Below are positions 1 to 64,000 of a DNA stretch of 64,000 nucleotides, one piece after another. The stretch spans positions 12,118-76,117 of the forward strand of contig JBCCHV010000005.1 of NCBI GenBank assembly GCA_039028635.1, given 5' to 3'. This DNA comes from Acidobacteriota bacterium (lineage in GTDB: Bacteria; Acidobacteriota; Thermoanaerobaculia; Multivoradales; JBCCEF01). Position 1 is the first letter of the stretch; every line of letters begins with the position of its first letter. The notes under the pieces are model-generated. The model searched no databases, was not told where the DNA came from, and saw only the letters and a list, made by a program, of their open reading frames with translations. The position numbers and the translations under genes were made by a program.

Positions 1-428
1 GCGAGCTTTACCAAGAGGTCATCCTCGACCACAACCGACGTCCCCGGAACTTCGGTTCGCTGGAGGACGCCACCGCCCAGGCCCACGGCCACAACCCACT
101 GTGCGGTGACGAGGTGGACGTCTCTCTGCGAGTCGCCGACGGCGTCGTCGAGAAGGTCGCCTTCGAAGGCATTGGCTGCGCCATCTCGACCGCCTCCGCC
201 TCGCTGATGACGGAAGCCATCCAGGGCCGAGCCCTCGCCGAGGTGCAGGCCCTGTTCACGGATTTTCACCAGCTCATGATCGGCGACGCCCCGGCCGACC
301 CCGATGCCCTCGGCAAGCTCGTCGCCCTCGAGGGAGTGCGGGAGTTCCCCATGCGAGTCAAATGCGCCACCCTCGCCTGGCACACCCTGCAATCGGCCCT
401 CGCCTCGACCAAGGAACCCGTGCCATGA
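1..428 (+). CDS. sufU: SufU/IscU-like Fe-S cluster assembly scaffold, 5'-truncated at the window edge
   Basis: Translation from position 3 reads ELYQEVILDHNRRPRNFGS...NPLCGDEVD...GIGCAIS...RVKCATLAW. These are the conserved NifU/SufU Cys motifs. Confidence 0.8.
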   Translation, partial: ELYQEVILDHNRRPRNFGSLEDATAQAHGHNPLCGDEVDVSLRVADGVVEKVAFEGIGCAISTASASLMTEAIQGRALAEVQALFTDFHQLMIGDAPADPDALGKLVALEGVREFPMRVKCATLAWHTLQSALASTKEPVP

Positions 429-787
429 CCGAAGAGCAAAAGCCCCAAGCGTCCGAGACCGAGCCGGCTGCCGAAGCCGCCAGCGAAGGCCTCGAAGAAC
501 AAGTCGTCGCCGCCGTCAAGACCATCTTCGACCCCGAGATTCCGGTCAACATCTACGAGCTCGGACTGATCTACGACATCGCCATCGGCGATGGCAACAA
601 GGTCGACGTCAAGATGACCCTCACCTCTCCGGCTTGTCCCGTTGCCGGCAGCCTGCCCGGCGAGGTGCGCGACAAGATCCTCTCGATCGAGGACGTCGCC
701 GACGCCGAGGTCGAAGTGGTCTGGGATCCGGTGTGGAATCCCAGCATGATGTCCGAAGCCGCCCGCCTGCAGCTCGGCATGTTCTAG
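426..787 (+). CDS. sufT: DUF59/MIP18-family Fe-S assembly protein (SufT-like)
   Basis: About 120 aa beginning MTEEQKP. It carries the DUF59 signature ...IYELGLIYD...VDVKMTLTSPACPVAG..., lies downstream of sufU and overlaps it by a few nt. Confidence 0.7.
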
Positions 788-803
788 GCAGCTATTCGAC
801 GCC

Positions 804-1524
804 TGGCGGACTTCGAGATCGACGAGGACCTTCGACGCACCGCGACACTTCCCGGCGCTGTCTACTCGGACCCCACAGTCTCGGACCGGCTCCGCGAGCG
901 CCTCTTCACTCGGGCGTGGCATTTCCAGGCGGCAGCGATCGCCTCCGAGCTCCCGGCCAGGCCCTCCCAGTCTTCCTCGGCGAAGGCCTCCTCGACGAGC
1001 CTCTGGTGCTCACCCGAGGTTCGTCAGGATCAGCTCCACCGCCATTCGAAGGTCTCCACATCCCCTACGTCCCCCCGGACCTCTCCGGCGCCCTCGACTT
1101 CGAGGTCTCCAGAACCGAACTTTTTCCCCGGTGCAACGTACAAGTCGGCACGGCCGGCGCCGGAGAAGAGACTTCGATCTACCACCAGAATCCCCGCACG
1201 CCTGACAGCGCATCGCGCGCCTATGGCTTTTAGCTCTTCCCGAACACCATGCTCAACGGATACCCCTGGGGTACCACCGTCAAGGTCGTGCGGCCTCTGG
1301 GCCCTCTTCGTCTCCGGGTCTCGTTCCTAAGCTACGTGCGCGATCCCTCTCGCCTCGACCGCGGAGCCGGAACCGCCCTCGATCGGGTCGAACGCGAAGA
1401 CGAAGTCATCGTCGAAAGCATCCAGGCGGGCACCCTCTGCCGCCGAGGTCACACTTCTCCGCCCCGCGAGCAAGGGGTTCGCCCTTTTTCATCGCCTATT
1501 GGCGAGATACCTGACCTGAGTTGA
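804..1524 (+). pseudogene. Decayed paralogue of the Rieske oxygenase at 2592-3671, with the Rieske domain deleted and multiple frameshifts
   Basis: Three reading frames carry segments homologous to the intact gene: FEIDEDLRRTATLPGAVYSDPTV..RERLF..WHF, then SDRLRAPGQALPVFLGEGLLDEPLVLTR followed directly by FEGLHIPYVPP (about 135 codons including CxH...CxxH are missing), then LFPNTMLNGYPWG..VVRPLGPLRLRVSFLSYV..GAGTALDRVEREDEVIVESIQ. Confidence 0.7.
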
Positions 1525-1546
1525 GTTCGAACGGACGGAGAAAACC

Positions 1547-2347
1547 ATGAAAGCACTGTTTCCGCGGGTTGCCTTGGCTCTTTTCGTCTCGAGCCTCGCG
1601 GCTCCAGATGTCGTCTCGGCCATCATCATTCGCCACGATCGAGAGGACGCGCGGTATCTCGAGCTCGCCAAAACTTACTCTCAGGTCGTTCGCATGCAGG
1701 CCCCGGGAGAGATTCCAGATGGCGTGGGCACTCTCGTCGCCCCCCAATGGGTCGTCACCGCAGCCCACATCGCCACCCTCCTCGAGCCCGGGCACATCGT
1801 CAAGGTGGCAGGTCGCGATTTCGAGATCGCGGCCATCTTCATCCATCCGTCCTGGAACGACGGACCCCACGACATCGCCCTGGTTCGGCTCGAATCCGAG
1901 GTTCCCGAAAGCCACCCGGCACTTCTCTACAGAAAGCGCGACGAGATAGGTCAGCTCATCACGGTCGTGGGCGATGGCGACAAGGGCGACGGACGGACGG
2001 GACCAGTGGGCAACGACGGTCGAATGCGAGCCGCCACCAATCGCATCGACGAGGCCAGCGATTTCTGGCTCAAGTTCGTCTTCCGAGACGGCCCCAGGGC
2101 GACAGATCTCGAGGGAATCAGCGGACCTGGAGATAGCGGTGGACCAGCCTTTGTCGAGCATCGGGGTGACCTCTATGTCGTCGGAGTCGGTTCGGGTCAG
2201 AGTACTCGCGCCACCCAAGGGCGAGAAGGTCTCTACGGAGTCACCGAGTACTACACGCGGGTCTCCTCGTACCTCAAGTGGCTAGACGACACGATGAGGT
2301 CTCCAGGCGCCCAAGGGGCAGCTCCTCCAGTCCAGGAGACTCCGTAA
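1547..2347 (+). CDS. Secreted trypsin-like (S1 family) serine protease
   Basis: Signal peptide MKALFPRVALALFVSSLAAP. Catalytic triad contexts TAAHI, DIALVRL and GDSGGP. RBS ggagaaaacc precedes the ATG. Confidence 0.85.
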   Translation: MKALFPRVALALFVSSLAAPDVVSAIIIRHDREDARYLELAKTYSQVVRMQAPGEIPDGVGTLVAPQWVVTAAHIATLLEPGHIVKVAGRDFEIAAIFIHPSWNDGPHDIALVRLESEVPESHPALLYRKRDEIGQLITVVGDGDKGDGRTGPVGNDGRMRAATNRIDEASDFWLKFVFRDGPRATDLEGISGPGDSGGPAFVEHRGDLYVVGVGSGQSTRATQGREGLYGVTEYYTRVSSYLKWLDDTMRSPGAQGAAPPVQETP

Positions 2348-2591
2348 GGAACCTGTCCGTTCTCGCCCGATGTCGCGAGCCGGCCCTCAACAGGTGTCAA
2401 CCAACTGATAACCGCTGTATCTCCGGTGTCCGGACGCGATTTCCCGTCCTCGACGGACAGCCAGTCCGCCTGCGGCACCCTCTCGGCCCCACAGCCCCCT
2501 AAACCGCGCCTTGCGAACTTGGGGAGCAACCCAGGCTTGGGAGTAAGATCCACCTCCAAGGTCAGGATCCACGACCCCGGAGGTGAGGCGG

Positions 2592-3671
2592 ATGCACTTC
2601 GAGATCCATCCGGACATTCGGCAGGCCTCGACCCTGCCCGGCTCCTTCTACTCGGACCACACCGTCCACGAGCAGCTCAAGGAGCGGCTCTTCCCGCGCT
2701 GTTGGCATTTCCTCGGCGACTCGGATCGCCTGCGGGCGCCGGGACAGACCCAGCCGGTCACCCTCGCCGAAGGCCTCCTCGACGAGCCCCTGGTCCTGAC
2801 CCGCGACCGCCAGGACCAGCTTCACTGCCTGTCGAACGTCTGCACCCACCGCGCCAACCTGGTGGTGGAAAGCGAAGGCGTCGCCCGCCAACTGCGCTGC
2901 CGCTACCACGGCCGCCGCTTCCAGCTCGACGGCCGCTTCCTCTCCATGCCCGAGTTCCAGGACGCCGTCGACTTCCCCGGCGATTGCGACCACCTTCCGA
3001 AGCTGCCCCTCGAAAGCTGGGGGAAGTTCCTCTTCACCTCGCTCGATCCGGGCCATTCATTCCAAGAGCTGATCGCCCCGGTCGAAGAGCGCGTCGGCTG
3101 GCTTCCCCTCGCCGAGATGAAGTTCGACGCCGGCCGCTCGCGCGACTACCTGGTGCAGGCCAACTGGGCCCTCTACTGCGACAACTACCTCGAGGGCTTC
3201 CACATCCCCTACGTCCACCCCGGCCTCGCCGGTGTCCTCGACTACGGCAGCTACACCTCCGAGCTCTTTCCTTGGTGCAACCTCCAACTCGGCGTCGCCG
3301 CCGACGGTGAAGACGCCTTCGACCTGCCTTCGGGCTCGCCGGATGCCGGTCAGCGCATCGCCGCTTACTACTTCTGGCTCTTCCCCAACACCATGCTCAA
3401 CGTCTATCCCTGGGGGATTTCCGTCAACGTCGTCCGGCCCCTCGGGCCCCATCGCACCCGAGTCAGCTTCCTCAGCTACGTCCACGACCCCGACCGCCTC
3501 ACCCACGGAGCCGGCGCCGCCCTCGACCGCGTCGAGCGCGAAGACGAAGTCATCGTCGAAAGCGTCCAGCGCGGCACCCGCTCCCGCCTCTACCAGCGCG
3601 GCCGCTACTCACCCCAACGGGAGCAAGGCGTCCACCACTTCCATCGGCTGCTGGCGGAGGGGTTGGAGTAG
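2592..3671 (+). CDS. Rieske [2Fe-2S] non-heme iron oxygenase, alpha-subunit-like
   Basis: Rieske motif CLSNVCTHR...CRYHGRRF. C-terminal catalytic/SRPBCC-like region. RBS ggaggtga before the ATG at 2592; the ORF track starts at the GTG at 2583. Confidence 0.85.
   Translation: MHFEIHPDIRQASTLPGSFYSDHTVHEQLKERLFPRCWHFLGDSDRLRAPGQTQPVTLAEGLLDEPLVLTRDRQDQLHCLSNVCTHRANLVVESEGVARQLRCRYHGRRFQLDGRFLSMPEFQDAVDFPGDCDHLPKLPLESWGKFLFTSLDPGHSFQELIAPVEERVGWLPLAEMKFDAGRSRDYLVQANWALYCDNYLEGFHIPYVHPGLAGVLDYGSYTSELFPWCNLQLGVAADGEDAFDLPSGSPDAGQRIAAYYFWLFPNTMLNVYPWGISVNVVRPLGPHRTRVSFLSYVHDPDRLTHGAGAALDRVEREDEVIVESVQRGTRSRLYQRGRYSPQREQGVHHFHRLLAEGLE
3642..3671 (+). repeat. 30-bp repeat copy A (catcggctgctggcggaggggttggagtag), the 3' terminus of the Rieske oxygenase gene
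   Basis: Matches 7395-7424 at 28 of 30 positions and 1489-1506 partially. Confidence 0.7.
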
Positions 3672-3743
3672 GCCGAGGCGGCATCTCTGTGAGGGAAGCC
3701 CCTACAGCACTGCGGGGTACCTGAGGACCGCCGGCTCGGTGTC

Positions 3744-6034
3744 CTACGACCCCTGCTCCGAAGGACTGGTTTCTCGCTCGGGGACAACAAGCTCCACCTC
3801 TCCTCCAGCGGGGAGGGTATCGCTAACGCAGGTCGGTTGCTCCTGGCGCCAATCCCTCCGGGTCGTCGCCGCAGCAAGGTAGTCCGCCTCGGTCATGACG
3901 CATGCGGTGTAAAGCCCTGGTGCCATCCTGGGAATTTCGAGGCTCTTGCTACCAAGCTGCCACGTCACACCATGGCCCCGAGACCATTGCCATAGCCTCT
4001 GCTGAGACAGTGGGATGCCATCCTGGAGAATCACGACCTGGCCTCGCTCGCGGCTCGAGGAGGAGTCAACCTCTCCTTCGAAGCGGATGAAGAGACGTCC
4101 CCATTCTGCGGAGACCTCGAACGTCAGGTCTTCGGAAAAGGGAACGCTCCTGGCCTGAAGGCCGTGCCCGGGCGCACTGACGATCGCGTGGAGTTGTTGG
4201 GCATCGGCTCGCAGGCGAGCGTCGAAGTAGCCGGATAGATCTGTCCTGGCCGAGTCTCCAGACGCGGCGAGGAATGGTTGGACCACTTCGAGATCAACAG
4301 AGGCTCCCGGCACGGGACTACCCTTCTCGGAAACCACGCGGCCACGAATTGCCTGCTTGCTGTGCAGCACGAGCTCCGCCGGCCCCCAGGGAGTCCCCTC
4401 GACGACCGAGGCCATCACGCTGTCACTCGACCTCTCGTCATCGCCAGCGCCCTTCCGGGCGGCCACCGAAACCGCCCCCTCGCGAAACGCCCGGAGCCGG
4501 AACTCACCATCCTCCTCGGAGCGCCCTGAGGCCCTCGCGTCCGAACCCCGCAAGAACACCTGCGCTTCCGCCACAGGGCGTCCTTGTTCATCGACCACCC
4601 GACCGAAGACCTCCGTCTCCGGAAGCACAATGTCGAGATCCGCCTCGCCCTTCGAATCTGCGCGAACCTCGACCCGGTCGCGCAGCCCCTCCAACTCCAA
4701 CTCCGGAACGTCGACCTCGATATCCCACCATCCATCCTCTGGAAGTACCCCGATGAAAGCCCCGTCTCGGTCTGTCGGCGTGTGGGCGCGAGAGATCCCG
4801 GACCGACCACCAAACCAGATCGTGCCTTCCACGGGCTCTTCGCCATAGAGCAACTCCCCGCGGACTATCACGAGATCGAGAGTGACCGCGATACGAGGGT
4901 CGGCAGCGGTCACCATGACATCGGGTCGCCCAAACATCTGGTTCCCCAGGGAGTCCTGCACCTTGACGAGGAATGTTCCTGGCGCTTGGTTCTCGAGCAC
5001 CGTGCGCCCTTGAGCCAAGGCTCCACGAAACGCGGAGTCTCCGTCGGCTGAGCCAGAGAGGTCCGACATGCGAGAGACAGAAACCTGCCACGGCTTGCCG
5101 CGCCAGTCCTCCGGGGGTTCGACCAGGACCTCGATTTCGAGAGGGCGGTAGAGAGTGATGGGCGCCTTCAGACGTACTTCGGCCGAGTCCCAAACTTCCA
5201 GCGGAAACTCTCTCGCCTCCACGAATCCTGGATGAGCAACCTCCAGAACGTAGGCTCCGGAAGCGAGTCCTGCAAGCTGGAAGAATCCATCCCCCTGCAA
5301 GGGCACCTCGAGCACCGGCTTCGCCAGCCGTTGCGCCAACCCAGTATCGGCTCCACGAGGAACGAAGGGGAAGAGCCTAGCGGAACCTTCCGAGGTTAGA
5401 AGTTCGCCGTCAATCGACTCGGCTCGACCAACCAGAGATCCCCCTTCTTTCAAGTCGAAGGGGGCAAAATGCACCACCGAGGCTGGCTTGACCTCGACCC
5501 CGAACTCATACATCGGGACGTAGCCCGCAACCCGAAACTCGGCATCTAGCAATCCCGCGGGCACGTCACAGGACCACTTATCCTCCTCCACGGGGCAGCG
5601 CGCTCGAGAGGTAGGAACCGCACCCGATCGCAGGGGCTCCGGCGAGGAGAAGCGGATTTCGAGACTGCTCGGTAGTTTGCCCTTGCCGTCGAGCAGTTTC
5701 AGCGTGCCCGAGAGTCGCCCCGCCGGCCGAGTGAGAAAGTGGAGCTGCGTGTCTCCCGAGGCCTCGAAGGACTGCCTGCGACTTCGAGACAGGCCTCCCA
5801 TGAGGTTTCCGCCGGAAGCACCAAGGAGGCCAACCCCAAGTCATCGAACGCGACCTCGCGAGTCTCAGGTTCCTCGCCAAGAAGCCGAAGCTGCACCAAT
5901 CCGAGGGCCTCGGCCTCACCCTCAACACGCTCACCTGACAGAGAGACGTGAACGTCCGAGGCTTCCATGGACGGCACCGCCAGCCCCAGGAGCAGAAACG
6001 GGGCAGCCAGGCCGACAGCGAGCGATCTCGTCAT
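3744..6034 (-). CDS. Large secreted protein with repeated carboxypeptidase-regulatory-like beta-sandwich domains; the N-terminal signal-peptide segment is in another frame (frameshift or pseudogene?)
   Basis: 685-aa ORF 3744-5801 with repeated GxVVDxxGxPVxxAxV motifs (FGRVVDEQGRPVAEAQVFL, IRGRVVSEKGSPVPGASVDL). ORF 5699-6043 in a different frame encodes MTRSLAVGLAAPFLLLGLAVPSMEA, a signal peptide. The ATG at 6034 overlaps the upstream gene's stop codon (ATGA). Confidence 0.5.
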
Positions 6035-6384
6035 CCTGGGCAATACCCGTTGCAGTCTGGCTCCTCCGTCTCTTCGACCTCGACGAGGAGGCAGGCACCG
6101 CCGCTGGTTACACAGAGGACGCCATGCATGTCACGAATGTTCTCGCAGTAGATCCCGTCGCCCGTTCCGTAATTCGAAGCGGACTGGCACTTGGTGTCAC
6201 AGGGGCCGAACCAACCGGAGCAGTTTGAGTTGTCTGGAACGCAGTTGAAACAGCCAACCATCCTGGCTCCATGTGCCGCCCAAACGCCACCGAAACCTAG
6301 CAGAACAGTGAGAACCAGAATGGCTCTCCGGCACGAAAATCGGTCCGTTAGTCGAGCGTCGCCCTGGCCCGCGCCACCATACAT
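6031..6384 (-). CDS. Possible small secreted Cys-rich protein (117 aa, about 10 Cys after a signal-like segment), in frame with the orphan Rhs fragment
   Basis: MYGGAGQGDARLTDRFSCRRAILVLTVLLGFGGVWAAHGA/RMVGCFNCVPDNSNCSGWFGPCDTKCQ...DCNGYCPG. Its stop overlaps the ATG of the downstream large secreted protein (ATGA). Confidence 0.3.
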   Translation of the reverse strand: MYGGAGQGDARLTDRFSCRRAILVLTVLLGFGGVWAAHGARMVGCFNCVPDNSNCSGWFGPCDTKCQSASNYGTGDGIYCENIRDMHGVLCVTSGGACLLVEVEETEEPDCNGYCPG

Positions 6385-6906
6385 GTCCCGCTCGTGGCCG
6401 GTGAGCCTCATCCGCTCGCTCGACCCGTTGGGCACGGACTCTTCCCCAAACGGGAAGTAGGTATGAAGCCCCGCACTGCGCCCGTCGGCCTTGGTGATGA
6501 GCCTCGGGGTGCCGAGATGGTCGAGGTGGAAGAACCTCCATCCCTCGGCCGGCCTCCAGGAAGCCAGCAGCTGACCGTCCCGATGGATGTGGTCTTCCCG
6601 GTGGTTCCAGGTGCCGGCGGAGCCTCCGACGGTACCCCATGTGCGCAGCACCTAGCCGCCGAGGTCGCGCAGGGTCCAGGTCTCTTCGATCGGGCTTTCG
6701 GCCCAGTGGAGGGTGTTGATGCGCTCGTCGTCGGCGGTGTAGAGGTAGTAGTCCTCGATGGCGCCGTCGCCGCTCTCCTTGGACCTCAGCTTCGACAAGG
6801 CGTCCCAGGTGTAGGTGTAGCCGGTGGTGCCGGAGCCGAAGTGGAGCTGATTGCCAGCGGCGTCGCAGCCGGCCCCGGTCCAGCGATTGGCGGCCTCCCT
6901 GACCAC
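6031..6906 (-). pseudogene. Orphan Rhs C-terminal core fragment, disrupted by an in-frame TAG and lacking the DPxGL/toxin end
   Basis: NRWTGAGCDAAGNQL..YLYTADDERI..PIEETWTLRDLGG*VLRTWGTVGG..ASWRP..LDHLGTPRL..FPFGE..TGHERD aligns with residues of the full Rhs (TNRLTGAGYDAAGNQL...TWTVRDLDGQVLRTW...). TAG at 6652-6654 sits where the full gene has CAG. The sequence diverges after GHERD. Confidence 0.7.
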
Positions 6907-7010
6907 CGGTCCAATCCTTGACAGCCTTCAGGAACCGCCACCATAAGAGCCCCGCAAGAGCTTTTCCTTCCAATAGTCCTGGAGAAGAGCGAAACTCAAG
7001 AGCGGTTCGA

Positions 7011-7397
7011 CTAGTCGTCCCACTGGAAAACGGTCTCAGTTCCCGCCTCGAACGGAAGATCATCATCAGGATGGAGAAGCCAGCAAACTTGGTAGAGGGT
7101 TGGCCAATCTCGAAGACGTCTCCAAGTGAAATCGACCCTTTCAACCTGTCGATCGAGTGGACCGGTCCAAAGGCGAAATCCTTCGACATACATCTCTCCA
7201 ATCACCACCGCATTCTCCTCCAAAAGAGAACCCAGCAGATCGAGAACGGCTCCCCTAATATCTTCCTGAGACTCAGAATACCCCAGCTCTTGACGCACCG
7301 ATTCGACCAGATCCCAAAAGCCGAATTCGCGTTCCTCGTCGACTTCACTTGTAACTGCCACAAAAATTCGCTTCTTTTGACTCTTTGAGAGTAGCAT
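7011..7397 (-). CDS. Rhs-associated immunity-like protein 2, paralogue of the 7548-7964 gene
   Basis: 128 aa in a local AT-rich patch. Shares GFRLW.G....VERVDFTWRRLRDWP with imm1 (GFRVWPG...VERIRFAWRLLEDWP). Confidence 0.55.
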   Translation of the reverse strand: MLLSKSQKKRIFVAVTSEVDEEREFGFWDLVESVRQELGYSESQEDIRGAVLDLLGSLLEENAVVIGEMYVEGFRLWTGPLDRQVERVDFTWRRLRDWPTLYQVCWLLHPDDDLPFEAGTETVFQWDD

Positions 7398-7424
7398 CGG
7401 CTATTGGCGGAGGGGTTGGAGTAG
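7395..7424 (+). repeat. 30-bp repeat copy B (catcggctattggcggaggggttggagtag)
   Basis: Matches 3642-3671 at 28 of 30 positions. Overlaps the start codon of imm2 on the opposite strand. Confidence 0.7.
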
Positions 7425-7547
7425 CGATCCAGAGCGATCAACCCAACATAGCTACGCAAAAATAAGCCGATGCAATCACAAAGAGGACAGCCGCGAACAT
7501 TAGGTGTGGCCTATCACCTCAATATCGGCACGGCACCCATAGAGGAC

Positions 7548-7964
7548 TCATGGCGGAAGACGACCAGCGTCTCCGTCCCGAGAATAGCTAGCCGGCAGTA
7601 GGTCACTCTCGGTCTCCATCGGAATGTCGTCACCGGCGGGAAAGAAGCAGCAGACATCATCGATCGATGGCCAATCTTCAAGAAGTCTCCACGCGAACCG
7701 AATTCGTTCCACGTGAATATTGAAGTCTCCAGGCCAGACCCGAAAACCACTCTCATAGAGATTTCCGACCTGCATCTTCTTGGATGCCAAGAGCTCTCGT
7801 AAAACTCTCAGAGTCGCCTCCTGTATCGATGCTTTCGACTCGCGGCGACCCAGAAGATCCCTAATATCCTCTACCAGAACGTAGAACTGCATCTCTCTGG
7901 CCTCTTCCAGAAAAATCATCCACTCGGACTCAAGAACTTCAGACTGCTCTACTGTAAGTCGCAC
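7548..7964 (-). CDS. Rhs-associated immunity-like protein 1, the likely cognate of the Rhs C-terminal toxin
   Basis: 138-aa ORF starting 11 nt after the Rhs stop. Low-GC composition. No signal peptide. Confidence 0.6.
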   Translation of the reverse strand: MRLTVEQSEVLESEWMIFLEEAREMQFYVLVEDIRDLLGRRESKASIQEATLRVLRELLASKKMQVGNLYESGFRVWPGDFNIHVERIRFAWRLLEDWPSIDDVCCFFPAGDDIPMETESDLLPASYSRDGDAGRLPP

Positions 7965-7974
7965 CGTGCTACTC

Positions 7975-10900
7975 CTAATTTTCCAGGAACTTTATCTTTC
8001 TGACTTTCAAGCCTGGAAGGTCCAAGTTGATTGTGGAATGACCTGATGCAGACCTGGACTTAGCTCGATAGCTGACAGTTGCGCCCGGAGCCAGCTTCAC
8101 CGTAACTCGCCCTGGCCCCCGAGAGACGACAGAGCCACCTCTCGACAGTCGCCCGAACAACTTCTGTGCAGCCTTCTCACCACCCGGCAAAAATCTAATC
8201 TTCTTACTGGATCCGGCCACCCCAATGAGCCGCCCTGCCGGCCTTACGATCGCGGTAGCCCTGGAGATCGTTGCCTGCTCCGCCAAAGTAAACCCTGTAA
8301 CGAGCGCGCCAGCAGCCACCGCCGAGGGAGCCTCCACGGCAGCATCTCTAAAGAGCTGCAGCCTCTCGGACGGTAAGGCGCTGGAGTCGATGCCCTCGGC
8401 CTCGAGCTCTGCTGCCATGGAGCCGGGATCCGGTTGATCCGCTTCGTCCTCCGGATTTTCGTCGCCCTCGAGGTACTCGCCAAGGGCTGCCTGAAAGAAC
8501 AAGGCAATCTCATCGACTGCACGCTGGAAGGCATTTCGCCCCTGCTTCGAAGCCGGCAGCAGGCCATCGGGATCAACCCACTTGAGGGGGTTATTGAGAG
8601 CGTAGGTGTAGCGATTCAGGGACTGGGGGTTCTTGAGGCTCCCTCCCACGGGGTCGACACTGAGAAACCTGCCGTTGAGGGGTGAGCAGTACCTGGCGTG
8701 CATGTAGTCAAGGTCGTCATCTTGGCCAGGTGTTCCGTGATGATCGCGTTCGTGGCCGGTGAATTTGAGCCTCTCCTCGAGGTGGACGGTGCCGAGCTCT
8801 TCTCCGAAGGGAAAGAAGACCGAGAGACGCGGAATCTGTCCATTGGCATTGACCGAGAGCCGTGGCGTTCCGAGGTGGTCGAGAAGCTGGAGGCGGACTC
8901 CCTCCTGCGGCCGCCACGAGGCCAGCAGACTGCCTTCACGGTAAATGTAGTCCTCGTGGTGGGTCCAGGCCCCGCTGGAGCCGCCGACGTTGGTCCATGT
9001 GCGGAGTACCTGCCCATCGAGGTCGCGCACGGTCCAGGTTTCCTCGATCGGCTGAACGGCATTGCGGAAGGTACAGATGCGCTCGTCATCGGCGGTGTAC
9101 AGGTAGAGATCGTCCTGAGTGCCGTTGTTGCGGCGAGCGCGCTTCATCTTGGAGAGAGAGTCCCACTCGTAAGCGAAGCCCTGAGTGCCGACACCCCAGT
9201 TGAGCTGATTGCCCGCCGCGTCGTAGCCGGCCCCGGTCAAGCGATTGGTGACCTCACTGGCCACCGGGGTCCGAGTCGAGGTCGAGCCGCCCGAGGTGGT
9301 GGTGATCGATCCGAGATTGCCGAAACGGTCGTAACCGTAAGTCTGCCGATCGCCTCCCCCGAGCACCCCTTCCACCAAACGACTGACCGAGTCGTAGCGA
9401 TAGCGCTCGTCACCGAGGGCCTTGACATTGCCGGCACCGTCATACTGATAACTCAGCCCATCGGCGGAAGCTCCAGGTGCGAGCGCAAGCCCGGGATCGG
9501 CCAGACCGTTGAAACGTACGCCCACCGACCGCGGTCGCCGCATCCCCCAGGGATCGCGGGCCTGAAAATAGGTGATGCCGCCGCTATGGGCCACTTCCTG
9601 AAGCATGCCGTTGTCATGATACGAAACCGTCGCCTGCACGCCCGGGTAGCCGCCGACAGCGGTCAGGCTCCCCTGGACGTAGGTGGAGGTGGCGGCACGC
9701 ACGGAGTCGGAGCCGGCGCAGGGGAAAAAGGTGCAGCGGGGAAAGGTCACCTGACGCAAGTTGCCGAGATCGTCCCAGGTCCACCCTTGAGTGAAGGACT
9801 GCAGCGAAGACAGGGCCGTGCGCCGAGAGCTGACCCGCCCGCCGAGCCCACCATAGGCGTAGGTCTCGGTCACCGAGACGTCGATCTCGGGACCATTCGG
9901 GTTCCAGGGAGGCACGAACCAGTTGTGACGGGTGGCCGTCTTGGTCTTGCCCTTCGAACGGTCTAGCGAGTTGGTGCCGATTCCATAGGTGAATGTCTTG
10001 AGGAATCGCCGTAGTCCGGCGCTCTCTCGAATCGACAGCAGACGCTCGGCGCGGTCGAAGTCGAACTCGAGATCGAAGGCACCGGCCGCCGCCCCCACCC
10101 ACTGCCGGTGGGCATGGCCGCGCGCATCGTACTCCCGGTAGAAAAGCGTGCCGTTGCCGGAAAAGCCCAGCTCGGGATGGGTTTCCGAAAGGAGAAATCC
10201 TCGACCGTCATACTGAAAGCGGCGCACCTGGTGACCACCGGTGCGGGGCGTCCGCGCTTCGATCAGGCGATCGGCGGCATCGTAGAAGTAGCTCGTCGTG
10301 ACCTCCGCCCCAGCGTTCCCGGAGGGCTCTTCCACCGCCGTCAAACGCCCATACCGGTCGTAGGTCTCGGTGGTGGTCGAAGGCGTCTCGGCGCCATTCG
10401 TCCCGGTGGCTACCTCGACCGTACGGGCCAAGGTTCGGATGCCCTGATAGGTGAACCGAATCGGATTGCCGTCCGGCAAGGTGAGGGTCCGCGGCCTGCC
10501 GAAGGGGTCATAGCCGGAGTACACGGTTCGAGGATAGGACGATCCGTGGTCACTGGTTCGGCGGGAGGACTGGGACCGCTTCCAACCGTTCGGGTAGTAG
10601 GCCGTCTCGACCTCGCTCCAAACACCATCGGGCAGAAGCTCGCGGTCCTGCCAGACGCGTCCCCAGGGATCGAAAAAGGTATGGCGCTGGGCCAGGGTGG
10701 CACCGCTCGTCTGCCCATTGGGCCGATGGATCACCTTCACCTGGCCAGCCCGGCTCGGCAGGGATCGCAGATAGTCGATCTCGATCCAGGCTCCCTGACC
10801 CGCCGTCGGCTGAATCGCCGTCAGCCGACCGAGAGCGTCATAGGAGTAGTCGGTTCGGACGCCTGCCGGATCCTTGGAATGCCGCACCAATCCGGTGGAG

Positions 10901-13002
10901 GCATCGATTCCCTGATCCAGCGTGAAGAAGTGCTCCGCCCCTGTCAGCGCACTGCCATTGCCCTTCCGATACTCGCTGCGTGAGCGCTGCCCGTGTTGAT
11001 ATTGATGCTTGATCCAGTAGACCGCTGCGGCCGGCACGCCGAGGCCACACACCGGATTGAAGACTCCCACCGATTGCAGATCGCCGCCGTAGAAGCGCTC
11101 CGCCGTCACCTTGCCGAAACTGTCTTTGTTGCGCACCACCACCACATCGTCAGTGCCACGAGTCGTTCCTGCGAGTTGGCGAGAGCGACGCAAGAAGCCC
11201 GTGCCGGCATCGAAGCAGTATTCGGCCTTGACCTCGGAAGCACCCTGCCTCACCGAGGTGTCCGTGAAGGTACCCAAAACCCAAGGGGAAGTGGTCGGCC
11301 AAGGGCTATAGCTGTGGCCTGGTAGGGGGTTGTTGCTGAAGGCGTCGTAGCTGTAAGTGCCGCGGCTCGGGTTGTAGGCCGAGGTCACCGTACGGGCCGG
11401 CCCCAGGGAGGACGAACCACCGGTGGTCACCACCCGGTAGTGGCCGAGGCCATCGAAATCGGAGGACGCGACGTCGGTGGTGCGATTGCCATCGGCCTCG
11501 TAGACCGTGCGTTGCCTTTCGAGACGGCGGTTGGAGTCGTACCAATCGCTGGTGTAGCGCACGTTGCCGAAGGGTTTGAGCTTGTCGCGGCCGTAGTTCA
11601 CGTAAATCGAGCGCCGCAGAGTGCCGCTACCGGCCCGGCCATCCCAGATCTCTTGCGACAGGAACCGGCCACCGTGAGACCTACCTCGCCGGTAGGGCAG
11701 GCCATACTCCCAGGCAGTCGGATCATTCGGAAACATAGGCTTCTCGGTGAAGTGGTGCACCGTGTCGTCTCCGGCCGGCGAGGTCACCGTGATCTGACGC
11801 CCGAAGTCGCCGTTGAGCTGGTTGCGGCTCTGGCGATAGGTCCAGGTGCAATCCTGAGTGCCGAGGTCGAAATCGAAACACTGTCCGTTGCTGTCGAGAA
11901 CCCGCTTGGTCTCGACCGCCAAGGTTTCTTGGTCGGCCAGACTTTCCGGCACGTGTGGGGCTCTCGAGAGCAAGGTGAAGTTCTGATAGGTCCACTCGAT
12001 CAGACCACGAGTCGGGGCCCGCAACTGCCGGATCGCCCCCGGCAAAGAAGCGATGGTCGTCCCGAGCTGATTGCAGGAGCTGTAATAACTCGGCATCTCC
12101 CAGGAGGAGCCGTCCGGGAGATCGATGCGGGTCAACAGGTCGACCATCGCGTTCGGCCCCGTCGGGTCGCTGTGACCGTCGGGATAGGGAATCTGATCGT
12201 CCTCGCAATGGCGCTCGATGGCCGTCTCCTGATAATGGAAGTTGTAAATCGCCCGAGAGCCACCAAAGGCCTGCAAGTTGACCGACTTCACCCGCCATTG
12301 CTGGGTCATCGGCGAACGCTCGAAGTCGACCGTATGCTCCCGGCCCAGCCGATCTTCCAGCTCCCAGTCTGAGCCTGCCAGGTCGACCTTCACCCAGTTG
12401 CCTTGGCGATCTTCCATCCGCGTCAGCCGCCAGCGGCCGTTGGCCTCGTGCTCGAAAGTTCGGATCGTGCCATCGGGAAACTCGACCCGACGGGTCACCC
12501 CTTGGGCACTCAGCCGAAGGTAGGAGTTGTCGCGGCTGTAGAGAAAACCGGTGCCGATAGTCTCCCCGACGTGAAGCGACTGGTAGAAAGCGCTCTCCGA
12601 GCCGTCCGCTCCGACAAAGCGCCAGGGGCCCGGGGCATAGGTGTAGTTGGGCGACAGCAAGGCCCCACCGAGCGACAGGGTCCAGCCCAGACCGGCATTG
12701 CTTTGCCGATTCGGATAGACCTCTGTCAATTCAAAGTCGCCGATTCGGCGGGTCTCCAGATCCCACACCTTGGCGTTGTAGGACAGCGTCAGGCCATAGG
12801 AGAAGCCGCCCGCCACCGGCGTTTCTGAGCCGATCGGCAAGGCCAGAATCAAGTTGCCGTTGAACAACGCCACGGAGTCGATGCCGGAGTAGTCGTAGAC
12901 CTTCTCCGCCGAAAAGCCTCGAGCCTCGATCGGATCCTGCTGGGCAAAGGCCAGCAGCGGGACCCACAATACGGCGAGGAGAACCAGCCACCGAAGCTTC
13001 AT
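7975..13002 (-). CDS. Rhs/YD-repeat polymorphic toxin with N-terminal Sec signal peptide (WapA-like) and a variable C-terminal toxin module
   Basis: 1675 aa. Signal peptide MKLRWLVLLAVLWVPLLAFAQQ. Many YD repeats (YDALGRLTAI, YDRYGRLTAV, YDAADRLIEA). Rhs core end ...PxxxxDPDGL (WVDPDGLLPAS) at about 8552-8596. About 190 aa of C-terminal domain in lower-GC DNA. Confidence 0.9.
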   Translation of the reverse strand: MKLRWLVLLAVLWVPLLAFAQQDPIEARGFSAEKVYDYSGIDSVALFNGNLILALPIGSETPVAGGFSYGLTLSYNAKVWDLETRRIGDFELTEVYPNRQSNAGLGWTLSLGGALLSPNYTYAPGPWRFVGADGSESAFYQSLHVGETIGTGFLYSRDNSYLRLSAQGVTRRVEFPDGTIRTFEHEANGRWRLTRMEDRQGNWVKVDLAGSDWELEDRLGREHTVDFERSPMTQQWRVKSVNLQAFGGSRAIYNFHYQETAIERHCEDDQIPYPDGHSDPTGPNAMVDLLTRIDLPDGSSWEMPSYYSSCNQLGTTIASLPGAIRQLRAPTRGLIEWTYQNFTLLSRAPHVPESLADQETLAVETKRVLDSNGQCFDFDLGTQDCTWTYRQSRNQLNGDFGRQITVTSPAGDDTVHHFTEKPMFPNDPTAWEYGLPYRRGRSHGGRFLSQEIWDGRAGSGTLRRSIYVNYGRDKLKPFGNVRYTSDWYDSNRRLERQRTVYEADGNRTTDVASSDFDGLGHYRVVTTGGSSSLGPARTVTSAYNPSRGTYSYDAFSNNPLPGHSYSPWPTTSPWVLGTFTDTSVRQGASEVKAEYCFDAGTGFLRRSRQLAGTTRGTDDVVVVRNKDSFGKVTAERFYGGDLQSVGVFNPVCGLGVPAAAVYWIKHQYQHGQRSRSEYRKGNGSALTGAEHFFTLDQGIDASTGLVRHSKDPAGVRTDYSYDALGRLTAIQPTAGQGAWIEIDYLRSLPSRAGQVKVIHRPNGQTSGATLAQRHTFFDPWGRVWQDRELLPDGVWSEVETAYYPNGWKRSQSSRRTSDHGSSYPRTVYSGYDPFGRPRTLTLPDGNPIRFTYQGIRTLARTVEVATGTNGAETPSTTTETYDRYGRLTAVEEPSGNAGAEVTTSYFYDAADRLIEARTPRTGGHQVRRFQYDGRGFLLSETHPELGFSGNGTLFYREYDARGHAHRQWVGAAAGAFDLEFDFDRAERLLSIRESAGLRRFLKTFTYGIGTNSLDRSKGKTKTATRHNWFVPPWNPNGPEIDVSVTETYAYGGLGGRVSSRRTALSSLQSFTQGWTWDDLGNLRQVTFPRCTFFPCAGSDSVRAATSTYVQGSLTAVGGYPGVQATVSYHDNGMLQEVAHSGGITYFQARDPWGMRRPRSVGVRFNGLADPGLALAPGASADGLSYQYDGAGNVKALGDERYRYDSVSRLVEGVLGGGDRQTYGYDRFGNLGSITTTSGGSTSTRTPVASEVTNRLTGAGYDAAGNQLNWGVGTQGFAYEWDSLSKMKRARRNNGTQDDLYLYTADDERICTFRNAVQPIEETWTVRDLDGQVLRTWTNVGGSSGAWTHHEDYIYREGSLLASWRPQEGVRLQLLDHLGTPRLSVNANGQIPRLSVFFPFGEELGTVHLEERLKFTGHERDHHGTPGQDDDLDYMHARYCSPLNGRFLSVDPVGGSLKNPQSLNRYTYALNNPLKWVDPDGLLPASKQGRNAFQRAVDEIALFFQAALGEYLEGDENPEDEADQPDPGSMAAELEAEGIDSSALPSERLQLFRDAAVEAPSAVAAGALVTGFTLAEQATISRATAIVRPAGRLIGVAGSSKKIRFLPGGEKAAQKLFGRLSRGGSVVSRGPGRVTVKLAPGATVSYRAKSRSASGHSTINLDLPGLKVRKIKFLEN

Positions 13003-13646
13003 CGCTCACCTCCCGCCGCCACCGTCTGAGGCACGGTCGTCGCCGTGATCGCGAGCGACTCCGAGTCGACCACGAACACGACGTCACCGCCTGCGAATCC
13101 GAGGCCGCGCTCCTGCGCACCGAGGAGACGATGCAGGCGCGAGGGCTCGATCTGGACCCGAGCGTTGGCCTTGCCATCGCCGTCCGCCGACCCGCCGTCA
13201 CCGACCGTCCCCACCGAAACCCGCGCCTTGTCCCCGGGGCGAATCCACATCACCTCCAGCGTGCGGCGAGCGAGCACCAGCTCCGAGCCATCGCCGGCAA
13301 ACGCCGACAACGGAACCGTCAAGGGGTCCAGATCCGGCAACTCTCGAATCACCCACGCACCCGACGAGAGATCCGCCGAAGCCCAGACCGAAAGTTCCGG
13401 AAGGTCCTCCACGCTATCCAGCGAGACTTCGCCGTCCTGGTCATCGTCCCGCAGCGTCAATGACCAGCTCTCGAGTCGAGGACGGTAACCCTGCCGAGAC
13501 CGGCCCACCCCCAGCAGTGCCACCTCGCCACCAGGAGACACACCTGAAATCGAAACCGTCCGGTCGCTTACATCAACCTCCAAACCTGCTAGCGATCCGC
13601 CTACCGACAAAAATCCCAACACCGCCAACATCAACGCTCGATGCAT
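12999..13646 (-). CDS. Secreted hypothetical protein, immediately upstream of and overlapping the Rhs gene
   Basis: Signal peptide MHRALMLAVLGFLSVGGSLAG. GGGAGG RBS. Its stop overlaps the Rhs start (4-nt overlap). Confidence 0.55.
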   Translation of the reverse strand: MHRALMLAVLGFLSVGGSLAGLEVDVSDRTVSISGVSPGGEVALLGVGRSRQGYRPRLESWSLTLRDDDQDGEVSLDSVEDLPELSVWASADLSSGAWVIRELPDLDPLTVPLSAFAGDGSELVLARRTLEVMWIRPGDKARVSVGTVGDGGSADGDGKANARVQIEPSRLHRLLGAQERGLGFAGGDVVFVVDSESLAITATTVPQTVAAGGER

Positions 13647-13702
13647 CACGTCCAACCTCCCAAGAAATGCCCTCGTCCTTCCAGGACAACGTAAAACTGG
13701 AT

Positions 13703-14200
13703 TCAGTTCCTTGCCAAAGCGCTACAGCAAGCCACGTGCCATGGGGGACTTCGCCGTTTTACAGGCGTTTTCGGCGATCGGGCCCGAAAAAGATGTCCGG
13801 AAGATGTCCGGACGGACGTCTTCCGGACGTCCTTTTCTGCCTTTCCGGAGCTGAATTCGAGGTCGGCGAGGGTCTCGAGGCAGGTGGCCAAGCGGTCGAG
13901 GGAGTCGGCCGCCTGGAGGGCGTAGGTCGCCCGGGTGATGTCGCAGGCATCGGCCGGCCGGAGCTGGCGCAGCGTCGCCTCCAGACGGCGCAAGTCTCGG
14001 GCGACGGCCGCGATGGTCGAGGTCGTCGAGCGGTCGGCACCCTCGGGCACCACTCCCTTGGGCACCGGCCGCCCATCGACGACAACCTGCTGGAGTCGCT
14101 GACTGAGCCAGCGCTCGGATCGCTCCTCGTCCTTCTCCAGCGAGGTCAACGCGGCTTCGCGGAGGACCGATGCTCGCCGCGCCTCGTCGTCCCGATTCAT
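13703..14200 (-). CDS. Hypothetical protein (gene B of a two-gene operon), charged, probably coiled-coil
   Basis: MNRDDEARRASVLREAALTSLEKDEERSERW.... Its ATG overlaps the TGA of gene A (ATGA). Confidence 0.45.
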   Translation of the reverse strand: MNRDDEARRASVLREAALTSLEKDEERSERWLSQRLQQVVVDGRPVPKGVVPEGADRSTTSTIAAVARDLRRLEATLRQLRPADACDITRATYALQAADSLDRLATCLETLADLEFSSGKAEKDVRKTSVRTSSGHLFRARSPKTPVKRRSPPWHVACCSALARN

Positions 14201-14724
14201 GAAGCGTTGGCCTGCTTCGGGTGATCCGGGCACTGCTCCGAAAGGCGACGAGCGAGGACGAGGTCGACCTCGGTGATGGCACCGGAGGCCGGCGTGGTGA
14301 GGATCACCCAGGCGGTGTTGAGCACCACCGCCAGGGCCGGCAAGGCACCGGCCGCTTGAATGATCCCGCTGACGAAGGCCGCGAAGCTCAGCGCCGCGGC
14401 AGAGCTCTGGAGCACGAAGGGACGCACCAGACAGCGGTTGTCCTGGGACAGCCGCCAGCCCTCGTAGTCGCTTCGGCGGTCGTAGAGCTTCACGCTGCTG
14501 AGACGAGGCAGCGCGACGGACAGCTCCGGAGCCGCCGTGTCGCCAGTGCCGAGGAGCGCCTCCCGCCCGCGAGTCAAGGTGCTCTGAATGCGCTCGGGCT
14601 TGAGATGACCCGGCAAATCTCCCGGCACCGGGAACGCCGACAAACCGCTTTCCCACAGGAGTTGGTAGTAGGCCACTGGATCCAGCTCGTCCGGCTGCGA
14701 AACGGTGGTTGGAGAAGAGCTCAT
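14197..14724 (-). CDS. Hypothetical membrane-associated protein (gene A), with a C-terminal hydrophobic hairpin
   Basis: MSSSPTTVSQPDELDP...AALSFAAFVSGIIQAAGALPALAVVLNTAWVILTT.... GGGAGG RBS 5 nt before the ATG. Confidence 0.5.
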   Translation of the reverse strand: MSSSPTTVSQPDELDPVAYYQLLWESGLSAFPVPGDLPGHLKPERIQSTLTRGREALLGTGDTAAPELSVALPRLSSVKLYDRRSDYEGWRLSQDNRCLVRPFVLQSSAAALSFAAFVSGIIQAAGALPALAVVLNTAWVILTTPASGAITEVDLVLARRLSEQCPDHPKQANAS

Positions 14725-14861
14725 GGCAACCTCCCAGTCGAGTGAAGTTCGGGACGGGCAGAACCCCGCACAGCGCATCTGAGGAACATGCCCGCCTTCG
14801 CGATTACGGACATACTGTATATTAAAAGAAGTCTTTCGTCAAGTCTTTTGAAGTCAAAATA

Positions 14862-14873
14862 GATCTATAGATC
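14862..14873. promoter_or_regulatory. Perfect 12-bp palindrome GATCTATAGATC in the AT-rich divergent promoter region, flanked by repeated TGAAGTC / AAGTCTTT motifs
   Basis: Read directly in sequence 14821-14890, between divergent gene A (minus strand) and the XRE HTH gene (plus strand). Confidence 0.35.
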
Positions 14874-14959
14874 CGATCTGAAGTCGCTGACGATCGCTTC
14901 TTTCGACCTTCTCCACTGCTATCAACCTCTCTTGCGCACTTTCTGAGAGATCGTGTAGG

Positions 14960-15406
14960 ATGTTTCCAGATATGAGACACACGGCGGACCCCCTCGGCAT
15001 TGCCCTGCGCTCGCTGCGCGAGCAGGCGGGACTGCAGCAGGGCGAGCTCGGCCTCAAGGCCGCGGTGACACAGTCGAACGTCAGTGCGTACGAGTTGGGC
15101 AAACGGGCCCCACAATGGCCAACCCTGCTGCGCCTGCTCGACGCCATGGGCGCCGATCTGCTCGACCTGAGCGTGCGCATGGGAGAGCCGGGTCGGTTGG
15201 AGTCGACCCACGAGGCGCTGCGTCGACTCCTCGGCAACGGGGTCTTCGAGCAGCCCGCGGAGGGCGAGCCGGCAGCGACGACGGAGCATCCGCTAGACTT
15301 CTTAGTTGATGCAGTCATCGATCGACTGACGGAACGCACCGCCCTACGGCGCCTGGTCAAGGCCGAGGCCGTGAAGAGCCCGGTGGTGGAGAGGGAAGAG
15401 CGTTGA
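14960..15406 (+). CDS. XRE-family helix-turn-helix transcriptional regulator
   Basis: Cro/C1-type HTH: LGLKAAVTQSNVSAYELGKRAPQWPTLLRLLDAMG. Confidence 0.8.
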   Translation: MFPDMRHTADPLGIALRSLREQAGLQQGELGLKAAVTQSNVSAYELGKRAPQWPTLLRLLDAMGADLLDLSVRMGEPGRLESTHEALRRLLGNGVFEQPAEGEPAATTEHPLDFLVDAVIDRLTERTALRRLVKAEAVKSPVVEREER

Positions 15407-16473
15407 GCGAGCAGGTTTTCAATCGACTGGACAGCGAAGAGCTCGCCGCCCACGAGCAGGCGGCGCGCCTCGCCGGCCTCGAGGGCGAGGCGAGAGTGGA
15501 TGCCGCCCGCACGCAGGCCGGCTGCCAACGGCGTTCCTTCGTCCAGCTCGCGATGAGCTTTTGCCGCCAGGGCGACGAGCCCCTGCTGTGGGGCCGAGTC
15601 GCCATCGCCGCCGCCGAAGCCAGCCCGCCACCCTCGGGCCCGGAGCTCCTACCGCTCGCCTGGGCGACGCTCGGCAACGCGCACCGCATCGCCGGCGACC
15701 TGCGAGCCGCCGGACGCTGCTTCTTCATCGCCCGGGATTTGCTCGAGGACGTGGCGGATCCGCTGGACCTGGCGCGGATTTACTCGCTCGAGGCGTCATG
15801 GGTTCGCGAAACCCGCGACTTTGGATCCGCGATATCGCTGGTTGAGAAAGCGATGAAGGCAGTCGAAGGTGTCGCGAACGAGAAATTTCTCGCTCGGCTC
15901 GAGGTTCAGGCTGGTCTGGTCATGGTGGACCTGGGAGATCACGGCTCAGCGACTGAGTCGCTTGCCGCGGGCCTTCTCAAGCTTGATCACCAAGGAAGCC
16001 CGAGCCTTCGGTTGATCGCTGCACACAATCTTGCATTCTGCGCCTTTAAGCAAGGTCGCTTCGACGCCGCAATGCGTTTGGTTCATTCATTGCGTCGAGA
16101 CTACTGCGACTATGGAAATCCGAAGCTTCTACTGCTTCGAGACTGGCTTGTGGCGCGTATTACGGCTGGTAGAGGCCATCTAGAAGAGGCAGCGACTCTT
16201 CTGCGCTCAATCTGCAGTGAATGCCAAGAGCAAGGATTCCCGTACCTCGCAGGACTCATAGAACTCGACCGAGCCGGAGTACTAATCGACCTTAGCCAGC
16301 TTGATCGAGCTCTTGAGTCCGCCGCGACTGCGAGCTATGTCTTAGATGCAGCAGGGGCCTCGCAGAAGGCTCTCGCAGCGATCATCTTGCTTCAGAAGGG
16401 AATCATCAAGAAATCGGCACCCGAGCGACTCAAGGAGCTCGTGATCATTGCAAAGCGACATCTGGAGTCCTAG
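15403..16473 (+). CDS. TPR-like repeat protein, coupled to the upstream HTH gene; possible RNPP-like sensor half
   Basis: Alpha-helical repeat composition. TTG start overlaps the HTH stop. The 3' two-thirds (about 15750-16473) is clearly lower in GC than the 5' part. Confidence 0.55.
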   Translation: MSEQVFNRLDSEELAAHEQAARLAGLEGEARVDAARTQAGCQRRSFVQLAMSFCRQGDEPLLWGRVAIAAAEASPPPSGPELLPLAWATLGNAHRIAGDLRAAGRCFFIARDLLEDVADPLDLARIYSLEASWVRETRDFGSAISLVEKAMKAVEGVANEKFLARLEVQAGLVMVDLGDHGSATESLAAGLLKLDHQGSPSLRLIAAHNLAFCAFKQGRFDAAMRLVHSLRRDYCDYGNPKLLLLRDWLVARITAGRGHLEEAATLLRSICSECQEQGFPYLAGLIELDRAGVLIDLSQLDRALESAATASYVLDAAGASQKALAAIILLQKGIIKKSAPERLKELVIIAKRHLES

Positions 16474-16791
16474 CCGTTGGGATCAGCCCCCGGATTCGTC
16501 TCATTGTCCCCACTGCCATTCGCCGAAGCCGTGTCTCCCCCTATCCCCAAGAGCTCGAGGATCCATTCCCACATAGAACGCCTCCTTTAGCCGTGGGCAC
16601 GGCAGCGGCCTCCATGGCCCGCCGGGCCACAGTCCGTTCAATTCTCTCACCTCGCCTCTGCTCGGCGAAGGGGCCAGGGAATCTACGCACGTAATTACGC
16701 GAAGTCGGACCGAGAGGCCGGGCTCGGAATACCATTCGCCCAGGCCGCCTTGAAGGAGACGAGGCTCTCCTCCATGACTGAGCCCGGACCG

Positions 16792-17469
16792 ATGATGCGA
16801 CGCCTCTTCCTGCCCTTCCTGCTCCTCATGGCGATTCCCCTGCCCAGCAGCGCCCAACCGGCGACGGAGGAGTTTCGCTATCGCTGGCACCTGGGGAGCC
16901 TGGTGGGCCGGGTGGCGGGGCTGTTTCTGCCCAACAAGGGCGACGGCGTGATGCGCTTTTCCGAGCAGCCCGATGGCACCCTCCACAGTGAGCTGCTGGT
17001 GACCTCGGAAAAATCCGACGATGGTGAGTTCTGGCGCTATGGCTCGACCATCGACCGCGATTCGCGGCAGGCCCTGAGCGCCTGGTCGGCCTACCGCTGG
17101 CGCGGCAAAGAGAAGGAAAAGCGCGACGACATCGCCGAGCCCGGCGTGCTCGACATCGTCTCCGGCATCTGGGCACTGCGACAGGACACGCCGGAGCGTC
17201 CCCGGCAGCTCACCATCTGGTCCGACGGCAAGGTCTACCCGGTGGTGGTGATTCCGCGCGGCCGCGAGAAGCGCCGTTTCGGCGAGCGCGAAGTGAGCAC
17301 GCGCCACTGGACCATTCGCGGCATCGACGCCCCCGAAGGGCGCCGCTGGAAGGGCCGCCTGGAGCTCTGGCTGAGCGACGACGAGGCCGCCCTGCCGGTG
17401 GAAATCCGCATCTCCCGCAGCCTGGCGGACCTACGCCTCGAGCTACAGCCGCCTGCCGAATCCCAGTAA
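16792..17469 (+). CDS. DUF3108-family exported protein
   Basis: Signal peptide MMRRLFLPFLLLMAIPLPSSA. Family assignment is by resemblance only. Confidence 0.5.
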   Translation: MMRRLFLPFLLLMAIPLPSSAQPATEEFRYRWHLGSLVGRVAGLFLPNKGDGVMRFSEQPDGTLHSELLVTSEKSDDGEFWRYGSTIDRDSRQALSAWSAYRWRGKEKEKRDDIAEPGVLDIVSGIWALRQDTPERPRQLTIWSDGKVYPVVVIPRGREKRRFGEREVSTRHWTIRGIDAPEGRRWKGRLELWLSDDEAALPVEIRISRSLADLRLELQPPAESQ

Positions 17470-17677
17470 CGGCTTCCCCCTGAGAGAACCGCGGCCGGAA
17501 TCCCCTCTCGGCCCAGGCGAAAGTCGGCCCCCGCCCGCCTGGCGGCTTCCAACCCTGGTCCCCACCCCGCTTCATCCGGCCCGCCCGGGACTCCGTAGGG
17601 GCGGCGAGTGCTCGTGCCCAGCTTCGTGAGGCGCGGGCCGAACCAACCGCCGAACCTGCGGCAAGGAGTTTTGAGGA

Positions 17678-19108
17678 ATGTCATCCACTCTTCTGCGCAC
17701 CGCCCTCGTGCTCGCCCTGGTGGCCAGCACCGCGGCCTTCGCCTCGAGCCATCGGGAGGCGCCCTTCATCACCGAAAACCCGAAGGTCGACGCCACCGAC
17801 TTCTACATGTTTCGGAGCTACGAGCCGGGCCGCGATGGCTTCGTCACCCTGATCGCCAACTACATCCCCCTGCAGGACGCCTACGGCGGTCCGAACTACT
17901 TCACCCTCGACCCCAACGCCCGCTACGTGATCCACATCGACAACGACGGCGATGGCGTCGAGAACCTGTCCTTCGTGTTCCGCTCGCAGACTTTCCTGCG
18001 CGGCATCTCGCTGCCGATCGGCGATGAGACGGTGCCGATCCCGCTGATTCAGGCCGGTCCCATCGTCTCCTCGGCGGCGGTCAATCGCTTCGAGACTTTC
18101 CACCTCGACCTGGTGCGTGGACCGCTGGGCAACCCCGCCGAGACCGCACCGGCGACCAACCTGCTCACCGGCGGCCGGCGCTTCGGCAAGCCGATCGACA
18201 ACATCGGCGCCAAGAGCTTCCCCAACTACGAACGCTATGCGGCACCGTTCGTCCATGACCTCAACATTCCCGGCTGCGGCGACGGTCGCGTCTTCGTGGG
18301 CCAGCGCAAGGACTCCTTCGTGGTCAACCTCGGCGAGACCTTCGACCTGGTGAACTTCAATCCGCTGGGAGCGCCCGACAGTCAGCGCGACGATCTCGAG
18401 GATGCCAACATCACCTCCTTCATCCTGGAGCTGCCGACGGACTGCTTGACCGACACCAGCGGTCCGGTGATCGGCGGTTGGACCACCGCCTGGCTGCCGC
18501 GCACCCGCACCCTTTCGGACGATCCGACCTTCGAGCAGCCGGCGGTCGAAACCGGCGATCTGGTGCAGGTGTCGCGCCTCGGCATGCCGCTGGTCAACGA
18601 GGTGGTCATCGGCCTGCCGGACAAGAACCGCTTCAATGCCAGCCGGCCCGACGGTGACGGCTCCTTCGCCACCTACGTCACCAACCCCACCCTTCCCGCG
18701 CTGCTGCAGATCCTGTTCGGCGTCGACGCGCCGTCGAACATCCCGCGCAATGACCTGGTGGCGGCCTTCGTCACCGGCATCGAGGGCCTCAACCAGCTCG
18801 GCTTCGGCGAGATGCAGCGCCTCAACACCTCGATTCCGATCACCGCCGCCGCCGACCAGCGCCCCCTGGGTGTGATCGACGGCGACGCCGCCGGCTTCCC
18901 CAACGGCCGCCGACCGGGCGACGACGTGGTCGACATCGAGCTGCGGGCGGTAATGGGGGTGCTCTGCCACCTCGGCCTCGGCCTGTGCGAACCGGCGGAC
19001 GCCCCGGCGGGGCTGCTTCCCCTGACCGACGGAGCGCCGGTCGATGCGAGCTTCTTCGACAATGCCTTCCCCTACCTGCGGACGCCGATTGCCGGTTCCC
19101 CCAATTGA
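17678..19108 (+). CDS. DUF4331-family exported protein
   Basis: Signal peptide followed by the characteristic SSHREAPFI start of DUF4331. Confidence 0.7.
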   Translation: MSSTLLRTALVLALVASTAAFASSHREAPFITENPKVDATDFYMFRSYEPGRDGFVTLIANYIPLQDAYGGPNYFTLDPNARYVIHIDNDGDGVENLSFVFRSQTFLRGISLPIGDETVPIPLIQAGPIVSSAAVNRFETFHLDLVRGPLGNPAETAPATNLLTGGRRFGKPIDNIGAKSFPNYERYAAPFVHDLNIPGCGDGRVFVGQRKDSFVVNLGETFDLVNFNPLGAPDSQRDDLEDANITSFILELPTDCLTDTSGPVIGGWTTAWLPRTRTLSDDPTFEQPAVETGDLVQVSRLGMPLVNEVVIGLPDKNRFNASRPDGDGSFATYVTNPTLPALLQILFGVDAPSNIPRNDLVAAFVTGIEGLNQLGFGEMQRLNTSIPITAAADQRPLGVIDGDAAGFPNGRRPGDDVVDIELRAVMGVLCHLGLGLCEPADAPAGLLPLTDGAPVDASFFDNAFPYLRTPIAGSPN

Positions 19109-19124
19109 CGAGGAGCCCATCGCC

Positions 19125-19931
19125 GTGAAGAAAGAGCTTCTCGCCAGTGCCCTGCTGTTGTTTCTCGGTCCGCCACTGACGGCCCACGACTTCTGGATCC
19201 AGCCGCAGCGCTTCGAGATCGCCCCGGGGAACCCGATCGGTCTCGACCTGCGGGTGGGGGACGAGGCGCCGGGTCGCTCCCTGGCCTTCGATCCTCAGCA
19301 TGCCGAACGCTTCGCCCTCGTCGGGCCGGACGGCGAGCAGCCGGTGCTCGGTCTCGCCGGCCGGCGGCCGGCGGGCAACGGACGGATCGAGAGCCCGGGG
19401 CTCCATGCCGCCGTCTACCGCAGTCGGGAGACCCCTCTCGAGCTGGCGGCGGATCGCTTCGAGGCCTACCTCGCCGAAGAGGGGCTCGACTCGGTGGTGG
19501 CCGAACGGCAGCGTCGGGGAGAGACCGAGTCCGCGGGCCGGGAGCTCTTCTCACGCTGCGCCAAGGCCTTGATCCGGAGCGCCCGACCCGGCGAGGCGAT
19601 CACTCCGGAAGCGGTCGAGGCCGCCCTCGCGCCGCTCGGCCTCGAGCTCGAGCTGGTGGCCGAGCGCGATCCGACGCGGGCCTCGACCAGCGAGCTGCCG
19701 CTGCGCGCCCTGCTGCGCGGCGAGCCGCTGGTGGGGGTTCGCATCGAAGCGACGGCGCTCTCCGGGGACGGCCGCGTCACCGCCCAGCGCACGGACTCCG
19801 AGGGGCGGGTCCACTTGCCCATCGACGGCCGCGGCCAATGGCTGGTGACGGCGGTCCACATGGAGCCGGCGCCGGCCGATTCGGGCCACGATTGGCGCAG
19901 CCTGTGGGCCTCCCTGACCTTCGAGCGGTAG
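19125..19931 (+). CDS. DUF4198-family periplasmic protein
   Basis: GTG start. [23 protein letters not shown], with HDFW as a typical mature N-terminus. Confidence 0.55.
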
Positions 19932-19946
19932 CGCATGTCCCAGTCC

Positions 19947-19976
19947 TTCCCGCGGCCCGGCCGAAAGCCGCGGGAA
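19947..19976 (+). terminator. GC-rich hairpin TTCCCGCGGC-N10-GCCGCGGGAA after the DUF4198 gene
   Basis: Perfect 10-bp inverted repeat 16 nt after the stop. No U-tract, which is common in high-GC genomes. Confidence 0.35.
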
Positions 19977-19993
19977 GGGCACCTCTGCTAAAG

Positions 19994-20995
19994 TTGGCCG
20001 CGATTCGACCCACCAGATTCGGGGCCTTCCGGTTGTCCGACCTCCTGTCGCAAATCCATTCTCGCGCCCGTCGCCGCGGCGCCACCATCGTCCTCGCCGA
20101 AGGCGAAGATCCACGGGTCGTCGAGGCCGCCCGCCGGGCCCGAGCCGATGGTCTCTGCCAACCCCTGCTGATCAGCACGCAGACCCTCGACGACGGCCTG
20201 ATGCGGCGCGACCCGCACAGCGACGAAGGCTTCGAAGCCCTCGTCGAGCACCTCGCGGGTCGCTCCCAGAAGGCTCTCGACGAAGTGGTCGCCCGCGCCC
20301 GCGACCCGCTTTACCAGGCCGCCCTGCTGGTGGCCACCGGCCGCGCCGATGGCGCCGTGATGGGCGCCGTCGCCACCACCGCCGACACTCTCCGCGCCTG
20401 CCTGCGGACGATCGGTCCCCGACCCGGCCTGTCGGTGGTTTCGTCGTGCTTTCTGATGGCCCTCGAGGAGGGACCCGGCCTGATCTACAGCGACTGCGGC
20501 GTGGTGCCGGACCCCGGTCCGAAGCAGCTCGCCGACATTGCCGAAGCCGCCGCCGAGAGCTGCCGCACGCTACTCGCCGAAGAGCCGCGGGTCGCCCTGT
20601 TGTCCTTCTCGACCAAGGGCAGCGCCGACCACCCCAGCGTCGACAAGGTGCGGCGAGCCGGTGAACTACTGCGCGACCGCGGCGTCGACTTCGCCTTCGA
20701 CGGCGAGCTCCAGGCCGATGCCGCCTTGGTGCCCGAAGTCGCCGCGCGCAAGGCCCCGGGGAGCGCCCTCGAAGGCCGCGCCAACGTCTTGGTCTTTCCG
20801 GACCTGGGGGCCGGCAACATCGCCTACAAGCTCACCGAGCGACTCGCCGGAGCACGCGCCGTCGGCCCCTTGCTGCAGGGACTGGCGCGACCCATCAACG
20901 ATCTCTCGCGCGGTTGCCGGGCGCGCGATATCGTGGACGTGATGGCCGTGACGGCACTCGCCGCCGGCAACCCGAAGGAGGAAGGCACGCGATGA
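19994..20995 (+). CDS. pta: Phosphate acetyltransferase
   Basis: [16 protein letters not shown]...[16 protein letters not shown]...[14 protein letters not shown]. The start (TTG?) is uncertain. Confidence 0.8.
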
Positions 20996-22272
20996 AAGTA
21001 CTGGTGATCGGAGGGGGCGGCCGCGAGCACGCCCTGTGTTGGAAGCTACGACAGAGCCCTCAGCTGACGGAGCTCTTCTGCGCCCCCGGCAATCCCGGCA
21101 TCGCGGAAATCGCCGACTGCGTGCCAATCGCCCCGGACGACGTCCAGAAGCTGGCCGACTTCGCCCAGGACCTGAAGATCGACCTGACGGTGGTGGGACC
21201 GGAGCTCCCCCTCACCCTCGGCATCGCCGACGAGTTCGAGCGCCGCGGCCTAGCCCTCTTCGGACCCTCCCGGGAAGCGGCCCGCCTCGAAGGCTCGAAG
21301 GTCTTCGCCAAGAACTTCATGCAGCGCCAGGGCATCCCCACGGGCGGCTTCGCCGTCGCCCACGATGCCGCGGCGGCGCGCCAGGCGCAGCAGGAGTTCG
21401 GCTTTCCGGTAGTGCTCAAGGCGGACGGCCTGGCCGCCGGCAAGGGGGTCCTGATCGTCGAGGACGAAGCAGCCTTCGAGGACGCCCTGCGGGAGCTCTT
21501 CGAGGAACGGCGCTTCGGCGCCAGCGCCGATCGCGTGCTGGTCGAGGAGTTCCTCGTGGGGGAGGAGGTCTCGTTCATCGCGATGGCCGACGGCGAGCAC
21601 CTCCTGCCCTTCGCCACCAGCAAGGACTACAAGCGCATCGGCGAGAACGACACCGGCCCGAACACCGGCGGCATGGGCTGCCACAGCCCGTCGGAGGTGC
21701 TCGACGCCGAGACCGCCGGCAAGGTCTTGGAGCAGGTGATGCGGCCCACCGTCGCCGGCATGGCCGCCGAAGGGCGTCGCTACACCGGCTTTCTCTACGC
21801 CGGACTGATCCTGACGACGGCAGGCCCCAAGGTACTCGAGTTCAATGCCCGTCTCGGCGACCCGGAAGCCCAGGTGCTGCTGATGCGGATGGAGGACGAC
21901 CTGCTGCCGCTGCTCGCTTCCGGCGCCCAGGGCCAGTTCTCGAGCCGGCGCCTGGGCTTTCGTAAGGAGGCGGCGGCCTGCATCGTGCTGGCCAGCGCCG
22001 GCTATCCCGACAGCCCGGCCAAAGGCGACCCGATCCACGGCCTGGACAAGGCGCGCGAGATTCCCGGCGTCGAGGTGTTCCACGCCGGGACGGCGAGCGC
22101 CGAAGACGGCGTGGTGACCGCCGGCGGGCGCGTCCTCAACGTCTGCGCCAGCGCCTACGGTCTGGTCGAAGCGCTGCGTCGCGCCTATGCCGCCAGCCGC
22201 GAGATCGACTGGCCGAACAAGGTCCTGCGACGCGATATCGGGCGCCGGGTGCTGGCCTCGGAGGAGGCCTGA
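20992..22272 (+). CDS. purD: Phosphoribosylamine--glycine ligase
   Basis: [15 protein letters not shown]...ATP-grasp region. ATGA overlap with the pta stop. Confidence 0.9.
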
Positions 22273-22302
22273 TACGCCCTGCCGACGGCCTCCCAAAGCG
22301 CG

Positions 22303-22342
22303 TTGACAGTGCTGTTTCCGGCTGCCATACTGCTGTCAGTAT
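22303..22342 (+). promoter_or_regulatory. Sigma70-like promoter TTGACA-17-CATACT with an overlapping palindrome ATACTG-CTGT-CAGTAT
   Basis: Read directly: ttgacagtgctgtttccggctgccatactgctgtcagtat, about 120 nt upstream of the PSP1-like gene. Confidence 0.4.
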
Positions 22343-22463
22343 TGCTTTTTTGGCAAAACCGCAAATTCAGCAGCCGGTGTGAGATCGAGTCTCGTACCGT
22401 TGATCGCGGAGCCCCGGAGCTCTCGACCATGACGCAAAGACATCCCGAGCCGAAGAACGGATC

Positions 22464-23186
22464 ATGAGCGGCTGCCAGGGGTGTTCCTTCAAGGGTATGT
22501 CGACGGCGGTGGAGGACACCTTCGTCGGCGTCCGTTTTCGCGAAGAGACCAACCTCACCCTCTGCGCTACCGGCGGGCGACTGTTCTCCAAAGGCGACTC
22601 GGTGGTGGTCGACCTCGAAGCCGGTCCCGCCTTCGGTTGGGTTGAGAAATCTCCCATGCCGGTCTTCAAGCCGTGCCAGAAGTCGAGCGCCCGGGCGATC
22701 CTGCGCCATGCCGAAGATCGCGACACGGCGGCCCACGATCGCCAGGTCACCAACGAGACGACGGCCAAGCTCTATTGCCAGGAGCAGGCCCGCCAGCTCG
22801 GCCTCGAGATGAAAGTTTCGCGAGTCGACTTTTCGCTCAATAACAAGCGCGGCACCTTCTACTTCACCGCCAACGGTCGGGTCGATTTTCGTCAGCTCGT
22901 GCGCAACCTGTCGCGGCGCTTTTCGATCCGGGTCAAGATGGTCCAGATCGGTGCCCGTGACGAAGCGGCGCTGCTCGGCGGCGTCGGAATTTGCGGTCGT
23001 ACCCTGTGCTGCTCGACCTGGTTGAAGGACTTCCGGCCGATCTCGATTCAAATGGCCAAACGCCAAAACCTGAGCCTCAATCCGTCCAAGATTTCGGGCC
23101 AGTGCGGCCGCCTGCTGTGCTGCCTGGCCTACGAAGACCACCGCTATAAAAAGCGTTCCGGCCGCCCGGCGGCGGCCCGAGGTTGA
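22464..23186 (+). CDS. PSP1/YaaT(RicT)-like protein
   Basis: Conserved C-terminal GICGRTLCC...CGRLLCC motifs. Confidence 0.8.
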   Translation: MSGCQGCSFKGMSTAVEDTFVGVRFREETNLTLCATGGRLFSKGDSVVVDLEAGPAFGWVEKSPMPVFKPCQKSSARAILRHAEDRDTAAHDRQVTNETTAKLYCQEQARQLGLEMKVSRVDFSLNNKRGTFYFTANGRVDFRQLVRNLSRRFSIRVKMVQIGARDEAALLGGVGICGRTLCCSTWLKDFRPISIQMAKRQNLSLNPSKISGQCGRLLCCLAYEDHRYKKRSGRPAAARG

Positions 23187-23192
23187 TCGACC

Positions 23193-23537
23193 ATGGAATC
23201 GGCGAACCGAAAGCTCATTCGTCCGGACCTACAAGAGATGAAGCGCGACGTAGGATCACGCGGTGCCCGCCGCAAGCAGACACCTCCGGAGCAGACCAAC
23301 GCCGAGGAGTTCTACTACCTCAAGCAGATGGCGGCCAAGACGCCGATGGTGGTGATCTTGACCAACGATGAGGAGCTGCGGGGTTGGATCGAGTGGTACG
23401 ACAAGGGGGCCATCAAGCTCAACCGCCACGCCGATCCCAACCTGCTGGTGCCGAAGCACAACATCCGCTACATGTTCAAGGAAGACGAGCTCAAGAAGCG
23501 CAGTCGTCGCCGCGCCTCGGCCGACGACGACAAGTGA
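23193..23537 (+). CDS. hfq: Hfq-like Sm-fold RNA chaperone with extended termini
   Basis: EEFYYLKQMAAKTPMVVILTNDEELRGWIEWYDKGAIKL...LVPKHNIRYM parallels the Hfq Sm1/Sm2 pattern (...PVSIYLVNG.KL.G.I..FD...I.L......LVYKHAIS). This is an inference from that similarity. Confidence 0.5.
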   Translation: MESANRKLIRPDLQEMKRDVGSRGARRKQTPPEQTNAEEFYYLKQMAAKTPMVVILTNDEELRGWIEWYDKGAIKLNRHADPNLLVPKHNIRYMFKEDELKKRSRRRASADDDK

Positions 23538-24565
23538 GCCCGCCTCCGATCGTCGCCCTCACCCAGGGCGATCCGGCCGGCATCGGGCCAGAGATCCTGC
23601 TGCAGCTCGTCGCCGGCCACGGCGCCGGGGTCGGCTGGCAAGCGCTGCTGATCGCCGAGCGTGCAGCGCTCGAGGCCTATAGCGCCAGCCTGCCGGGGGC
23701 GGCCTCGGACCGGTTCCACTATCTGACGGGCAAGCCCTCCCGGCAGGAGCTCTCGCAGCTCCCCGCCGGCACCGTGGCGGTGCTCGACCCGATCGCCGAG
23801 GACCGCAAGATCTCCCCCGGAGAACCCAGCGTCGGCGATGCCGCCGGCGCCCTCACCGCCCTCGACCTGGGAGCAGATCTCGCCCGACTCGGCACCGTCG
23901 ACGCCCTGGTGACGGCGCCCCTCAACAAGGCGACCATCGATCGCTGGGTGCTGCCCGGGTTCGTCGGTCACACCGACTACCTGGCCCAAGGCTGCGGCCT
24001 GGAGCGCTACGGTCGGGACTACTTGATGGCGTTTTTGGCGCCAGGCCTGAAGGTGGCGCTGCTCTCGACCCACGTCTCCCTGCGGCAGGCCCTCGACTTG
24101 GTCACCGCCGAGCGCATCGTCGAGGCGCTGCTCTGCTGGCAGCGCCAGGCGCAAGGTCGCATCGCCGTCGCCGGGCTCAATCCCCACGCCGGCGAGGGCG
24201 GCTTGCTGGGGGCCGAGGACGATGAAGAGATCGTGCCGGCGGTGGCGCGGGCCCGCCAGCTCGGCGTCGACTGCTCCGGTCCGTCGAGCGCCGACTCGCT
24301 GTTCGCTCGCGCCCGCGAGGGGGCCTGCGACTGGGTCCTCGCGCTCTACCACGACCAGGGTCTGATCGCGGTCAAGACGGCGGCCTTCGGCCTCGCCACC
24401 AACTGGACCCTGGGACTGCCCTACCTGCGCACCAGCGTCGACCACGGCACCGCCTACGACATCGCCGGCCAGGGCAAAGCCGACGCCAGCTCGCTACGCG
24501 CTGTGGTCGAGACCACCCTCGAGCTGATCGCCGCGCGGAAAGCGGCGACGAAGATCAGAAGTTAG
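23534..24565 (+). CDS. pdxA: 4-hydroxythreonine-4-phosphate dehydrogenase family protein
   Basis: GDPAGIGPEI...TAPLNK...GHTDYL...LNPHAGE.... GTG start overlaps the hfq-like stop (GTGA). Confidence 0.85.
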   Translation: MSPPPIVALTQGDPAGIGPEILLQLVAGHGAGVGWQALLIAERAALEAYSASLPGAASDRFHYLTGKPSRQELSQLPAGTVAVLDPIAEDRKISPGEPSVGDAAGALTALDLGADLARLGTVDALVTAPLNKATIDRWVLPGFVGHTDYLAQGCGLERYGRDYLMAFLAPGLKVALLSTHVSLRQALDLVTAERIVEALLCWQRQAQGRIAVAGLNPHAGEGGLLGAEDDEEIVPAVARARQLGVDCSGPSSADSLFARAREGACDWVLALYHDQGLIAVKTAAFGLATNWTLGLPYLRTSVDHGTAYDIAGQGKADASSLRAVVETTLELIAARKAATKIRS

Positions 24566-26019
24566 CTCGCGCCGCGCCCGGTGAGGACCACCGGGATGGT
24601 CTTGAGCAGGATCTTGACGTCGAGCATCGGCGACCAGGTGTCGATGTACTCGAGATCGAGCTCCATCCAGCGATCGAAGTCGATGTTGTTGCGCCCGCTG
24701 ATCTGCCACAGGCAGGTCAAGCCGGGCTTCATCGACAGGCGGCGACGCTGCCAGCGCTGGTACTGGGCGACCTCTTCCGGAATCGGCGGCCGCGGTCCCA
24801 CCAGGCTCATGTCGCCGCGCAGCACGTTCCAGAGCTGCGGCAGCTCATCGAGGCTGAACTTGCGCAGGATGCGGCCGACGGCGGTGACCCGGGGATCGGA
24901 GCGCACCTTGAAGACCGGCCCGTCCATCTCGTTGAGGTGCTGCAGGTTGCGGCGCTGCTGCTCGGCCCCCTCCACCATGGTGCGGAACTTGTAGAGGGTG
25001 AAGGAGCGACCGTTGAGGCCGCAGCGCGTCTGCCGGAAGAGCACCTTGCCACCGGAGGTCACCTTGATCGCCAGGGCGATGCCGAAGATCACCGGCATCG
25101 CCAGCACCAGGACAGCCGCCGCCAGGGCGATGTCGAGAATGCGTTTGGAGAGCAGCTGGAGGAGATTGGTGGGGGTCGTCGAGTAGGTCAGCAGGGGCAG
25201 CCCGTCGAGCTCCTCGAACTGCACCTTGGCGCGCGTATTGGGGAAGATATTGAGGGCGAAACGAGTCCGAACGCCCTGTTCCTGGAGCATCAGGAAGAGC
25301 TCTTCCAGGCGGTCGAGCTCTTTTCGCGAGACCGCGAAGATGACGTCGTCGACCACCTGACGATTGAGAATCTCGGGAATGTCTTCGACGGAGCCGAGAA
25401 TCGGGAAGCGGCCGCGCGGAAACAGCGGGTGAGGCTCACCGTTGGCGATGAAGCCGAGGATCTTGAAGCCCCAGAAGCGATGGCCGAGGATAGCCGCCGC
25501 CATCTCGAGGGCGGTGGGATTGGTTCCCACGATCAGCACCGTGCGGTAATTGAGGCCGCGCATCCGCACGTAGCGTGCGGTCAGTCGCACGGCGAGCTTC
25601 TCGGCGAGCAGCAGCACGAAGGTGAGAATGGCGAAAAGCAGCAGCCAGGAGCGGCTGATCTGATCGTTGTCGAGCAGCTTCTCGCCCAGGCGCAGGGCGA
25701 AGATCATCAGCGAGAAGATGATCGTGCCGGTGGCGCAGATGCGGAAAATCGCCGCCGCTTCCTCGATCAGGGGAACGGTGCGGTGGGAATCGCGGTACTG
25801 CGCCGACGACAGCAGCAGCACCGCCCACAGGGCGAGCACCAATGGCAGCAGCGGCAGATAGGCCGACAGGGGATAGAGGTGGCCGGTGAAGGAGTCGGCC
25901 ATCACCCGCGGCAAGAAAGAATCGCGCAGCCAGTAGGCGACGAAGAATGCTGCCGCCACCAACGCCAGATCGAGGGCGAAGATGGTGACCGCCAGGATTC
26001 GAGCTCGCTCTTTCAGCAT
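24562..26019 (-). CDS. Polyprenyl-phosphate hexose-1-phosphate transferase (WbaP/bacterial sugar transferase family), the priming enzyme for polysaccharide synthesis
   Basis: N-terminal TM segments plus the C-terminal motif DGPVFKVRSDPRVTAVGRILRKFSLDELPQLWNVLRGDMSLVGPRP. Confidence 0.85.
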   Translation of the reverse strand: MLKERARILAVTIFALDLALVAAAFFVAYWLRDSFLPRVMADSFTGHLYPLSAYLPLLPLVLALWAVLLLSSAQYRDSHRTVPLIEEAAAIFRICATGTIIFSLMIFALRLGEKLLDNDQISRSWLLLFAILTFVLLLAEKLAVRLTARYVRMRGLNYRTVLIVGTNPTALEMAAAILGHRFWGFKILGFIANGEPHPLFPRGRFPILGSVEDIPEILNRQVVDDVIFAVSRKELDRLEELFLMLQEQGVRTRFALNIFPNTRAKVQFEELDGLPLLTYSTTPTNLLQLLSKRILDIALAAAVLVLAMPVIFGIALAIKVTSGGKVLFRQTRCGLNGRSFTLYKFRTMVEGAEQQRRNLQHLNEMDGPVFKVRSDPRVTAVGRILRKFSLDELPQLWNVLRGDMSLVGPRPPIPEEVAQYQRWQRRRLSMKPGLTCLWQISGRNNIDFDRWMELDLEYIDTWSPMLDVKILLKTIPVVLTGRGAS

Positions 26020-26231
26020 TCGCGTTCAGGCCCTATTCTACGGCTTCTACGGCAGAAAAATATGTCGATGACACATATTCTAACGTAACTGGGCCGGGCT
26101 CCGTCTACCCCTGACCTGTCCTGCAACCCTCGAACCGCCGTTTTCCTGCGCTCTTCTGCCGATCTCAGGGCTCCTACGGCCCCCGTTACCCGGCAGATGA
26201 GCCAGAAAGCCGAGAACCTCGACCGGGGCTC

Positions 26232-27368
26232 TCATTGCGGGTCGGTGCCGTGAGCGAGGTGCCAAAGGGCCGCTTCGTACTGATCGGTCACCGCCTGCCA
26301 AGAGTATAGGCGCTGAGCCCGCTCGGCGGCAGCCTCGCCTCGTCGGCGAGCCGCCTCCGGCGAACTTCTCACCTCCTCTAAGGCGCGGCTCAGGGTGTCT
26401 TCGTCACCGGCCTCGAAGTAGAGCGCTTGATCCCCGGCGACCTCGACGTTCTCCGGAGTTCGGTTGACCACCAGGCAGTTGCCGTAGCCCATCGCTTCGA
26501 CCAAGGCCGGGTGGGTGCCGCCGACTTCGGTGGCGTGGATGTAGGCGAGGGCGTGGGAGAGCAGCTCGCGGTAGCCCTCGCCGTAGATCGGGCCGGGAAA
26601 GAGAATGCGCCGATCGGCGTCCGCCGTGAAACCGGCGATGAAGCCCGCCGCATAAGGCGCCCCGCCGACCATCACCAGGGGCAGGTCGCCGCCGACCCGG
26701 CGATAGGCCGCCGCCACCCGGTCGGGGTTGTTCTCGGGCTCGAAACGACTGACGTAGAGGAAGTAGCGCCGCGCCTCGAGACTGAGGCGGTCGAGGGTGG
26801 CGCGGCCCTCCGGCACCACCGGATCGACACCGTAGGTGATCGGCACGGAGGCCGCCCCGTAGCGCTCCTCATAGTGCTTGCGGATGACCTCGGCATCGGT
26901 GATCAGCAGGTTGGGCACGAAGGTGGCGAGACGCTCCGAAAGGGCGTAGACGGCCCGGCCGACGGGCCCCCACTTGCGGCGCCGCTTTTCGATGCCGTCG
27001 ACGTGCAGCGCCGCCGGGATACGGGTCAGCCGCAGCCAGGGCACGAAGACGGCGTTGGCGGAGTTCACCACCAAAGCAGCATCGAAGCGCCGAAAGCCGG
27101 CATCGATCACCGACAGCAGCGTATGGACCGGGGTGTCGAAGTACTTGCCCCGCAGGGTCGGCAGCACCACCAGGTCGACGCCCTTCCACTGCCGCAGGGT
27201 CTTCGGAGTGGAGTGGGACCGGCAGTAGACGGTGACGCGGTGGCCGCGCTCGACCAGCCGGCGAGCCAACTCCTCCATCAAGGTCTCGTAGCCGCCGTAG
27301 CGGTTGGGGATGCCGCGACTGCCGAGCAGGGCGATGCGCAGGGCGCCGGCCGACGCGGACTTGGTCAT
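26232..27368 (-). CDS. Glycosyltransferase family 4 (GT-B fold)
   Basis: RIALLGSRGIPNRYGGYET...EGFG.... The ATG at 27368 overlaps the upstream GT2 stop. Confidence 0.8.
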   Translation of the reverse strand: MTKSASAGALRIALLGSRGIPNRYGGYETLMEELARRLVERGHRVTVYCRSHSTPKTLRQWKGVDLVVLPTLRGKYFDTPVHTLLSVIDAGFRRFDAALVVNSANAVFVPWLRLTRIPAALHVDGIEKRRRKWGPVGRAVYALSERLATFVPNLLITDAEVIRKHYEERYGAASVPITYGVDPVVPEGRATLDRLSLEARRYFLYVSRFEPENNPDRVAAAYRRVGGDLPLVMVGGAPYAAGFIAGFTADADRRILFPGPIYGEGYRELLSHALAYIHATEVGGTHPALVEAMGYGNCLVVNRTPENVEVAGDQALYFEAGDEDTLSRALEEVRSSPEAARRRGEAAAERAQRLYSWQAVTDQYEAALWHLAHGTDPQ

Positions 27369-28375
27369 AGCGGCGCCCCCGAACGTCCGAACCAGAAGTC
27401 GATCTCGGCGGCGGCGACAGTGCGGCGCCCCTGGATGAGGCGACGGCGCTGGCGGATCTCTCGGCGATGGCGCCACAGCCAGAGAAACGCCGGCAGCGAC
27501 GAGCGCTCGCGCAGCAGCACATAGCCAACCGCCAGCAGGTCGCGCAGCAGCGCCGCCGGCAGGGTGCGCCAGAAGTTGCGGCGGGTCTGGTGGTAGGCGC
27601 GCAGCAGATAGCGATTCTTGAGCGAGTGGAGATTGACCTCGGCCGGCATCTGGCGGCGCCGTTCGGGCAGATTCCAGCGCCGATGCTCGGCCCGCGCGGT
27701 GGGCTCGTAGAGAATCTCCCAACCACGCTCGCGGAGGCGAAAGCAGAGCTCCGCATCCTCGCGGAAGGAGTGGAAGCGGGGATCGAAAATCTCACCGTCG
27801 AGGGCGACGTCGTCGAGGGCGGCGCGGCGGAAGAGGCTGGCCGCTCCGGTGGCGCCGAACACGCGATCGGCAACGTTCCACTGGTCGCGATCGACCGCCC
27901 CGGAGCCACGATCGAGGTGACGCCAGGTGGCGGTCAGGCGCATGCCGCAGGCATCGAGATGGCGCACGCCGTCGACTTCCGGACGCAGCAGACGACCGGT
28001 GACGGCGCCGACCTGCAAGTCCTCGTGCGCGGCGGCCCGGCGCAGCAGCCGGCGCAAGAAGTCGGCCTGCGGCCGAGCATCCGCATTGAGGGTCAGAAAC
28101 CAAGGATCCTGGGAACGCGCCAGGGCGCGATTCATGCCGCCGGCGAAGCCGCGGTTGTCGGCCAGGGCCTCGACCTCGAAGGCGATGCCGGCGGCGAGCA
28201 GGCGGGCCGACTCGCGGCGCGCCGCCTCCACCGAACCGTCGCTGCTGGCACAGTCCACCACCACCACCCGCAGGGGCCGGTGCCCGAGGCGGGCGATGGC
28301 AGCGAAGCATTCGCCGAGATCGTCGCTACTGTTGAAGGTGACGATGGCGACGGTGACCGCTTCGGCGGCGCTCAT
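27365..28375 (-). CDS. Glycosyltransferase family 2
   Basis: VTVAIVTFNSSDDL...VVVVDCASSDGS.... ATGA overlap with the next GT2. Confidence 0.8.
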   Translation of the reverse strand: MSAAEAVTVAIVTFNSSDDLGECFAAIARLGHRPLRVVVVDCASSDGSVEAARRESARLLAAGIAFEVEALADNRGFAGGMNRALARSQDPWFLTLNADARPQADFLRRLLRRAAAHEDLQVGAVTGRLLRPEVDGVRHLDACGMRLTATWRHLDRGSGAVDRDQWNVADRVFGATGAASLFRRAALDDVALDGEIFDPRFHSFREDAELCFRLRERGWEILYEPTARAEHRRWNLPERRRQMPAEVNLHSLKNRYLLRAYHQTRRNFWRTLPAALLRDLLAVGYVLLRERSSLPAFLWLWRHRREIRQRRRLIQGRRTVAAAEIDFWFGRSGAPL

Positions 28376-29322
28376 GGCGTCTCCCCGAGGCGCCGCCAGG
28401 CACTCGGCCAGCGCCAGCCGCTGAGGGCGCCGAGGGCGAGCGCCCCATAGGCGGTCATCGCCTGGCCACGGGAGCGGGCGCGCCGCGGCCGGCGCAACGG
28501 CAGCAGCAGGATACGCAGCAGCGCCGCCAGCGGCAGCAGCAGGCGCGCCAGCGGCGCCAGCCAGGCGCCGTGATGCTTGCGGCCGTAGCGCAGCAGGTTG
28601 CGGTAGTAGATCCAGAGAAAGGGACCGAGGCCCAAGCCTTCGACGGTGGCGCCGAGATGGTGGCGAAACTCCGCCGCCGGGTGGTAGCGCAAGCGCTCGC
28701 CGGCGGTCGCCAGACGGCGCGCGAAGTCGACATCCTCGAACCAGGCCGGGTAGAAAGCCTCGTCGAAGCCCCCCAGGCGATCGAAGACCGCCCGCCGCAC
28801 CGCCTGGGCGGCCGCCGCCGGCTGCTCGACGACGCTCCCCCCAGCCGGTTCCTCGTCCGGCCCCCCCCCCACCGGCACCAGGCAGGCCTGGAGCAGCAGA
28901 TCCGCAGAGCGAGGCAAGGGGCGAAGCTGCCAGGCGGTCTGGCGAGCGCCGTCGGGACCGATCAACCGCGGCGCCAGGCCGGCGACGGCGGGATCGGCGA
29001 CGAAGCCCTCGAGCAACCGCTCGAGAGCTCCCGGTCGGGGCACGATGTCGGGGTTGAGGATCAATAACAGGGGAGCCCGCGCCACCCGCGCGCCGGCGTT
29101 GACGCCGCCGGAGAAGCCGAGGTTTCGCCCCGGCGATACCCAGCCCGCCCCAAGCTCCGCCGCGAGGTCCGCGAGGGAGCCGTCGGAGCCGTTGTCGACC
29201 ACCACCAGCTCGAACCGGGGATCGTCCGGCCAGGCGGCCCACAGGGCCCGCAGATGGTCCTCTCCCCGCCAGTGGACGACGATGGCGGAGAGTTGGGGAT
29301 CGGGCGGCAGGGAGGAGCCCAT
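28372..29322 (-). CDS. Glycosyltransferase family 2
   Basis: LSAIVVHWRGEDHL...LVVVDNGSDGS. Confidence 0.75.
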   Translation of the reverse strand: MGSSLPPDPQLSAIVVHWRGEDHLRALWAAWPDDPRFELVVVDNGSDGSLADLAAELGAGWVSPGRNLGFSGGVNAGARVARAPLLLILNPDIVPRPGALERLLEGFVADPAVAGLAPRLIGPDGARQTAWQLRPLPRSADLLLQACLVPVGGGPDEEPAGGSVVEQPAAAAQAVRRAVFDRLGGFDEAFYPAWFEDVDFARRLATAGERLRYHPAAEFRHHLGATVEGLGLGPFLWIYYRNLLRYGRKHHGAWLAPLARLLLPLAALLRILLLPLRRPRRARSRGQAMTAYGALALGALSGWRWPSAWRRLGETP

Positions 29323-29363
29323 CGCCCTACCCTACAACGATTTCCGAGCCCGACCCCCGGCCC

Positions 29364-29654
29364 TCAGCTCTCCCGCGGCGCCAGAATCAGATAGAGCAAC
29401 GGGCCGGCGACTCCGACCACCGCCGTCAAGATCAGGTATGGCCAGACGGTGCGCTGCTGACGACGGGCATCGCGGAACATCCAGATCCCCATCAACACCA
29501 AGCAGATGGTGAGATCCCACATCACAAGCTGAGTCGCCGAGTTGGCGTTGACCAGCTCGAACCAGCCCAGATAACCGTGCTCCCGCAGAACCATCGCCGT
29601 CATGGCGAGGAACAGCACCAGGACCAGGGTGAGGACGATCTTCTTCCAGCTCAT
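29364..29654 (-). CDS. Small integral membrane protein (96 aa, about 3 TM)
   Basis: MSWKKIVLTLVLVLFLAMTAMVL.... Confidence 0.45.
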   Translation of the reverse strand: MSWKKIVLTLVLVLFLAMTAMVLREHGYLGWFELVNANSATQLVMWDLTICLVLMGIWMFRDARRQQRTVWPYLILTAVVGVAGPLLYLILAPRES

Positions 29655-29891
29655 CGCATCATCTCCTTTGTTTCGTCGTGATTCCCTCGGTCGCCTGCAG
29701 TGCGGGATCCGCGCCAGCCTCCGCCAGGCCGTGGATTCCGGCCCGATGGCACTCCGACAGCGCCAGCGGCGTTGCAGCGCTGCAACGGACGAAGCCGTTT
29801 CGCAACGGCGCGGGGTCCCGTATCCTCGGTGACGAGCCCGTACCCCGCGGCCAGACCCTTGGCCCGTCCTTTGCTGACCTCCGTCACCCTG

Positions 29892-30847
29892 ATGAAGCCA
29901 CTCATCCGCCTCCCCCGACGCCACGAGCGCTGGTGGTTTGCCGCCGCCGGATTCGCCCTCGGCCTGGCGGAGTCGGCCCTGGCGCTGGGATTCGGGCTCA
30001 GCTTCCGCCTCGGTGAGCGCGACGTCACCTGGTGGGTGGTGACCTTCTGGGAGCTCAGCCTCGCCCTCGGCGGCTACCTTGTCGGCCTCGCCCTCGAGAG
30101 CCGCCGGCGCGAGCGCCAGGCGAAGCAGGACTTGGCCGAGCAAGGCCGCGCCTCGGCCCGGTTGCAGAGCCGCCTGGCGCAGTCCGAGAAGCTCGCCTCC
30201 CTGGGCCAAGTCACCAGCTTCGTGGCGCACGAGGTGCGCAATCCGCTGGCGATCATCCGCACCCTGGTGCAGAACCTCGCGGAGACCCTGCCAGCCGCCG
30301 ACGCCGGCGGACGCGACAGCTGCCGCCAGGTGATGGACGAGGTCGACCGCCTATCGCGGGTCACCCAAACCCTGGTGGACTTCGCCCGACCGGTGACGGT
30401 GAATCCGGAGCGGATCGCGCTGGCGGAGTTGGTCGGTCGCACCTCCGACCTTGCCCGGCCACTCCTCGAGAGCCGTGGAGTCTCCCTGCAGACCGAGCTC
30501 GCGGCACCCCCGGACGTCGCCCTGCGGGCCGACCCCGATCTGCTCTGCCAGGTCCTCCTCGGGCTGATCGCCAACGCCGCCGAAGCATCGCCGGCGGGCG
30601 GCCGCATCGACCTCACCGCCGCCCGCCAGGGGGACCAGGTAGAGCTCACCATTCGCGATCAGGGGCCGGGAGTGCCGGAGGATCTGCGGGATCGCATCTT
30701 CGAGCCCTTCTTCACCACCCGCCGCGACGGCGCCGGCCTCGGCCCGGCGGTTGCGCGGCAGATCGTGCGCGCCCATGGCGGGCGCATCGCCGCCGGCGAC
30801 GACGACCTCGGGGGTGGCCGCTTCGCCATCGAGCTGGCGGTGGCGCC

Positions 30848-30851
<4 letters not shown>
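29892..30851 (+). CDS. Sensor histidine kinase (2 TM, HisKA and HATPase domains)
   Basis: H-box SFVAHEVRNPL. G boxes IRDQGPGVPED and GAGLGPAV. Confidence 0.85.
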
Positions 30852-32206
<1,355 letters not shown>

Positions 32207-32480
32207 AGTCTTGGTCTCGATCTTTCTCACTAACCTGCTCGTAGGCTGCGGGGCTGCCCAGGCTCGCTTCGAGGGTTGGCCGTCCGGTGCATTCGTACCG
32301 GGCGGCGAGGTGAGCTGAATACCGACAGAAGAGAGCGAGCCGTCTGCTAGGCAGCAGACGGCCTTCGAGCGCGATCAGCGCGAGGCGGCGGCAGAGCCGC
32401 CGTGGACGGGGGTGAGGCCGCACGACATGTGCGTGCGGCCGAGGGGGGCGCCTTGAGCCCCCCTGAGACAAAACGACCCG

Positions 32481-34334
32481 CTAGGAAGCCGCGCGGCGCT
32501 CGAAGCTTTCGAGGTCGAGGCCGGCCTCGACGGCGGCTCGGAAGTCCTCGGCGCTCATCGCCCCCACCGGGTGACCGGTCTCCTCTTCGAGGTCGAGGAT
32601 GAAGTCCCACCAAACCTTTTCGCGGCGCGAGATATCGTCGGCATCGCGCACCTGCCCGAAGTCCTGGACATAGCGGTTGTGGCGGCAGAGCATGCGGAAG
32701 ACGTGGCGGGTGTTGGGACGCTCCTCGGTGAGGCCGAGGACGCGCACGTCGTTGCCGACCTCATGAATCGGCTGGCCCCACTCGCTGTATCCACCGAAGA
32801 TGGTGCCGAGCTTGTCGAGGGCATTCGCCAGCTTGGGCTGCTTGAGGCGCTTGAGCACCCGGGTCAGCACCGGCAGCGTGACGTTGCGGTGCAGGGTCGG
32901 GTCGGCGAGCTTGATCTCCACCCCGAGCTCCTGGTGGACGATCTTCTGGATCTGCTCCGAGGTCAGCCGGTTGTCCGTCGCCAGGTGCACACGCTCGCCG
33001 ACGGCGAGGGGCTTCTTGAGGGCCGCCAGGATGCCCTCGACGACGCGATCCACCGGAATCAGGTTGATCTCCGCCGTCGGGTCGCCCGGGAAGATGCAGG
33101 CCATACGCGCAATCACCGAGGCCTTCGAACGGTCGAACCAGCGCCCCTCGCCCTTGGGCACATCGAGGGCCTGTTTGGCGCGGCCGAAGGCATTGACCGG
33201 GGCGTTGACCACCTTGGTGTCGCCGCGATTGTTGCCGGCCCGCGATTCGCCGATCACGATCGCCGGATTGAGCTGCACCACCCGCAACCCCTTCTCCAAG
33301 ATGAAGCGCTCGGTCTCGATCGACGCCATCGCCTTGGTGAGCTCATAGTAGTTGTTGTAGAAGTTGCGCGGAAAAACCACCTCGTCCTCGCGCGCCACCG
33401 CCGCCGTCTGACGGCCGTGGATGTAGGAGGTCTCGATGCCGAGGTGAGCCACGAATGGGCTGCCTTCGGCCGACTGCAGGGCATGGGAAAAGCGCAGTGC
33501 GTTGAGGGTGCCGGTGACGTTGTCGCGGAAGGACTTCTCGTAGGGATCGTCGAAGGCGACGCTGGCGGCGCAATGGATGACGTGGGTGAGCCGCTCCTGG
33601 AGGGCCGCGAGCTCATCCGCGGCGATCCCCATATTGGGCTGCTCGACGTCGCCGGCCACGAAGGAGAACTTGGCCCGCTGCTCCGGCTCCGTCAGCCAGA
33701 GGCGATCGAGGAGCAGCTCACCGCGGTCCGCCGGCGAGAGCGTCTTGATGACCTCCTTGGTCTTGCGATCACGGATGGTCTTGGGACGGATCAGCACCAC
33801 CATCTCGGTGACCTCGTCGTCCTGTGCCGCCTGCCAAAGTATTTCCTGACCGACGAAGCCCGTGCCGCCGGTGAGCAACACCCGGATGCCGCCACCGCCG
33901 TCGGCCGTCGCCGCCGCCAGCTGGTCCACCGACTCCTGGCGCAAGCGGGCCAGGATGGCGTCGATCTCTTCCCGGCTGTGGGGGTGCTTCCTGTAGCGGA
34001 AGTAGTACTCGCGATCCTTGAGGCCGAACAGCGCCTTCGACACCCGCGTCGGGTCCTGACGGGTGACCTTGCCGAGCATCTGGGCCGTCTTGTGCCCCAA
34101 ACGCCGCACTTCCTTCATGCGACGGCGGGCCCGATCTTCGTCGCCCGTCGTCGCCACCATCCGGCTCATGAATCGCCGCGCCTGGACGTCGACGACGTGG
34201 TAGTCGCGGTGGTGGCTAACCAGCAGATGGCGCGGCAGAATTTCGTCGTCGAGCATCTCGCCGGTCATCAAGCTGACCTTCTCGATATAGCGGGATGGTG
34301 AGATCTCCTCGGCTACCTTGGCGTCTTCGGACAT
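32481..34334 (-). CDS. NAD-binding acyl/thioester-reductase-like protein (male-sterility NAD_binding_4 type) with an N-terminal extension of about 190 aa
   Basis: LLTGGTGFVGQEIL...FVAGDVEQPNMGI...HCAASVAFD. GGAAGGGG RBS before the ATG at 34334. Confidence 0.65.
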   Translation of the reverse strand: MSEDAKVAEEISPSRYIEKVSLMTGEMLDDEILPRHLLVSHHRDYHVVDVQARRFMSRMVATTGDEDRARRRMKEVRRLGHKTAQMLGKVTRQDPTRVSKALFGLKDREYYFRYRKHPHSREEIDAILARLRQESVDQLAAATADGGGGIRVLLTGGTGFVGQEILWQAAQDDEVTEMVVLIRPKTIRDRKTKEVIKTLSPADRGELLLDRLWLTEPEQRAKFSFVAGDVEQPNMGIAADELAALQERLTHVIHCAASVAFDDPYEKSFRDNVTGTLNALRFSHALQSAEGSPFVAHLGIETSYIHGRQTAAVAREDEVVFPRNFYNNYYELTKAMASIETERFILEKGLRVVQLNPAIVIGESRAGNNRGDTKVVNAPVNAFGRAKQALDVPKGEGRWFDRSKASVIARMACIFPGDPTAEINLIPVDRVVEGILAALKKPLAVGERVHLATDNRLTSEQIQKIVHQELGVEIKLADPTLHRNVTLPVLTRVLKRLKQPKLANALDKLGTIFGGYSEWGQPIHEVGNDVRVLGLTEERPNTRHVFRMLCRHNRYVQDFGQVRDADDISRREKVWWDFILDLEEETGHPVGAMSAEDFRAAVEAGLDLESFERRAAS

Positions 34335-34625
34335 CGGCAAATCCCCTTCCGCGGAGAATGTTGGAAAGTCGGCCCAAAGGTATCTTGGCCGTCGGCGGGA
34401 CGCAAGGACGACGGCGGGAGGAACCACCCCCTCGGCCAGCGGACTGTCTCGGCCGACGGTCCTCGGCAAGGATTCACCTATAAGAATTCAAAGGCATATA
34501 TTCAGTGCCATGACACTCAGCAAAGGGAAACCAAGTACTTTGTTTTTCGTCACTTGCGTGCTATGGTCGCACTTCCTTTGAAGGCTTGATTTCCTCTGCA
34601 ATCTGGGCGTTGATCGGACGGACCC

Positions 34626-37034
34626 TTGGCGGACTTGGATACTCAGCACACCCCTTCCAGCGAGCCCTCGCGGGCAGCGCGCGGCAGTGACTGGATGCAC
34701 CGGGCACCGGTCCCCCTGATGCGCTGCCGCGGCGACCGTCCGATCGCCGTCAATGCAGCCTGGGAGCGACTCACCGGCTGGTCCGCCGACGAGCTGACCG
34801 GCGAATCCCTCGGCCAGCGCGTCCGCCCCGACCATCAACCGGCCCTGCGCGAGCTCCTCGCCCTCGAGAGAGACCACCTGGAAGTGCCATTCCTGGAGGC
34901 CGATGGTGGCCACCGGTGGCTCGAGCTGACGGTGCAGGCGGACGGCGACGAGGTGGTGATCGCAGCCTTCGACATCGCCCGCTACAAGCAACTCGAGGAC
35001 GTCGGCCGCCAGCAGGCGACCCATCTCAAGCTGGCCCAGCGGGCCGGCCGCAGCGTCACCTGGGAATGGGACGTGGTGCGCGACGAGATCAGCGTTCCCG
35101 GCAACACCCGCCGGCTGCAAGAGCTCTCCGGATTCCGCGGCCGCCCAACGCGTCAGGCAATCCTGCCCTTCGTCCATCCTTCCGACCAGGGGCGCCTGCA
35201 ACAGGCCCTGCAGCAATGTCTACAGTCCGGCCAACCGCTGTCGCTGGAAGTTCGGATGCGCGGCGCGAACGGCGTCTTCGGCCCCATCCTGCTGCGCGGC
35301 AAGGCAGTAGAGGAAGGGCGCCGGGTGGTGGGCGTGGCTACCGACATCGCCGAGCAGCGACGCACCGAGCGCGAGCTGCGGCAAGAGCGGGAGCGCGCCG
35401 AAGTCACCCTCAACTCGATTGGCGACGGCGTCATTCGAACCGACGCCGATGGCCGCATCGACTACCTCAACGCCGCCGGCGAGCTGCTCCTGGCACGCGA
35501 TCACGAGCGCCTCGAAGGGCGTCCCTTCGACGAGGTGGTACGCCTGCTGGCGGACGACTCCAGCCAACCCCTGCGCTCGCCCCTCGACCACTGCCTGCGA
35601 GCGGAAGGCGCCTGGCGCGCTACCCTGCTGTCGCCGCGCCTCGGGGAGCGTGACGTCAGTCTCTCGGCGGCCGCCCTTCATCACGGCGGAGAGCGGCGCG
35701 GCGGCGTAGTTGTCGCCCGCGATCTCACCGAGGCCGAGACCGCCGCCCGCCACGCATCCTTTCTCGCCACCCACGACGAACTCACCAGCCTCACCCATCG
35801 CGGCGAATTCGAGAGCCGGCTCCTTCGCGCCATCGACGAGGCGGCGGCGAGCTCGCCGGAAGAGCCGCTTGCCCTCTGTCACCTCGACCTCGACGACCTC
35901 GGCCTGATCAACGAGGTCCACGGGCACGCCGCCGGCGATGCGGTGCTGGCGCAGTTCGCCTCGTTCCTCAAGTGCCGTTTCGGCGGCCCCCGGGTCCTCG
36001 GCCGGCTGGGGGGCGACGAGTTCGGCCTGTTGCTCCGCGACACCTCGCCGCCGGCGGCTCGCCAGGCCATCGAGTCGCTGGTCGACGAGCTGCGCGGCCT
36101 GCGCTTCACCGCCGATTCGAAGGCGGTGTCGGTGCGCGCCAGCATCGGTCTGGTGGCGGTGAGCCTGCGCGGCGGCGCCCAGCAGGCCCTCGAAACGGCG
36201 CGCGCCGCCTGTGATCTGGCCCGCCGACAGGGCGGTGACCGGGTCAAGGAGTACCGCCCCGACGACGGCGAGATCTCGGCCCGCTGGGACAACGTCGATC
36301 GCGTCCGGGCCCTGCACGCCGCCCTTTCCGGCGACGGCTTCCGACTCTTCGCGCAGCCGCTGCGCACCTGCGCCGGCAGCGACACCGCCGATCGCCTCGA
36401 GCTGTTGCTGCGCATGGACGGCGAGAACGGCGAGCTGATCCTGCCGGAAGAGTTCATGCCCCTCGCCGAACGCCACCGCTTCGCCCGCGAGATCGACCGC
36501 TGGGTGCTGGCCCGCGCCCTCGAGCAACTCGCCGAGTCGCCGTCCCTGCGTTTGGCCATCAACCTGTCGCGGCAGTCGATTGCCGACGAGGCTTTCGTCC
36601 GCGAGCTGATGACCGCCCTCGAAAGCCAGCGGGTCGACCCCAACCGCCTCTGGCTCGAAATCACCGAGGCCGCCGACTCGGAGGAGACCCGGCGCCGCAT
36701 GCACGCCCTGCGCAGTCGCGGCTGTCGCTTTGTCCTCGACGACTTCGGCAGCGGCAGAAGCTCCTTTGCCACGCTGCGAGACTTGCCGGTAGACTTCCTC
36801 AAGATCGACGGACATCTCGTCCGGGGAATCTGTCACGACCCCACCCAGCTAGCGTTGGTCGAGGCGATCAACCAGGTCGGCCATGTGATGCAGCTCAAGA
36901 CCATTGCCGAAGGGGTCGAAGACGAGGCGACCTTCACGGCGCTGCGGCGCATGCGGGTGGATTTCGCCCAGGGATTCTGGGTTGCGCCCCCGCACCCCCT
37001 CGAGCTGCGAGGAAATCGGGTCACCACCCCCTGA
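34626..37034 (+). CDS. PAS-GGDEF-EAL signalling protein (c-di-GMP turnover)
   Basis: GGDEF motif LGGDEFGLLL. EAL-domain signatures FAQPL...ELLLR, DDFGSG and KIDG. Confidence 0.85.
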   Translation: MADLDTQHTPSSEPSRAARGSDWMHRAPVPLMRCRGDRPIAVNAAWERLTGWSADELTGESLGQRVRPDHQPALRELLALERDHLEVPFLEADGGHRWLELTVQADGDEVVIAAFDIARYKQLEDVGRQQATHLKLAQRAGRSVTWEWDVVRDEISVPGNTRRLQELSGFRGRPTRQAILPFVHPSDQGRLQQALQQCLQSGQPLSLEVRMRGANGVFGPILLRGKAVEEGRRVVGVATDIAEQRRTERELRQERERAEVTLNSIGDGVIRTDADGRIDYLNAAGELLLARDHERLEGRPFDEVVRLLADDSSQPLRSPLDHCLRAEGAWRATLLSPRLGERDVSLSAAALHHGGERRGGVVVARDLTEAETAARHASFLATHDELTSLTHRGEFESRLLRAIDEAAASSPEEPLALCHLDLDDLGLINEVHGHAAGDAVLAQFASFLKCRFGGPRVLGRLGGDEFGLLLRDTSPPAARQAIESLVDELRGLRFTADSKAVSVRASIGLVAVSLRGGAQQALETARAACDLARRQGGDRVKEYRPDDGEISARWDNVDRVRALHAALSGDGFRLFAQPLRTCAGSDTADRLELLLRMDGENGELILPEEFMPLAERHRFAREIDRWVLARALEQLAESPSLRLAINLSRQSIADEAFVRELMTALESQRVDPNRLWLEITEAADSEETRRRMHALRSRGCRFVLDDFGSGRSSFATLRDLPVDFLKIDGHLVRGICHDPTQLALVEAINQVGHVMQLKTIAEGVEDEATFTALRRMRVDFAQGFWVAPPHPLELRGNRVTTP

Positions 37035-37090
37035 GGGCGATCGCAACGGATGGCGGGCGAGCCCCCGGCTGCCCCTGGGAGAAACAGGTC

Positions 37091-38812
37091 ATGAAAGGCT
37101 TCATCGCGGCATTGGCCGTACTCGCCCTCGCCCTCCCGATGGCGGCAACGGCGCAATCCGCCCACAGCCTCATCCTCAGCCACGCCCGCCAGACCGGCGA
37201 CCTGCCGCCGCGGCTCCAGGTCTACCTCGACGTGGTCGACGACGAGGGCCGAGCGGTGACCGCCATCGCTCCGCCCCAGCTCACCGGCACCCTCGGCCAG
37301 GAGCGCCTCGACCTCGACCGCCTGCGTCCCTTCGACGCCACCGGCGAAGGCGTCGGCTATCTGTTCCTGGTCGACATCTCGAAGTCCCTCAGCGAGGCCC
37401 AGTTCCGTCAGATTCGCTCTGCCCTCGGCACCTGGCTGGGCGATTTGCGACCGGCGGATCGCGCCGCCATCCTGGCCTTCGGTGACAGCAGCCGGCTGGT
37501 GGTCGATTTCACCAGCGATGTTGCGACGCTGCGGGCCGGTCTCGATGATCTGGGCCCCACGGACCAGCGAACCCTTCTCCACCGCGCCCTGGTGGACGCC
37601 CTCGAGCTCGGTCGACAACGGGATCAGCAGATTCCCGGACGACGGGTGCTGGTGGTGCTCACCGATGGCAAGGACGAAGGCAGCGGGCTGCTGCCGGAAG
37701 ACGTGCTGACCAAGCTGCGCCAAGACCCGATGCCGATCTACGCCATCGGCGTCAGCAAGCTGCCAACAGCGGAGCAGCAGAGGTACCTCGAGGTGCTGCA
37801 CCGCTTCGCTTCCAACTCCGGCGGCGCCTTCTACACCGGCAGTGAATCCTTCGAGGACCAATACGGCGAGATTCGGGATGCCATCCGGCGAGTCTGGGTC
37901 GCGGAGATGAGCTGCGCCGGCTGCCGCGTCGATGGCGAGAGCTACCGCCTTCAGCTCCAGCTCGAGCACAGCGGCAGGCGTCTGTCCCAGGGCACCGACC
38001 TGCGCCTCCTCCCCACCGTCTCCTCGACCGCCGCCAGCGGCAGCGGAACGGCGGCGTCCTCCAGCGTCGAGGGCTCGGCAGGCGATCCCCAGGGGCGGGA
38101 TCCGATGACCGCAGAACCTCCGCCGCCGGCCGGCGGAGAAGTCGGGCCCGACACCGCGACCTCGCCCCAAACCACCACCGAGACGCCGCGCACCGATCCC
38201 GGCCGAAGCGACCCGACCGCGGCCACGGACCCCGCGGACCGAGCGACCACGGGCGCTGCGCGACCCTGGTGGAAGAACCCCACCCTCTGGCTGATCCTGC
38301 TCGCCCTCGGACTGCTCGGCTGGCTGCTCTCCCTGCGCCGCCGCAAGCAGCCCCGGGAGGAGCCAGCCCCCAGCGAAGACCTCGAGGCGACAGCCGCCCT
38401 CGGCGACCTGCCGACCGAAGATGGTGAAGCCACCATGCCGGGGGCCGCCGCCATCGCCGCCGCTGGCGGCATCGATCCGCCGGGCGCCGAGATCACCGGT
38501 GTCTTCAATCCCCGCAGCGTACGCTTCGTCGTCCTGCGGGGAAGCCGCAAGGGCAAGGAGTACCGCCTCCTGCTGCGCAACAAGGCGACCATCGGCTCGC
38601 GCTCGACCTGCGACCTGGTCCTCGCCGACGAGGAGGACATCGCCGCCGAGCAGTTCGAGCTGGTGCAGCTCGACCGCCAGGTCTTCATCCGCAATCTGGC
38701 GGAGCGTGCCCCGACGCTGGTCAACGGTCTGACCCTGAGCGAAGGCCAGACCCTCAAGACCAACGACCTGGTCGGCACCCGCGGCACCATTTTTCGCACC
38801 GTGATCTTCTAG
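37091..38812 (+). CDS. Signal peptide + VWA domain + TM + C-terminal FHA domain protein
   Basis: VWA motifs YLFLVDISKS and VLVVLTDGKDEG. TM segment WLILLALGLLGWLL. FHA-like C-terminus (ATIGSRSTCDLVLAD...FELVQLDRQVFIRNL). Confidence 0.7.
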   Translation: MKGFIAALAVLALALPMAATAQSAHSLILSHARQTGDLPPRLQVYLDVVDDEGRAVTAIAPPQLTGTLGQERLDLDRLRPFDATGEGVGYLFLVDISKSLSEAQFRQIRSALGTWLGDLRPADRAAILAFGDSSRLVVDFTSDVATLRAGLDDLGPTDQRTLLHRALVDALELGRQRDQQIPGRRVLVVLTDGKDEGSGLLPEDVLTKLRQDPMPIYAIGVSKLPTAEQQRYLEVLHRFASNSGGAFYTGSESFEDQYGEIRDAIRRVWVAEMSCAGCRVDGESYRLQLQLEHSGRRLSQGTDLRLLPTVSSTAASGSGTAASSSVEGSAGDPQGRDPMTAEPPPPAGGEVGPDTATSPQTTTETPRTDPGRSDPTAATDPADRATTGAARPWWKNPTLWLILLALGLLGWLLSLRRRKQPREEPAPSEDLEATAALGDLPTEDGEATMPGAAAIAAAGGIDPPGAEITGVFNPRSVRFVVLRGSRKGKEYRLLLRNKATIGSRSTCDLVLADEEDIAAEQFELVQLDRQVFIRNLAERAPTLVNGLTLSEGQTLKTNDLVGTRGTIFRTVIF

Positions 38813-38980
38813 CCTCAGCTCCCTCGAGCTGGCGGTAGAAACCACGGTCTTACCGACACTTCCAGCAAACACTCCCTTCTCCCCGGGCCGGTGCTCCGTG
38901 TACACTGGCGCGCAACCACGTTCGACCAACCCGTCGACCTGACGTTCTCGACATCGCCGTTGAGGGAGCCGGAGGGAAGC

Positions 38981-40369
38981 ATGCAGAAGCCCCGTGATCT
39001 ATGGAGCTCGAGATTGGGATTCGTCCTGGCCGCCGCCGGTAGCGCCATCGGCCTGGGAAATCTCTGGAAGTTCCCCTACATCACCTGGCACAACAACGGT
39101 GGAGCCTTCGTCCTCGTCTACCTGCTGTGCATCGCCGGCGTCGGCCTGCCGATCATGATCGCCGAGATCCTGGTCGGTCGCCGCACCCAGCGCAGCGCCG
39201 TCGGAGCCCTCAAGGAATCGGTGGGCTCCGCCTGGGGCTTCGTCGGTGGCTGGGGAGTGGTCACCGGGTTCGTCATCCTGAGCTTCTACACGGTGGTCGC
39301 CGGCTGGACCCTGCTCTACTTCATCAAGTGCCTCGGCTGGAGCTTCAACGGCTACCCGATCGACTACAGCGGTGGTGATGCCTTCGGGGTGATGACCGGC
39401 AATGGGCCTCTCCAGATTTTGCTGGCGGGGTTGTTCATGGCCTGCACCATGACCGTGATCTATCGCGGCGTCGGTCAGGGGATCGAACGCATTTCGCGCA
39501 TCCTGATGCCGACCCTGATGGTCATCTTGGCGCTGCTGCTGGTCAGCGCCCTGACCATGGAGGGGGCCGGCGAAGCGCTCGCCTTCATCTTCGCCCCGAC
39601 CTTTTCGGAGCTGCCCTGGAACGGTGTTCTCGAGGCTCTCGGACATTCCTTCTTCACCCTCTCCCTGGGGATGGGCGCGATGATCACCTATGGCTCCTAC
39701 CTGAGCCGCAAGAACTCGGTAGTGCGCTCTTCGATGATGGTGGTAGTCCTCGACACGGTGATCGCCATCGTCGCCACCGTCATCATGTTCTCGGTGATCT
39801 TCAGCAAGCCCGGCATGGCCGAGCAGATCAGTCGCTCGACCGCCGGCATGCTGTTCATCACCTTGCCCGACCTGTTCTACACGGTCGTTCCCCTCGGCAA
39901 GGTCCTGGGGCCGCTGTTCTATCTCCTGGTGGGCTTCGCGGCCCTCACCTCGACCATTTCCTTGCTCGAGGTGGTGGTCGCCTACTTCATCGACGAGCGC
40001 GCCATGAGCCGCGCCAAGGCCACCACCCTCTGCGGCCTCGGCACCTTCTTCATCACCCTCCTGTGCGGCCTGTCCCTGGGCGCCTTCGGCCCGTTGTCGA
40101 GCTTCGAGATCTTCGCCGGCAAACGCGGCCTGTTCGACACCATGGACCACTTGGCGGCCAACTGGCTGCTGCCCATCGGCGGCTTCCTGATCACTCTCGC
40201 GGTGGGCTGGTTCATGACCCGCAAGACGAAGGAAGAGGAGCTGATGGACGGCACCCAACCGGGTTGGTTCCGGTACGGCGTGTGGAGCTTCTTCATCCGC
40301 TTCGTGTCGCCGGCGGCGGTGGCTCTGATCATCCTGGCGGTGATCTTCCTCGGAGCCGACTTCACTTAA
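38981..40369 (+). CDS. Sodium-dependent transporter of the neurotransmitter:sodium symporter (SNF/NSS) family
   Basis: N-terminal signature GFVLAAAGSAIGLGNLWKFPY. Multiple TM helices. Confidence 0.85.
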   Translation: MQKPRDLWSSRLGFVLAAAGSAIGLGNLWKFPYITWHNNGGAFVLVYLLCIAGVGLPIMIAEILVGRRTQRSAVGALKESVGSAWGFVGGWGVVTGFVILSFYTVVAGWTLLYFIKCLGWSFNGYPIDYSGGDAFGVMTGNGPLQILLAGLFMACTMTVIYRGVGQGIERISRILMPTLMVILALLLVSALTMEGAGEALAFIFAPTFSELPWNGVLEALGHSFFTLSLGMGAMITYGSYLSRKNSVVRSSMMVVVLDTVIAIVATVIMFSVIFSKPGMAEQISRSTAGMLFITLPDLFYTVVPLGKVLGPLFYLLVGFAALTSTISLLEVVVAYFIDERAMSRAKATTLCGLGTFFITLLCGLSLGAFGPLSSFEIFAGKRGLFDTMDHLAANWLLPIGGFLITLAVGWFMTRKTKEEELMDGTQPGWFRYGVWSFFIRFVSPAAVALIILAVIFLGADFT

Positions 40370-40385
40370 AGCGGCTCCGACCGCC

Positions 40386-41441
40386 ATGCACGATCCGATT
40401 GCCAGGCTGGCGGCCGAGCTGGGCGAGAGCTGGCCCCACCTGAAGGCGGGCCAAGAACGCGCCCAGGCCAAGCGCCGAGAGCTCGACTCAGCGCTCACCG
40501 ACTGCACCTCGTCGGAGGCCTCGATCGTGGTCTTCGGTTCGCTGGCGCGGGACGAGTTCTCCGCTGGCTCGGACATCGACTGGACCCTGCTGGTGGATGG
40601 CCCCGCAGATCCCAGGCACCTCGAGCGAGCGCAGTCCGTCGACCGCCACGTGCGCCGCATCGAGCAGCGCAAGCCGGGTCGCGAGGGCACCTTCGGCAGC
40701 ATGGCCTTCAGCCATGATCTGGTGCATCAGATCGGTGGCGAGGACGACACCAACAGCAACACCACCCGACGGATCCTGCTGCTCCTCGAAAGCGCGGCGA
40801 TCGGCCGGCCGCAAGCCTGGGAGCGGGTCGTCCATCACGTCCTGCGACGCTACCTGGCGGAGGACCGCGGCCTGTGGTTCGGAAGCCGTCGCACCCGCAT
40901 GCCGCGTTTCCTGCTCAACGACATCGTGCGCTACTGGCGCACCATGACGGTCGACTTCGCCTACAAGCAGCGCAGCCGGGCCGGCGAAGGCTGGGCGCTG
41001 CGCAACATCAAGCTGCGCACCTCCCGCAAGCTGATCTTCGTCGCCGGCCTGCTCACCGCCTTCTGCTGTGAAACCGGGCTGGCCCCGGATGAGAAGGAGG
41101 AGATCTTCGGCCAGCACGATGTCGACCGCCTGACCGAGCACTTTCGACGCACCGTTGGCCAGACCCCGCTCGAGATGCTCGCCACCGCCTTCCAGCCTCA
41201 CGGCGACCTCGCCGATGCGGCGCGCCAGGTCTTTGGCGCCTATGATCGCTTTCTCGGCTTGCTGGCGGACGACGACGCCCGTCGGCGCCTGAGCGACCTG
41301 ACCTTCGATGACCTCGGCGAAGACGAGCTCTTCCACCACGCCAGCCGCACCTGCTACGAGCTGCAAGAAGGCCTCGACCAGCTCTTTCTGACGCCGGGAG
41401 CACCGTTGTTCGACCTGACGGTCAAGTTCGGCGTCTTCTAG
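40386..41441 (+). CDS. Nucleotidyltransferase-fold protein (GlnD/GlnE/DUF294-like stand-alone NTase)
   Basis: GSLARDEFSAGSDIDWTLLV (G[SG]...D.D NTase motif). The C-terminal helical region WALRNIKL resembles the GlnE/DUF294_C substrate-binding domain. Confidence 0.5.
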   Translation: MHDPIARLAAELGESWPHLKAGQERAQAKRRELDSALTDCTSSEASIVVFGSLARDEFSAGSDIDWTLLVDGPADPRHLERAQSVDRHVRRIEQRKPGREGTFGSMAFSHDLVHQIGGEDDTNSNTTRRILLLLESAAIGRPQAWERVVHHVLRRYLAEDRGLWFGSRRTRMPRFLLNDIVRYWRTMTVDFAYKQRSRAGEGWALRNIKLRTSRKLIFVAGLLTAFCCETGLAPDEKEEIFGQHDVDRLTEHFRRTVGQTPLEMLATAFQPHGDLADAARQVFGAYDRFLGLLADDDARRRLSDLTFDDLGEDELFHHASRTCYELQEGLDQLFLTPGAPLFDLTVKFGVF

Positions 41442-41454
41442 CTCGGCAAGGGAG

Positions 41455-42153
41455 ATGATCCTCGGCTTCTCCAGCGGCGCCATTGCGCCGGGCGACCCGG
41501 CGACAGCGATCGCCGCGACCGCCCATCACGGCGCGACGGCGATCGAGCTCTCGGCCCTGCGCTGGGACGAGCTCGAGCCCCTCCTCGAGGGGATCCCGGA
41601 TCTCCCCTTGGCCGGCTTTCAGCACGTCTCGGTGCACGCTCCCAGCCGCCTCCCGGAAGATCGCGAGGCCCTGCTGGTGGAGAGTTTGGCCGCATCGGTT
41701 CCTGTTCCCTGGCCGCTGGTCGTCCACCCCGACATGGTGCGTGACCCGAGCCTCTGGACCCCGCTCGGTCACCGCCTTTGTCTCGAAAACATGGACCGGC
41801 GCAAGGCCGTCGGTCGCACCGTCGGCGAGCTCGAGCCCCTGTTCGAGGCGCTGCCCGAAGCGACCTTTTGCTTCGACCTGGCCCACGCCGTTCATGTCGA
41901 CCCGACCCTCGCCGCGGGACGCGAGCTGCTCGCAGCCTTCGGCGACCGGCTGGCCCAGCTCCACCTCAGCGACCTCACCCCGGAGGCCCGCCACCGTCCC
42001 CTGTCGACCGCCGCCGGCGAACGGCTGCTGCCGCTGATCGAGGAGATTCCACCCACCGTTCCGGTGATCCTCGAAAGCCCTGTCACGCCATCGGCCGTCG
42101 CCGCCGAGCTGGCCGGCGCACGACGCCTGTGGCGCGCTGCCCAAGGCGTGTAA
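41455..42153 (+). CDS. Hypothetical TIM-barrel-like protein (xylose-isomerase-like/AP-endonuclease-2 fold?)
   Basis: Weak resemblance only (HPDMVRD...LCLENMD). Confidence 0.35.
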   Translation: MILGFSSGAIAPGDPATAIAATAHHGATAIELSALRWDELEPLLEGIPDLPLAGFQHVSVHAPSRLPEDREALLVESLAASVPVPWPLVVHPDMVRDPSLWTPLGHRLCLENMDRRKAVGRTVGELEPLFEALPEATFCFDLAHAVHVDPTLAAGRELLAAFGDRLAQLHLSDLTPEARHRPLSTAAGERLLPLIEEIPPTVPVILESPVTPSAVAAELAGARRLWRAAQGV

Positions 42154-42331
42154 CGGAATCGCCGCCCTCCTCCCTATAAGATGGTGGGCGTTCCTTTGCT
42201 GTTCGTCCTCCGAGGAGGAGCGTTCGCGTTCGGTCCTTGGAGGGAGGAGAGGCCGCCATCGGTTTGTCCTCGCTGCTCGACTTGCTTGGCCATTGCGGCA
42301 TAGTGAAATCTCAATCCGAAGGAGAAGACTC

Positions 42332-43534
42332 ATGAAGCGAAGGCTCGTCACGGGACTCCTGGCGCTCGCCCTGGTGACCCTTTCCGGCAGTCTGGCCGCC
42401 CAACCTTGCCGCGTCGGCCAGGGACTCGGCGCCACCATGCTGATCCCCTACTTCGAGGTCGACACCGCCAATCCGTCCGGTATCACCACCCTGTTCTCGG
42501 TCAACAACGAGTTCAACGGCGTGACCGCAGCGCGCGTCGTGCTGTGGACGGACATGGGCATCCCGACTCTCGGCTTCGACCTCTTCCTCGAGCCGCGAGA
42601 CCTGCAGTCGATCAACGTTCGCGACCTGTTCAACGGCGTCGTGCCGTCGACCGGCGGCAGCTCGGACCTCACCCAGATTCCCTTCTGCAGCTCGCCGACC
42701 TTCACCCCGGTGCACGTCAACCCGGTGCTCACCGCCACTGAGATCGGCAAGCTGCGGGCGGCCCACCGCGGCTTTCAGGATCCGGTGACGAACCTCTGCT
42801 CGGGCGCTCCCTACAAGGACTCCATCGCCCGCGGCTACATCACCATCGACGTGGTCGATGAATGCAGCGGCATCGAGTACGGCAAGCGCTTCACGCCGGC
42901 GGACACGGACTTTCCGTACTTCATCGACGGCGATGGCGGCATCGGCGAGGCCAGTAATCGCCTGTGGGGCGACTTCTTCATCGTCAACCCCGGCGAGAAC
43001 TTCGCTCAGGGCTCGGAGGCAGTCTCGATCTGGTCCGACCCGACGCTCTTCGCGGGGCCCAACGAGTTCACCTTCTACGGCCGCTTCGACGGCTTCACGG
43101 CTCAGGACGACCGCGCCCCGCTGCCGGATCTGTGGAGCAGCCGCTTCCTCACCGGCGGCGCCTTCTCCGGCGGTACCGACTTCATCGTCTGGCGCGACCC
43201 CGGCACCCCGGAGGCGGATCAGTTCGCCTGCTTCGGTGGCCAGCCGTCCTGGTTCCCTCTCAACACCTCGTTCGTCACCGCCCGTAACGAGGCCGGCGCG
43301 GACCCGGACTTCATTACCAATTTCCCTCTCATGGCCCTCGCCACGCAGCGCTTCTCGGCGGACGAGTTCGACTTCAACTACAACAACGGTCGGGTTCAGT
43401 TCGGCTTCGCCGACGGCCCGAACCTGCAGAATCACCGCCAGGCCTGGCTGCAGACTGTGTTCTCGGCCGAGAACCGCTACAGCCTCGGGCTGAACGGAAT
43501 TCCCGTCAACAGCCTCTGCAACGTCGCCCCGTAG
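42332..43534 (+). CDS. Secreted hypothetical protein (about 400 aa)
   Basis: Signal peptide MKRRLVTGLLALALVTLSGSLAA. Strong AAGGAGAAG RBS. No recognisable domain. Confidence 0.55.
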   Translation: MKRRLVTGLLALALVTLSGSLAAQPCRVGQGLGATMLIPYFEVDTANPSGITTLFSVNNEFNGVTAARVVLWTDMGIPTLGFDLFLEPRDLQSINVRDLFNGVVPSTGGSSDLTQIPFCSSPTFTPVHVNPVLTATEIGKLRAAHRGFQDPVTNLCSGAPYKDSIARGYITIDVVDECSGIEYGKRFTPADTDFPYFIDGDGGIGEASNRLWGDFFIVNPGENFAQGSEAVSIWSDPTLFAGPNEFTFYGRFDGFTAQDDRAPLPDLWSSRFLTGGAFSGGTDFIVWRDPGTPEADQFACFGGQPSWFPLNTSFVTARNEAGADPDFITNFPLMALATQRFSADEFDFNYNNGRVQFGFADGPNLQNHRQAWLQTVFSAENRYSLGLNGIPVNSLCNVAP

Positions 43535-43543
43535 GACGCTCGA

Positions 43544-43574
43544 CGCCGGTTGGCCGGCACTCGGCCAACCGGCG
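43544..43574 (+). terminator. Perfect 13-bp stem hairpin CGCCGGTTGGCCG-gcact-CGGCCAACCGGCG, 10 nt after the stop
   Basis: Read directly in sequence. No U-tract. Confidence 0.45.
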
Positions 43575-43657
43575 CACATCCCCTCCAGTCCGAACCTCCT
43601 CAGGCGCCCCTCGCGGCACCCTTGCGCTCCTCGGCGGCGTGGGGCAAACTGCCCGCC

Positions 43658-45868
43658 ATGACCGCCGCCGTGGACCTCGAGCGCGAGCTCAACCTGCAAC
43701 AGATCGAAGCCGTCACCCACGGCAACGGCCCCCAGCTCGTCATTGCCGGCGCCGGCTCCGGCAAGACCCGGGTGATCACCTATCGCATCGCCTGGCTGAT
43801 CGGCGAGCTCGGGGTCTCGCCCGGCGCCATCACCGCCGTCACCTTCACCAACAAGGCCGCCGCAGAGATGCGCGAGCGGGTGGAGGGGCTGGTCGACCAG
43901 TGGCCTCTCGAGACCTTCGTCGGCACCTTCCACCGCTGGGCCCTGATCCAGCTCCGGCGCTACGGCGAACGGGTCGGCTTGGCGCGCAACTTCGCCATCC
44001 TCGACACCTCGGACCAGCTCAATCTGATCAAGCAGGCGCTGCAGATCGAGGGCCTATCGGAGAAGTCCTTTCCGCCCCGCGGCGTGCTCGCCACCATCAG
44101 CAGCGCCAAGAACCGGCTGATCGACCCGGACGCCTTCGAGGACGCCGCCGACTCGTTCTTCGCCCGCCGCGTCGCCCCCTGCTACCGCCGCTACCAGGGG
44201 CTCCTCGCCAAGGCATCCGGCGTCGACTTCGACGACATGCTGTTCCTGGCGGTGCGCCTGATGGAGCAGGAGCCGGATGTCCTCGACCGGTTGCGTTACC
44301 GCGCCCAGTACCTGCTGGTGGACGAGTACCAGGACACCAACCAGGCCCAGCAACGGCTGATCGAGGTTCTCGCCGGCGAGCCGGCCAACCTGACGGCGGT
44401 GGGCGACGAGGATCAGGGCATTTACCGTTGGCGCGGCGCCGACATCGCCAACATCCTCGATTTCGAACGCCACTTCCCCGGCACCGAGGTGCGCAAGCTG
44501 GAGCAGAACTACCGCTCCACCCAGACCATCCTCGACGCCTCCGGCGCCCTGGTGGCGAACAACCAGGGCCGCCGCGGCAAGCGGCTGTGGACCGACTCCG
44601 GCGAAGGCGAGAACATCGTCGTCTTCAAAGCCACCGACGAGCAGGAAGAAGCGCGCTGGCTGGTTCAGGGCCTGAGCGACCTGCGCTCCAAAGTGCCGCT
44701 TTCGGAGATGGCCATTCTGGTGCGCACCAACGCCCAGACGCGTTCGATCGAAGATGAGCTGCTGCGGCGCGAGATCCCCTACATCCTGGTCGGCGGCACG
44801 CGCTTCTACGAGCGCGCCGAGATCAAGGATCTGGTGGCCTACCTGCGGCTGCTGCGCAACCCGCAGGATTCCTACTCCTTGGAGCGCATCCTCAACCGGC
44901 CGGCGCGCGGCATCGGCAAGGCCACCCAGGAAATGCTGCGGCAGGAGGCGGACTCCCTCGGGCAGCCCCTGTGGGACGTCATCTTCCAGCGCCAGACCCA
45001 GAATCTGCCGACCCGCGCCGCCACCGCCGTCGGCAAGTTTCGCGACCTGATCGCCGGCCTGATGGCGGCGGCCGAAGAGCTGCCCTTGCCGGCCCTCCTC
45101 GACCGCCTGCTGGAAGACACCCGTTTCCTCGACATGTACCGCCCAGACCATCCCGAGGACGCCGGCCGCATCGAGAACATTCGCGAGTTCCTGTCGGCGG
45201 CACAGGAGTTCACCGAGTCGCGAGCCTTCAACTCCGACGACGAGGACCTGCTGACTCCCTTCCTCGACCACGTCGCGCTGGTCGCCGACCTCGACGACTG
45301 GGAGGTCGAGCGCGGCATCTCGGTGATGACGCTGCACAGCGCCAAGGGCCTCGAATTCACCGCCGTGGTGGTCGCCGGCCTGGAAGACGGCCTGCTGCCG
45401 CACTTCAACTCCCAGGGCACCCGTGACGACCTCGAAGAAGAGCGCCGGCTGCTCTACGTCGGCATGACCCGGGCCCGCCGCCACCTCTCCCTCACCAACT
45501 GCCGCCGGCGGCGCATCGCCGGTCGCTACCAGGACCAGCGCGAGTCCCCCTTCCTCGCCGAGATCCCGGAGGAGCTGCTCGACATCCAGCAGAGCCCCAG
45601 CCTGTTCACGCCCGGCGGCTCGGCGGACAGCGTTTCTTCCTTCTTCGGTCGCGCTCCCCGCACCACTGAAGAGCCTTCCCTGGACGAGTCCTTCTCCCAG
45701 GAAAGCCGCCAAATCCGCCGCGGCAGCCGGGTGCGCCACCCCACCCTCGGCGAAGGCACCGTGCTCTCCCTCGAAGGCCAGGGTGACCACACCAAGCTGA
45801 CCGTCTACTTTCCCAAGGCCGGCAAGCGCAAGCTGGTCGCCCGCTACGCCAACCTCGAGCTGTTGTAG
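43658..45868 (+). CDS. uvrD: ATP-dependent DNA helicase UvrD/PcrA
   Basis: Walker A GAGSGKT. Motifs through the C-terminal Tudor-like tail GTVLSLEGQGDHTKLTVYFPKAGKRKL. Confidence 0.9.
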   Translation: MTAAVDLERELNLQQIEAVTHGNGPQLVIAGAGSGKTRVITYRIAWLIGELGVSPGAITAVTFTNKAAAEMRERVEGLVDQWPLETFVGTFHRWALIQLRRYGERVGLARNFAILDTSDQLNLIKQALQIEGLSEKSFPPRGVLATISSAKNRLIDPDAFEDAADSFFARRVAPCYRRYQGLLAKASGVDFDDMLFLAVRLMEQEPDVLDRLRYRAQYLLVDEYQDTNQAQQRLIEVLAGEPANLTAVGDEDQGIYRWRGADIANILDFERHFPGTEVRKLEQNYRSTQTILDASGALVANNQGRRGKRLWTDSGEGENIVVFKATDEQEEARWLVQGLSDLRSKVPLSEMAILVRTNAQTRSIEDELLRREIPYILVGGTRFYERAEIKDLVAYLRLLRNPQDSYSLERILNRPARGIGKATQEMLRQEADSLGQPLWDVIFQRQTQNLPTRAATAVGKFRDLIAGLMAAAEELPLPALLDRLLEDTRFLDMYRPDHPEDAGRIENIREFLSAAQEFTESRAFNSDDEDLLTPFLDHVALVADLDDWEVERGISVMTLHSAKGLEFTAVVVAGLEDGLLPHFNSQGTRDDLEEERRLLYVGMTRARRHLSLTNCRRRRIAGRYQDQRESPFLAEIPEELLDIQQSPSLFTPGGSADSVSSFFGRAPRTTEEPSLDESFSQESRQIRRGSRVRHPTLGEGTVLSLEGQGDHTKLTVYFPKAGKRKLVARYANLELL

Positions 45869-46065
45869 GGATCCGGGCTCGCCGAGCCCGCGAGCCCACG
45901 GTCGAGTTTCGCGGCGGTCGCGACGGCCGACGCCGTGATCGCACGGCGGCCGCAGCAGACCACCAGTTCGAGGTGCGGGCGCTTCACTTTGCGTCCTTTC
46001 CGGAAAAGACCCGACTCCCTGGGGTGAACGGCATCAAACGATGCCTCACCGCAAGGAGACAGACC

Positions 46066-46275
46066 ATGGGACATAACAGCGAGAGCAAAGGCCGCACCTT
46101 CATCCTGGAGAACGCCCGCATCTACCTGCCGGGCTCCCTCCCCGACGAGGCACCCAAGACCGCCACCCAGGCTCCCGCCAGCGGCTGCTGTGGGTCCGGG
46201 CCGGAACCGACGACCGGAGCCAAAGCCACCGGTTGTGATACCCAGTCCACCGCTGCGCAAGCGACCTGTTGCTAA
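46066..46275 (+). CDS. Small Cys-rich peptide (70 aa) ending ...ATCC; candidate precursor or thiol/metal-binding peptide
   Basis: Strong AAGGAGA RBS 7 nt before the ATG. MGHNSESKGRTFILENARIYLPGSLPDE (leader-like) followed by APKTATQAPASGCCGSGPEPTTGAKATGCDTQSTAAQATCC. Confidence 0.45.
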   Translation: MGHNSESKGRTFILENARIYLPGSLPDEAPKTATQAPASGCCGSGPEPTTGAKATGCDTQSTAAQATCC

Positions 46276-46343
46276 CCCCCAACCGGCGCCGGTCGCCAAT
46301 GCGAACCGGCGCCCTGGCGACTCCGAAAGAAGGAGAGTCTTCG

Positions 46344-47642
46344 ATGACCGACGTCAAGAAACTTCCCATCGCCATCGTCGGGGCCGGGCCGGTCGGCCTG
46401 GCCGCGGCGGCCAATCTGGTCGAACGCGGGCTGCAGCCGCTGATTCTGGAAGCCGGCTCCTCCATCGCCGCCAGTATTCGCGCCTGGGGGCACGTCCAGC
46501 TCTTCACGCCCTGGGCCTATCTCATCGATCCGCCGAGCCGCCGTCTGCTCGAAGCGCACAGCGACTGGATCGCTCCGGACAATGACCGCCTACCCTACGG
46601 CCACGAGCTGGTGGAGCAGTTCTTCGAGCCCCTCGCCGGCCTTCCCGTCATCGCCGAGGCGATCCACCTGAACCACGAGGTGACCTCGATCGCGAAGGAC
46701 GGCCACGACCGGATGAAGAACGGCGAACGCGCCGCGGCGCCGTTCTTGATCGTCGCCCAAACGCCGCATGGCCCGCGTCGCTATTGGGCACAGGCCGTGA
46801 TCGATGCCTCGGGCACCTGGACGACCCCGAATCCCCTCGGCGCCGGCGGTGTCGAAGCCGACGGCGAAGGCGAGTTTCAGCAGCACATCCGATACGGCAT
46901 GCCCGACATCCTGGGCGCCGAGCGCCAGCGCTACGCCGGCCGGCGGACGCTCGTGGTGGGCTCCGGCCACTCGGCGATCGGCTCGGTCCTCGGCCTCGCC
47001 GAGCTCGCCGCAGAAGACGGCGAGACTCAGGTCGCCTGGGCCGTTCGCAAGCAGGACCCGCGCAAGCTCTGGGGTGGCGGCGAATCGGACGAGATCGCGG
47101 AGCGCGGCCGGCTCGGCTCGCGGGTCGCCGCAGCGGTCCAGTCCGGCGCGGTGAGCTTACTCACCGGTATCTCCATCGCAGCCCTGCGAGAGCACCCGGA
47201 CGGCATCGAGGTGGTCGATGTCGAGGGCAGCGGTCAGGTGGTGGTCGACGAGCTGATCGTCGCCGCCGGCTCCCGACCGGACCTGAAGATGCTGCGGGAG
47301 CTTCGCCTGGAGCTCGATGTCGCCACCGAAGCCGCCAAGCCGCTCGGCCCGATGATCGACCCGAACTACCATAGCTGTGGAACCGTCAAGCCGCACGGTT
47401 TCGAAGAGCTCCAGCATCCGGAAGAAGGCTTCTTCATCGCCGGCATGAAGAGCTACGGACGAGCTCCGACGTTCCTCCTGCGCACCGGCTACGAACAGGT
47501 TCGCTCGATCGTCGCTCACCTCGCCGGCGACGACGAGTCGGCCCGCCAAATCGAGCTCATTCTTCCGGAGACCGGGGTCTGCTCGACCAACCTGGCCTTC
47601 GACGACTCGAGCGCGGCGATCCCGGCGGGCGAATGCTGCTGA
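46344..47642 (+). CDS. FAD/NAD(P)-binding oxidoreductase (FMO/YpdA-like, two-dinucleotide-motif type) with a C-terminal Cys-Cys
   Basis: IAIVGAGPVGLAAAAN and TLVVGSGHSAIG motifs. No CxxxxC disulfide centre. The protein ends ...IPAGECC. GAAGGAGAG RBS. Confidence 0.75.
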   Translation: MTDVKKLPIAIVGAGPVGLAAAANLVERGLQPLILEAGSSIAASIRAWGHVQLFTPWAYLIDPPSRRLLEAHSDWIAPDNDRLPYGHELVEQFFEPLAGLPVIAEAIHLNHEVTSIAKDGHDRMKNGERAAAPFLIVAQTPHGPRRYWAQAVIDASGTWTTPNPLGAGGVEADGEGEFQQHIRYGMPDILGAERQRYAGRRTLVVGSGHSAIGSVLGLAELAAEDGETQVAWAVRKQDPRKLWGGGESDEIAERGRLGSRVAAAVQSGAVSLLTGISIAALREHPDGIEVVDVEGSGQVVVDELIVAAGSRPDLKMLRELRLELDVATEAAKPLGPMIDPNYHSCGTVKPHGFEELQHPEEGFFIAGMKSYGRAPTFLLRTGYEQVRSIVAHLAGDDESARQIELILPETGVCSTNLAFDDSSAAIPAGECC

Positions 47643-48847
47643 TCTCGGGGGGCCGAGAGCTTCGCCGCCTGACGGCGAGGCTCTGCCTGATCGAGCTCGT
47701 AGCCTGGGGAGTTCTCTACTACAGCTTTGCGGTCTACCTGGCCGCGATGCAGGACGAGCTCGGCTGGTCCTCCGCCACCTTCGCCGGCGGCTTCTCCCTG
47801 GCGCTGTTGGTCGCCGGTCTCGCGGCGCCAATCGTCGGTCGCTGGATCGATCGTCACGGCGGCCGCCGCCTGATGGTCGCCGGCGCCTTGGCAGGAGGTG
47901 TCGGCGTCGCCGTCTGGAGCATCGCCCACTCACCGCCGGTGTACTTCGCGGGCTGGATTCTGATCGGCGCCGGCATGGCGGGAACCCTCTACACTCCCGC
48001 CTTCGCCACCATCGTCCGCTCCCACCCCGGAGAGAGTCGCCACGCCATCCTGGTCGTCACCCTGATCGGCGCGCTGGCCTCGACCCTCTTCATGCCCCTC
48101 GCCAGCGGCCTCGGAGAGAGCCTGGGCTGGCGGGGAGGGCTGCTCGTCCTCGCCGCGGTGATGGTCGCGGTGATCACCCCTCTGGCCCTCGGCCTGCCCG
48201 CACCCGCTGCCGACAAAGCGGTCAACACCGCGGCACCGGGCCCCAGCGGTGAGGTACCGGGCCGCTTCCGGCTGCTGGCCTCGTCTCTGATGATCGCCGA
48301 CGCCGCCGGCGTCGCCGTCCAGGCCTACCTGGTGCTCTTCCTGGTCGAGCGTGGGCTGCCCCTTGCCGCCGCAGCCGGCATCGCCGGTCTCGCCGGAGCA
48401 GCCAAGATCGCAGGCCGCCTGGCCACCGCGGCGGGCCACAGAATCTCTGCGCTGGCGGTGATGCGCCTGTCGCTCTTGCTGACTGCGGCCGTGCTGCTCC
48501 TCCCTCTCCTGCAAGCCGGCACAGCCGCGGCCATCGCCATGGTCCTCGGCATCGGCGCGACGACCGGTGCCCGCACCATTCTTCGTCCTTTGGTGGTGCT
48601 GGAGCTCTTCGGTCGCCGCGACTTCGGCAGGAGCAGCGGCCTGCTACAGCTCTGCACCGCCCTCACCAAGGCGGCCGGTCCGATCGCCTTCGGCCTCCTG
48701 CTCACCGCCCTGGGCTGGAGTTGGGCCTGGTCGCTGCTCGCCCTCCTGCTGGTCGCCAGCGCCGCCGCCATGCACGGTCTTCGGCCAACGCCAGAGCCCA
48801 TGCTCGAACCCCGCGGCGCCCTCGCCCCAGGAGACCTCTCGCCATGA
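47633..48847 (+). CDS. MFS transporter (12 TM)
   Basis: Typical hydrophobic periodicity and the MFS motif GRWIDRHGGRR. Overlaps both neighbouring genes. Confidence 0.8.
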   Translation: MLLISGGRELRRLTARLCLIELVAWGVLYYSFAVYLAAMQDELGWSSATFAGGFSLALLVAGLAAPIVGRWIDRHGGRRLMVAGALAGGVGVAVWSIAHSPPVYFAGWILIGAGMAGTLYTPAFATIVRSHPGESRHAILVVTLIGALASTLFMPLASGLGESLGWRGGLLVLAAVMVAVITPLALGLPAPAADKAVNTAAPGPSGEVPGRFRLLASSLMIADAAGVAVQAYLVLFLVERGLPLAAAAGIAGLAGAAKIAGRLATAAGHRISALAVMRLSLLLTAAVLLLPLLQAGTAAAIAMVLGIGATTGARTILRPLVVLELFGRRDFGRSSGLLQLCTALTKAAGPIAFGLLLTALGWSWAWSLLALLLVASAAAMHGLRPTPEPMLEPRGALAPGDLSP

Positions 48848-49932
48848 ACCGGTGGCTCCGCAACGCCCTCTACCTGATCGCGGCCGATTATCAGCGCTCT
48901 TCCGATACCCACCTGGTGCGGGTCGAGCCGCCTCCAGCCAACGAGGTGAGCCTCTATCTGAAGGATGAGTCGACTCATCCCACCGGCAGCCTCAAGCATC
49001 GTCTGGCCCGGTCACTGTTCCTCTATGGACTCTGCAACGGCCACATCCGCGAGGGTACGACCATCGTCGAGTCGTCATCGGGCAACACCGCTGTCTCCGA
49101 GGCCTACTTCGCGCAGCTTCTCGGTCTACCGTTCGTCGCGGTCGTCCCACAGGGCACTTCGCAGAAGAAAATCGACCAGATCGCCTTCTATGGCGGCAAA
49201 TGCCACTTCGTGCCGGGACACCAGATCTATGCCGAGGCGGCGCGGCTCGCCGCCGAGCTCGACGGCCACTACCTGGACCAGTTCACCTACGCCGAGCGGG
49301 CGACCGACTGGCGCGGCAACAACAACATTGCCGAGTCGATCTTCGAGCAGATGAAGTGCGAGCCCTCCCCGACCCCCAGCTGGATCGTGGTCAGCGCCGG
49401 AACCGGCGGTACGGCCGCCACCATTGGGCGCTACATCCGCTACAAGTCCTTCTCGACCAGGCTCTGCGTCGCGGACCCCTCGAACTCCGTTTTCTTCGAC
49501 TACTTCAGGACCGGCGACCAGAAGCTGGTGTCCGACCAGACCTCCAACGTCGAGGGCATCGGTCGGCCGCGCGTCGAACCATCCTTCAACTGCGCTGTCA
49601 TCGACAAGATGATCAAGGTGCCCGATGCTGCCGCCTACGCAACCCTGCGGTTCCTCGAAGGCATCCTCGGCCGACGCTGTGGCGGCTCGACCGGGACCAA
49701 CGCCTACGCGGCCCTACAGCTCATCGCGAGCTTCGAGGGAGGAGAGCTACCGGCCAGCGTCGTGTCGATGATCTGTGACGGCGGGGATCGTTACTCGGAC
49801 ACCTACTACGACGATGCCTGGCTAGAGCGGCACGGATTCGACCTCGCCCCCTACACTGAGCAGCTCGAGACTTTCTGGGAGACCGGCGTTTGGAACACCC
49901 TGGCGGGCGAAGAGCACCGCTGCATCGGCTGA
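48844..49932 (+). CDS. PLP-dependent cysteine synthase family enzyme (CysK/CBS fold)
   Basis: PLP-lysine context HPTGSLKHR. Gly-rich loop SAGTGGT. ATGA overlap with the MFS gene. Confidence 0.8.
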   Translation: MNRWLRNALYLIAADYQRSSDTHLVRVEPPPANEVSLYLKDESTHPTGSLKHRLARSLFLYGLCNGHIREGTTIVESSSGNTAVSEAYFAQLLGLPFVAVVPQGTSQKKIDQIAFYGGKCHFVPGHQIYAEAARLAAELDGHYLDQFTYAERATDWRGNNNIAESIFEQMKCEPSPTPSWIVVSAGTGGTAATIGRYIRYKSFSTRLCVADPSNSVFFDYFRTGDQKLVSDQTSNVEGIGRPRVEPSFNCAVIDKMIKVPDAAAYATLRFLEGILGRRCGGSTGTNAYAALQLIASFEGGELPASVVSMICDGGDRYSDTYYDDAWLERHGFDLAPYTEQLETFWETGVWNTLAGEEHRCIG

Positions 49933-50076
49933 TCGGGCAGCCGCCGCGACGGGAGAGGAGGCCCAAGAACCGCGCTTCTTGGGCCGGAGCGGGACGCGCA
50001 GTCAGGGGCGCTCGGCCCGGGACCCGCAGTCAGGCGCGCGCAGCCCCTCTCGGAAAAAACCGCTAGCTGCGCTGGA

Positions 50077-50100
50077 AAAGCCGCAAGGCGGACTTTTTCA
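50077..50100. terminator. Bidirectional intrinsic terminator aaaaGCCGCaagGCGGActttttc between convergent genes
   Basis: Hairpin with an A-tract on one side and a T-tract on the other. An additional perfect 10-bp hairpin lies at 49960-49985 (GGCCCAAGAA-ccgcgc-TTCTTGGGCC). Confidence 0.45.
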
Positions 50101-50108
50101 GCAGTCTG

Positions 50109-50648
50109 CTAGCGGTCGCTGCGCAGCAGCGAGTAGAGATGATTGTCGACCCGGCCTTCGGGCAGGCGGAAGTAGCTGCGCAGCCGCCCCTCGTGCCGGA
50201 AGCCGAGCTTTTCGAGGACCCGCCGGGAGGCTTCGTTCTCGACCGCACAGCGTGCTTCGATGCGCTCGAGGACGGTGCCGGCGAAGAGATCTTCGAGCAG
50301 CAAACGGAGCGCGACGGTCATCACGCCGCGGCCCTGGAACGACGTCGACAAGGCGTAGCCGACCTCCGCCAAGCCGTGCTCCCAGTTGCTAACCACCAGG
50401 GTGATCCAGCCAGCCGGCTCGTCGTCCGACTGCACGATCCACTGAAATTTCTCACCCCGGGAGCGGTAGAGGTCGCTCATGCGATGGCTCGCCACGTCGG
50501 TGCGCAGTTGACCGACGGTGAGGTCGTTGAGGGGCTGGTAGCGACGCACCGAGTCCTCGGCCCGCCAGCGGCGCAGGAACTCGGCATCGCGCGGAACGGC
50601 CGGCCGCAGGCTGACGCGAGGGTTCGGGGGACTGACCGGCAGGGACAT
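50109..50648 (-). CDS. GNAT-family N-acetyltransferase (RimJ/RimL-like)
   Basis: Acetyl-CoA-binding context QGRGVMTVALRLL. Confidence 0.8.
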   Translation of the reverse strand: MSLPVSPPNPRVSLRPAVPRDAEFLRRWRAEDSVRRYQPLNDLTVGQLRTDVASHRMSDLYRSRGEKFQWIVQSDDEPAGWITLVVSNWEHGLAEVGYALSTSFQGRGVMTVALRLLLEDLFAGTVLERIEARCAVENEASRRVLEKLGFRHEGRLRSYFRLPEGRVDNHLYSLLRSDR

Positions 50649-50727
50649 TCGAAGTTCGGGCTCTCCCCGACCTCCTCGAACCAGAGAACGGGGTGATGAG
50701 GATTGAGGTTTAGGTTACTACAGAGGG

Positions 50728-52251
50728 CTACTCACGGACCGTCAGGCCGAGCATCTGAGCCTCCTGCGTCGACGGTGGGGGCGAGCCACCTCCGCGAGAG
50801 AAACCCTCGAGCAGCGAAAGCAGAACGATGTAGGAGTAGCCCTGCAGGAAGAGGAAGAGAAACGGCAGGGAAGCCCACATTCCGTCCCACGCCGCAAAGG
50901 CGAAACAGGCGATGAAATAAAGGGCGAAGACGACCTCGAGAAGCAGGGTCATGCTGCGACCGGCACGGTAGCGCTTCGGTTTCCAGCCGTCGGCACGCTC
51001 GACGATCGAGAATTTGGGAGTGCGCACGAACTCGCCGCCCCGCTGGCGAAAACCGGACAGCACCGCCGCCGAATTGCTCAGCGAAAGGCCGATACCCAGA
51101 CCCATCAAGGCCGGCAGCCAGCGCAGCGAGCGGCGCCAGTTTCGCCCGCCGGCGATCTGGCTGGCCGAGTAAAAGACCAGCACCGAGACGGTGGCGGCGA
51201 GGAACAGCGGCAGATCGATCAGCAGCAGAAGCTCGATCGAGGAGCCGCGGCGCAGGACCATGGCGGGAAAGACCAGCAGCGCCAGCACCACCATCAACAG
51301 ATAGCTGACGTTGTTGGTCAGGTGGACGGCGGCCTCGGCCTTGACTCGCCAAGGCAGATCGGCAGCGAAGATGCGGCGCAGCAGCTTGCGGCCGGTCTGG
51401 ATCGAGCCCTTGGCCCAGCGGTACTGCTGGCTCTTGAAGCCGTTGATCTCGACCGGTAGCTCCGCCGGCACCAGCAGGTCCGGCAGATACAGGAACCGCC
51501 AGCCGGCCATTTGCGAGCGATAGGAGAGGTCGAGGTCTTCGGTCAGGGTGTCGTGCTGCCAGCCTCCGGCCTGCTCGATGGCCTGGCGCCGCCAGATGCC
51601 GGCGGTGCCGTTGAAGTTGAAGAAGCAGCCGCTGCGATTGCGCGCGGTGTGCTCGATCACGAAGTGGCCATCGAGAAAGATCGCCTGGATCCGGGTGAGC
51701 AAAGAGAACTCCCGATTGAGGTGATCCCAGCGCGCCTGAACCATGCCGATCCCGGGGTCCGAGAAGTAGGGCACGGTGCGGCGCAGAAAGTCCTTGGAAG
51801 GCAGGAAGTCGGCATCGAAGACGGCGACCAGAGAGGCCTTCGTCTGCTTCAGGCCGGCCTCGAGTGCGCCGGCCTTGAAGCCGGTGCGATCCTCGCGGTG
51901 GAGGTGGCGGATCGGCACCCCGAGGTCGGCCTGCCGGGCCACCGCATCGGCCACGATCTGGCGCGTCTCGTCGGTGGAGTCATCGAGTACCTGAATCTCC
52001 AGCCGCTCCCGCGGATAGTCGATCTCGCAGACCGCATCGATCAGGCGACGGGCGACATACATCTCGTTGTAGAGTGGCAACTGGACCGTCACCAAGGGCC
52101 ATTCCTCGGGCGGCGCCGGCTCGACGGCGACCCGTTTCCGGGAGCGCCAGTAGAGGACCACCAGCACCATTCGGTGGATGCCGAAGATGGCGAGGATCCC
52201 CAAGATCCCGTAATACATCCCAAGCAGTGTCGATGCCATCCCTGAGCTCAT
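50728..52251 (-). CDS. Processive family-2 glycosyltransferase (cellulose-synthase/NodC-like) with C-terminal TM domain
   Basis: DDSTDET, DAD, and the Q..RW motif (QQYRWAKG). Confidence 0.8.
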
Positions 52252-53615
52252 CCTCTATCGCCTCCACGACTGCCAAACCCCCGGCGACCGCTGCCGTCTG
52301 GTGGGCCGGCGCACCCCTGGTGGCCCTCTGCGCGACGCTGGCGGTCCTGCGGAACCTCGAGCAACACCTCTCCTGGACCGTCTTCCTGCTCACGGCAGGG
52401 ACCTGCGGTCTGTTGTGGATCGGGCGTCGCCTCGAAGCGGTGCACGCGCCGACCGTGGCCCTGCTCGGCATCGCCTTGCTGATGCGACTGCCGCTGCTGA
52501 CCTTGCCGCCGACGCTCTCCGACGACATCCTGCGCTACCTCTGGGACGGTCGCGTCGCCGCCGCCGGCCAGAACCCTTACGCCCTGGCACCGGAGGCTGC
52601 CGAGCTCGCGCCCCTGCGGGACGACCTCTGGCAAGCCCTTCCCCATCGCCAGGTTCCGACCGTCTACCCGCCCCTCGCCGTCGGCCTGTTCAGTATAGCT
52701 GCACGCCTGCCGGCCTCTCAGCAAGTCTTGAAAGGCGCCCTCGCCGGTGCCGATCTGCTCGCCGCCTGGGGGCTGATCGCCATCGCCCGACGACGGCACT
52801 GGCCGGTGGCTCGCGTCGTGCTGTTCGCCTGGAACCCCTTGCTGGCCCTGGAATCCGCCGGCATGGGACATATCGACGCCCTCGGGGTCGCCGCCACGGT
52901 GGCGGTCGTCGCCGCCCTCGTCGGCCCGCGCCGCGACGGCCGGGCGGCGCCCCTGGCGGCCGCCGCCGGCATCCTGGCCAAGCTCGCGCCGGTGGCAGCG
53001 GTGCCCATGTGGGGTCGCCAGAGTGGCCGCCCGTGGCGCTTCGTGCTGCTCGCCGGCGGCACGTCCCTGGTGGCCTTCGCACCGGTGCTCCTGGCCACCG
53101 GCGGACCACCCCCGGGTTGGCTCACCTACGGCGTGTCGTGGGAGTTCAACGGTCCCCTCTTCGAACCTCTGTGGCGCCTCGTCGACCGGCTCGGCGTAGC
53201 GGCCGGGTTGCACCACCTGCTCGACCTGGTCAAGGCAGGAACGGGTCATCACGAAGGTTGGAATCGGCTCTACCCGTGGATTTATCCCAAGCTCATCGCC
53301 AAAACCCTGCTGGCGCTGCTGATGGGACTCGCGGTGTGGCGCTCCTGGCGACGCCCGGACCCGGTGCGCGGGACGGCGGAGCTGTTTGCAGCGCTGCTGC
53401 TCTGTTCGGCCACGTTCTATCCCTGGTACATCACCTGGATGATGCCGTGGGCAGCCCTCCTCCGCCGGCACTCCTGGCTGCTGTTGAGCGCTCTGCTACC
53501 GCTGAGCTATCTGCCCCAATTCTCGAACCTTCCCCTGATGCCATGGCTGTTCGCCGCCATCTGGGGCCCCTTCTTCCTGCTCGAGATCCATCGCCGATGG
53601 TCGTCTACCGGCTGA
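52233..53615 (+). CDS. GT-C type membrane glycosyltransferase (DUF2029/GT87-like mannosyltransferase family)
   Basis: Polytopic membrane protein with an LSDDILRYLWDGR motif near the N-terminus. The start is uncertain; it overlaps the divergent GT2 start. Confidence 0.55.
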   Translation: MPSLSSSSIASTTAKPPATAAVWWAGAPLVALCATLAVLRNLEQHLSWTVFLLTAGTCGLLWIGRRLEAVHAPTVALLGIALLMRLPLLTLPPTLSDDILRYLWDGRVAAAGQNPYALAPEAAELAPLRDDLWQALPHRQVPTVYPPLAVGLFSIAARLPASQQVLKGALAGADLLAAWGLIAIARRRHWPVARVVLFAWNPLLALESAGMGHIDALGVAATVAVVAALVGPRRDGRAAPLAAAAGILAKLAPVAAVPMWGRQSGRPWRFVLLAGGTSLVAFAPVLLATGGPPPGWLTYGVSWEFNGPLFEPLWRLVDRLGVAAGLHHLLDLVKAGTGHHEGWNRLYPWIYPKLIAKTLLALLMGLAVWRSWRRPDPVRGTAELFAALLLCSATFYPWYITWMMPWAALLRRHSWLLLSALLPLSYLPQFSNLPLMPWLFAAIWGPFFLLEIHRRWSSTG

Positions 53616-54373
53616 CCCTCTCCTATCGCGGCGGCGCCTACCACGGCTGGCAACGGCAGGCCAACGGCCGCACCGTTCAGGAGATGGTCGAGACCGCCCT
53701 CGGCGAGCTCCTCGAGCGACCGATCACGGTTCACGGCGCCAGCCGCACGGACGCCGGGGTGCACGCCCGCGGCCAGGCGGCGCATCTGCAGCTCGAAGAG
53801 CCCTTCGCCACCGGCGGCCTGATTCACGGCACCAACCGCCACCTACCGGCAGATATACGTGTCCTGGCGGCGGACCGGATGCCGGACGGATTCCACGCCC
53901 AGCGCCACGCCGCCGGCAAGGAGTACCGATATCGCCTGATCCGCGGCCGGATCTTGTCGCCCCTCGATGCTCCCTTCGCGGTTCCGGTACGGCCGGAAAT
54001 CGACCTCACGCGCTTGCGTCGCGCCGCCGCCGCCCTCGTCGGGCGCCACGATTTCACCGCCTTCGCCCTTGCTGGCGGCTCCCACCAGCAACCGTTTCGC
54101 CACATTTGGCAGGCAGACTGGCTGGAGAACGGGAGGGAGCTGGTTTTCCGAGTTTGCGGCGACGGCTTCCTTCGGGGTATGGTCCGCAGCCTCGTCGGTA
54201 CGCAGCTCGACGTCGGCCTCGGACGGCGCTCTCCGGACTCCTTTGCGGCGCTCCTCGAGGGCCGACCGAGGAGCGCTGGAGGACCTACGGCCCCGGCCCA
54301 CGGCTTGTGCCTGATGGGGGTTTTCTACGAACCACCATGGAGCCCGATGAAACCTGACGATATGGTAACTTAG
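53597..54373 (+). CDS. truA: tRNA pseudouridine(38-40) synthase
   Basis: YRLTLSYRGGAYHGWQRQ...GASRTDAGVHA. Confidence 0.9.
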   Translation: MVVYRLTLSYRGGAYHGWQRQANGRTVQEMVETALGELLERPITVHGASRTDAGVHARGQAAHLQLEEPFATGGLIHGTNRHLPADIRVLAADRMPDGFHAQRHAAGKEYRYRLIRGRILSPLDAPFAVPVRPEIDLTRLRRAAAALVGRHDFTAFALAGGSHQQPFRHIWQADWLENGRELVFRVCGDGFLRGMVRSLVGTQLDVGLGRRSPDSFAALLEGRPRSAGGPTAPAHGLCLMGVFYEPPWSPMKPDDMVT

Positions 54374-54411
54374 CGTCCCTACGGTGGTAATTTTTTAGTG
54401 TCCCAACGGCG

Positions 54412-55215
54412 ATGATCGATCTCTCTACACTCGCCGAGCCCGGATCGCCGGAAGAGCTCCTCGTCCGGCGGCTCGATCTCGAACGGCTTCCGCGCCATGT
54501 CGGTATCATCATGGACGGCAATGGTCGCTGGGCTCGGGGTCGCAATATGCCACGGGTCGAGGGTCACCGCGCCGGCATCGCGTCGGTCCGCGACACCGTC
54601 GAGGCGGCCGCCCGCCTCGACTTCGAGGTCCTCACCCTCTACGCCTTTTCGGTCGAGAACTGGAAGCGGCCGCGCTTCGAGGTCTGGACGCTGATGAACC
54701 TGCTGAAGGAGTACGTTCGGCGGGAGCTCGACACGCTGGTCAAGAACCGCATTCGACTGCAGGTGCTGGGCCGCTGGCGGGAGCTCGACCCCTCGGTGAT
54801 CAACGTCCTCGAAGGTGCCCTCGAGGCCACCCAGGACGGCGATCGCATGTGCCTCAACATCGCCCTCAACTACTCCGGCCGCTGCGAGATCGTCGATGCC
54901 TGCCGCCGCATCGTCACCGACTGGGCCGCCGGCAAGCCGGCCGATATCGACGAGGAAACCCTCGGCCGCTATCTCTACACGTCGGGTCAACCGGACCCGG
55001 ACCTGTTGATCCGCACCTCCGGCGAGATGCGGGTCAGCAACTTCCTGCTCTGGCAGATTGCGTACTCCGAGATCTGGGTCACCGAAACCCTATGGCCCGA
55101 TTTCCGGCGCCGCCATCTCTTCGAAGCCATCCTCGACTTTCAGAGCCGGGATCGCCGATTCGGCGCCGTCAAGGATTCCGAGTCCCCCGAAAGCCAGGCT
55201 TCCGGTCGCCGCTAG
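54412..55215 (+). CDS. uppS: Isoprenyl transferase / undecaprenyl-diphosphate synthase
   Basis: HVGIIMDGNGRWA...AFSVENWKRP...RTSGEMRVSNFLLWQ. Confidence 0.9.
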   Translation: MIDLSTLAEPGSPEELLVRRLDLERLPRHVGIIMDGNGRWARGRNMPRVEGHRAGIASVRDTVEAAARLDFEVLTLYAFSVENWKRPRFEVWTLMNLLKEYVRRELDTLVKNRIRLQVLGRWRELDPSVINVLEGALEATQDGDRMCLNIALNYSGRCEIVDACRRIVTDWAAGKPADIDEETLGRYLYTSGQPDPDLLIRTSGEMRVSNFLLWQIAYSEIWVTETLWPDFRRRHLFEAILDFQSRDRRFGAVKDSESPESQASGRR

Positions 55216-55230
55216 GTCCGCGCCCCACCC

Positions 55231-56037
55231 ATGCAGCGCCTCCTGACCGCCGCGGTGCTCGCACCGCCATTCGTGGCCTCTATGTTCTGGGGGCCCTGGC
55301 AGGTCTTCATGGCGATCATCGTTCTCGGCATCAGCCTCGCCGCCTGGGAGTTCGGCCGCATCGCTCGCCCTGCCGGCGGCCGAGGCGTTCTCGCCCTGCT
55401 GCCGATTCTGATTCCCTTGGCCGCCGCCGCTCTGGCGGTCGGTCCACAGCACCCACGGGTGGTTTTTTCCTTGGCCGTCGGCCTGGTGTTGGTGCCCGCC
55501 TGCTTGGTGCTGTTCGAGCGCTCGGACCTCTCCAAGGCCCTCGCCGGCGTCGGCGCCCTGACCTTCGGAACGCTCTATTTCGCTGTCCCAATGCTGGTCT
55601 GTTTTCGCCTGCGGCAGTTCGACTCCTGGGTGGTCTTTCTGGGCTTCGCCATCGTGTTCCTCGGGGACACCGGGGCCTACTACTTCGGACGCGCCTTCGG
55701 GCGCCGAAAGCTGGCCCCGCGGGTGAGCCCGAACAAGAGCTGGGAGGGCGCCTTCGGCGGCCTCGCCGTCGCCCTCCTGGTGACCGCCCTGTGGAGCCTC
55801 GGTCGCTTCGAGGAGATCCGCTGGCCGCTGATCGGCCTCGCCGCCGTCACCTCCATCGCCGCCCAGCTCGGAGACCTGGTGGAGTCGATGTTCAAGCGCG
55901 GCTCCGGCATCAAGGACTCCGGCACCCTGTTACCGGGCCATGGCGGCGCCTACGACCGCATCGACGGGCTGCTCTTCGGCCTGCCGGTGCTATGGCTCGG
56001 CGCCCAATGGCTCGGTATCGAGGCACTGCTGCCGTAG
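55231..56037 (+). CDS. cdsA: Phosphatidate cytidylyltransferase
   Basis: C-terminal signature KRGSGIKDSGTLLPGHGGAYDRID. Confidence 0.85.
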   Translation: MQRLLTAAVLAPPFVASMFWGPWQVFMAIIVLGISLAAWEFGRIARPAGGRGVLALLPILIPLAAAALAVGPQHPRVVFSLAVGLVLVPACLVLFERSDLSKALAGVGALTFGTLYFAVPMLVCFRLRQFDSWVVFLGFAIVFLGDTGAYYFGRAFGRRKLAPRVSPNKSWEGAFGGLAVALLVTALWSLGRFEEIRWPLIGLAAVTSIAAQLGDLVESMFKRGSGIKDSGTLLPGHGGAYDRIDGLLFGLPVLWLGAQWLGIEALLP

Positions 56038-56200
56038 AAGACGCTAAAATCGCCCCGGCGGTGGGAGGAATGTCGGCAGCTCCCGGCTTGTTGCGGCACT
56101 GAAAGCTCCGCACGGTGGATCTCGACACGCCGCTGAGCGTAAGAAGACATCAGAGGGCCAGCGGGCCCTGACCAATACCCCTCGCACTCGAGGCTCGGCC

Positions 56201-57517
56201 ATGTTCAACGACTTCCTCTACATGCTGTTCGCTTTCCCCTTCGCCCTCGGCGTGATCATCTTCGTTCACGAAGCGGGACATCTGCTGGTGGCCAAGGCTT
56301 TCAACGTCCGAGTGCACACCTTCTCCCTCGGCTTCGGCAAGCGTCTGTGGGGGTTCCGTCGTGGCGAGACCGATTACCGGGTCTCCCTGATCCCCCTCGG
56401 CGGCTACGTCAAGCTCGGCGGCGAGATGCCGGACGAAGCCACCGGCGATCCACGGGAGTTTCTCGCCAAGCCGCGCTGGCAGCGCATTCTGGTCTACCTG
56501 GCGGGTCCGGCGATGAACGTGGTGCTGGCCATCGCCCTGATCGCCGGCGTTTTCATGGTCGGTACGACGACCTCCGACCTGCCCGACATCGAGGCCGTGA
56601 TCGGAGGAGTGATCGAGGGTTCCTCGGCCGAAGAAGCAGGCTTGCAGCGAGGCGACCGGGTGCTCGCCGTCGACGGCGAGCCGGTCGAGCGCTGGGCCCA
56701 GGTCTCCCTCGCCCTGCTGACCTCGCCGGATCGTGCCGTCGAGCTCACTCTCGAGCGTCAAGGCCGAACGCTGCAGGCCGCGGTCACCCCCAATCGCCTC
56801 GACAAGTACGAGATCGGCGACCTCGCCGGCCTCTACCCGTCGGTACGCCCGAGCATCACCCGGGTCGAAAAAGACAGCCCCGCCGCCCGCGGCGGCCTCG
56901 AGGTCGGCGATCAGCTCACCAGCGTCGACGGCCGACCGGTCAACGACGGCAAATCCTTCGCCGACCACATCGCGGCCCACGCCGAAACCGAGGTCGTGCT
57001 GGGCGTGCTGCGCAAGCAACGCCCGGTGGAGCTGCGCGTCACGCCGAAAACGGACGATCAAGGGCGTGGTCTCATCGGCGTCGGCCTGGGCTTCTATCAG
57101 CGCTACGGGCTGGTCGACGCGGTGGTCCAGAGCTGCCGCTACAACCTCCAGATCGTGCAGCAGACCTTCGTCGTCCTCGACCGCATCTTCAAGCGTCGGC
57201 TGTCCGCCAAGGGCGCCCTGGCGGGGCCCATCGAGATCGCCGTGCAGAGCGGTCAAGCGGCCCAGACCGGCTTCAAGAACCTGCTCCACCTGATGGGCTT
57301 GCTGAGTATCAGCATCGCCCTGGTCAACCTGCTGCCGATCCCGATCCTCGACGGCGGCCAGATCACTATCCTGTTGGTCGAGAGCGTGCTGCGCCGTGAC
57401 CTCTCGCTGCGCTTCAAGGAAATCGTCGCCCAGGTCGGATTCGTGCTGATCATGCTCTTGACGGTGACGGTGATCTACTTCGACCTGGCCAAGAACCTGC
57501 CCTTCGGGGGCTCCTGA
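56201..57517 (+). CDS. rseP: RIP zinc metalloprotease RseP (site-2 protease)
   Basis: HEAGH within the first TM segment. PDZ region. LDGG motif. Confidence 0.9.
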   Translation: MFNDFLYMLFAFPFALGVIIFVHEAGHLLVAKAFNVRVHTFSLGFGKRLWGFRRGETDYRVSLIPLGGYVKLGGEMPDEATGDPREFLAKPRWQRILVYLAGPAMNVVLAIALIAGVFMVGTTTSDLPDIEAVIGGVIEGSSAEEAGLQRGDRVLAVDGEPVERWAQVSLALLTSPDRAVELTLERQGRTLQAAVTPNRLDKYEIGDLAGLYPSVRPSITRVEKDSPAARGGLEVGDQLTSVDGRPVNDGKSFADHIAAHAETEVVLGVLRKQRPVELRVTPKTDDQGRGLIGVGLGFYQRYGLVDAVVQSCRYNLQIVQQTFVVLDRIFKRRLSAKGALAGPIEIAVQSGQAAQTGFKNLLHLMGLLSISIALVNLLPIPILDGGQITILLVESVLRRDLSLRFKEIVAQVGFVLIMLLTVTVIYFDLAKNLPFGGS

Positions 57518-57595
57518 CGGAGCTCTCGGAGCCGCTCGAGACCGCCACCCGATGGCCGCGAGCGGCAGCGCGGCGTTTCTCGGCACCCTGCTAAG

Positions 57596-58372
57596 ATGAA
57601 AGCGATGTCGCCGGTGCTCGCAAAGGCCCTCCGGATCCTCGGCAGGCTCGCCTACGTGGGCGCCCTGGCGGGGGTTTTCCTGCTCGCCGCCTACCTGTCC
57701 TTCAACGCCTTCGTGCGCAGTGGCGCCACCGCCGCTCCAGATCTCGCGGGCCTGCCGCGCCAGACCGCCATCGACCTGCTCGCCGATCACGGGTTGAGCG
57801 CCCGAGTGCTCGAGGAGTCGGCGCGCTTCGATGGCGCCATCGCCGCTGGACACGTCGTCGAACAGCAGCCCCGGGCCCGCACCCTGGTGAAGCGCGGCAG
57901 CACGGTGCAGCTCGTCCTTTCCCTCGGCCCCCAGAAGACGCAAGTGCCCAGCCTGCGCGGTCAGTCCCTGCAATCGGCTCAGGTCGCCCTCGCCAATTCG
58001 GGCCTCGCCCTCGGTCGGACGCTGCGGGTGTACGAGCCCACCCTCGAGCCCGGCACGGTGGTCGAGCAGGCTCCGGCCACCGGCGAGGTAGTGCCGCCGG
58101 GAGCGACCGTCGACGCCCTGCTGTCTCTCGGCGGCTCGGCGGAGCGCTACATCATGCCGGATCTGGTCTACCGTGACTACGAGACCGTGCGCCGCTTCTT
58201 CGAAAACCGCAAGTTTCGTCTCGGCAGCGTCAAGTTCGAGACCTACGAAGGCGCTCGGGATGGAGCCATCCTGCGTCAGTTCCCCCTCGCCGGACACCCC
58301 TTGACCCGGCGCGAGGCCATTTCCCTGGTGGTCGCGACGCCGCCCGCAGCCGCCACCGAAGAGGACCTATGA
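57596..58372 (+). CDS. PASTA-domain protein (N-terminal TM anchor, 2-3 PASTA repeats)
   Basis: Repeated PDLAGLPRQTAIDLLADHGL.../VPSLRGQSLQSAQVALANSGL... modules. Confidence 0.65.
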   Translation: MKAMSPVLAKALRILGRLAYVGALAGVFLLAAYLSFNAFVRSGATAAPDLAGLPRQTAIDLLADHGLSARVLEESARFDGAIAAGHVVEQQPRARTLVKRGSTVQLVLSLGPQKTQVPSLRGQSLQSAQVALANSGLALGRTLRVYEPTLEPGTVVEQAPATGEVVPPGATVDALLSLGGSAERYIMPDLVYRDYETVRRFFENRKFRLGSVKFETYEGARDGAILRQFPLAGHPLTRREAISLVVATPPAAATEEDL

Positions 58373-59034
58373 AGATCGCTCCCTCCCTGCTCGCCGCCGA
58401 TCTCGCGGATCTGGCCGGCGCCCTCGCCATTTGCGAAAAGGGCGCCGCCGACCTGATTCACGTCGACGTGATGGACGGCCACTTCGTGCCCAACTTGACC
58501 TTCGGCATTCCGGTCATCGAAGCACTGCGACGCCGCACCGAGATCCCCCTCGACGTCCACCTGATGGTGGAGCAGCCGGGCCGCCTGCTCGACGAGTACC
58601 TGGCGGCCGGCTCGACCGCCGTCGCCGTGCACTGGGAGGCCTGCCGCCATCTCCACCGGGTGATCGATCGCATCCAGGGTCAAGGCGCCGCCGCCGGGGT
58701 GGCTCTCAACCCGGCAACGCCGATCGAGCTCCTCGATGACATCCTCGGAGATCTCGACTTCGTCCTGCTGATGTCCGTCAACCCGGGATTCGGCGGCCAA
58801 GCATTCATCCCCGGTGTCCTCGACAAGAGCCGGCGACTGCGTCGTCGGCTGGCGGAACGGGAGCTCGATGTGGTGATCTCGATCGATGGCGGCATCGACC
58901 GCGATACCATCGGACCGGCGAAGGCCGCCGGAATCGAGATCGCCGTCGCCGGCTCGGCCATCTTCGGCACCCCGGACCCGGTGGCAGCCATCCACGAGCT
59001 GCGCGAGCGATCCCAGAATTCTCCCTCGGAGTAA
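58369..59034 (+). CDS. rpe: Ribulose-phosphate 3-epimerase
   Basis: HVDVMDGHFVPN...MSVNPGFGGQ.... ATGA overlap with the upstream gene. Confidence 0.9.
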   Translation: MKIAPSLLAADLADLAGALAICEKGAADLIHVDVMDGHFVPNLTFGIPVIEALRRRTEIPLDVHLMVEQPGRLLDEYLAAGSTAVAVHWEACRHLHRVIDRIQGQGAAAGVALNPATPIELLDDILGDLDFVLLMSVNPGFGGQAFIPGVLDKSRRLRRRLAERELDVVISIDGGIDRDTIGPAKAAGIEIAVAGSAIFGTPDPVAAIHELRERSQNSPSE

Positions 59035-59040
59035 GTCCCC

Positions 59041-59811
59041 ATGAACCGTCTGACCCTCATGCTCGCCGTCGTCCTGCTGTGTCTGCCGGCCACGGCCTGT
59101 CGCAGCGGCGTCAAGGAAGATCCCATCCTGCGCCTCGCCGCCCAGGAATCTCTCGACGAGGGCAAGCGCCTGATGGCCGAGGAGAAGTTCTCTCGCGCCC
59201 GGCGCTACCTCTCCCACGCCTTCGAGGTCGAGCCCAACTCCCTGAGCGGTCGCGAAGCGCTGCTCTTGCTCGCCGACAGCTTCTATCTCGACGGCGGTGT
59301 GCTCAATTACATCCAGTCCGAATCGAAGTACCGAGACTTCCTGAATCGCTTTCCGACCAGCAACCTGGCGGCCTACGCGCAGTACCAGATCGCCAACAGC
59401 CTGGCCGAGCGGATGGAGAAGCCGGATCGCGATCAATCCGCCACCGAGAAGGCTCTGCAGGCCTACCGCGAGCTGATTCGCCTCTACCCGACGAGCGACT
59501 ACACGGCCGAGGCCCGCACCCAGATCGTCCGGGTCCTCGACAACCTCGCCGAGCACGAGTTCGTGGTCGGCAACTACTATCTGCGCCGCCCCATCCCGTT
59601 GGCCGCCATCGAGCGCTTCAAAGGGCTGTTGGCGAGCTACCCGGAGTACAGCCAGCGCGACAAGGTGCTGTTCCACCTTGCGAAGGCCTATGGCCTGAGC
59701 TTCCGCGAAGAGCACGCCGGCAAAGCCGAGGAGACCTTCGAGCTGCTGCGACAACAGTTCCCGGAAAGCGAGTGGATCGCCGAGATCCCGAAGCAGAAGG
59801 ACAACTCATGA
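59041..59811 (+). CDS. bamD: Outer-membrane protein assembly factor BamD-like lipoprotein (TPR)
   Basis: Lipobox LLCLPATAC. TPR repeats with the BamD-like pattern. Confidence 0.75.
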   Translation: MNRLTLMLAVVLLCLPATACRSGVKEDPILRLAAQESLDEGKRLMAEEKFSRARRYLSHAFEVEPNSLSGREALLLLADSFYLDGGVLNYIQSESKYRDFLNRFPTSNLAAYAQYQIANSLAERMEKPDRDQSATEKALQAYRELIRLYPTSDYTAEARTQIVRVLDNLAEHEFVVGNYYLRRPIPLAAIERFKGLLASYPEYSQRDKVLFHLAKAYGLSFREEHAGKAEETFELLRQQFPESEWIAEIPKQKDNS

Positions 59812-60668
59812 GAGCGCTGGCCGCGATCGTCGCCGTCGGGCTGCTGACCGGGGCTTGTACCTCGGCCAAGGGGCCATCGGCTCGCCCCGTCGACGACGTT
59901 GCCGAGCTCAAGGCCCGGGTGCTCGAGCTGCAGCGCAAAGCGGCGGTCAGCGAAATCGAGCTGGAGCGACTGCGCCAGCAGGTCGCACGGCTCGAGAGCC
60001 GCCTCGACAACAGTACCGCCGGCGAGCGCCCGCGCGCCGCCGAGAGCTCGCGGGAAGTCGCGCCGCCGAGGTCACGACCGGAGCCACCACCAACGCGGCC
60101 GGCGGTCGCTTCCCCGGCACCGCCGGTGGCGGCGGGAAACATCGAAGAGGAGACCCTCGAAGGCGAGGATCTCCCGGAGATCGAGATCGAGCGACCGGCG
60201 CCGGCGCCGCCAGCGCGGCCGGTAGTCGAGGCCAGCCCGCCGCCGCGCACCGCCGCCCCCCCGCCGGCAACCGCGGTCGAGCAGCCGGTCCAGGCCGAGG
60301 CCCAGGAGCTCTACGACGAGGGCTACGCCCGGTACCACCAGAGCCGCTATCGCGACGCCGAGGCCAGCTTCCAACGGTTCCTGGCGGCGAGCCCAGGATC
60401 GAGCTTGGCGGACAACGCTCAGTACTGGATCGGTGAAGCGCGCTTTGCTCGCGGCGACCTGCGTGGGGCTCTGGCGGCCTTCCGCGAGACCGTCAGTCGC
60501 TTTCCGGAAGGCAACAAAGTGCCGGATGCGCTGCTCAAGGCGGGACAGTGCCTCGAGCGCCTGGGCGACGTCAACGGCGCTCGCACCACCTATCGAGAGG
60601 TGGTGCGGCAGTTCCCCACCAGTGCCGCATCGGTGGTCGCCGAAGAACGGATCGAGCGTCTTCCTTAG
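59808..60668 (+). CDS. cpoB: Tol-Pal associated coiled-coil/TPR protein CpoB (YbgF)-like
   Basis: Signal/lipo N-terminus. Coiled coil (ELKARVLELQRKAAVSEIELERLRQQVARLESRL). Pro-rich linker. C-terminal TPR. ATGA overlap with bamD. Confidence 0.7.
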   Translation: MRALAAIVAVGLLTGACTSAKGPSARPVDDVAELKARVLELQRKAAVSEIELERLRQQVARLESRLDNSTAGERPRAAESSREVAPPRSRPEPPPTRPAVASPAPPVAAGNIEEETLEGEDLPEIEIERPAPAPPARPVVEASPPPRTAAPPPATAVEQPVQAEAQELYDEGYARYHQSRYRDAEASFQRFLAASPGSSLADNAQYWIGEARFARGDLRGALAAFRETVSRFPEGNKVPDALLKAGQCLERLGDVNGARTTYREVVRQFPTSAASVVAEERIERLP

Positions 60669-60847
60669 GGGCGCGGTCTCTCCCGAGCGCGGCCCGTCAG
60701 CTCGCGAAATCGACTCTGATAGGTTAAAGTAGCACTTGAGGTTTTGCGGCCTAAATTCTTGACACTGCACTCCGAAGCGATGTACGGTGCCATAGTGATC
60801 TCGCTATAGCCTTACACACGCTTTGCGGTGTCGGGGGGAGTTTTGCC

Positions 60848-62047
60848 ATGTACAAGCGTCCGTTCGTGTTGCTCTCGGGTCTCGCCCTGGCGATGGGATG
60901 TACCCTGACGTTGGCGAGTGTCTGCCTGGCCGATGGGCCGCCCCCCCGCAACCTCCAGAAGGTCGGCGATCACTGGACCGCTTGGAACCCTCCGGTGCCG
61001 CCGGAAGGCGCCGAGGTCTACATCATCGAGCGCGGCGACACGCTGTGGGACCTGGCCACTCGCTTCTACGGCGATCCCTACCTGTGGCCACAGATCTGGG
61101 AACAGAATCAGTACATTCTCGATGCTCACTGGATCTATCCCGGCGATCCCCTGGTGGTGACCGTCGAAGTGACCACCGCCGACACCCTGAGCGAGGGCCT
61201 CGGTGAGGGAGCCGGTGGCGCCGATGACAGCTTCGGCGAAGACGTCGGCGACTTCCTTTCCGCCGACTCGGCGGCCTCCGCGCCGGGCCCCCTGGGCGGC
61301 GAGTCGGACATCGACTGCACCGGCTTCGTGGGCGAGCTCAACGAGCAGTTCCCCTACCGCATCATCGGCTCCGAGTTCCAGGCTCTCTCCCCCAGCCTCG
61401 AGAACCTCGGCGGCACTGCGGCGGCGAGCTACAAGGGCCTCTACGGCACCGACACGGTCAAGGTCGGCATGATGAACGGCGACATCATCTATCTCGATGG
61501 CGGTCGCGCCGGCGGCATGTCTCCGGGACAGGTCTACACCGCGATCGGCGAGGGCCCCAAGATTCGCCACCCGATCGACAACAAGATGTTCGGCCGACAG
61601 TACAACTACCTTGGGCGGGTGCGAGTGCTGTCGGTTCAGGAAGACACGGCCATCGCCGAGGTCTCCCACACCTGCGCTCCGGTGGTGGTCGGAGCCCAGC
61701 TCAAGCTGCACGAAGTCGAGCCGGTTCCCCTCGGCCGGCGCACCCGCATGCGCCCCGTCAACCTGCCTCCACGGCCCGAGGAGCTCGCCGACGCGCCGGT
61801 GATTCTGGCTGGCGATCACAACCTGATCACTCTCGGCGAAGACAGCGTGGTCTTCATCGACCGCGGCGAGAACGCCGACCTGGTGCCCGGCGACATCTAC
61901 ACCATCTATCGCCTCAACCGCGACAACCTACCGCCGGTGGTGCTCGGCGAAGTGGCGATCTTGAGCGTCCACAGCCGCTCCTCCGTGGGCAAGATCCTGA
62001 CCTCCCGCTACACCGTCTACCCGGGTGACCGGCTGGAGCTGAAATAG
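60848..62047 (+). CDS. LysM domain-containing exported protein
   Basis: Signal peptide. LysM motif YIIERGDTLWDLATRFYGDPYLWPQIW. Confidence 0.7.
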   Translation: MYKRPFVLLSGLALAMGCTLTLASVCLADGPPPRNLQKVGDHWTAWNPPVPPEGAEVYIIERGDTLWDLATRFYGDPYLWPQIWEQNQYILDAHWIYPGDPLVVTVEVTTADTLSEGLGEGAGGADDSFGEDVGDFLSADSAASAPGPLGGESDIDCTGFVGELNEQFPYRIIGSEFQALSPSLENLGGTAAASYKGLYGTDTVKVGMMNGDIIYLDGGRAGGMSPGQVYTAIGEGPKIRHPIDNKMFGRQYNYLGRVRVLSVQEDTAIAEVSHTCAPVVVGAQLKLHEVEPVPLGRRTRMRPVNLPPRPEELADAPVILAGDHNLITLGEDSVVFIDRGENADLVPGDIYTIYRLNRDNLPPVVLGEVAILSVHSRSSVGKILTSRYTVYPGDRLELK

Positions 62048-62053
62048 GTGCCA

Positions 62054-62080
62054 TCCTGACGCCCGAGGGCGTCAGGATTA
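62054..62080 (+). terminator. Perfect 12-bp stem hairpin ATCCTGACGCCC-gag-GGGCGTCAGGAT, 7 nt after the LysM gene stop
   Basis: Read directly. A second ATCCTGACG copy and a GACGAG-cc-CTCGTC hairpin follow at 62110-62130. Confidence 0.45.
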
Positions 62081-62144
62081 CCCTCACCTGGGCCCTTCCC
62101 GTTGTGCTATCCTGACGAGCCCTCGTCGCGAGAAAAATTCGAAC

Positions 62145-62408
62145 GTGAAGCAGCCAAGCCTCAACCGCCGCCTGAACCAAATCGTCGATGAATTGGTTGA
62201 CCGGGGCATGACCCTGGCCCAAGCTCGACGCGAGTTCGAGCGCCAGTTCATCGTCGCCTCGCTGCGCTCAAACGGCGGTAATATCTGCCGTTCTGCGCGC
62301 AGCCTCGGGGTGCATCGCAACACCCTGCGCAACAAAGTCTCGAATCTCGGGATCGGCGTGAACAACGCGCGCTCGGCGGCGCCCCAGCAGGCCTCCGACA
62401 AGAGCTGA
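62145..62408 (+). CDS. Small Fis-family HTH DNA-binding protein
   Basis: RREFERQFIVASLRSNGGNICRSARSLGVHRNTLRNKV, a Fis/NtrC-type HTH. Confidence 0.6.
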   Translation: MKQPSLNRRLNQIVDELVDRGMTLAQARREFERQFIVASLRSNGGNICRSARSLGVHRNTLRNKVSNLGIGVNNARSAAPQQASDKS

Positions 62409-62432
62409 AGGGCCCTTTCCAGGTCCCCTGCG

Positions 62433-62448
62433 GGGTGACCTGGCACCA
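62433..62448 (+). promoter_or_regulatory. Candidate sigma54 (-24/-12) promoter TGGCAC-caaat-CTGCT
   Basis: GG and GC are spaced exactly as in the consensus TGGCACG-N4-TTGCW. The site partly overlaps a GC-rich hairpin (62411-62435) and lies about 155 nt upstream of the SLT gene. Confidence 0.35.
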
Positions 62449-62604
62449 AATCTGCTAATTCCAATCTCCTGAAGGAATCGCACCCGCCCGAGGCCAAGGC
62501 GCTCGGAGCGGGATTGGTCTATCGAGGAAACATTCGACCCCACCTGCACGCCTACTCTCCGAGAAGGTCGCACGCCTCGATGGGATTTTCAAAGGAAGCA
62601 AGTC

Positions 62605-63324
62605 ATGAACCGGTTCTCACTCAGAACGGCGCTGGCCACCCTGGCGACGTTCTTCTTTCTTCTGACCTCGGTCAGCTCCGAGCCCCCTCTGCAGGACGGC
62701 CTCGAAGCGCTGCCCAACCCGGAAGAGGTGGCGATCCTCGATGAGCTGTCCCTCTGGCTCGACGACTCGGACCAGGGCAGCCTGCAGGCGATGAGCCCGA
62801 ACGACGTCCGCACCGCGGTGGTGGCTCAGCCTCAGACCTTCGAGGTCTTCCGCAGCTACAACGCCAAAGAAGACAACCACCGCTACCTCGAGCAGATGCC
62901 CTTCGGCAGCGAGATCGTCGAAGCGGCCGAGCGCTACGAGCTCGACAGCCTGTTGGTCGCCGCCATGGTGCAGGTCGAATCGGGATTCCGGCCCGGCGCC
63001 GTATCGCCGGTCGGTGCCGTCGGCCTGATGCAGGTGATGCCCGCCACGGGCACGCTCTATCAGTCGACGGAGCTCGAAGACCCGCGCATCAACCTGGACG
63101 TCGGTAGCCGCTACATGCGCAGCCTGCTCAACTCCTATGACGGCGATCTGGAGCTCGCCCTGGCGGCCTACAACGCCGGTCCCGGCAACGTTCGCCGATA
63201 CGGCGGCATTCCGCCCTTCCGCGAGACCCAGAACTATGTCGCCAAGGTGATCTCGACCTACGTCGACATCCACCGCGGCGTGTGGGACGACACCGGCGCC
63301 TCCGACCTGCTGGTACTGCGCTGA
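62605..63324 (+). CDS. Lytic transglycosylase (SLT domain) with signal peptide
   Basis: Catalytic ES motif context VQVESGFRPGAVSPVGAVGLMQVMPAT...AYNAGPG. Confidence 0.85.
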   Translation: MNRFSLRTALATLATFFFLLTSVSSEPPLQDGLEALPNPEEVAILDELSLWLDDSDQGSLQAMSPNDVRTAVVAQPQTFEVFRSYNAKEDNHRYLEQMPFGSEIVEAAERYELDSLLVAAMVQVESGFRPGAVSPVGAVGLMQVMPATGTLYQSTELEDPRINLDVGSRYMRSLLNSYDGDLELALAAYNAGPGNVRRYGGIPPFRETQNYVAKVISTYVDIHRGVWDDTGASDLLVLR

Positions 63325-63573
63325 TTTCAGAATGAGCTGGCAGCGAGGGGCAGCGCTCTGCGGCGGGCGTCCCCGCCTCTCGATGATCCTGCCATCCAGA
63401 GGCGGCAAACGAGGGCTGGCATAAGAGCCCGCGAGTCGCTATCTGCAGCTGAAACAACCGGAATGCAGGCGACCGCTCGCGGCTCACCTCTCACGGGCGC
63501 CGAATGGCGCCCTGGGGAAGAGCGCCCTGAGGTTCTTGGCAAGGCGCTCGCCGCGCCTTGCGGCGGGGCGCCT

Positions 63574-63759
63574 TCAGCGCGACTTGGCAGCCTCGTCGCC
63601 GTCTTCGATCTTGTCCGGCTCGGGCTCCCGAACTCCCCGCTTGAAGTTGCGAATCCCTTCGCCGAGCCCACGACCGATCTGGGGCAGCTTGGTGGCCCCG
63701 AAGAGCAGCACCAAGATGAACAGCACGATCAATAGCTCTTGAAAACCTAACGGTCCCAT
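63574..63759 (-). CDS. tatA: Twin-arginine translocase subunit TatA/E
   Basis: [42 protein letters not shown]. Confidence 0.8.
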
Positions 63760-64000
63760 GGCTTTGGCTTCCTGGTTTCGAGTCTCGACTCGTTGGTCAC
63801 GACCTCCGCTGGAGGCCAGTCTCTGGAGGGCGAACGAGCCCGCCCAGAACTCCAGTTTAGCAGAAGGCCGCCGCGGCCACGGCCCACGGAGCACGCACGC
63901 GAGCGGCGAACCCAGCGGTCTCGGGCCATGCTGCGAGGTGGTCGCAGGCCCGCTCCAAGGTGCGAGGAATCAGTCCCAAGTGGCGATCGTTGCCGCGGCG

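Follow-up and report, generated by a model that had tools for sequence, protein, structure and literature searches.

The operon described here comprises four tightly coupled genes on the plus strand, encoding a 69-aa Cys-rich protein, a flavoprotein, an MFS transporter and a Cds1-like PLP enzyme (Table 1). It lies in a window of 64 kb, the whole stretch of DNA that was analysed, from an Acidobacteriota MAG. We confirm the four genes as one genuine operon and favour, with somewhat more than even confidence, its interpretation as the diverged form, in a marine clade, of an arsenic-resistance module that is widespread and would detoxify trivalent metalloids or organoarsenicals, probably of the ArsV/ArsK kind. 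The first-pass annotation had already treated the four genes as one unit and considered a role in thiol or metal(loid) handling; the former is supported and the latter fits the data. The same annotation did not recognise the pathway. The flavoprotein-MFS pair is, however, widespread in arsenic-resistance loci and the pathway is therefore not unprecedented.

Table 1. Features of the operon and its flanks (positions within the 64-kb window).
Feature	Position	Strand	Basis or remark
ECF-type promoter-like element, TGCGTCC-N15-CGACT	45990..46016	+	motif search; ~50 nt upstream of small ORF
Shine-Dalgarno sequence, AAGGAG	46053..46058	+	sequence read; 7 nt before small-ORF ATG
69-aa Cys-rich protein	46066..46275	+	ATG 46066, stop 46275; homologues upstream of or fused to flavoproteins
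432-aa NAD(P)H/FAD flavoprotein, ars-associated family	46344..47642	+	Pfam, alignment A1, AF2 model, Foldseek, neighbourhoods
404-aa MFS transporter, ArsK-like	47633..48847	+	NCBIfam, E. adhaerens comparison, conserved overlap
362-aa PLP enzyme, Cds1-like, CysK/CBS fold type	48844..49932	+	NF052478 538 bits; PALP E = 6e-51
Hairpin, perfect 10-bp, GC-rich	49960..49985	+	sequence read: GGCCCAAGAA-CCGCGC-TTCTTGGGCC

Organization of the operon

Searches against Pfam and NCBIfam matched three of the four gene families, namely Pyr_redox_3/2 (flavoprotein), MFS_1 (transporter) and PALP (PLP enzyme). Both overlapping gene boundaries reported earlier are present: the MFS start at 47633 lies within GA-ATG-CTG-CTG-A, resulting in a 10-nt overlap with the flavoprotein gene, and the start of the PLP enzyme and the stop of the MFS share an ATGA at 48844-48847. 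The first overlap is kept as xATGyTGyTGA in six clade members, and the MFS is translationally coupled to the flavoprotein by this arrangement.

Apart from the promoter-like element, which would act as an ECF promoter, the 64 kb of the window contain no match to TGCGTCY-N13-17-CGWCT. The bipartite motif is found at the equivalent position 5' of the small ORF or the flavoprotein at further loci (L001, L010, L017, L097, L098, L100, L104, L023 and L043), as well as 5' of genes for SigZ-family ECF sigma factors (L100, L030 and L043). The sigma factors linked to the motif carry Cys-rich C-terminal tails, and a pairing of promoter and SigZ-family factors is suggested by the shared motif. An adjacent ArsR is absent from the window's own clade. 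The hairpin, which begins 28 nt past the last stop codon, probably constitutes the 3' end of the transcription unit; it lacks a T tract and is therefore missing from the list of the terminator scan.

A small Cys-rich partner of the flavoprotein

A Cys-rich small ORF had been proposed to open the operon. The ORF is present, with a length of 69 aa instead of 70. Its five Cys amount to 7.2% of the residues, compared to 0.86% in six neighbouring proteins, and show the CC, GC and terminal Cys motifs noted before: an N-terminal motif (R-T-F-I-L-x5-I-Y-L-P) is followed by a low-complexity linker, GCCG, GC and a terminal CC. No family in Pfam or NCBIfam matches the protein, whose NCBI annotation is hypothetical protein AAF604_03515 only.

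Homologues of 66-74 aa are encoded immediately 5' of the flavoprotein at L001, L010, L012, L017, L097, L099, L100 and L104, and each orthologous small ORF is preceded by a GGAG at a distance of 6-9 nt. Within the window's own clade, the small ORF is kept upstream in 10 of the 11 testable loci. Its sequence also constitutes the N-terminal extension of the fused flavoproteins P0058, P0059, P0074, P0080 and P0085, a fusion present in many Planctomycetes. In the model of the fused P0058, the mean pLDDT reaches 82 over a block of ten residues (11-20) inside the RRDFILATESLY motif and is ~30 or below in the remainder of the extension. The 69-aa protein is a real partner of the flavoprotein, as the first-pass annotation supposed, and has not been described before.

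Association with arsenic-resistance loci

The family of the flavoprotein is very large and is represented here by ~100 loci from many phyla, with an ArsR or a Cys-bearing MarR upstream and an MFS transporter downstream as typical flanks. Our neighbourhood survey consists of 101 loci; the upstream counts refer to 86 of them and the downstream counts to 70, and 42 loci have flanks of 3 kb or more on each side. An ArsR is encoded on the same strand at most 600 nt upstream in 28 of the 86 loci and divergently in 7; in 3 loci a PadR takes its upstream place. A plus-strand MFS follows within 700 nt in 40 of the 70 loci, and 25 of the 42 well-flanked loci harbor ArsR, ArsC, ACR3 or MIP.

Genes often found near family members are ACR3, ArsC, an ArsN-like GNAT, ArsI and ArsM. 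For example, annotated plasmids show the orders arsC-trxB-flavoprotein-arsC-LMWP-MFS (Arthrobacter) and arsR-flavoprotein-MFS (Hydrogenophaga), and on a Streptomyces plasmid arsR//flavoprotein is annotated beside arsR-acr3 and arsC. In E. adhaerens the order is arsN-like GNAT-arsR-flavoprotein-arsK, in which the name of the transporter was assigned by PGAP, and aioA and pst are adjacent. Further orders are arsR//flavoprotein-MFS-ArsO-like on pREL1 and flavoprotein-ArsI in S. liliifuscus. ArsM is located directly 5' of the flavoprotein in L056 and is fused to it in one case (L036); GNATs are encoded upstream in L023, L046 and L080. Regulators of the MarR type that carry CC lie upstream in L033, L065, L081 and L095, in agreement with the Cys-containing MarR_ars genes sited 5' of arsV (bioRxiv 10.1101/2021.08.12.456183).

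The window's flavoprotein shares 49% full-length identity with the E. adhaerens flavoprotein upstream of arsK, and its MFS shares 32% with the PGAP-named ArsK in the same position. The best NCBIfam match of the MFS is ArsK (NF033733) with 149 bits, far under the cut-off of 400, which counts against the favoured interpretation.

Flavoprotein fold and direction of the redox step

NCBI protein P0001, from an Acidobacteriota MAG, has the same sequence as the flavoprotein. Two dinucleotide-binding motifs without a CxxxxC had been read from its sequence, and this description holds: the FAD motif GAGPVG spans residues 13-18, the NAD(P)H motif GSGHSA residues 206-211, and the sequence contains no CxxxxC. 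There are four Cys in total, Cys345 (in HSCG), Cys413 (in TGVCS) and the terminal pair Cys431-Cys432 (C-terminus ECC), all of them invariant in alignment A1 (53 sequences). The Cys-Cys terminus is a feature of the family, with at least one CC in 90 of 96 complete tails and at least two in 63; many members also have Cys-rich N-terminal extensions. The conservation of the CC tail and of the upstream small ORF runs counter to the refutation that the first-pass annotation had named.

The AF2 model has a pLDDT of 82, with low values around Cys345 and Cys413. Consistent with the earlier description of the protein as YpdA/FMO-like, the top Foldseek structure is Bdr/YpdA (7a76, target-normalised TM-score 0.80), followed by class B monooxygenases. 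The closest fold is hence that of a disulfide reductase, not of a monooxygenase, and a reductive role therefore fits the structure equally with an oxidative one.

We regard it as unlikely, albeit worth serious consideration, that the flavoprotein is a thiol-disulfide or pentavalent-arsenical reductase instead of an oxidase. Electrons would pass from NAD(P)H via FAD to a relay of Cys345/Cys413 and the terminal CC, as in high-Mr TrxR, MerA and Bdr, and this relay would serve either to hold the Cys-rich carrier in its reduced state or to convert As(V)/MAs(V) to the trivalent form in the manner of ArsC. The trivalent product, bound to vicinal thiols, would be handed to the ArsK-like exporter, comparable to the transfer of As(III) from ArsD to ArsA. 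Solved Bdr/YpdA structures (PDB 7a76, 7a7b, 7apr) are indeed the best structural matches (target-normalised TM-score 0.80-0.82), sharing an NADPH/FAD enzyme with two dinucleotide-binding domains and without CxxC, and YpdA is the top NCBIfam match, though far under its cut-off (TIGR04018, 38.6 bits vs 339.9). The sequence identity is 16-18%, however, and the window protein is ~100 residues longer, has its invariant Cys in HSCG and TGVCS together with a Cys-rich tail, and lacks the catalytic Cys in the FAD-binding loop of Bdr (GAGPVG instead of GGGPCG); its family is found with ars genes, not bacillithiol genes. Likewise, minimal arsR-flavoprotein-MFS operons without ArsC, a transporter closest to ArsK (described as an exporter of trivalent species) and CCG...CC tails resembling the Cys pairs with which ArsD binds As(III) at its C-terminus would suit a reductase, but ArsC is found near 18 of the 42 well-flanked loci, where a second reductase would be redundant. 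That family members are fused or adjacent to ArsM, ArsI and ArsN suggests a task in detoxifying trivalent organoarsenicals; oxidation is the known route for this and is also the activity published for ArsV.

Divergence within the window's clade

ArsR, ArsC, ACR3 and ArsM are all absent from the whole 64-kb window, and ars markers are absent beside 10 of the 11 clade loci. The exception is Rosistilla (L011), in which a true ACR3 (370 bits vs a cut-off of 282.8) lies directly 5' of the fused flavoprotein; the ars link thus persists in the window's own clade.

The clade could have shifted to another substrate. A re-purposing of the module against another soft thiophilic stressor (Hg, Cd, Cu, Sb, Te, Se) or against reactive sulfur or electrophile stress appears to us improbable. 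It would entail control by an ECF sigma factor of the SigZ/CorE-like type that senses metals or redox state, a Cys-rich protein serving as sacrificial or buffering thiol carrier, and Cds1 providing sulfide for precipitation. The scarcity of adjoining ars genes argues for such a shift, as does regulation that now involves an ECF promoter and SigZ-family factors with Cys-rich C-terminal extensions, factors that resemble the Cu/Cd/Zn-sensing CorE-like ECFs (PMC6851896); they do not, however, show the CxC motif by which CorE-like ECF44 factors are defined. Some family members (e.g., L103) belong to heavy-metal islands of mixed content that include MerB and MerR, and the Cds1-like enzyme is from an H2S-producing L-cysteine desulfhydrase family. 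Yet all invariant residues of the catalytic core, the four Cys among them, are the same as in ars-linked members, no metal transporter or chaperone from another system is linked, and the clade member Rosistilla retains its ACR3.

The PLP enzyme is a candidate Cds1-like L-cysteine desulfhydrase. Its residues 4-351 align to positions 2-354 of the Cds1 (Rv3684) model NF052478, the whole length of the model, with 538 bits, just under the equivalog cut-off of 600; the nearest solved structures are CBS, CysK and SbnA. Linkage of the gene to the flavoprotein is confined to the window, L001, L002 and L097, at a distance of 4 kb in the last of these, while L010 retains a remnant; relatives below 76% identity show no such linkage. 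Since the MFS or the Cds1 gene is decayed or lost in some relatives, neither is obligatory, and the PLP enzyme loses the status of core component that it had been given.

A RiPP-like cassette, in which flavoprotein and PLP enzyme modify the 69-aa protein for export by the adjoining MFS, was suggested in the first-pass annotation and is superficially matched by a charged N-terminal region with a conserved motif (leader) and a variable Cys/Thr/Ser-rich tail (core), but is extremely improbable given that the supposed precursor is covalently joined to the flavoprotein in many Planctomycetes, that a similar Cys-rich segment is the flavoprotein's own C-terminal tail family-wide, that cyclodehydratase, LanB/C/M, radical SAM, protease and RRE proteins are lacking, that the PLP enzyme does not accompany the flavoprotein-MFS pair in a conserved manner and that the family beyond this clade resides in ars operons. 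Other lineages carry Cys-rich equivalents at the termini of the enzyme itself, and the identity of the 69-aa ORF as a RiPP precursor is not supported.

Comparison with known systems

ArsV, described in Ensifer adhaerens, is reportedly an NADPH-dependent flavin monooxygenase that oxidises MAs(III), Rox(III) and Sb(III) and is paired with the MFS exporter ArsK; in Paracoccus, the exporter ArsW is said to act with ArsV. The flavoprotein family resembles ArsV in its two dinucleotide-binding motifs, its ars loci, its upstream ArsR or Cys-bearing MarR, as published for arsV, and its overlapping MFS directly downstream, which in E. adhaerens is a curated ArsK. None of the database names searched labels this family ArsV, and the name is therefore a probable assignment from genomic context. 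The window copy differs in having no nearby ars regulator or other ars genes, and in its ECF-type promoter, separate Cys-rich N-terminal arm, appended Cds1-like gene and a transporter so distant from ArsK.

In MerA, an N-terminal Cys module (NmerA) and a mobile C-terminal Cys pair capture the thiophilic substrate and pass it to internal Cys near the flavin. The concept of two Cys arms feeding a flavoenzyme may apply here by analogy. The window flavoprotein, however, is of a different class, without a CxxxxC redox disulfide or a MerA-type dimerisation domain, and the MerA model TIGR02053 is not among the NCBIfam matches listed for it; its arm is an unstructured CC-rich peptide instead of a ferredoxin-like GMTCxxC domain, and its likely substrate is a metalloid. 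ArsD binds trivalent metalloids through vicinal Cys pairs, among them a tail of the CCG...CC type at its C-terminus, and hands them to an efflux system. Similar pairs and a similar tail in the 69-aa protein may be analogous, although the latter has neither a thioredoxin-like fold domain nor detectable homology, and its partners are the flavoprotein and the MFS, not the ArsA ATPase. ArsO (NF040505), known from actinobacterial ars clusters, is likewise an NAD(P)H flavoprotein associated with ars genes and falls into the same broad superfamily, but it represents a distinct family (29 bits vs a cut-off of 425); on pREL1 an ArsO-like gene shares an operon with the family described here.

Proposed function

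For the module as an ArsV/ArsK-like detoxification system, we propose that vicinal Cys pairs capture a trivalent thiophilic metalloid, for instance Sb(III), As(III), methylarsenite or another trivalent organoarsenical. The capture sites would be located on flexible arms, namely the C-terminal Cys-Cys of the flavoprotein and, in the 69-aa protein, the CCG/CC motifs; the 69-aa protein may dock on the flavoprotein through its N-terminal RTFILx5YxP motif. The arms would pass the metalloid to the invariant Cys345 and Cys413, which fall in low-pLDDT regions of the model and would lie next to the flavin; there it would be oxidised, using NAD(P)H and O2, to a pentavalent form that is far less thiol-reactive, and the arsenical would then be exported by the MFS. 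In this clade, a sigma factor of the SigZ family, with a Cys-rich tail as sensor, may read the ECF-type promoter, replacing the ArsR/MarR repressor, and the Cds1-like desulfhydrase, a lineage-specific add-on, may supply sulfide or control cysteine levels. The flavoprotein-MFS core is already known from ars clusters; the small Cys-rich partner is newly described.

Organization of the operon

The operon forms one compact unit on the forward strand (45990-49985), comprising a small cysteine-rich ORF followed by genes for a flavoprotein, an MFS transporter and a PLP enzyme. Sequence, Pfam and NCBIfam matches agree that the four-gene array with a flavoprotein ending in Cys-Cys is present as described in the first-pass annotation, and the two dinucleotide-binding motifs of the flavoprotein as well as its lack of a CxxxxC centre are likewise seen in the sequence. 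The flavoprotein is 100% identical to an NCBI entry named 'FAD-dependent oxidoreductase' from an Acidobacteriota MAG. The small ORF encodes five cysteines (7.2% of residues, versus 0.86% across six neighbouring proteins). The ATG of the MFS gene sits inside the final flavoprotein codons GAA-TGC-TGC-TGA, and an ATGA is common to the MFS stop and the PLP enzyme start. In six members of the clade formed by the window and its closest flavoprotein relatives, the 10-nt overlap is kept, with the MFS start codon within the x-Cys-Cys-stop codons, which argues for translational coupling of flavoprotein and MFS. A scan for sigma-70 promoters and terminators gave nothing useful; the hairpin that follows the last gene is missing from the terminator scan because it lacks a T-run.

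The flanking genes, read from their translations, encode a UvrD/PcrA-type helicase upstream and, downstream, a convergent RimJ/RimL-like GNAT and a family-2 glycosyltransferase. None of the three is matched by the ars query proteins. The GNAT is without the IYNQGI motif of the ArsN-like GNATs that adjoin other members of the flavoprotein family.

Features of the operon in the window and of related loci; L numbers denote collected loci that carry flavoprotein relatives, 'promoter element' stands for the promoter-like bipartite motif, positions in nt of the respective locus
Locus	Feature	Position	Strand	Remarks
Window	UvrD/PcrA-type helicase	43550-45868	+	upstream flank
Window	promoter element	45990-46016
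Window	69-aa ORF	46066-46275	+	AAGGAG upstream; MGHNSESKGRTFILENARIYLPGSLPDEAPKTATQAPASGCCGSGPEPTTGAKATGCDTQSTAAQATCC
Window	flavoprotein, 432 aa	46344-47642	+	Pyr_redox_3/2
Window	MFS transporter, 404 aa	47633-48847	+	MFS_1
Window	PLP enzyme, 362 aa	48844-49932	+	PALP
Window	perfect 10-bp hairpin, 6-nt loop	49960-49985		GGCCCAAGAA/TTCTTGGGCC; 3' of Cds1-like gene
Window	RimJ/RimL-like GNAT	50109-50648	-	downstream flank
Window	family-2 glycosyltransferase	50728-52251	-	further downstream
L001	promoter element	267-293		clade
L010	promoter element	5621-5647		clade
L017	promoter element	4284-4310		clade
L097	promoter element	4629-4655		clade
L098	promoter element	4927-4953		clade
L100	promoter element	4712-4738		clade
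L104	promoter element	4926-4952		clade
L023	promoter element	1248-1274		more distant member
L043	promoter element	1829-1855		more distant member
L100	promoter element	4455-4481	-	before adjacent SigZ-family ECF gene
L030	promoter element	9677-9703	-	before adjacent SigZ-family ECF gene
L043	promoter element	4754-4780	+	before adjacent SigZ-family ECF gene
L010	SigZ-family ECF gene	8781-9407	-
L097	SigZ-family ECF gene	8073-8651	-
L100	SigZ-family ECF gene	3835-4386	-
L043, L030, L076	SigZ-family ECF genes
L033	vicinal-Cys MarR gene	5398-5889
L065	vicinal-Cys MarR gene	5435-5884
L081	vicinal-Cys MarR gene	2304-2807
L095	vicinal-Cys MarR gene	5176-5679
Arthrobacter plasmid	arsC-trxB-flavoprotein-arsC-LMWP-MFS			annotation
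Hydrogenophaga plasmid	arsR-flavoprotein-MFS			annotation
Streptomyces plasmid	arsR//flavoprotein adjoining arsR-acr3 and arsC			annotation
Rhodococcus pREL1	arsR//flavoprotein-MFS-ArsO-like
S. liliifuscus	arsR-GNAT//flavoprotein-ArsI
Ensifer adhaerens plasmid	GNAT-arsR-flavoprotein-arsK adjoining aioA and pst			ArsK named by NCBI equivalog model

Fold and cysteines of the flavoprotein family

The flavoprotein family is very large, with at least 8000 significant homologues (every one of 8000 candidates scored) and 589 relatives recovered from JGI metagenomes with just two conserved motifs. In databases its members are named 'FAD-dependent oxidoreductase' or 'NAD(P)-binding protein' and nothing more specific. 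For the window protein, an AlphaFold2 model (53 homologues, pLDDT 82, pTM 0.81) finds its best solved match in Bdr/YpdA, a bacillithiol disulfide reductase (7a76; TM-score 0.80, target-normalised), followed by TrxR-like FNRs and class B flavin monooxygenases. A profile-sequence search agrees, and the initial label 'YpdA/FMO-like' is therefore accurate.

Closer assignments were rejected by score or motif. The YpdA/Bdr equivalog (TIGR04018) scores 38.6 bits versus 339.9, and the loop reads GAGPVG, not GGGPCG with its conserved cysteine. ArsO (NF040505) reaches 29.3 bits over a partial region versus 425; an ArsO-like paralogue co-occurs with the family on pREL1. MerA and the class I pyridine nucleotide-disulfide oxidoreductases are excluded by the missing CxxxxC and by the absence of Pyr_redox_dim among the Pfam matches, the C-terminal CC being the sole feature that MerA and the window flavoprotein have in common.

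The window flavoprotein contains four cysteines only, namely Cys345 (HSCG), Cys413 (TGVCS) and the terminal pair Cys431-Cys432, all of which are invariant in a family alignment of 53 sequences. The aligned sequences were chosen mostly for their CC endings, and unselected sets were therefore counted as well. Among the top 118 database homologues, 92 show a CC downstream of the TGVC motif, and in 86 a CC stands at the C-terminus with 0-2 residues beyond; among the 96 complete tails in the collected loci (median length 47.5 residues), 90 contain at least one CC and 63 at least two. The terminal Cys-Cys first noticed in a single protein is hence a family trait. Model confidence is low in the HSCG loop (327-348), at residues 370-375 and in the tail (412-432), and the model does not fix the geometry of cysteines and flavin. 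Many soil members (L035, L054, L058, L059, L067, L083, L086, L089, L101 and others) carry a recurrent tail, CCGGPAPxxxDACCxxDAxAKxxGKxGCGC, after TGVCS, and this module has no family match in Pfam. Many members also have cysteine-rich N-terminal extensions, for example MSSCCSAKP... and MSEPSSCCAPSVQASCCEPS....

Association with arsenic resistance loci

We collected 104 loci and compared them with reference ArsR, ArsC, ACR3, MIP, TrxB, MFS and Cds1 proteins; a genome-contig scan with a single protein gave 9 loci only, and scanning metagenomes with an alignment proved much more productive. An ArsR gene is located within 600 nt upstream on the same strand in 28 of the 86 loci with sufficient upstream sequence and is divergent in 7 more, with PadR in the place of ArsR in 3. 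A same-strand MFS gene follows within 700 nt of the flavoprotein in 40 of 70 loci. Of the 42 loci flanked by 3 kb or more on each side, 25 contain at least one ars marker (ArsC in 18, ACR3 in 14). Named replicons and genomes with such neighbourhoods are included in the table; the window proteins are, over their full length, 49% (flavoprotein) and 32% (MFS) identical to the Ensifer pair, whose flavoprotein is WP_218685966.1.

Further neighbours concern specific arsenic chemistry. The L036 flavoprotein (897 to the contig end) continues in frame into a long cysteine-rich linker (...SCCGS...) and the N-terminus of ArsM, where the contig end cuts the fusion. ArsM is encoded directly upstream of the flavoprotein in L056, and ArsN-like GNATs are found upstream in L023, L046 and L080. 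The links to ArsM, ArsI and ArsN point to a tie between the family and organoarsenicals. Judged by these neighbourhoods, the operon, at first taken for a pathway that was not recognised, is a variant of the ars-type module of flavoprotein and MFS transporter used in detoxification, and no unknown pathway.

The closest described enzyme is ArsV, which has reportedly been characterised from Ensifer adhaerens ST2, Paracoccus sp. SY and Achromobacter deleyi As-55 (CP074375.1). Its first description was in Ensifer adhaerens (reference cited in PMC11719878). Cysteine-containing 'MarR_ars' genes are reported upstream of arsV (bioRxiv 10.1101/2021.08.12.456183), and the MarR genes with vicinal cysteines that lie directly upstream on the same strand in L033, L065, L081 and L095 resemble this arrangement. 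The repressor context of the ArsV type is thus found in the wider family, both through these genes and through ArsR (35/86). Neither ArsR nor MarR is adjacent at the window or in its clade, where an ECF-type promoter-like element is found instead. For the window flavoprotein, the sequence motifs for FAD and NAD(P)H and the class of fold are confirmed; the defining activity of ArsV is NAD(P)H- and flavin-dependent oxidation of MAs(III), Rox(III) or Sb(III). No database cluster name or homologue name carries the label ArsV. The flavoprotein family is probably ArsV, an assignment that stands as a well-supported lead. At the level of sequence it is supported indirectly, by the Ensifer adhaerens plasmid with its arsR-flavoprotein-arsK order and by the 49% identity of the window protein to the flavoprotein encoded there.

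The window MFS has ArsK (NF033733) as its best NCBIfam match, covering model positions 7-381 of 388 with 149.3 bits, below the cut-off of 400. By this score it is ArsK-like, and no ArsK equivalog. The PLP enzyme aligns over its full length with the Cds1 L-cysteine desulfhydrase model (NF052478, 538.4 bits, cut-off 600), and as a near miss of the equivalog cut-off is classed as Cds1-like. Linkage of the Cds1-like gene is confined to members with at least 76% identity. L001 has an MFS reduced to a 69-aa remnant (1897-2103) and retains Cds1; in L010 Cds1 is a remnant (8588-8731) and the MFS is retained. Neither the MFS nor the CC tail is left in L002 (1424-1604), and in L097 the Cds1-like gene lies 4 kb off, adjoining a thioredoxin gene. 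Gene content in these close relatives is that of an ancestral array of small ORF, flavoprotein, MFS and Cds1 that has decayed differently in each. With linkage limited to the closest members and differential decay, the PLP enzyme, although co-transcribed in the window, is not part of the core to which it had been assigned.

A small cysteine-rich protein, free or fused

Eleven loci besides the window carry a flavoprotein at least 61% identical to that of the window; L104, reached independently by way of the small protein, is counted with them. Eight loci (L001, L010, L012, L017, L097, L099, L100, L104) contain a homologous ORF of 66-74 aa directly upstream. Rosistilla carotiformis (L011), like many other Planctomycetes, has this sequence as the N-terminal extension of a flavoprotein of 464-594 aa. 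Inspection of the upstream region in L098 revealed no small ORF. Conservation upstream in relatives, the lack of which the first-pass annotation had named beforehand as part of a refutation, thus holds in 10 of the 11 loci open to the test, the window included (L002 is truncated).

The alignment reveals an N-terminal motif R-T-F-(I/V)-L-x5-(V/I)-Y-x-P, a GCCG about 20 residues on, then one more C or CC, and CC(G) at the terminus, connected by linkers that otherwise vary freely. Every copy of the ORF is preceded by GGAG at 6-9 nt. Gene fusion, positional conservation and motif conservation across otherwise unalignable DNA indicate that the small ORF is a real gene, encoding a conserved and sometimes fused partner of the flavoprotein. 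In the AlphaFold2 model of a single fused homologue (P0058), residues 11-20, inside the motif, have a mean pLDDT of 82, and the other approximately 65 residues of the extension are at about 30 or below. The model weakly suggests that a disordered arm extends from a docking motif. For the fused Planctomycete proteins, a Tat signal at the N-terminal RRxFIL motif was considered and rejected, as it is not followed by a hydrophobic h-region.

We note that gene callers often miss the small protein; it is uncalled at L097 and L100. The ORF has no match in Pfam or NCBIfam. A word-index search with it found only itself, and an exhaustive profile search of 1.84 billion representatives yielded only the ORF, one true homologue (the single protein P0123) and one low-complexity false match. 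Sequence searches therefore trace the protein poorly, and homologues were traced by synteny and motif scanning. In the Rosistilla locus, an 82-aa cysteine-containing ORF (5672-5920; MNDTEHKACYGNIF...CRKCPEFESCYQL...) with no family match separates a bona fide ACR3 gene from the fused flavoprotein.

A putative ECF-type promoter and SigZ-family sigma factors

No locus of the clade carries ArsR immediately upstream. What precedes the small ORF instead, or the flavoprotein in the case of L098, is a bipartite promoter-like element, TGCGTCC-N15/16-CG(T/A)CT, at a distance of 40-80 nt. The copy in the window is the only match to TGCGTCY-N13-17-CGWCT within the 64 kb; variants occur in L099 and L012. 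SigZ-family ECF genes adjoin flavoprotein-MFS modules that lack ArsR, and the sigma factors of L097 (194 bits) and L100 (182 bits) both pass the SigZ cut-off (TIGR02959, 168.65). The presence of the element upstream of both sigma genes and module suggests an autoregulated ECF regulon. No ECF sigma gene lies within the 64-kb window.

The SigZ-family proteins have a cysteine-rich C-terminal extension (CCxF..D..G.VI.C...C). This is reminiscent of the CorE-like ECFs, described as metal-sensing and anti-sigma-independent (PMC6851896), although the CxC motif of the latter is not evident. By analogy, the Cys-tailed sigma factors may sense metal(loid)s directly, as those of the CorE type do. A second copy of the promoter motif in L097 (8802-8828, +) faces thioredoxin and Cds1-like PALP genes approximately 1.1 kb downstream (9970-11299). 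Its position hints that Cds1 and thioredoxin may be in the same regulon even when unlinked from the flavoprotein.

Discussion

The operon is a real finding, more than chance. We infer its substrate, reaction direction, relay and docking as follows. Vicinal cysteine pairs on the arms would bind trivalent thiophilic metalloids and pass them on to two residues adjoining the flavin, Cys345 and Cys413; the redox state of the metalloid would then be changed by the flavoprotein, most likely by oxidation to the pentavalent form, and the coupled MFS would export the arsenical. Oxidation is favoured because it is the activity reported for ArsV (bioRxiv 10.1101/2021.08.12.456183) and fits the links to ArsM, ArsI and ArsN.

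The main rival is a reductive flavoprotein, acting either on disulfides in the manner of Bdr or on pentavalent arsenicals, the latter with an ArsD-like hand-off to an ArsK-like exporter of the trivalent form, and the modelled fold would be compatible with such a role. A shift of the marine clade to another soft metal is possible, given that within the clade an adjacent ACR3 is retained by Rosistilla only. The RiPP-like cassette considered at first is not supported, as the four proteins and their neighbours contain no maturation domains (RRE, cyclodehydratase, Lan, radical SAM, leader protease) and the supposed precursor is fused to the flavoprotein in other genomes.

An extension of the oxidative scheme, speculative and on balance improbable, is that the 69-aa protein and the CC-tailed flavoprotein form an undescribed metalloid relay. 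A dockable disordered arm with several vicinal-thiol sites would capture trivalent arsenicals or antimonite and hand them to the terminal Cys-Cys, from there to the Cys345/Cys413 site for flavin-dependent redox conversion, and the product would pass straight to the overlapping MFS; a sigma factor that senses the same metalloid through its cysteine-rich tail would turn the system on, and in this lineage sulfide release by Cds1 would be coupled to it as well. Such a relay would be analogous, not homologous, to NmerA-MerA, and if it holds, the sulfide released would give thio-arsenical chemistry.

As far as the literature searched shows, the detachable cysteine-rich arm protein, the family-wide cysteine-rich tails with the invariant cysteine quartet, and ECF/SigZ-type control in the clade of the window are undescribed. 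Annotation of genes for arsenic and antimony cycling in metagenomes from soil and sea would gain from a link of the family to ars loci, and recognition of the quartet, the arms and the detachable 69-aa protein would aid it likewise. The findings suggest a testable substrate-channelling mechanism for metalloid flavoenzymes, and the ECF-type promoter together with Cys-tailed SigZ-family sigma factors indicates a possible mode of metalloid sensing other than by ArsR.
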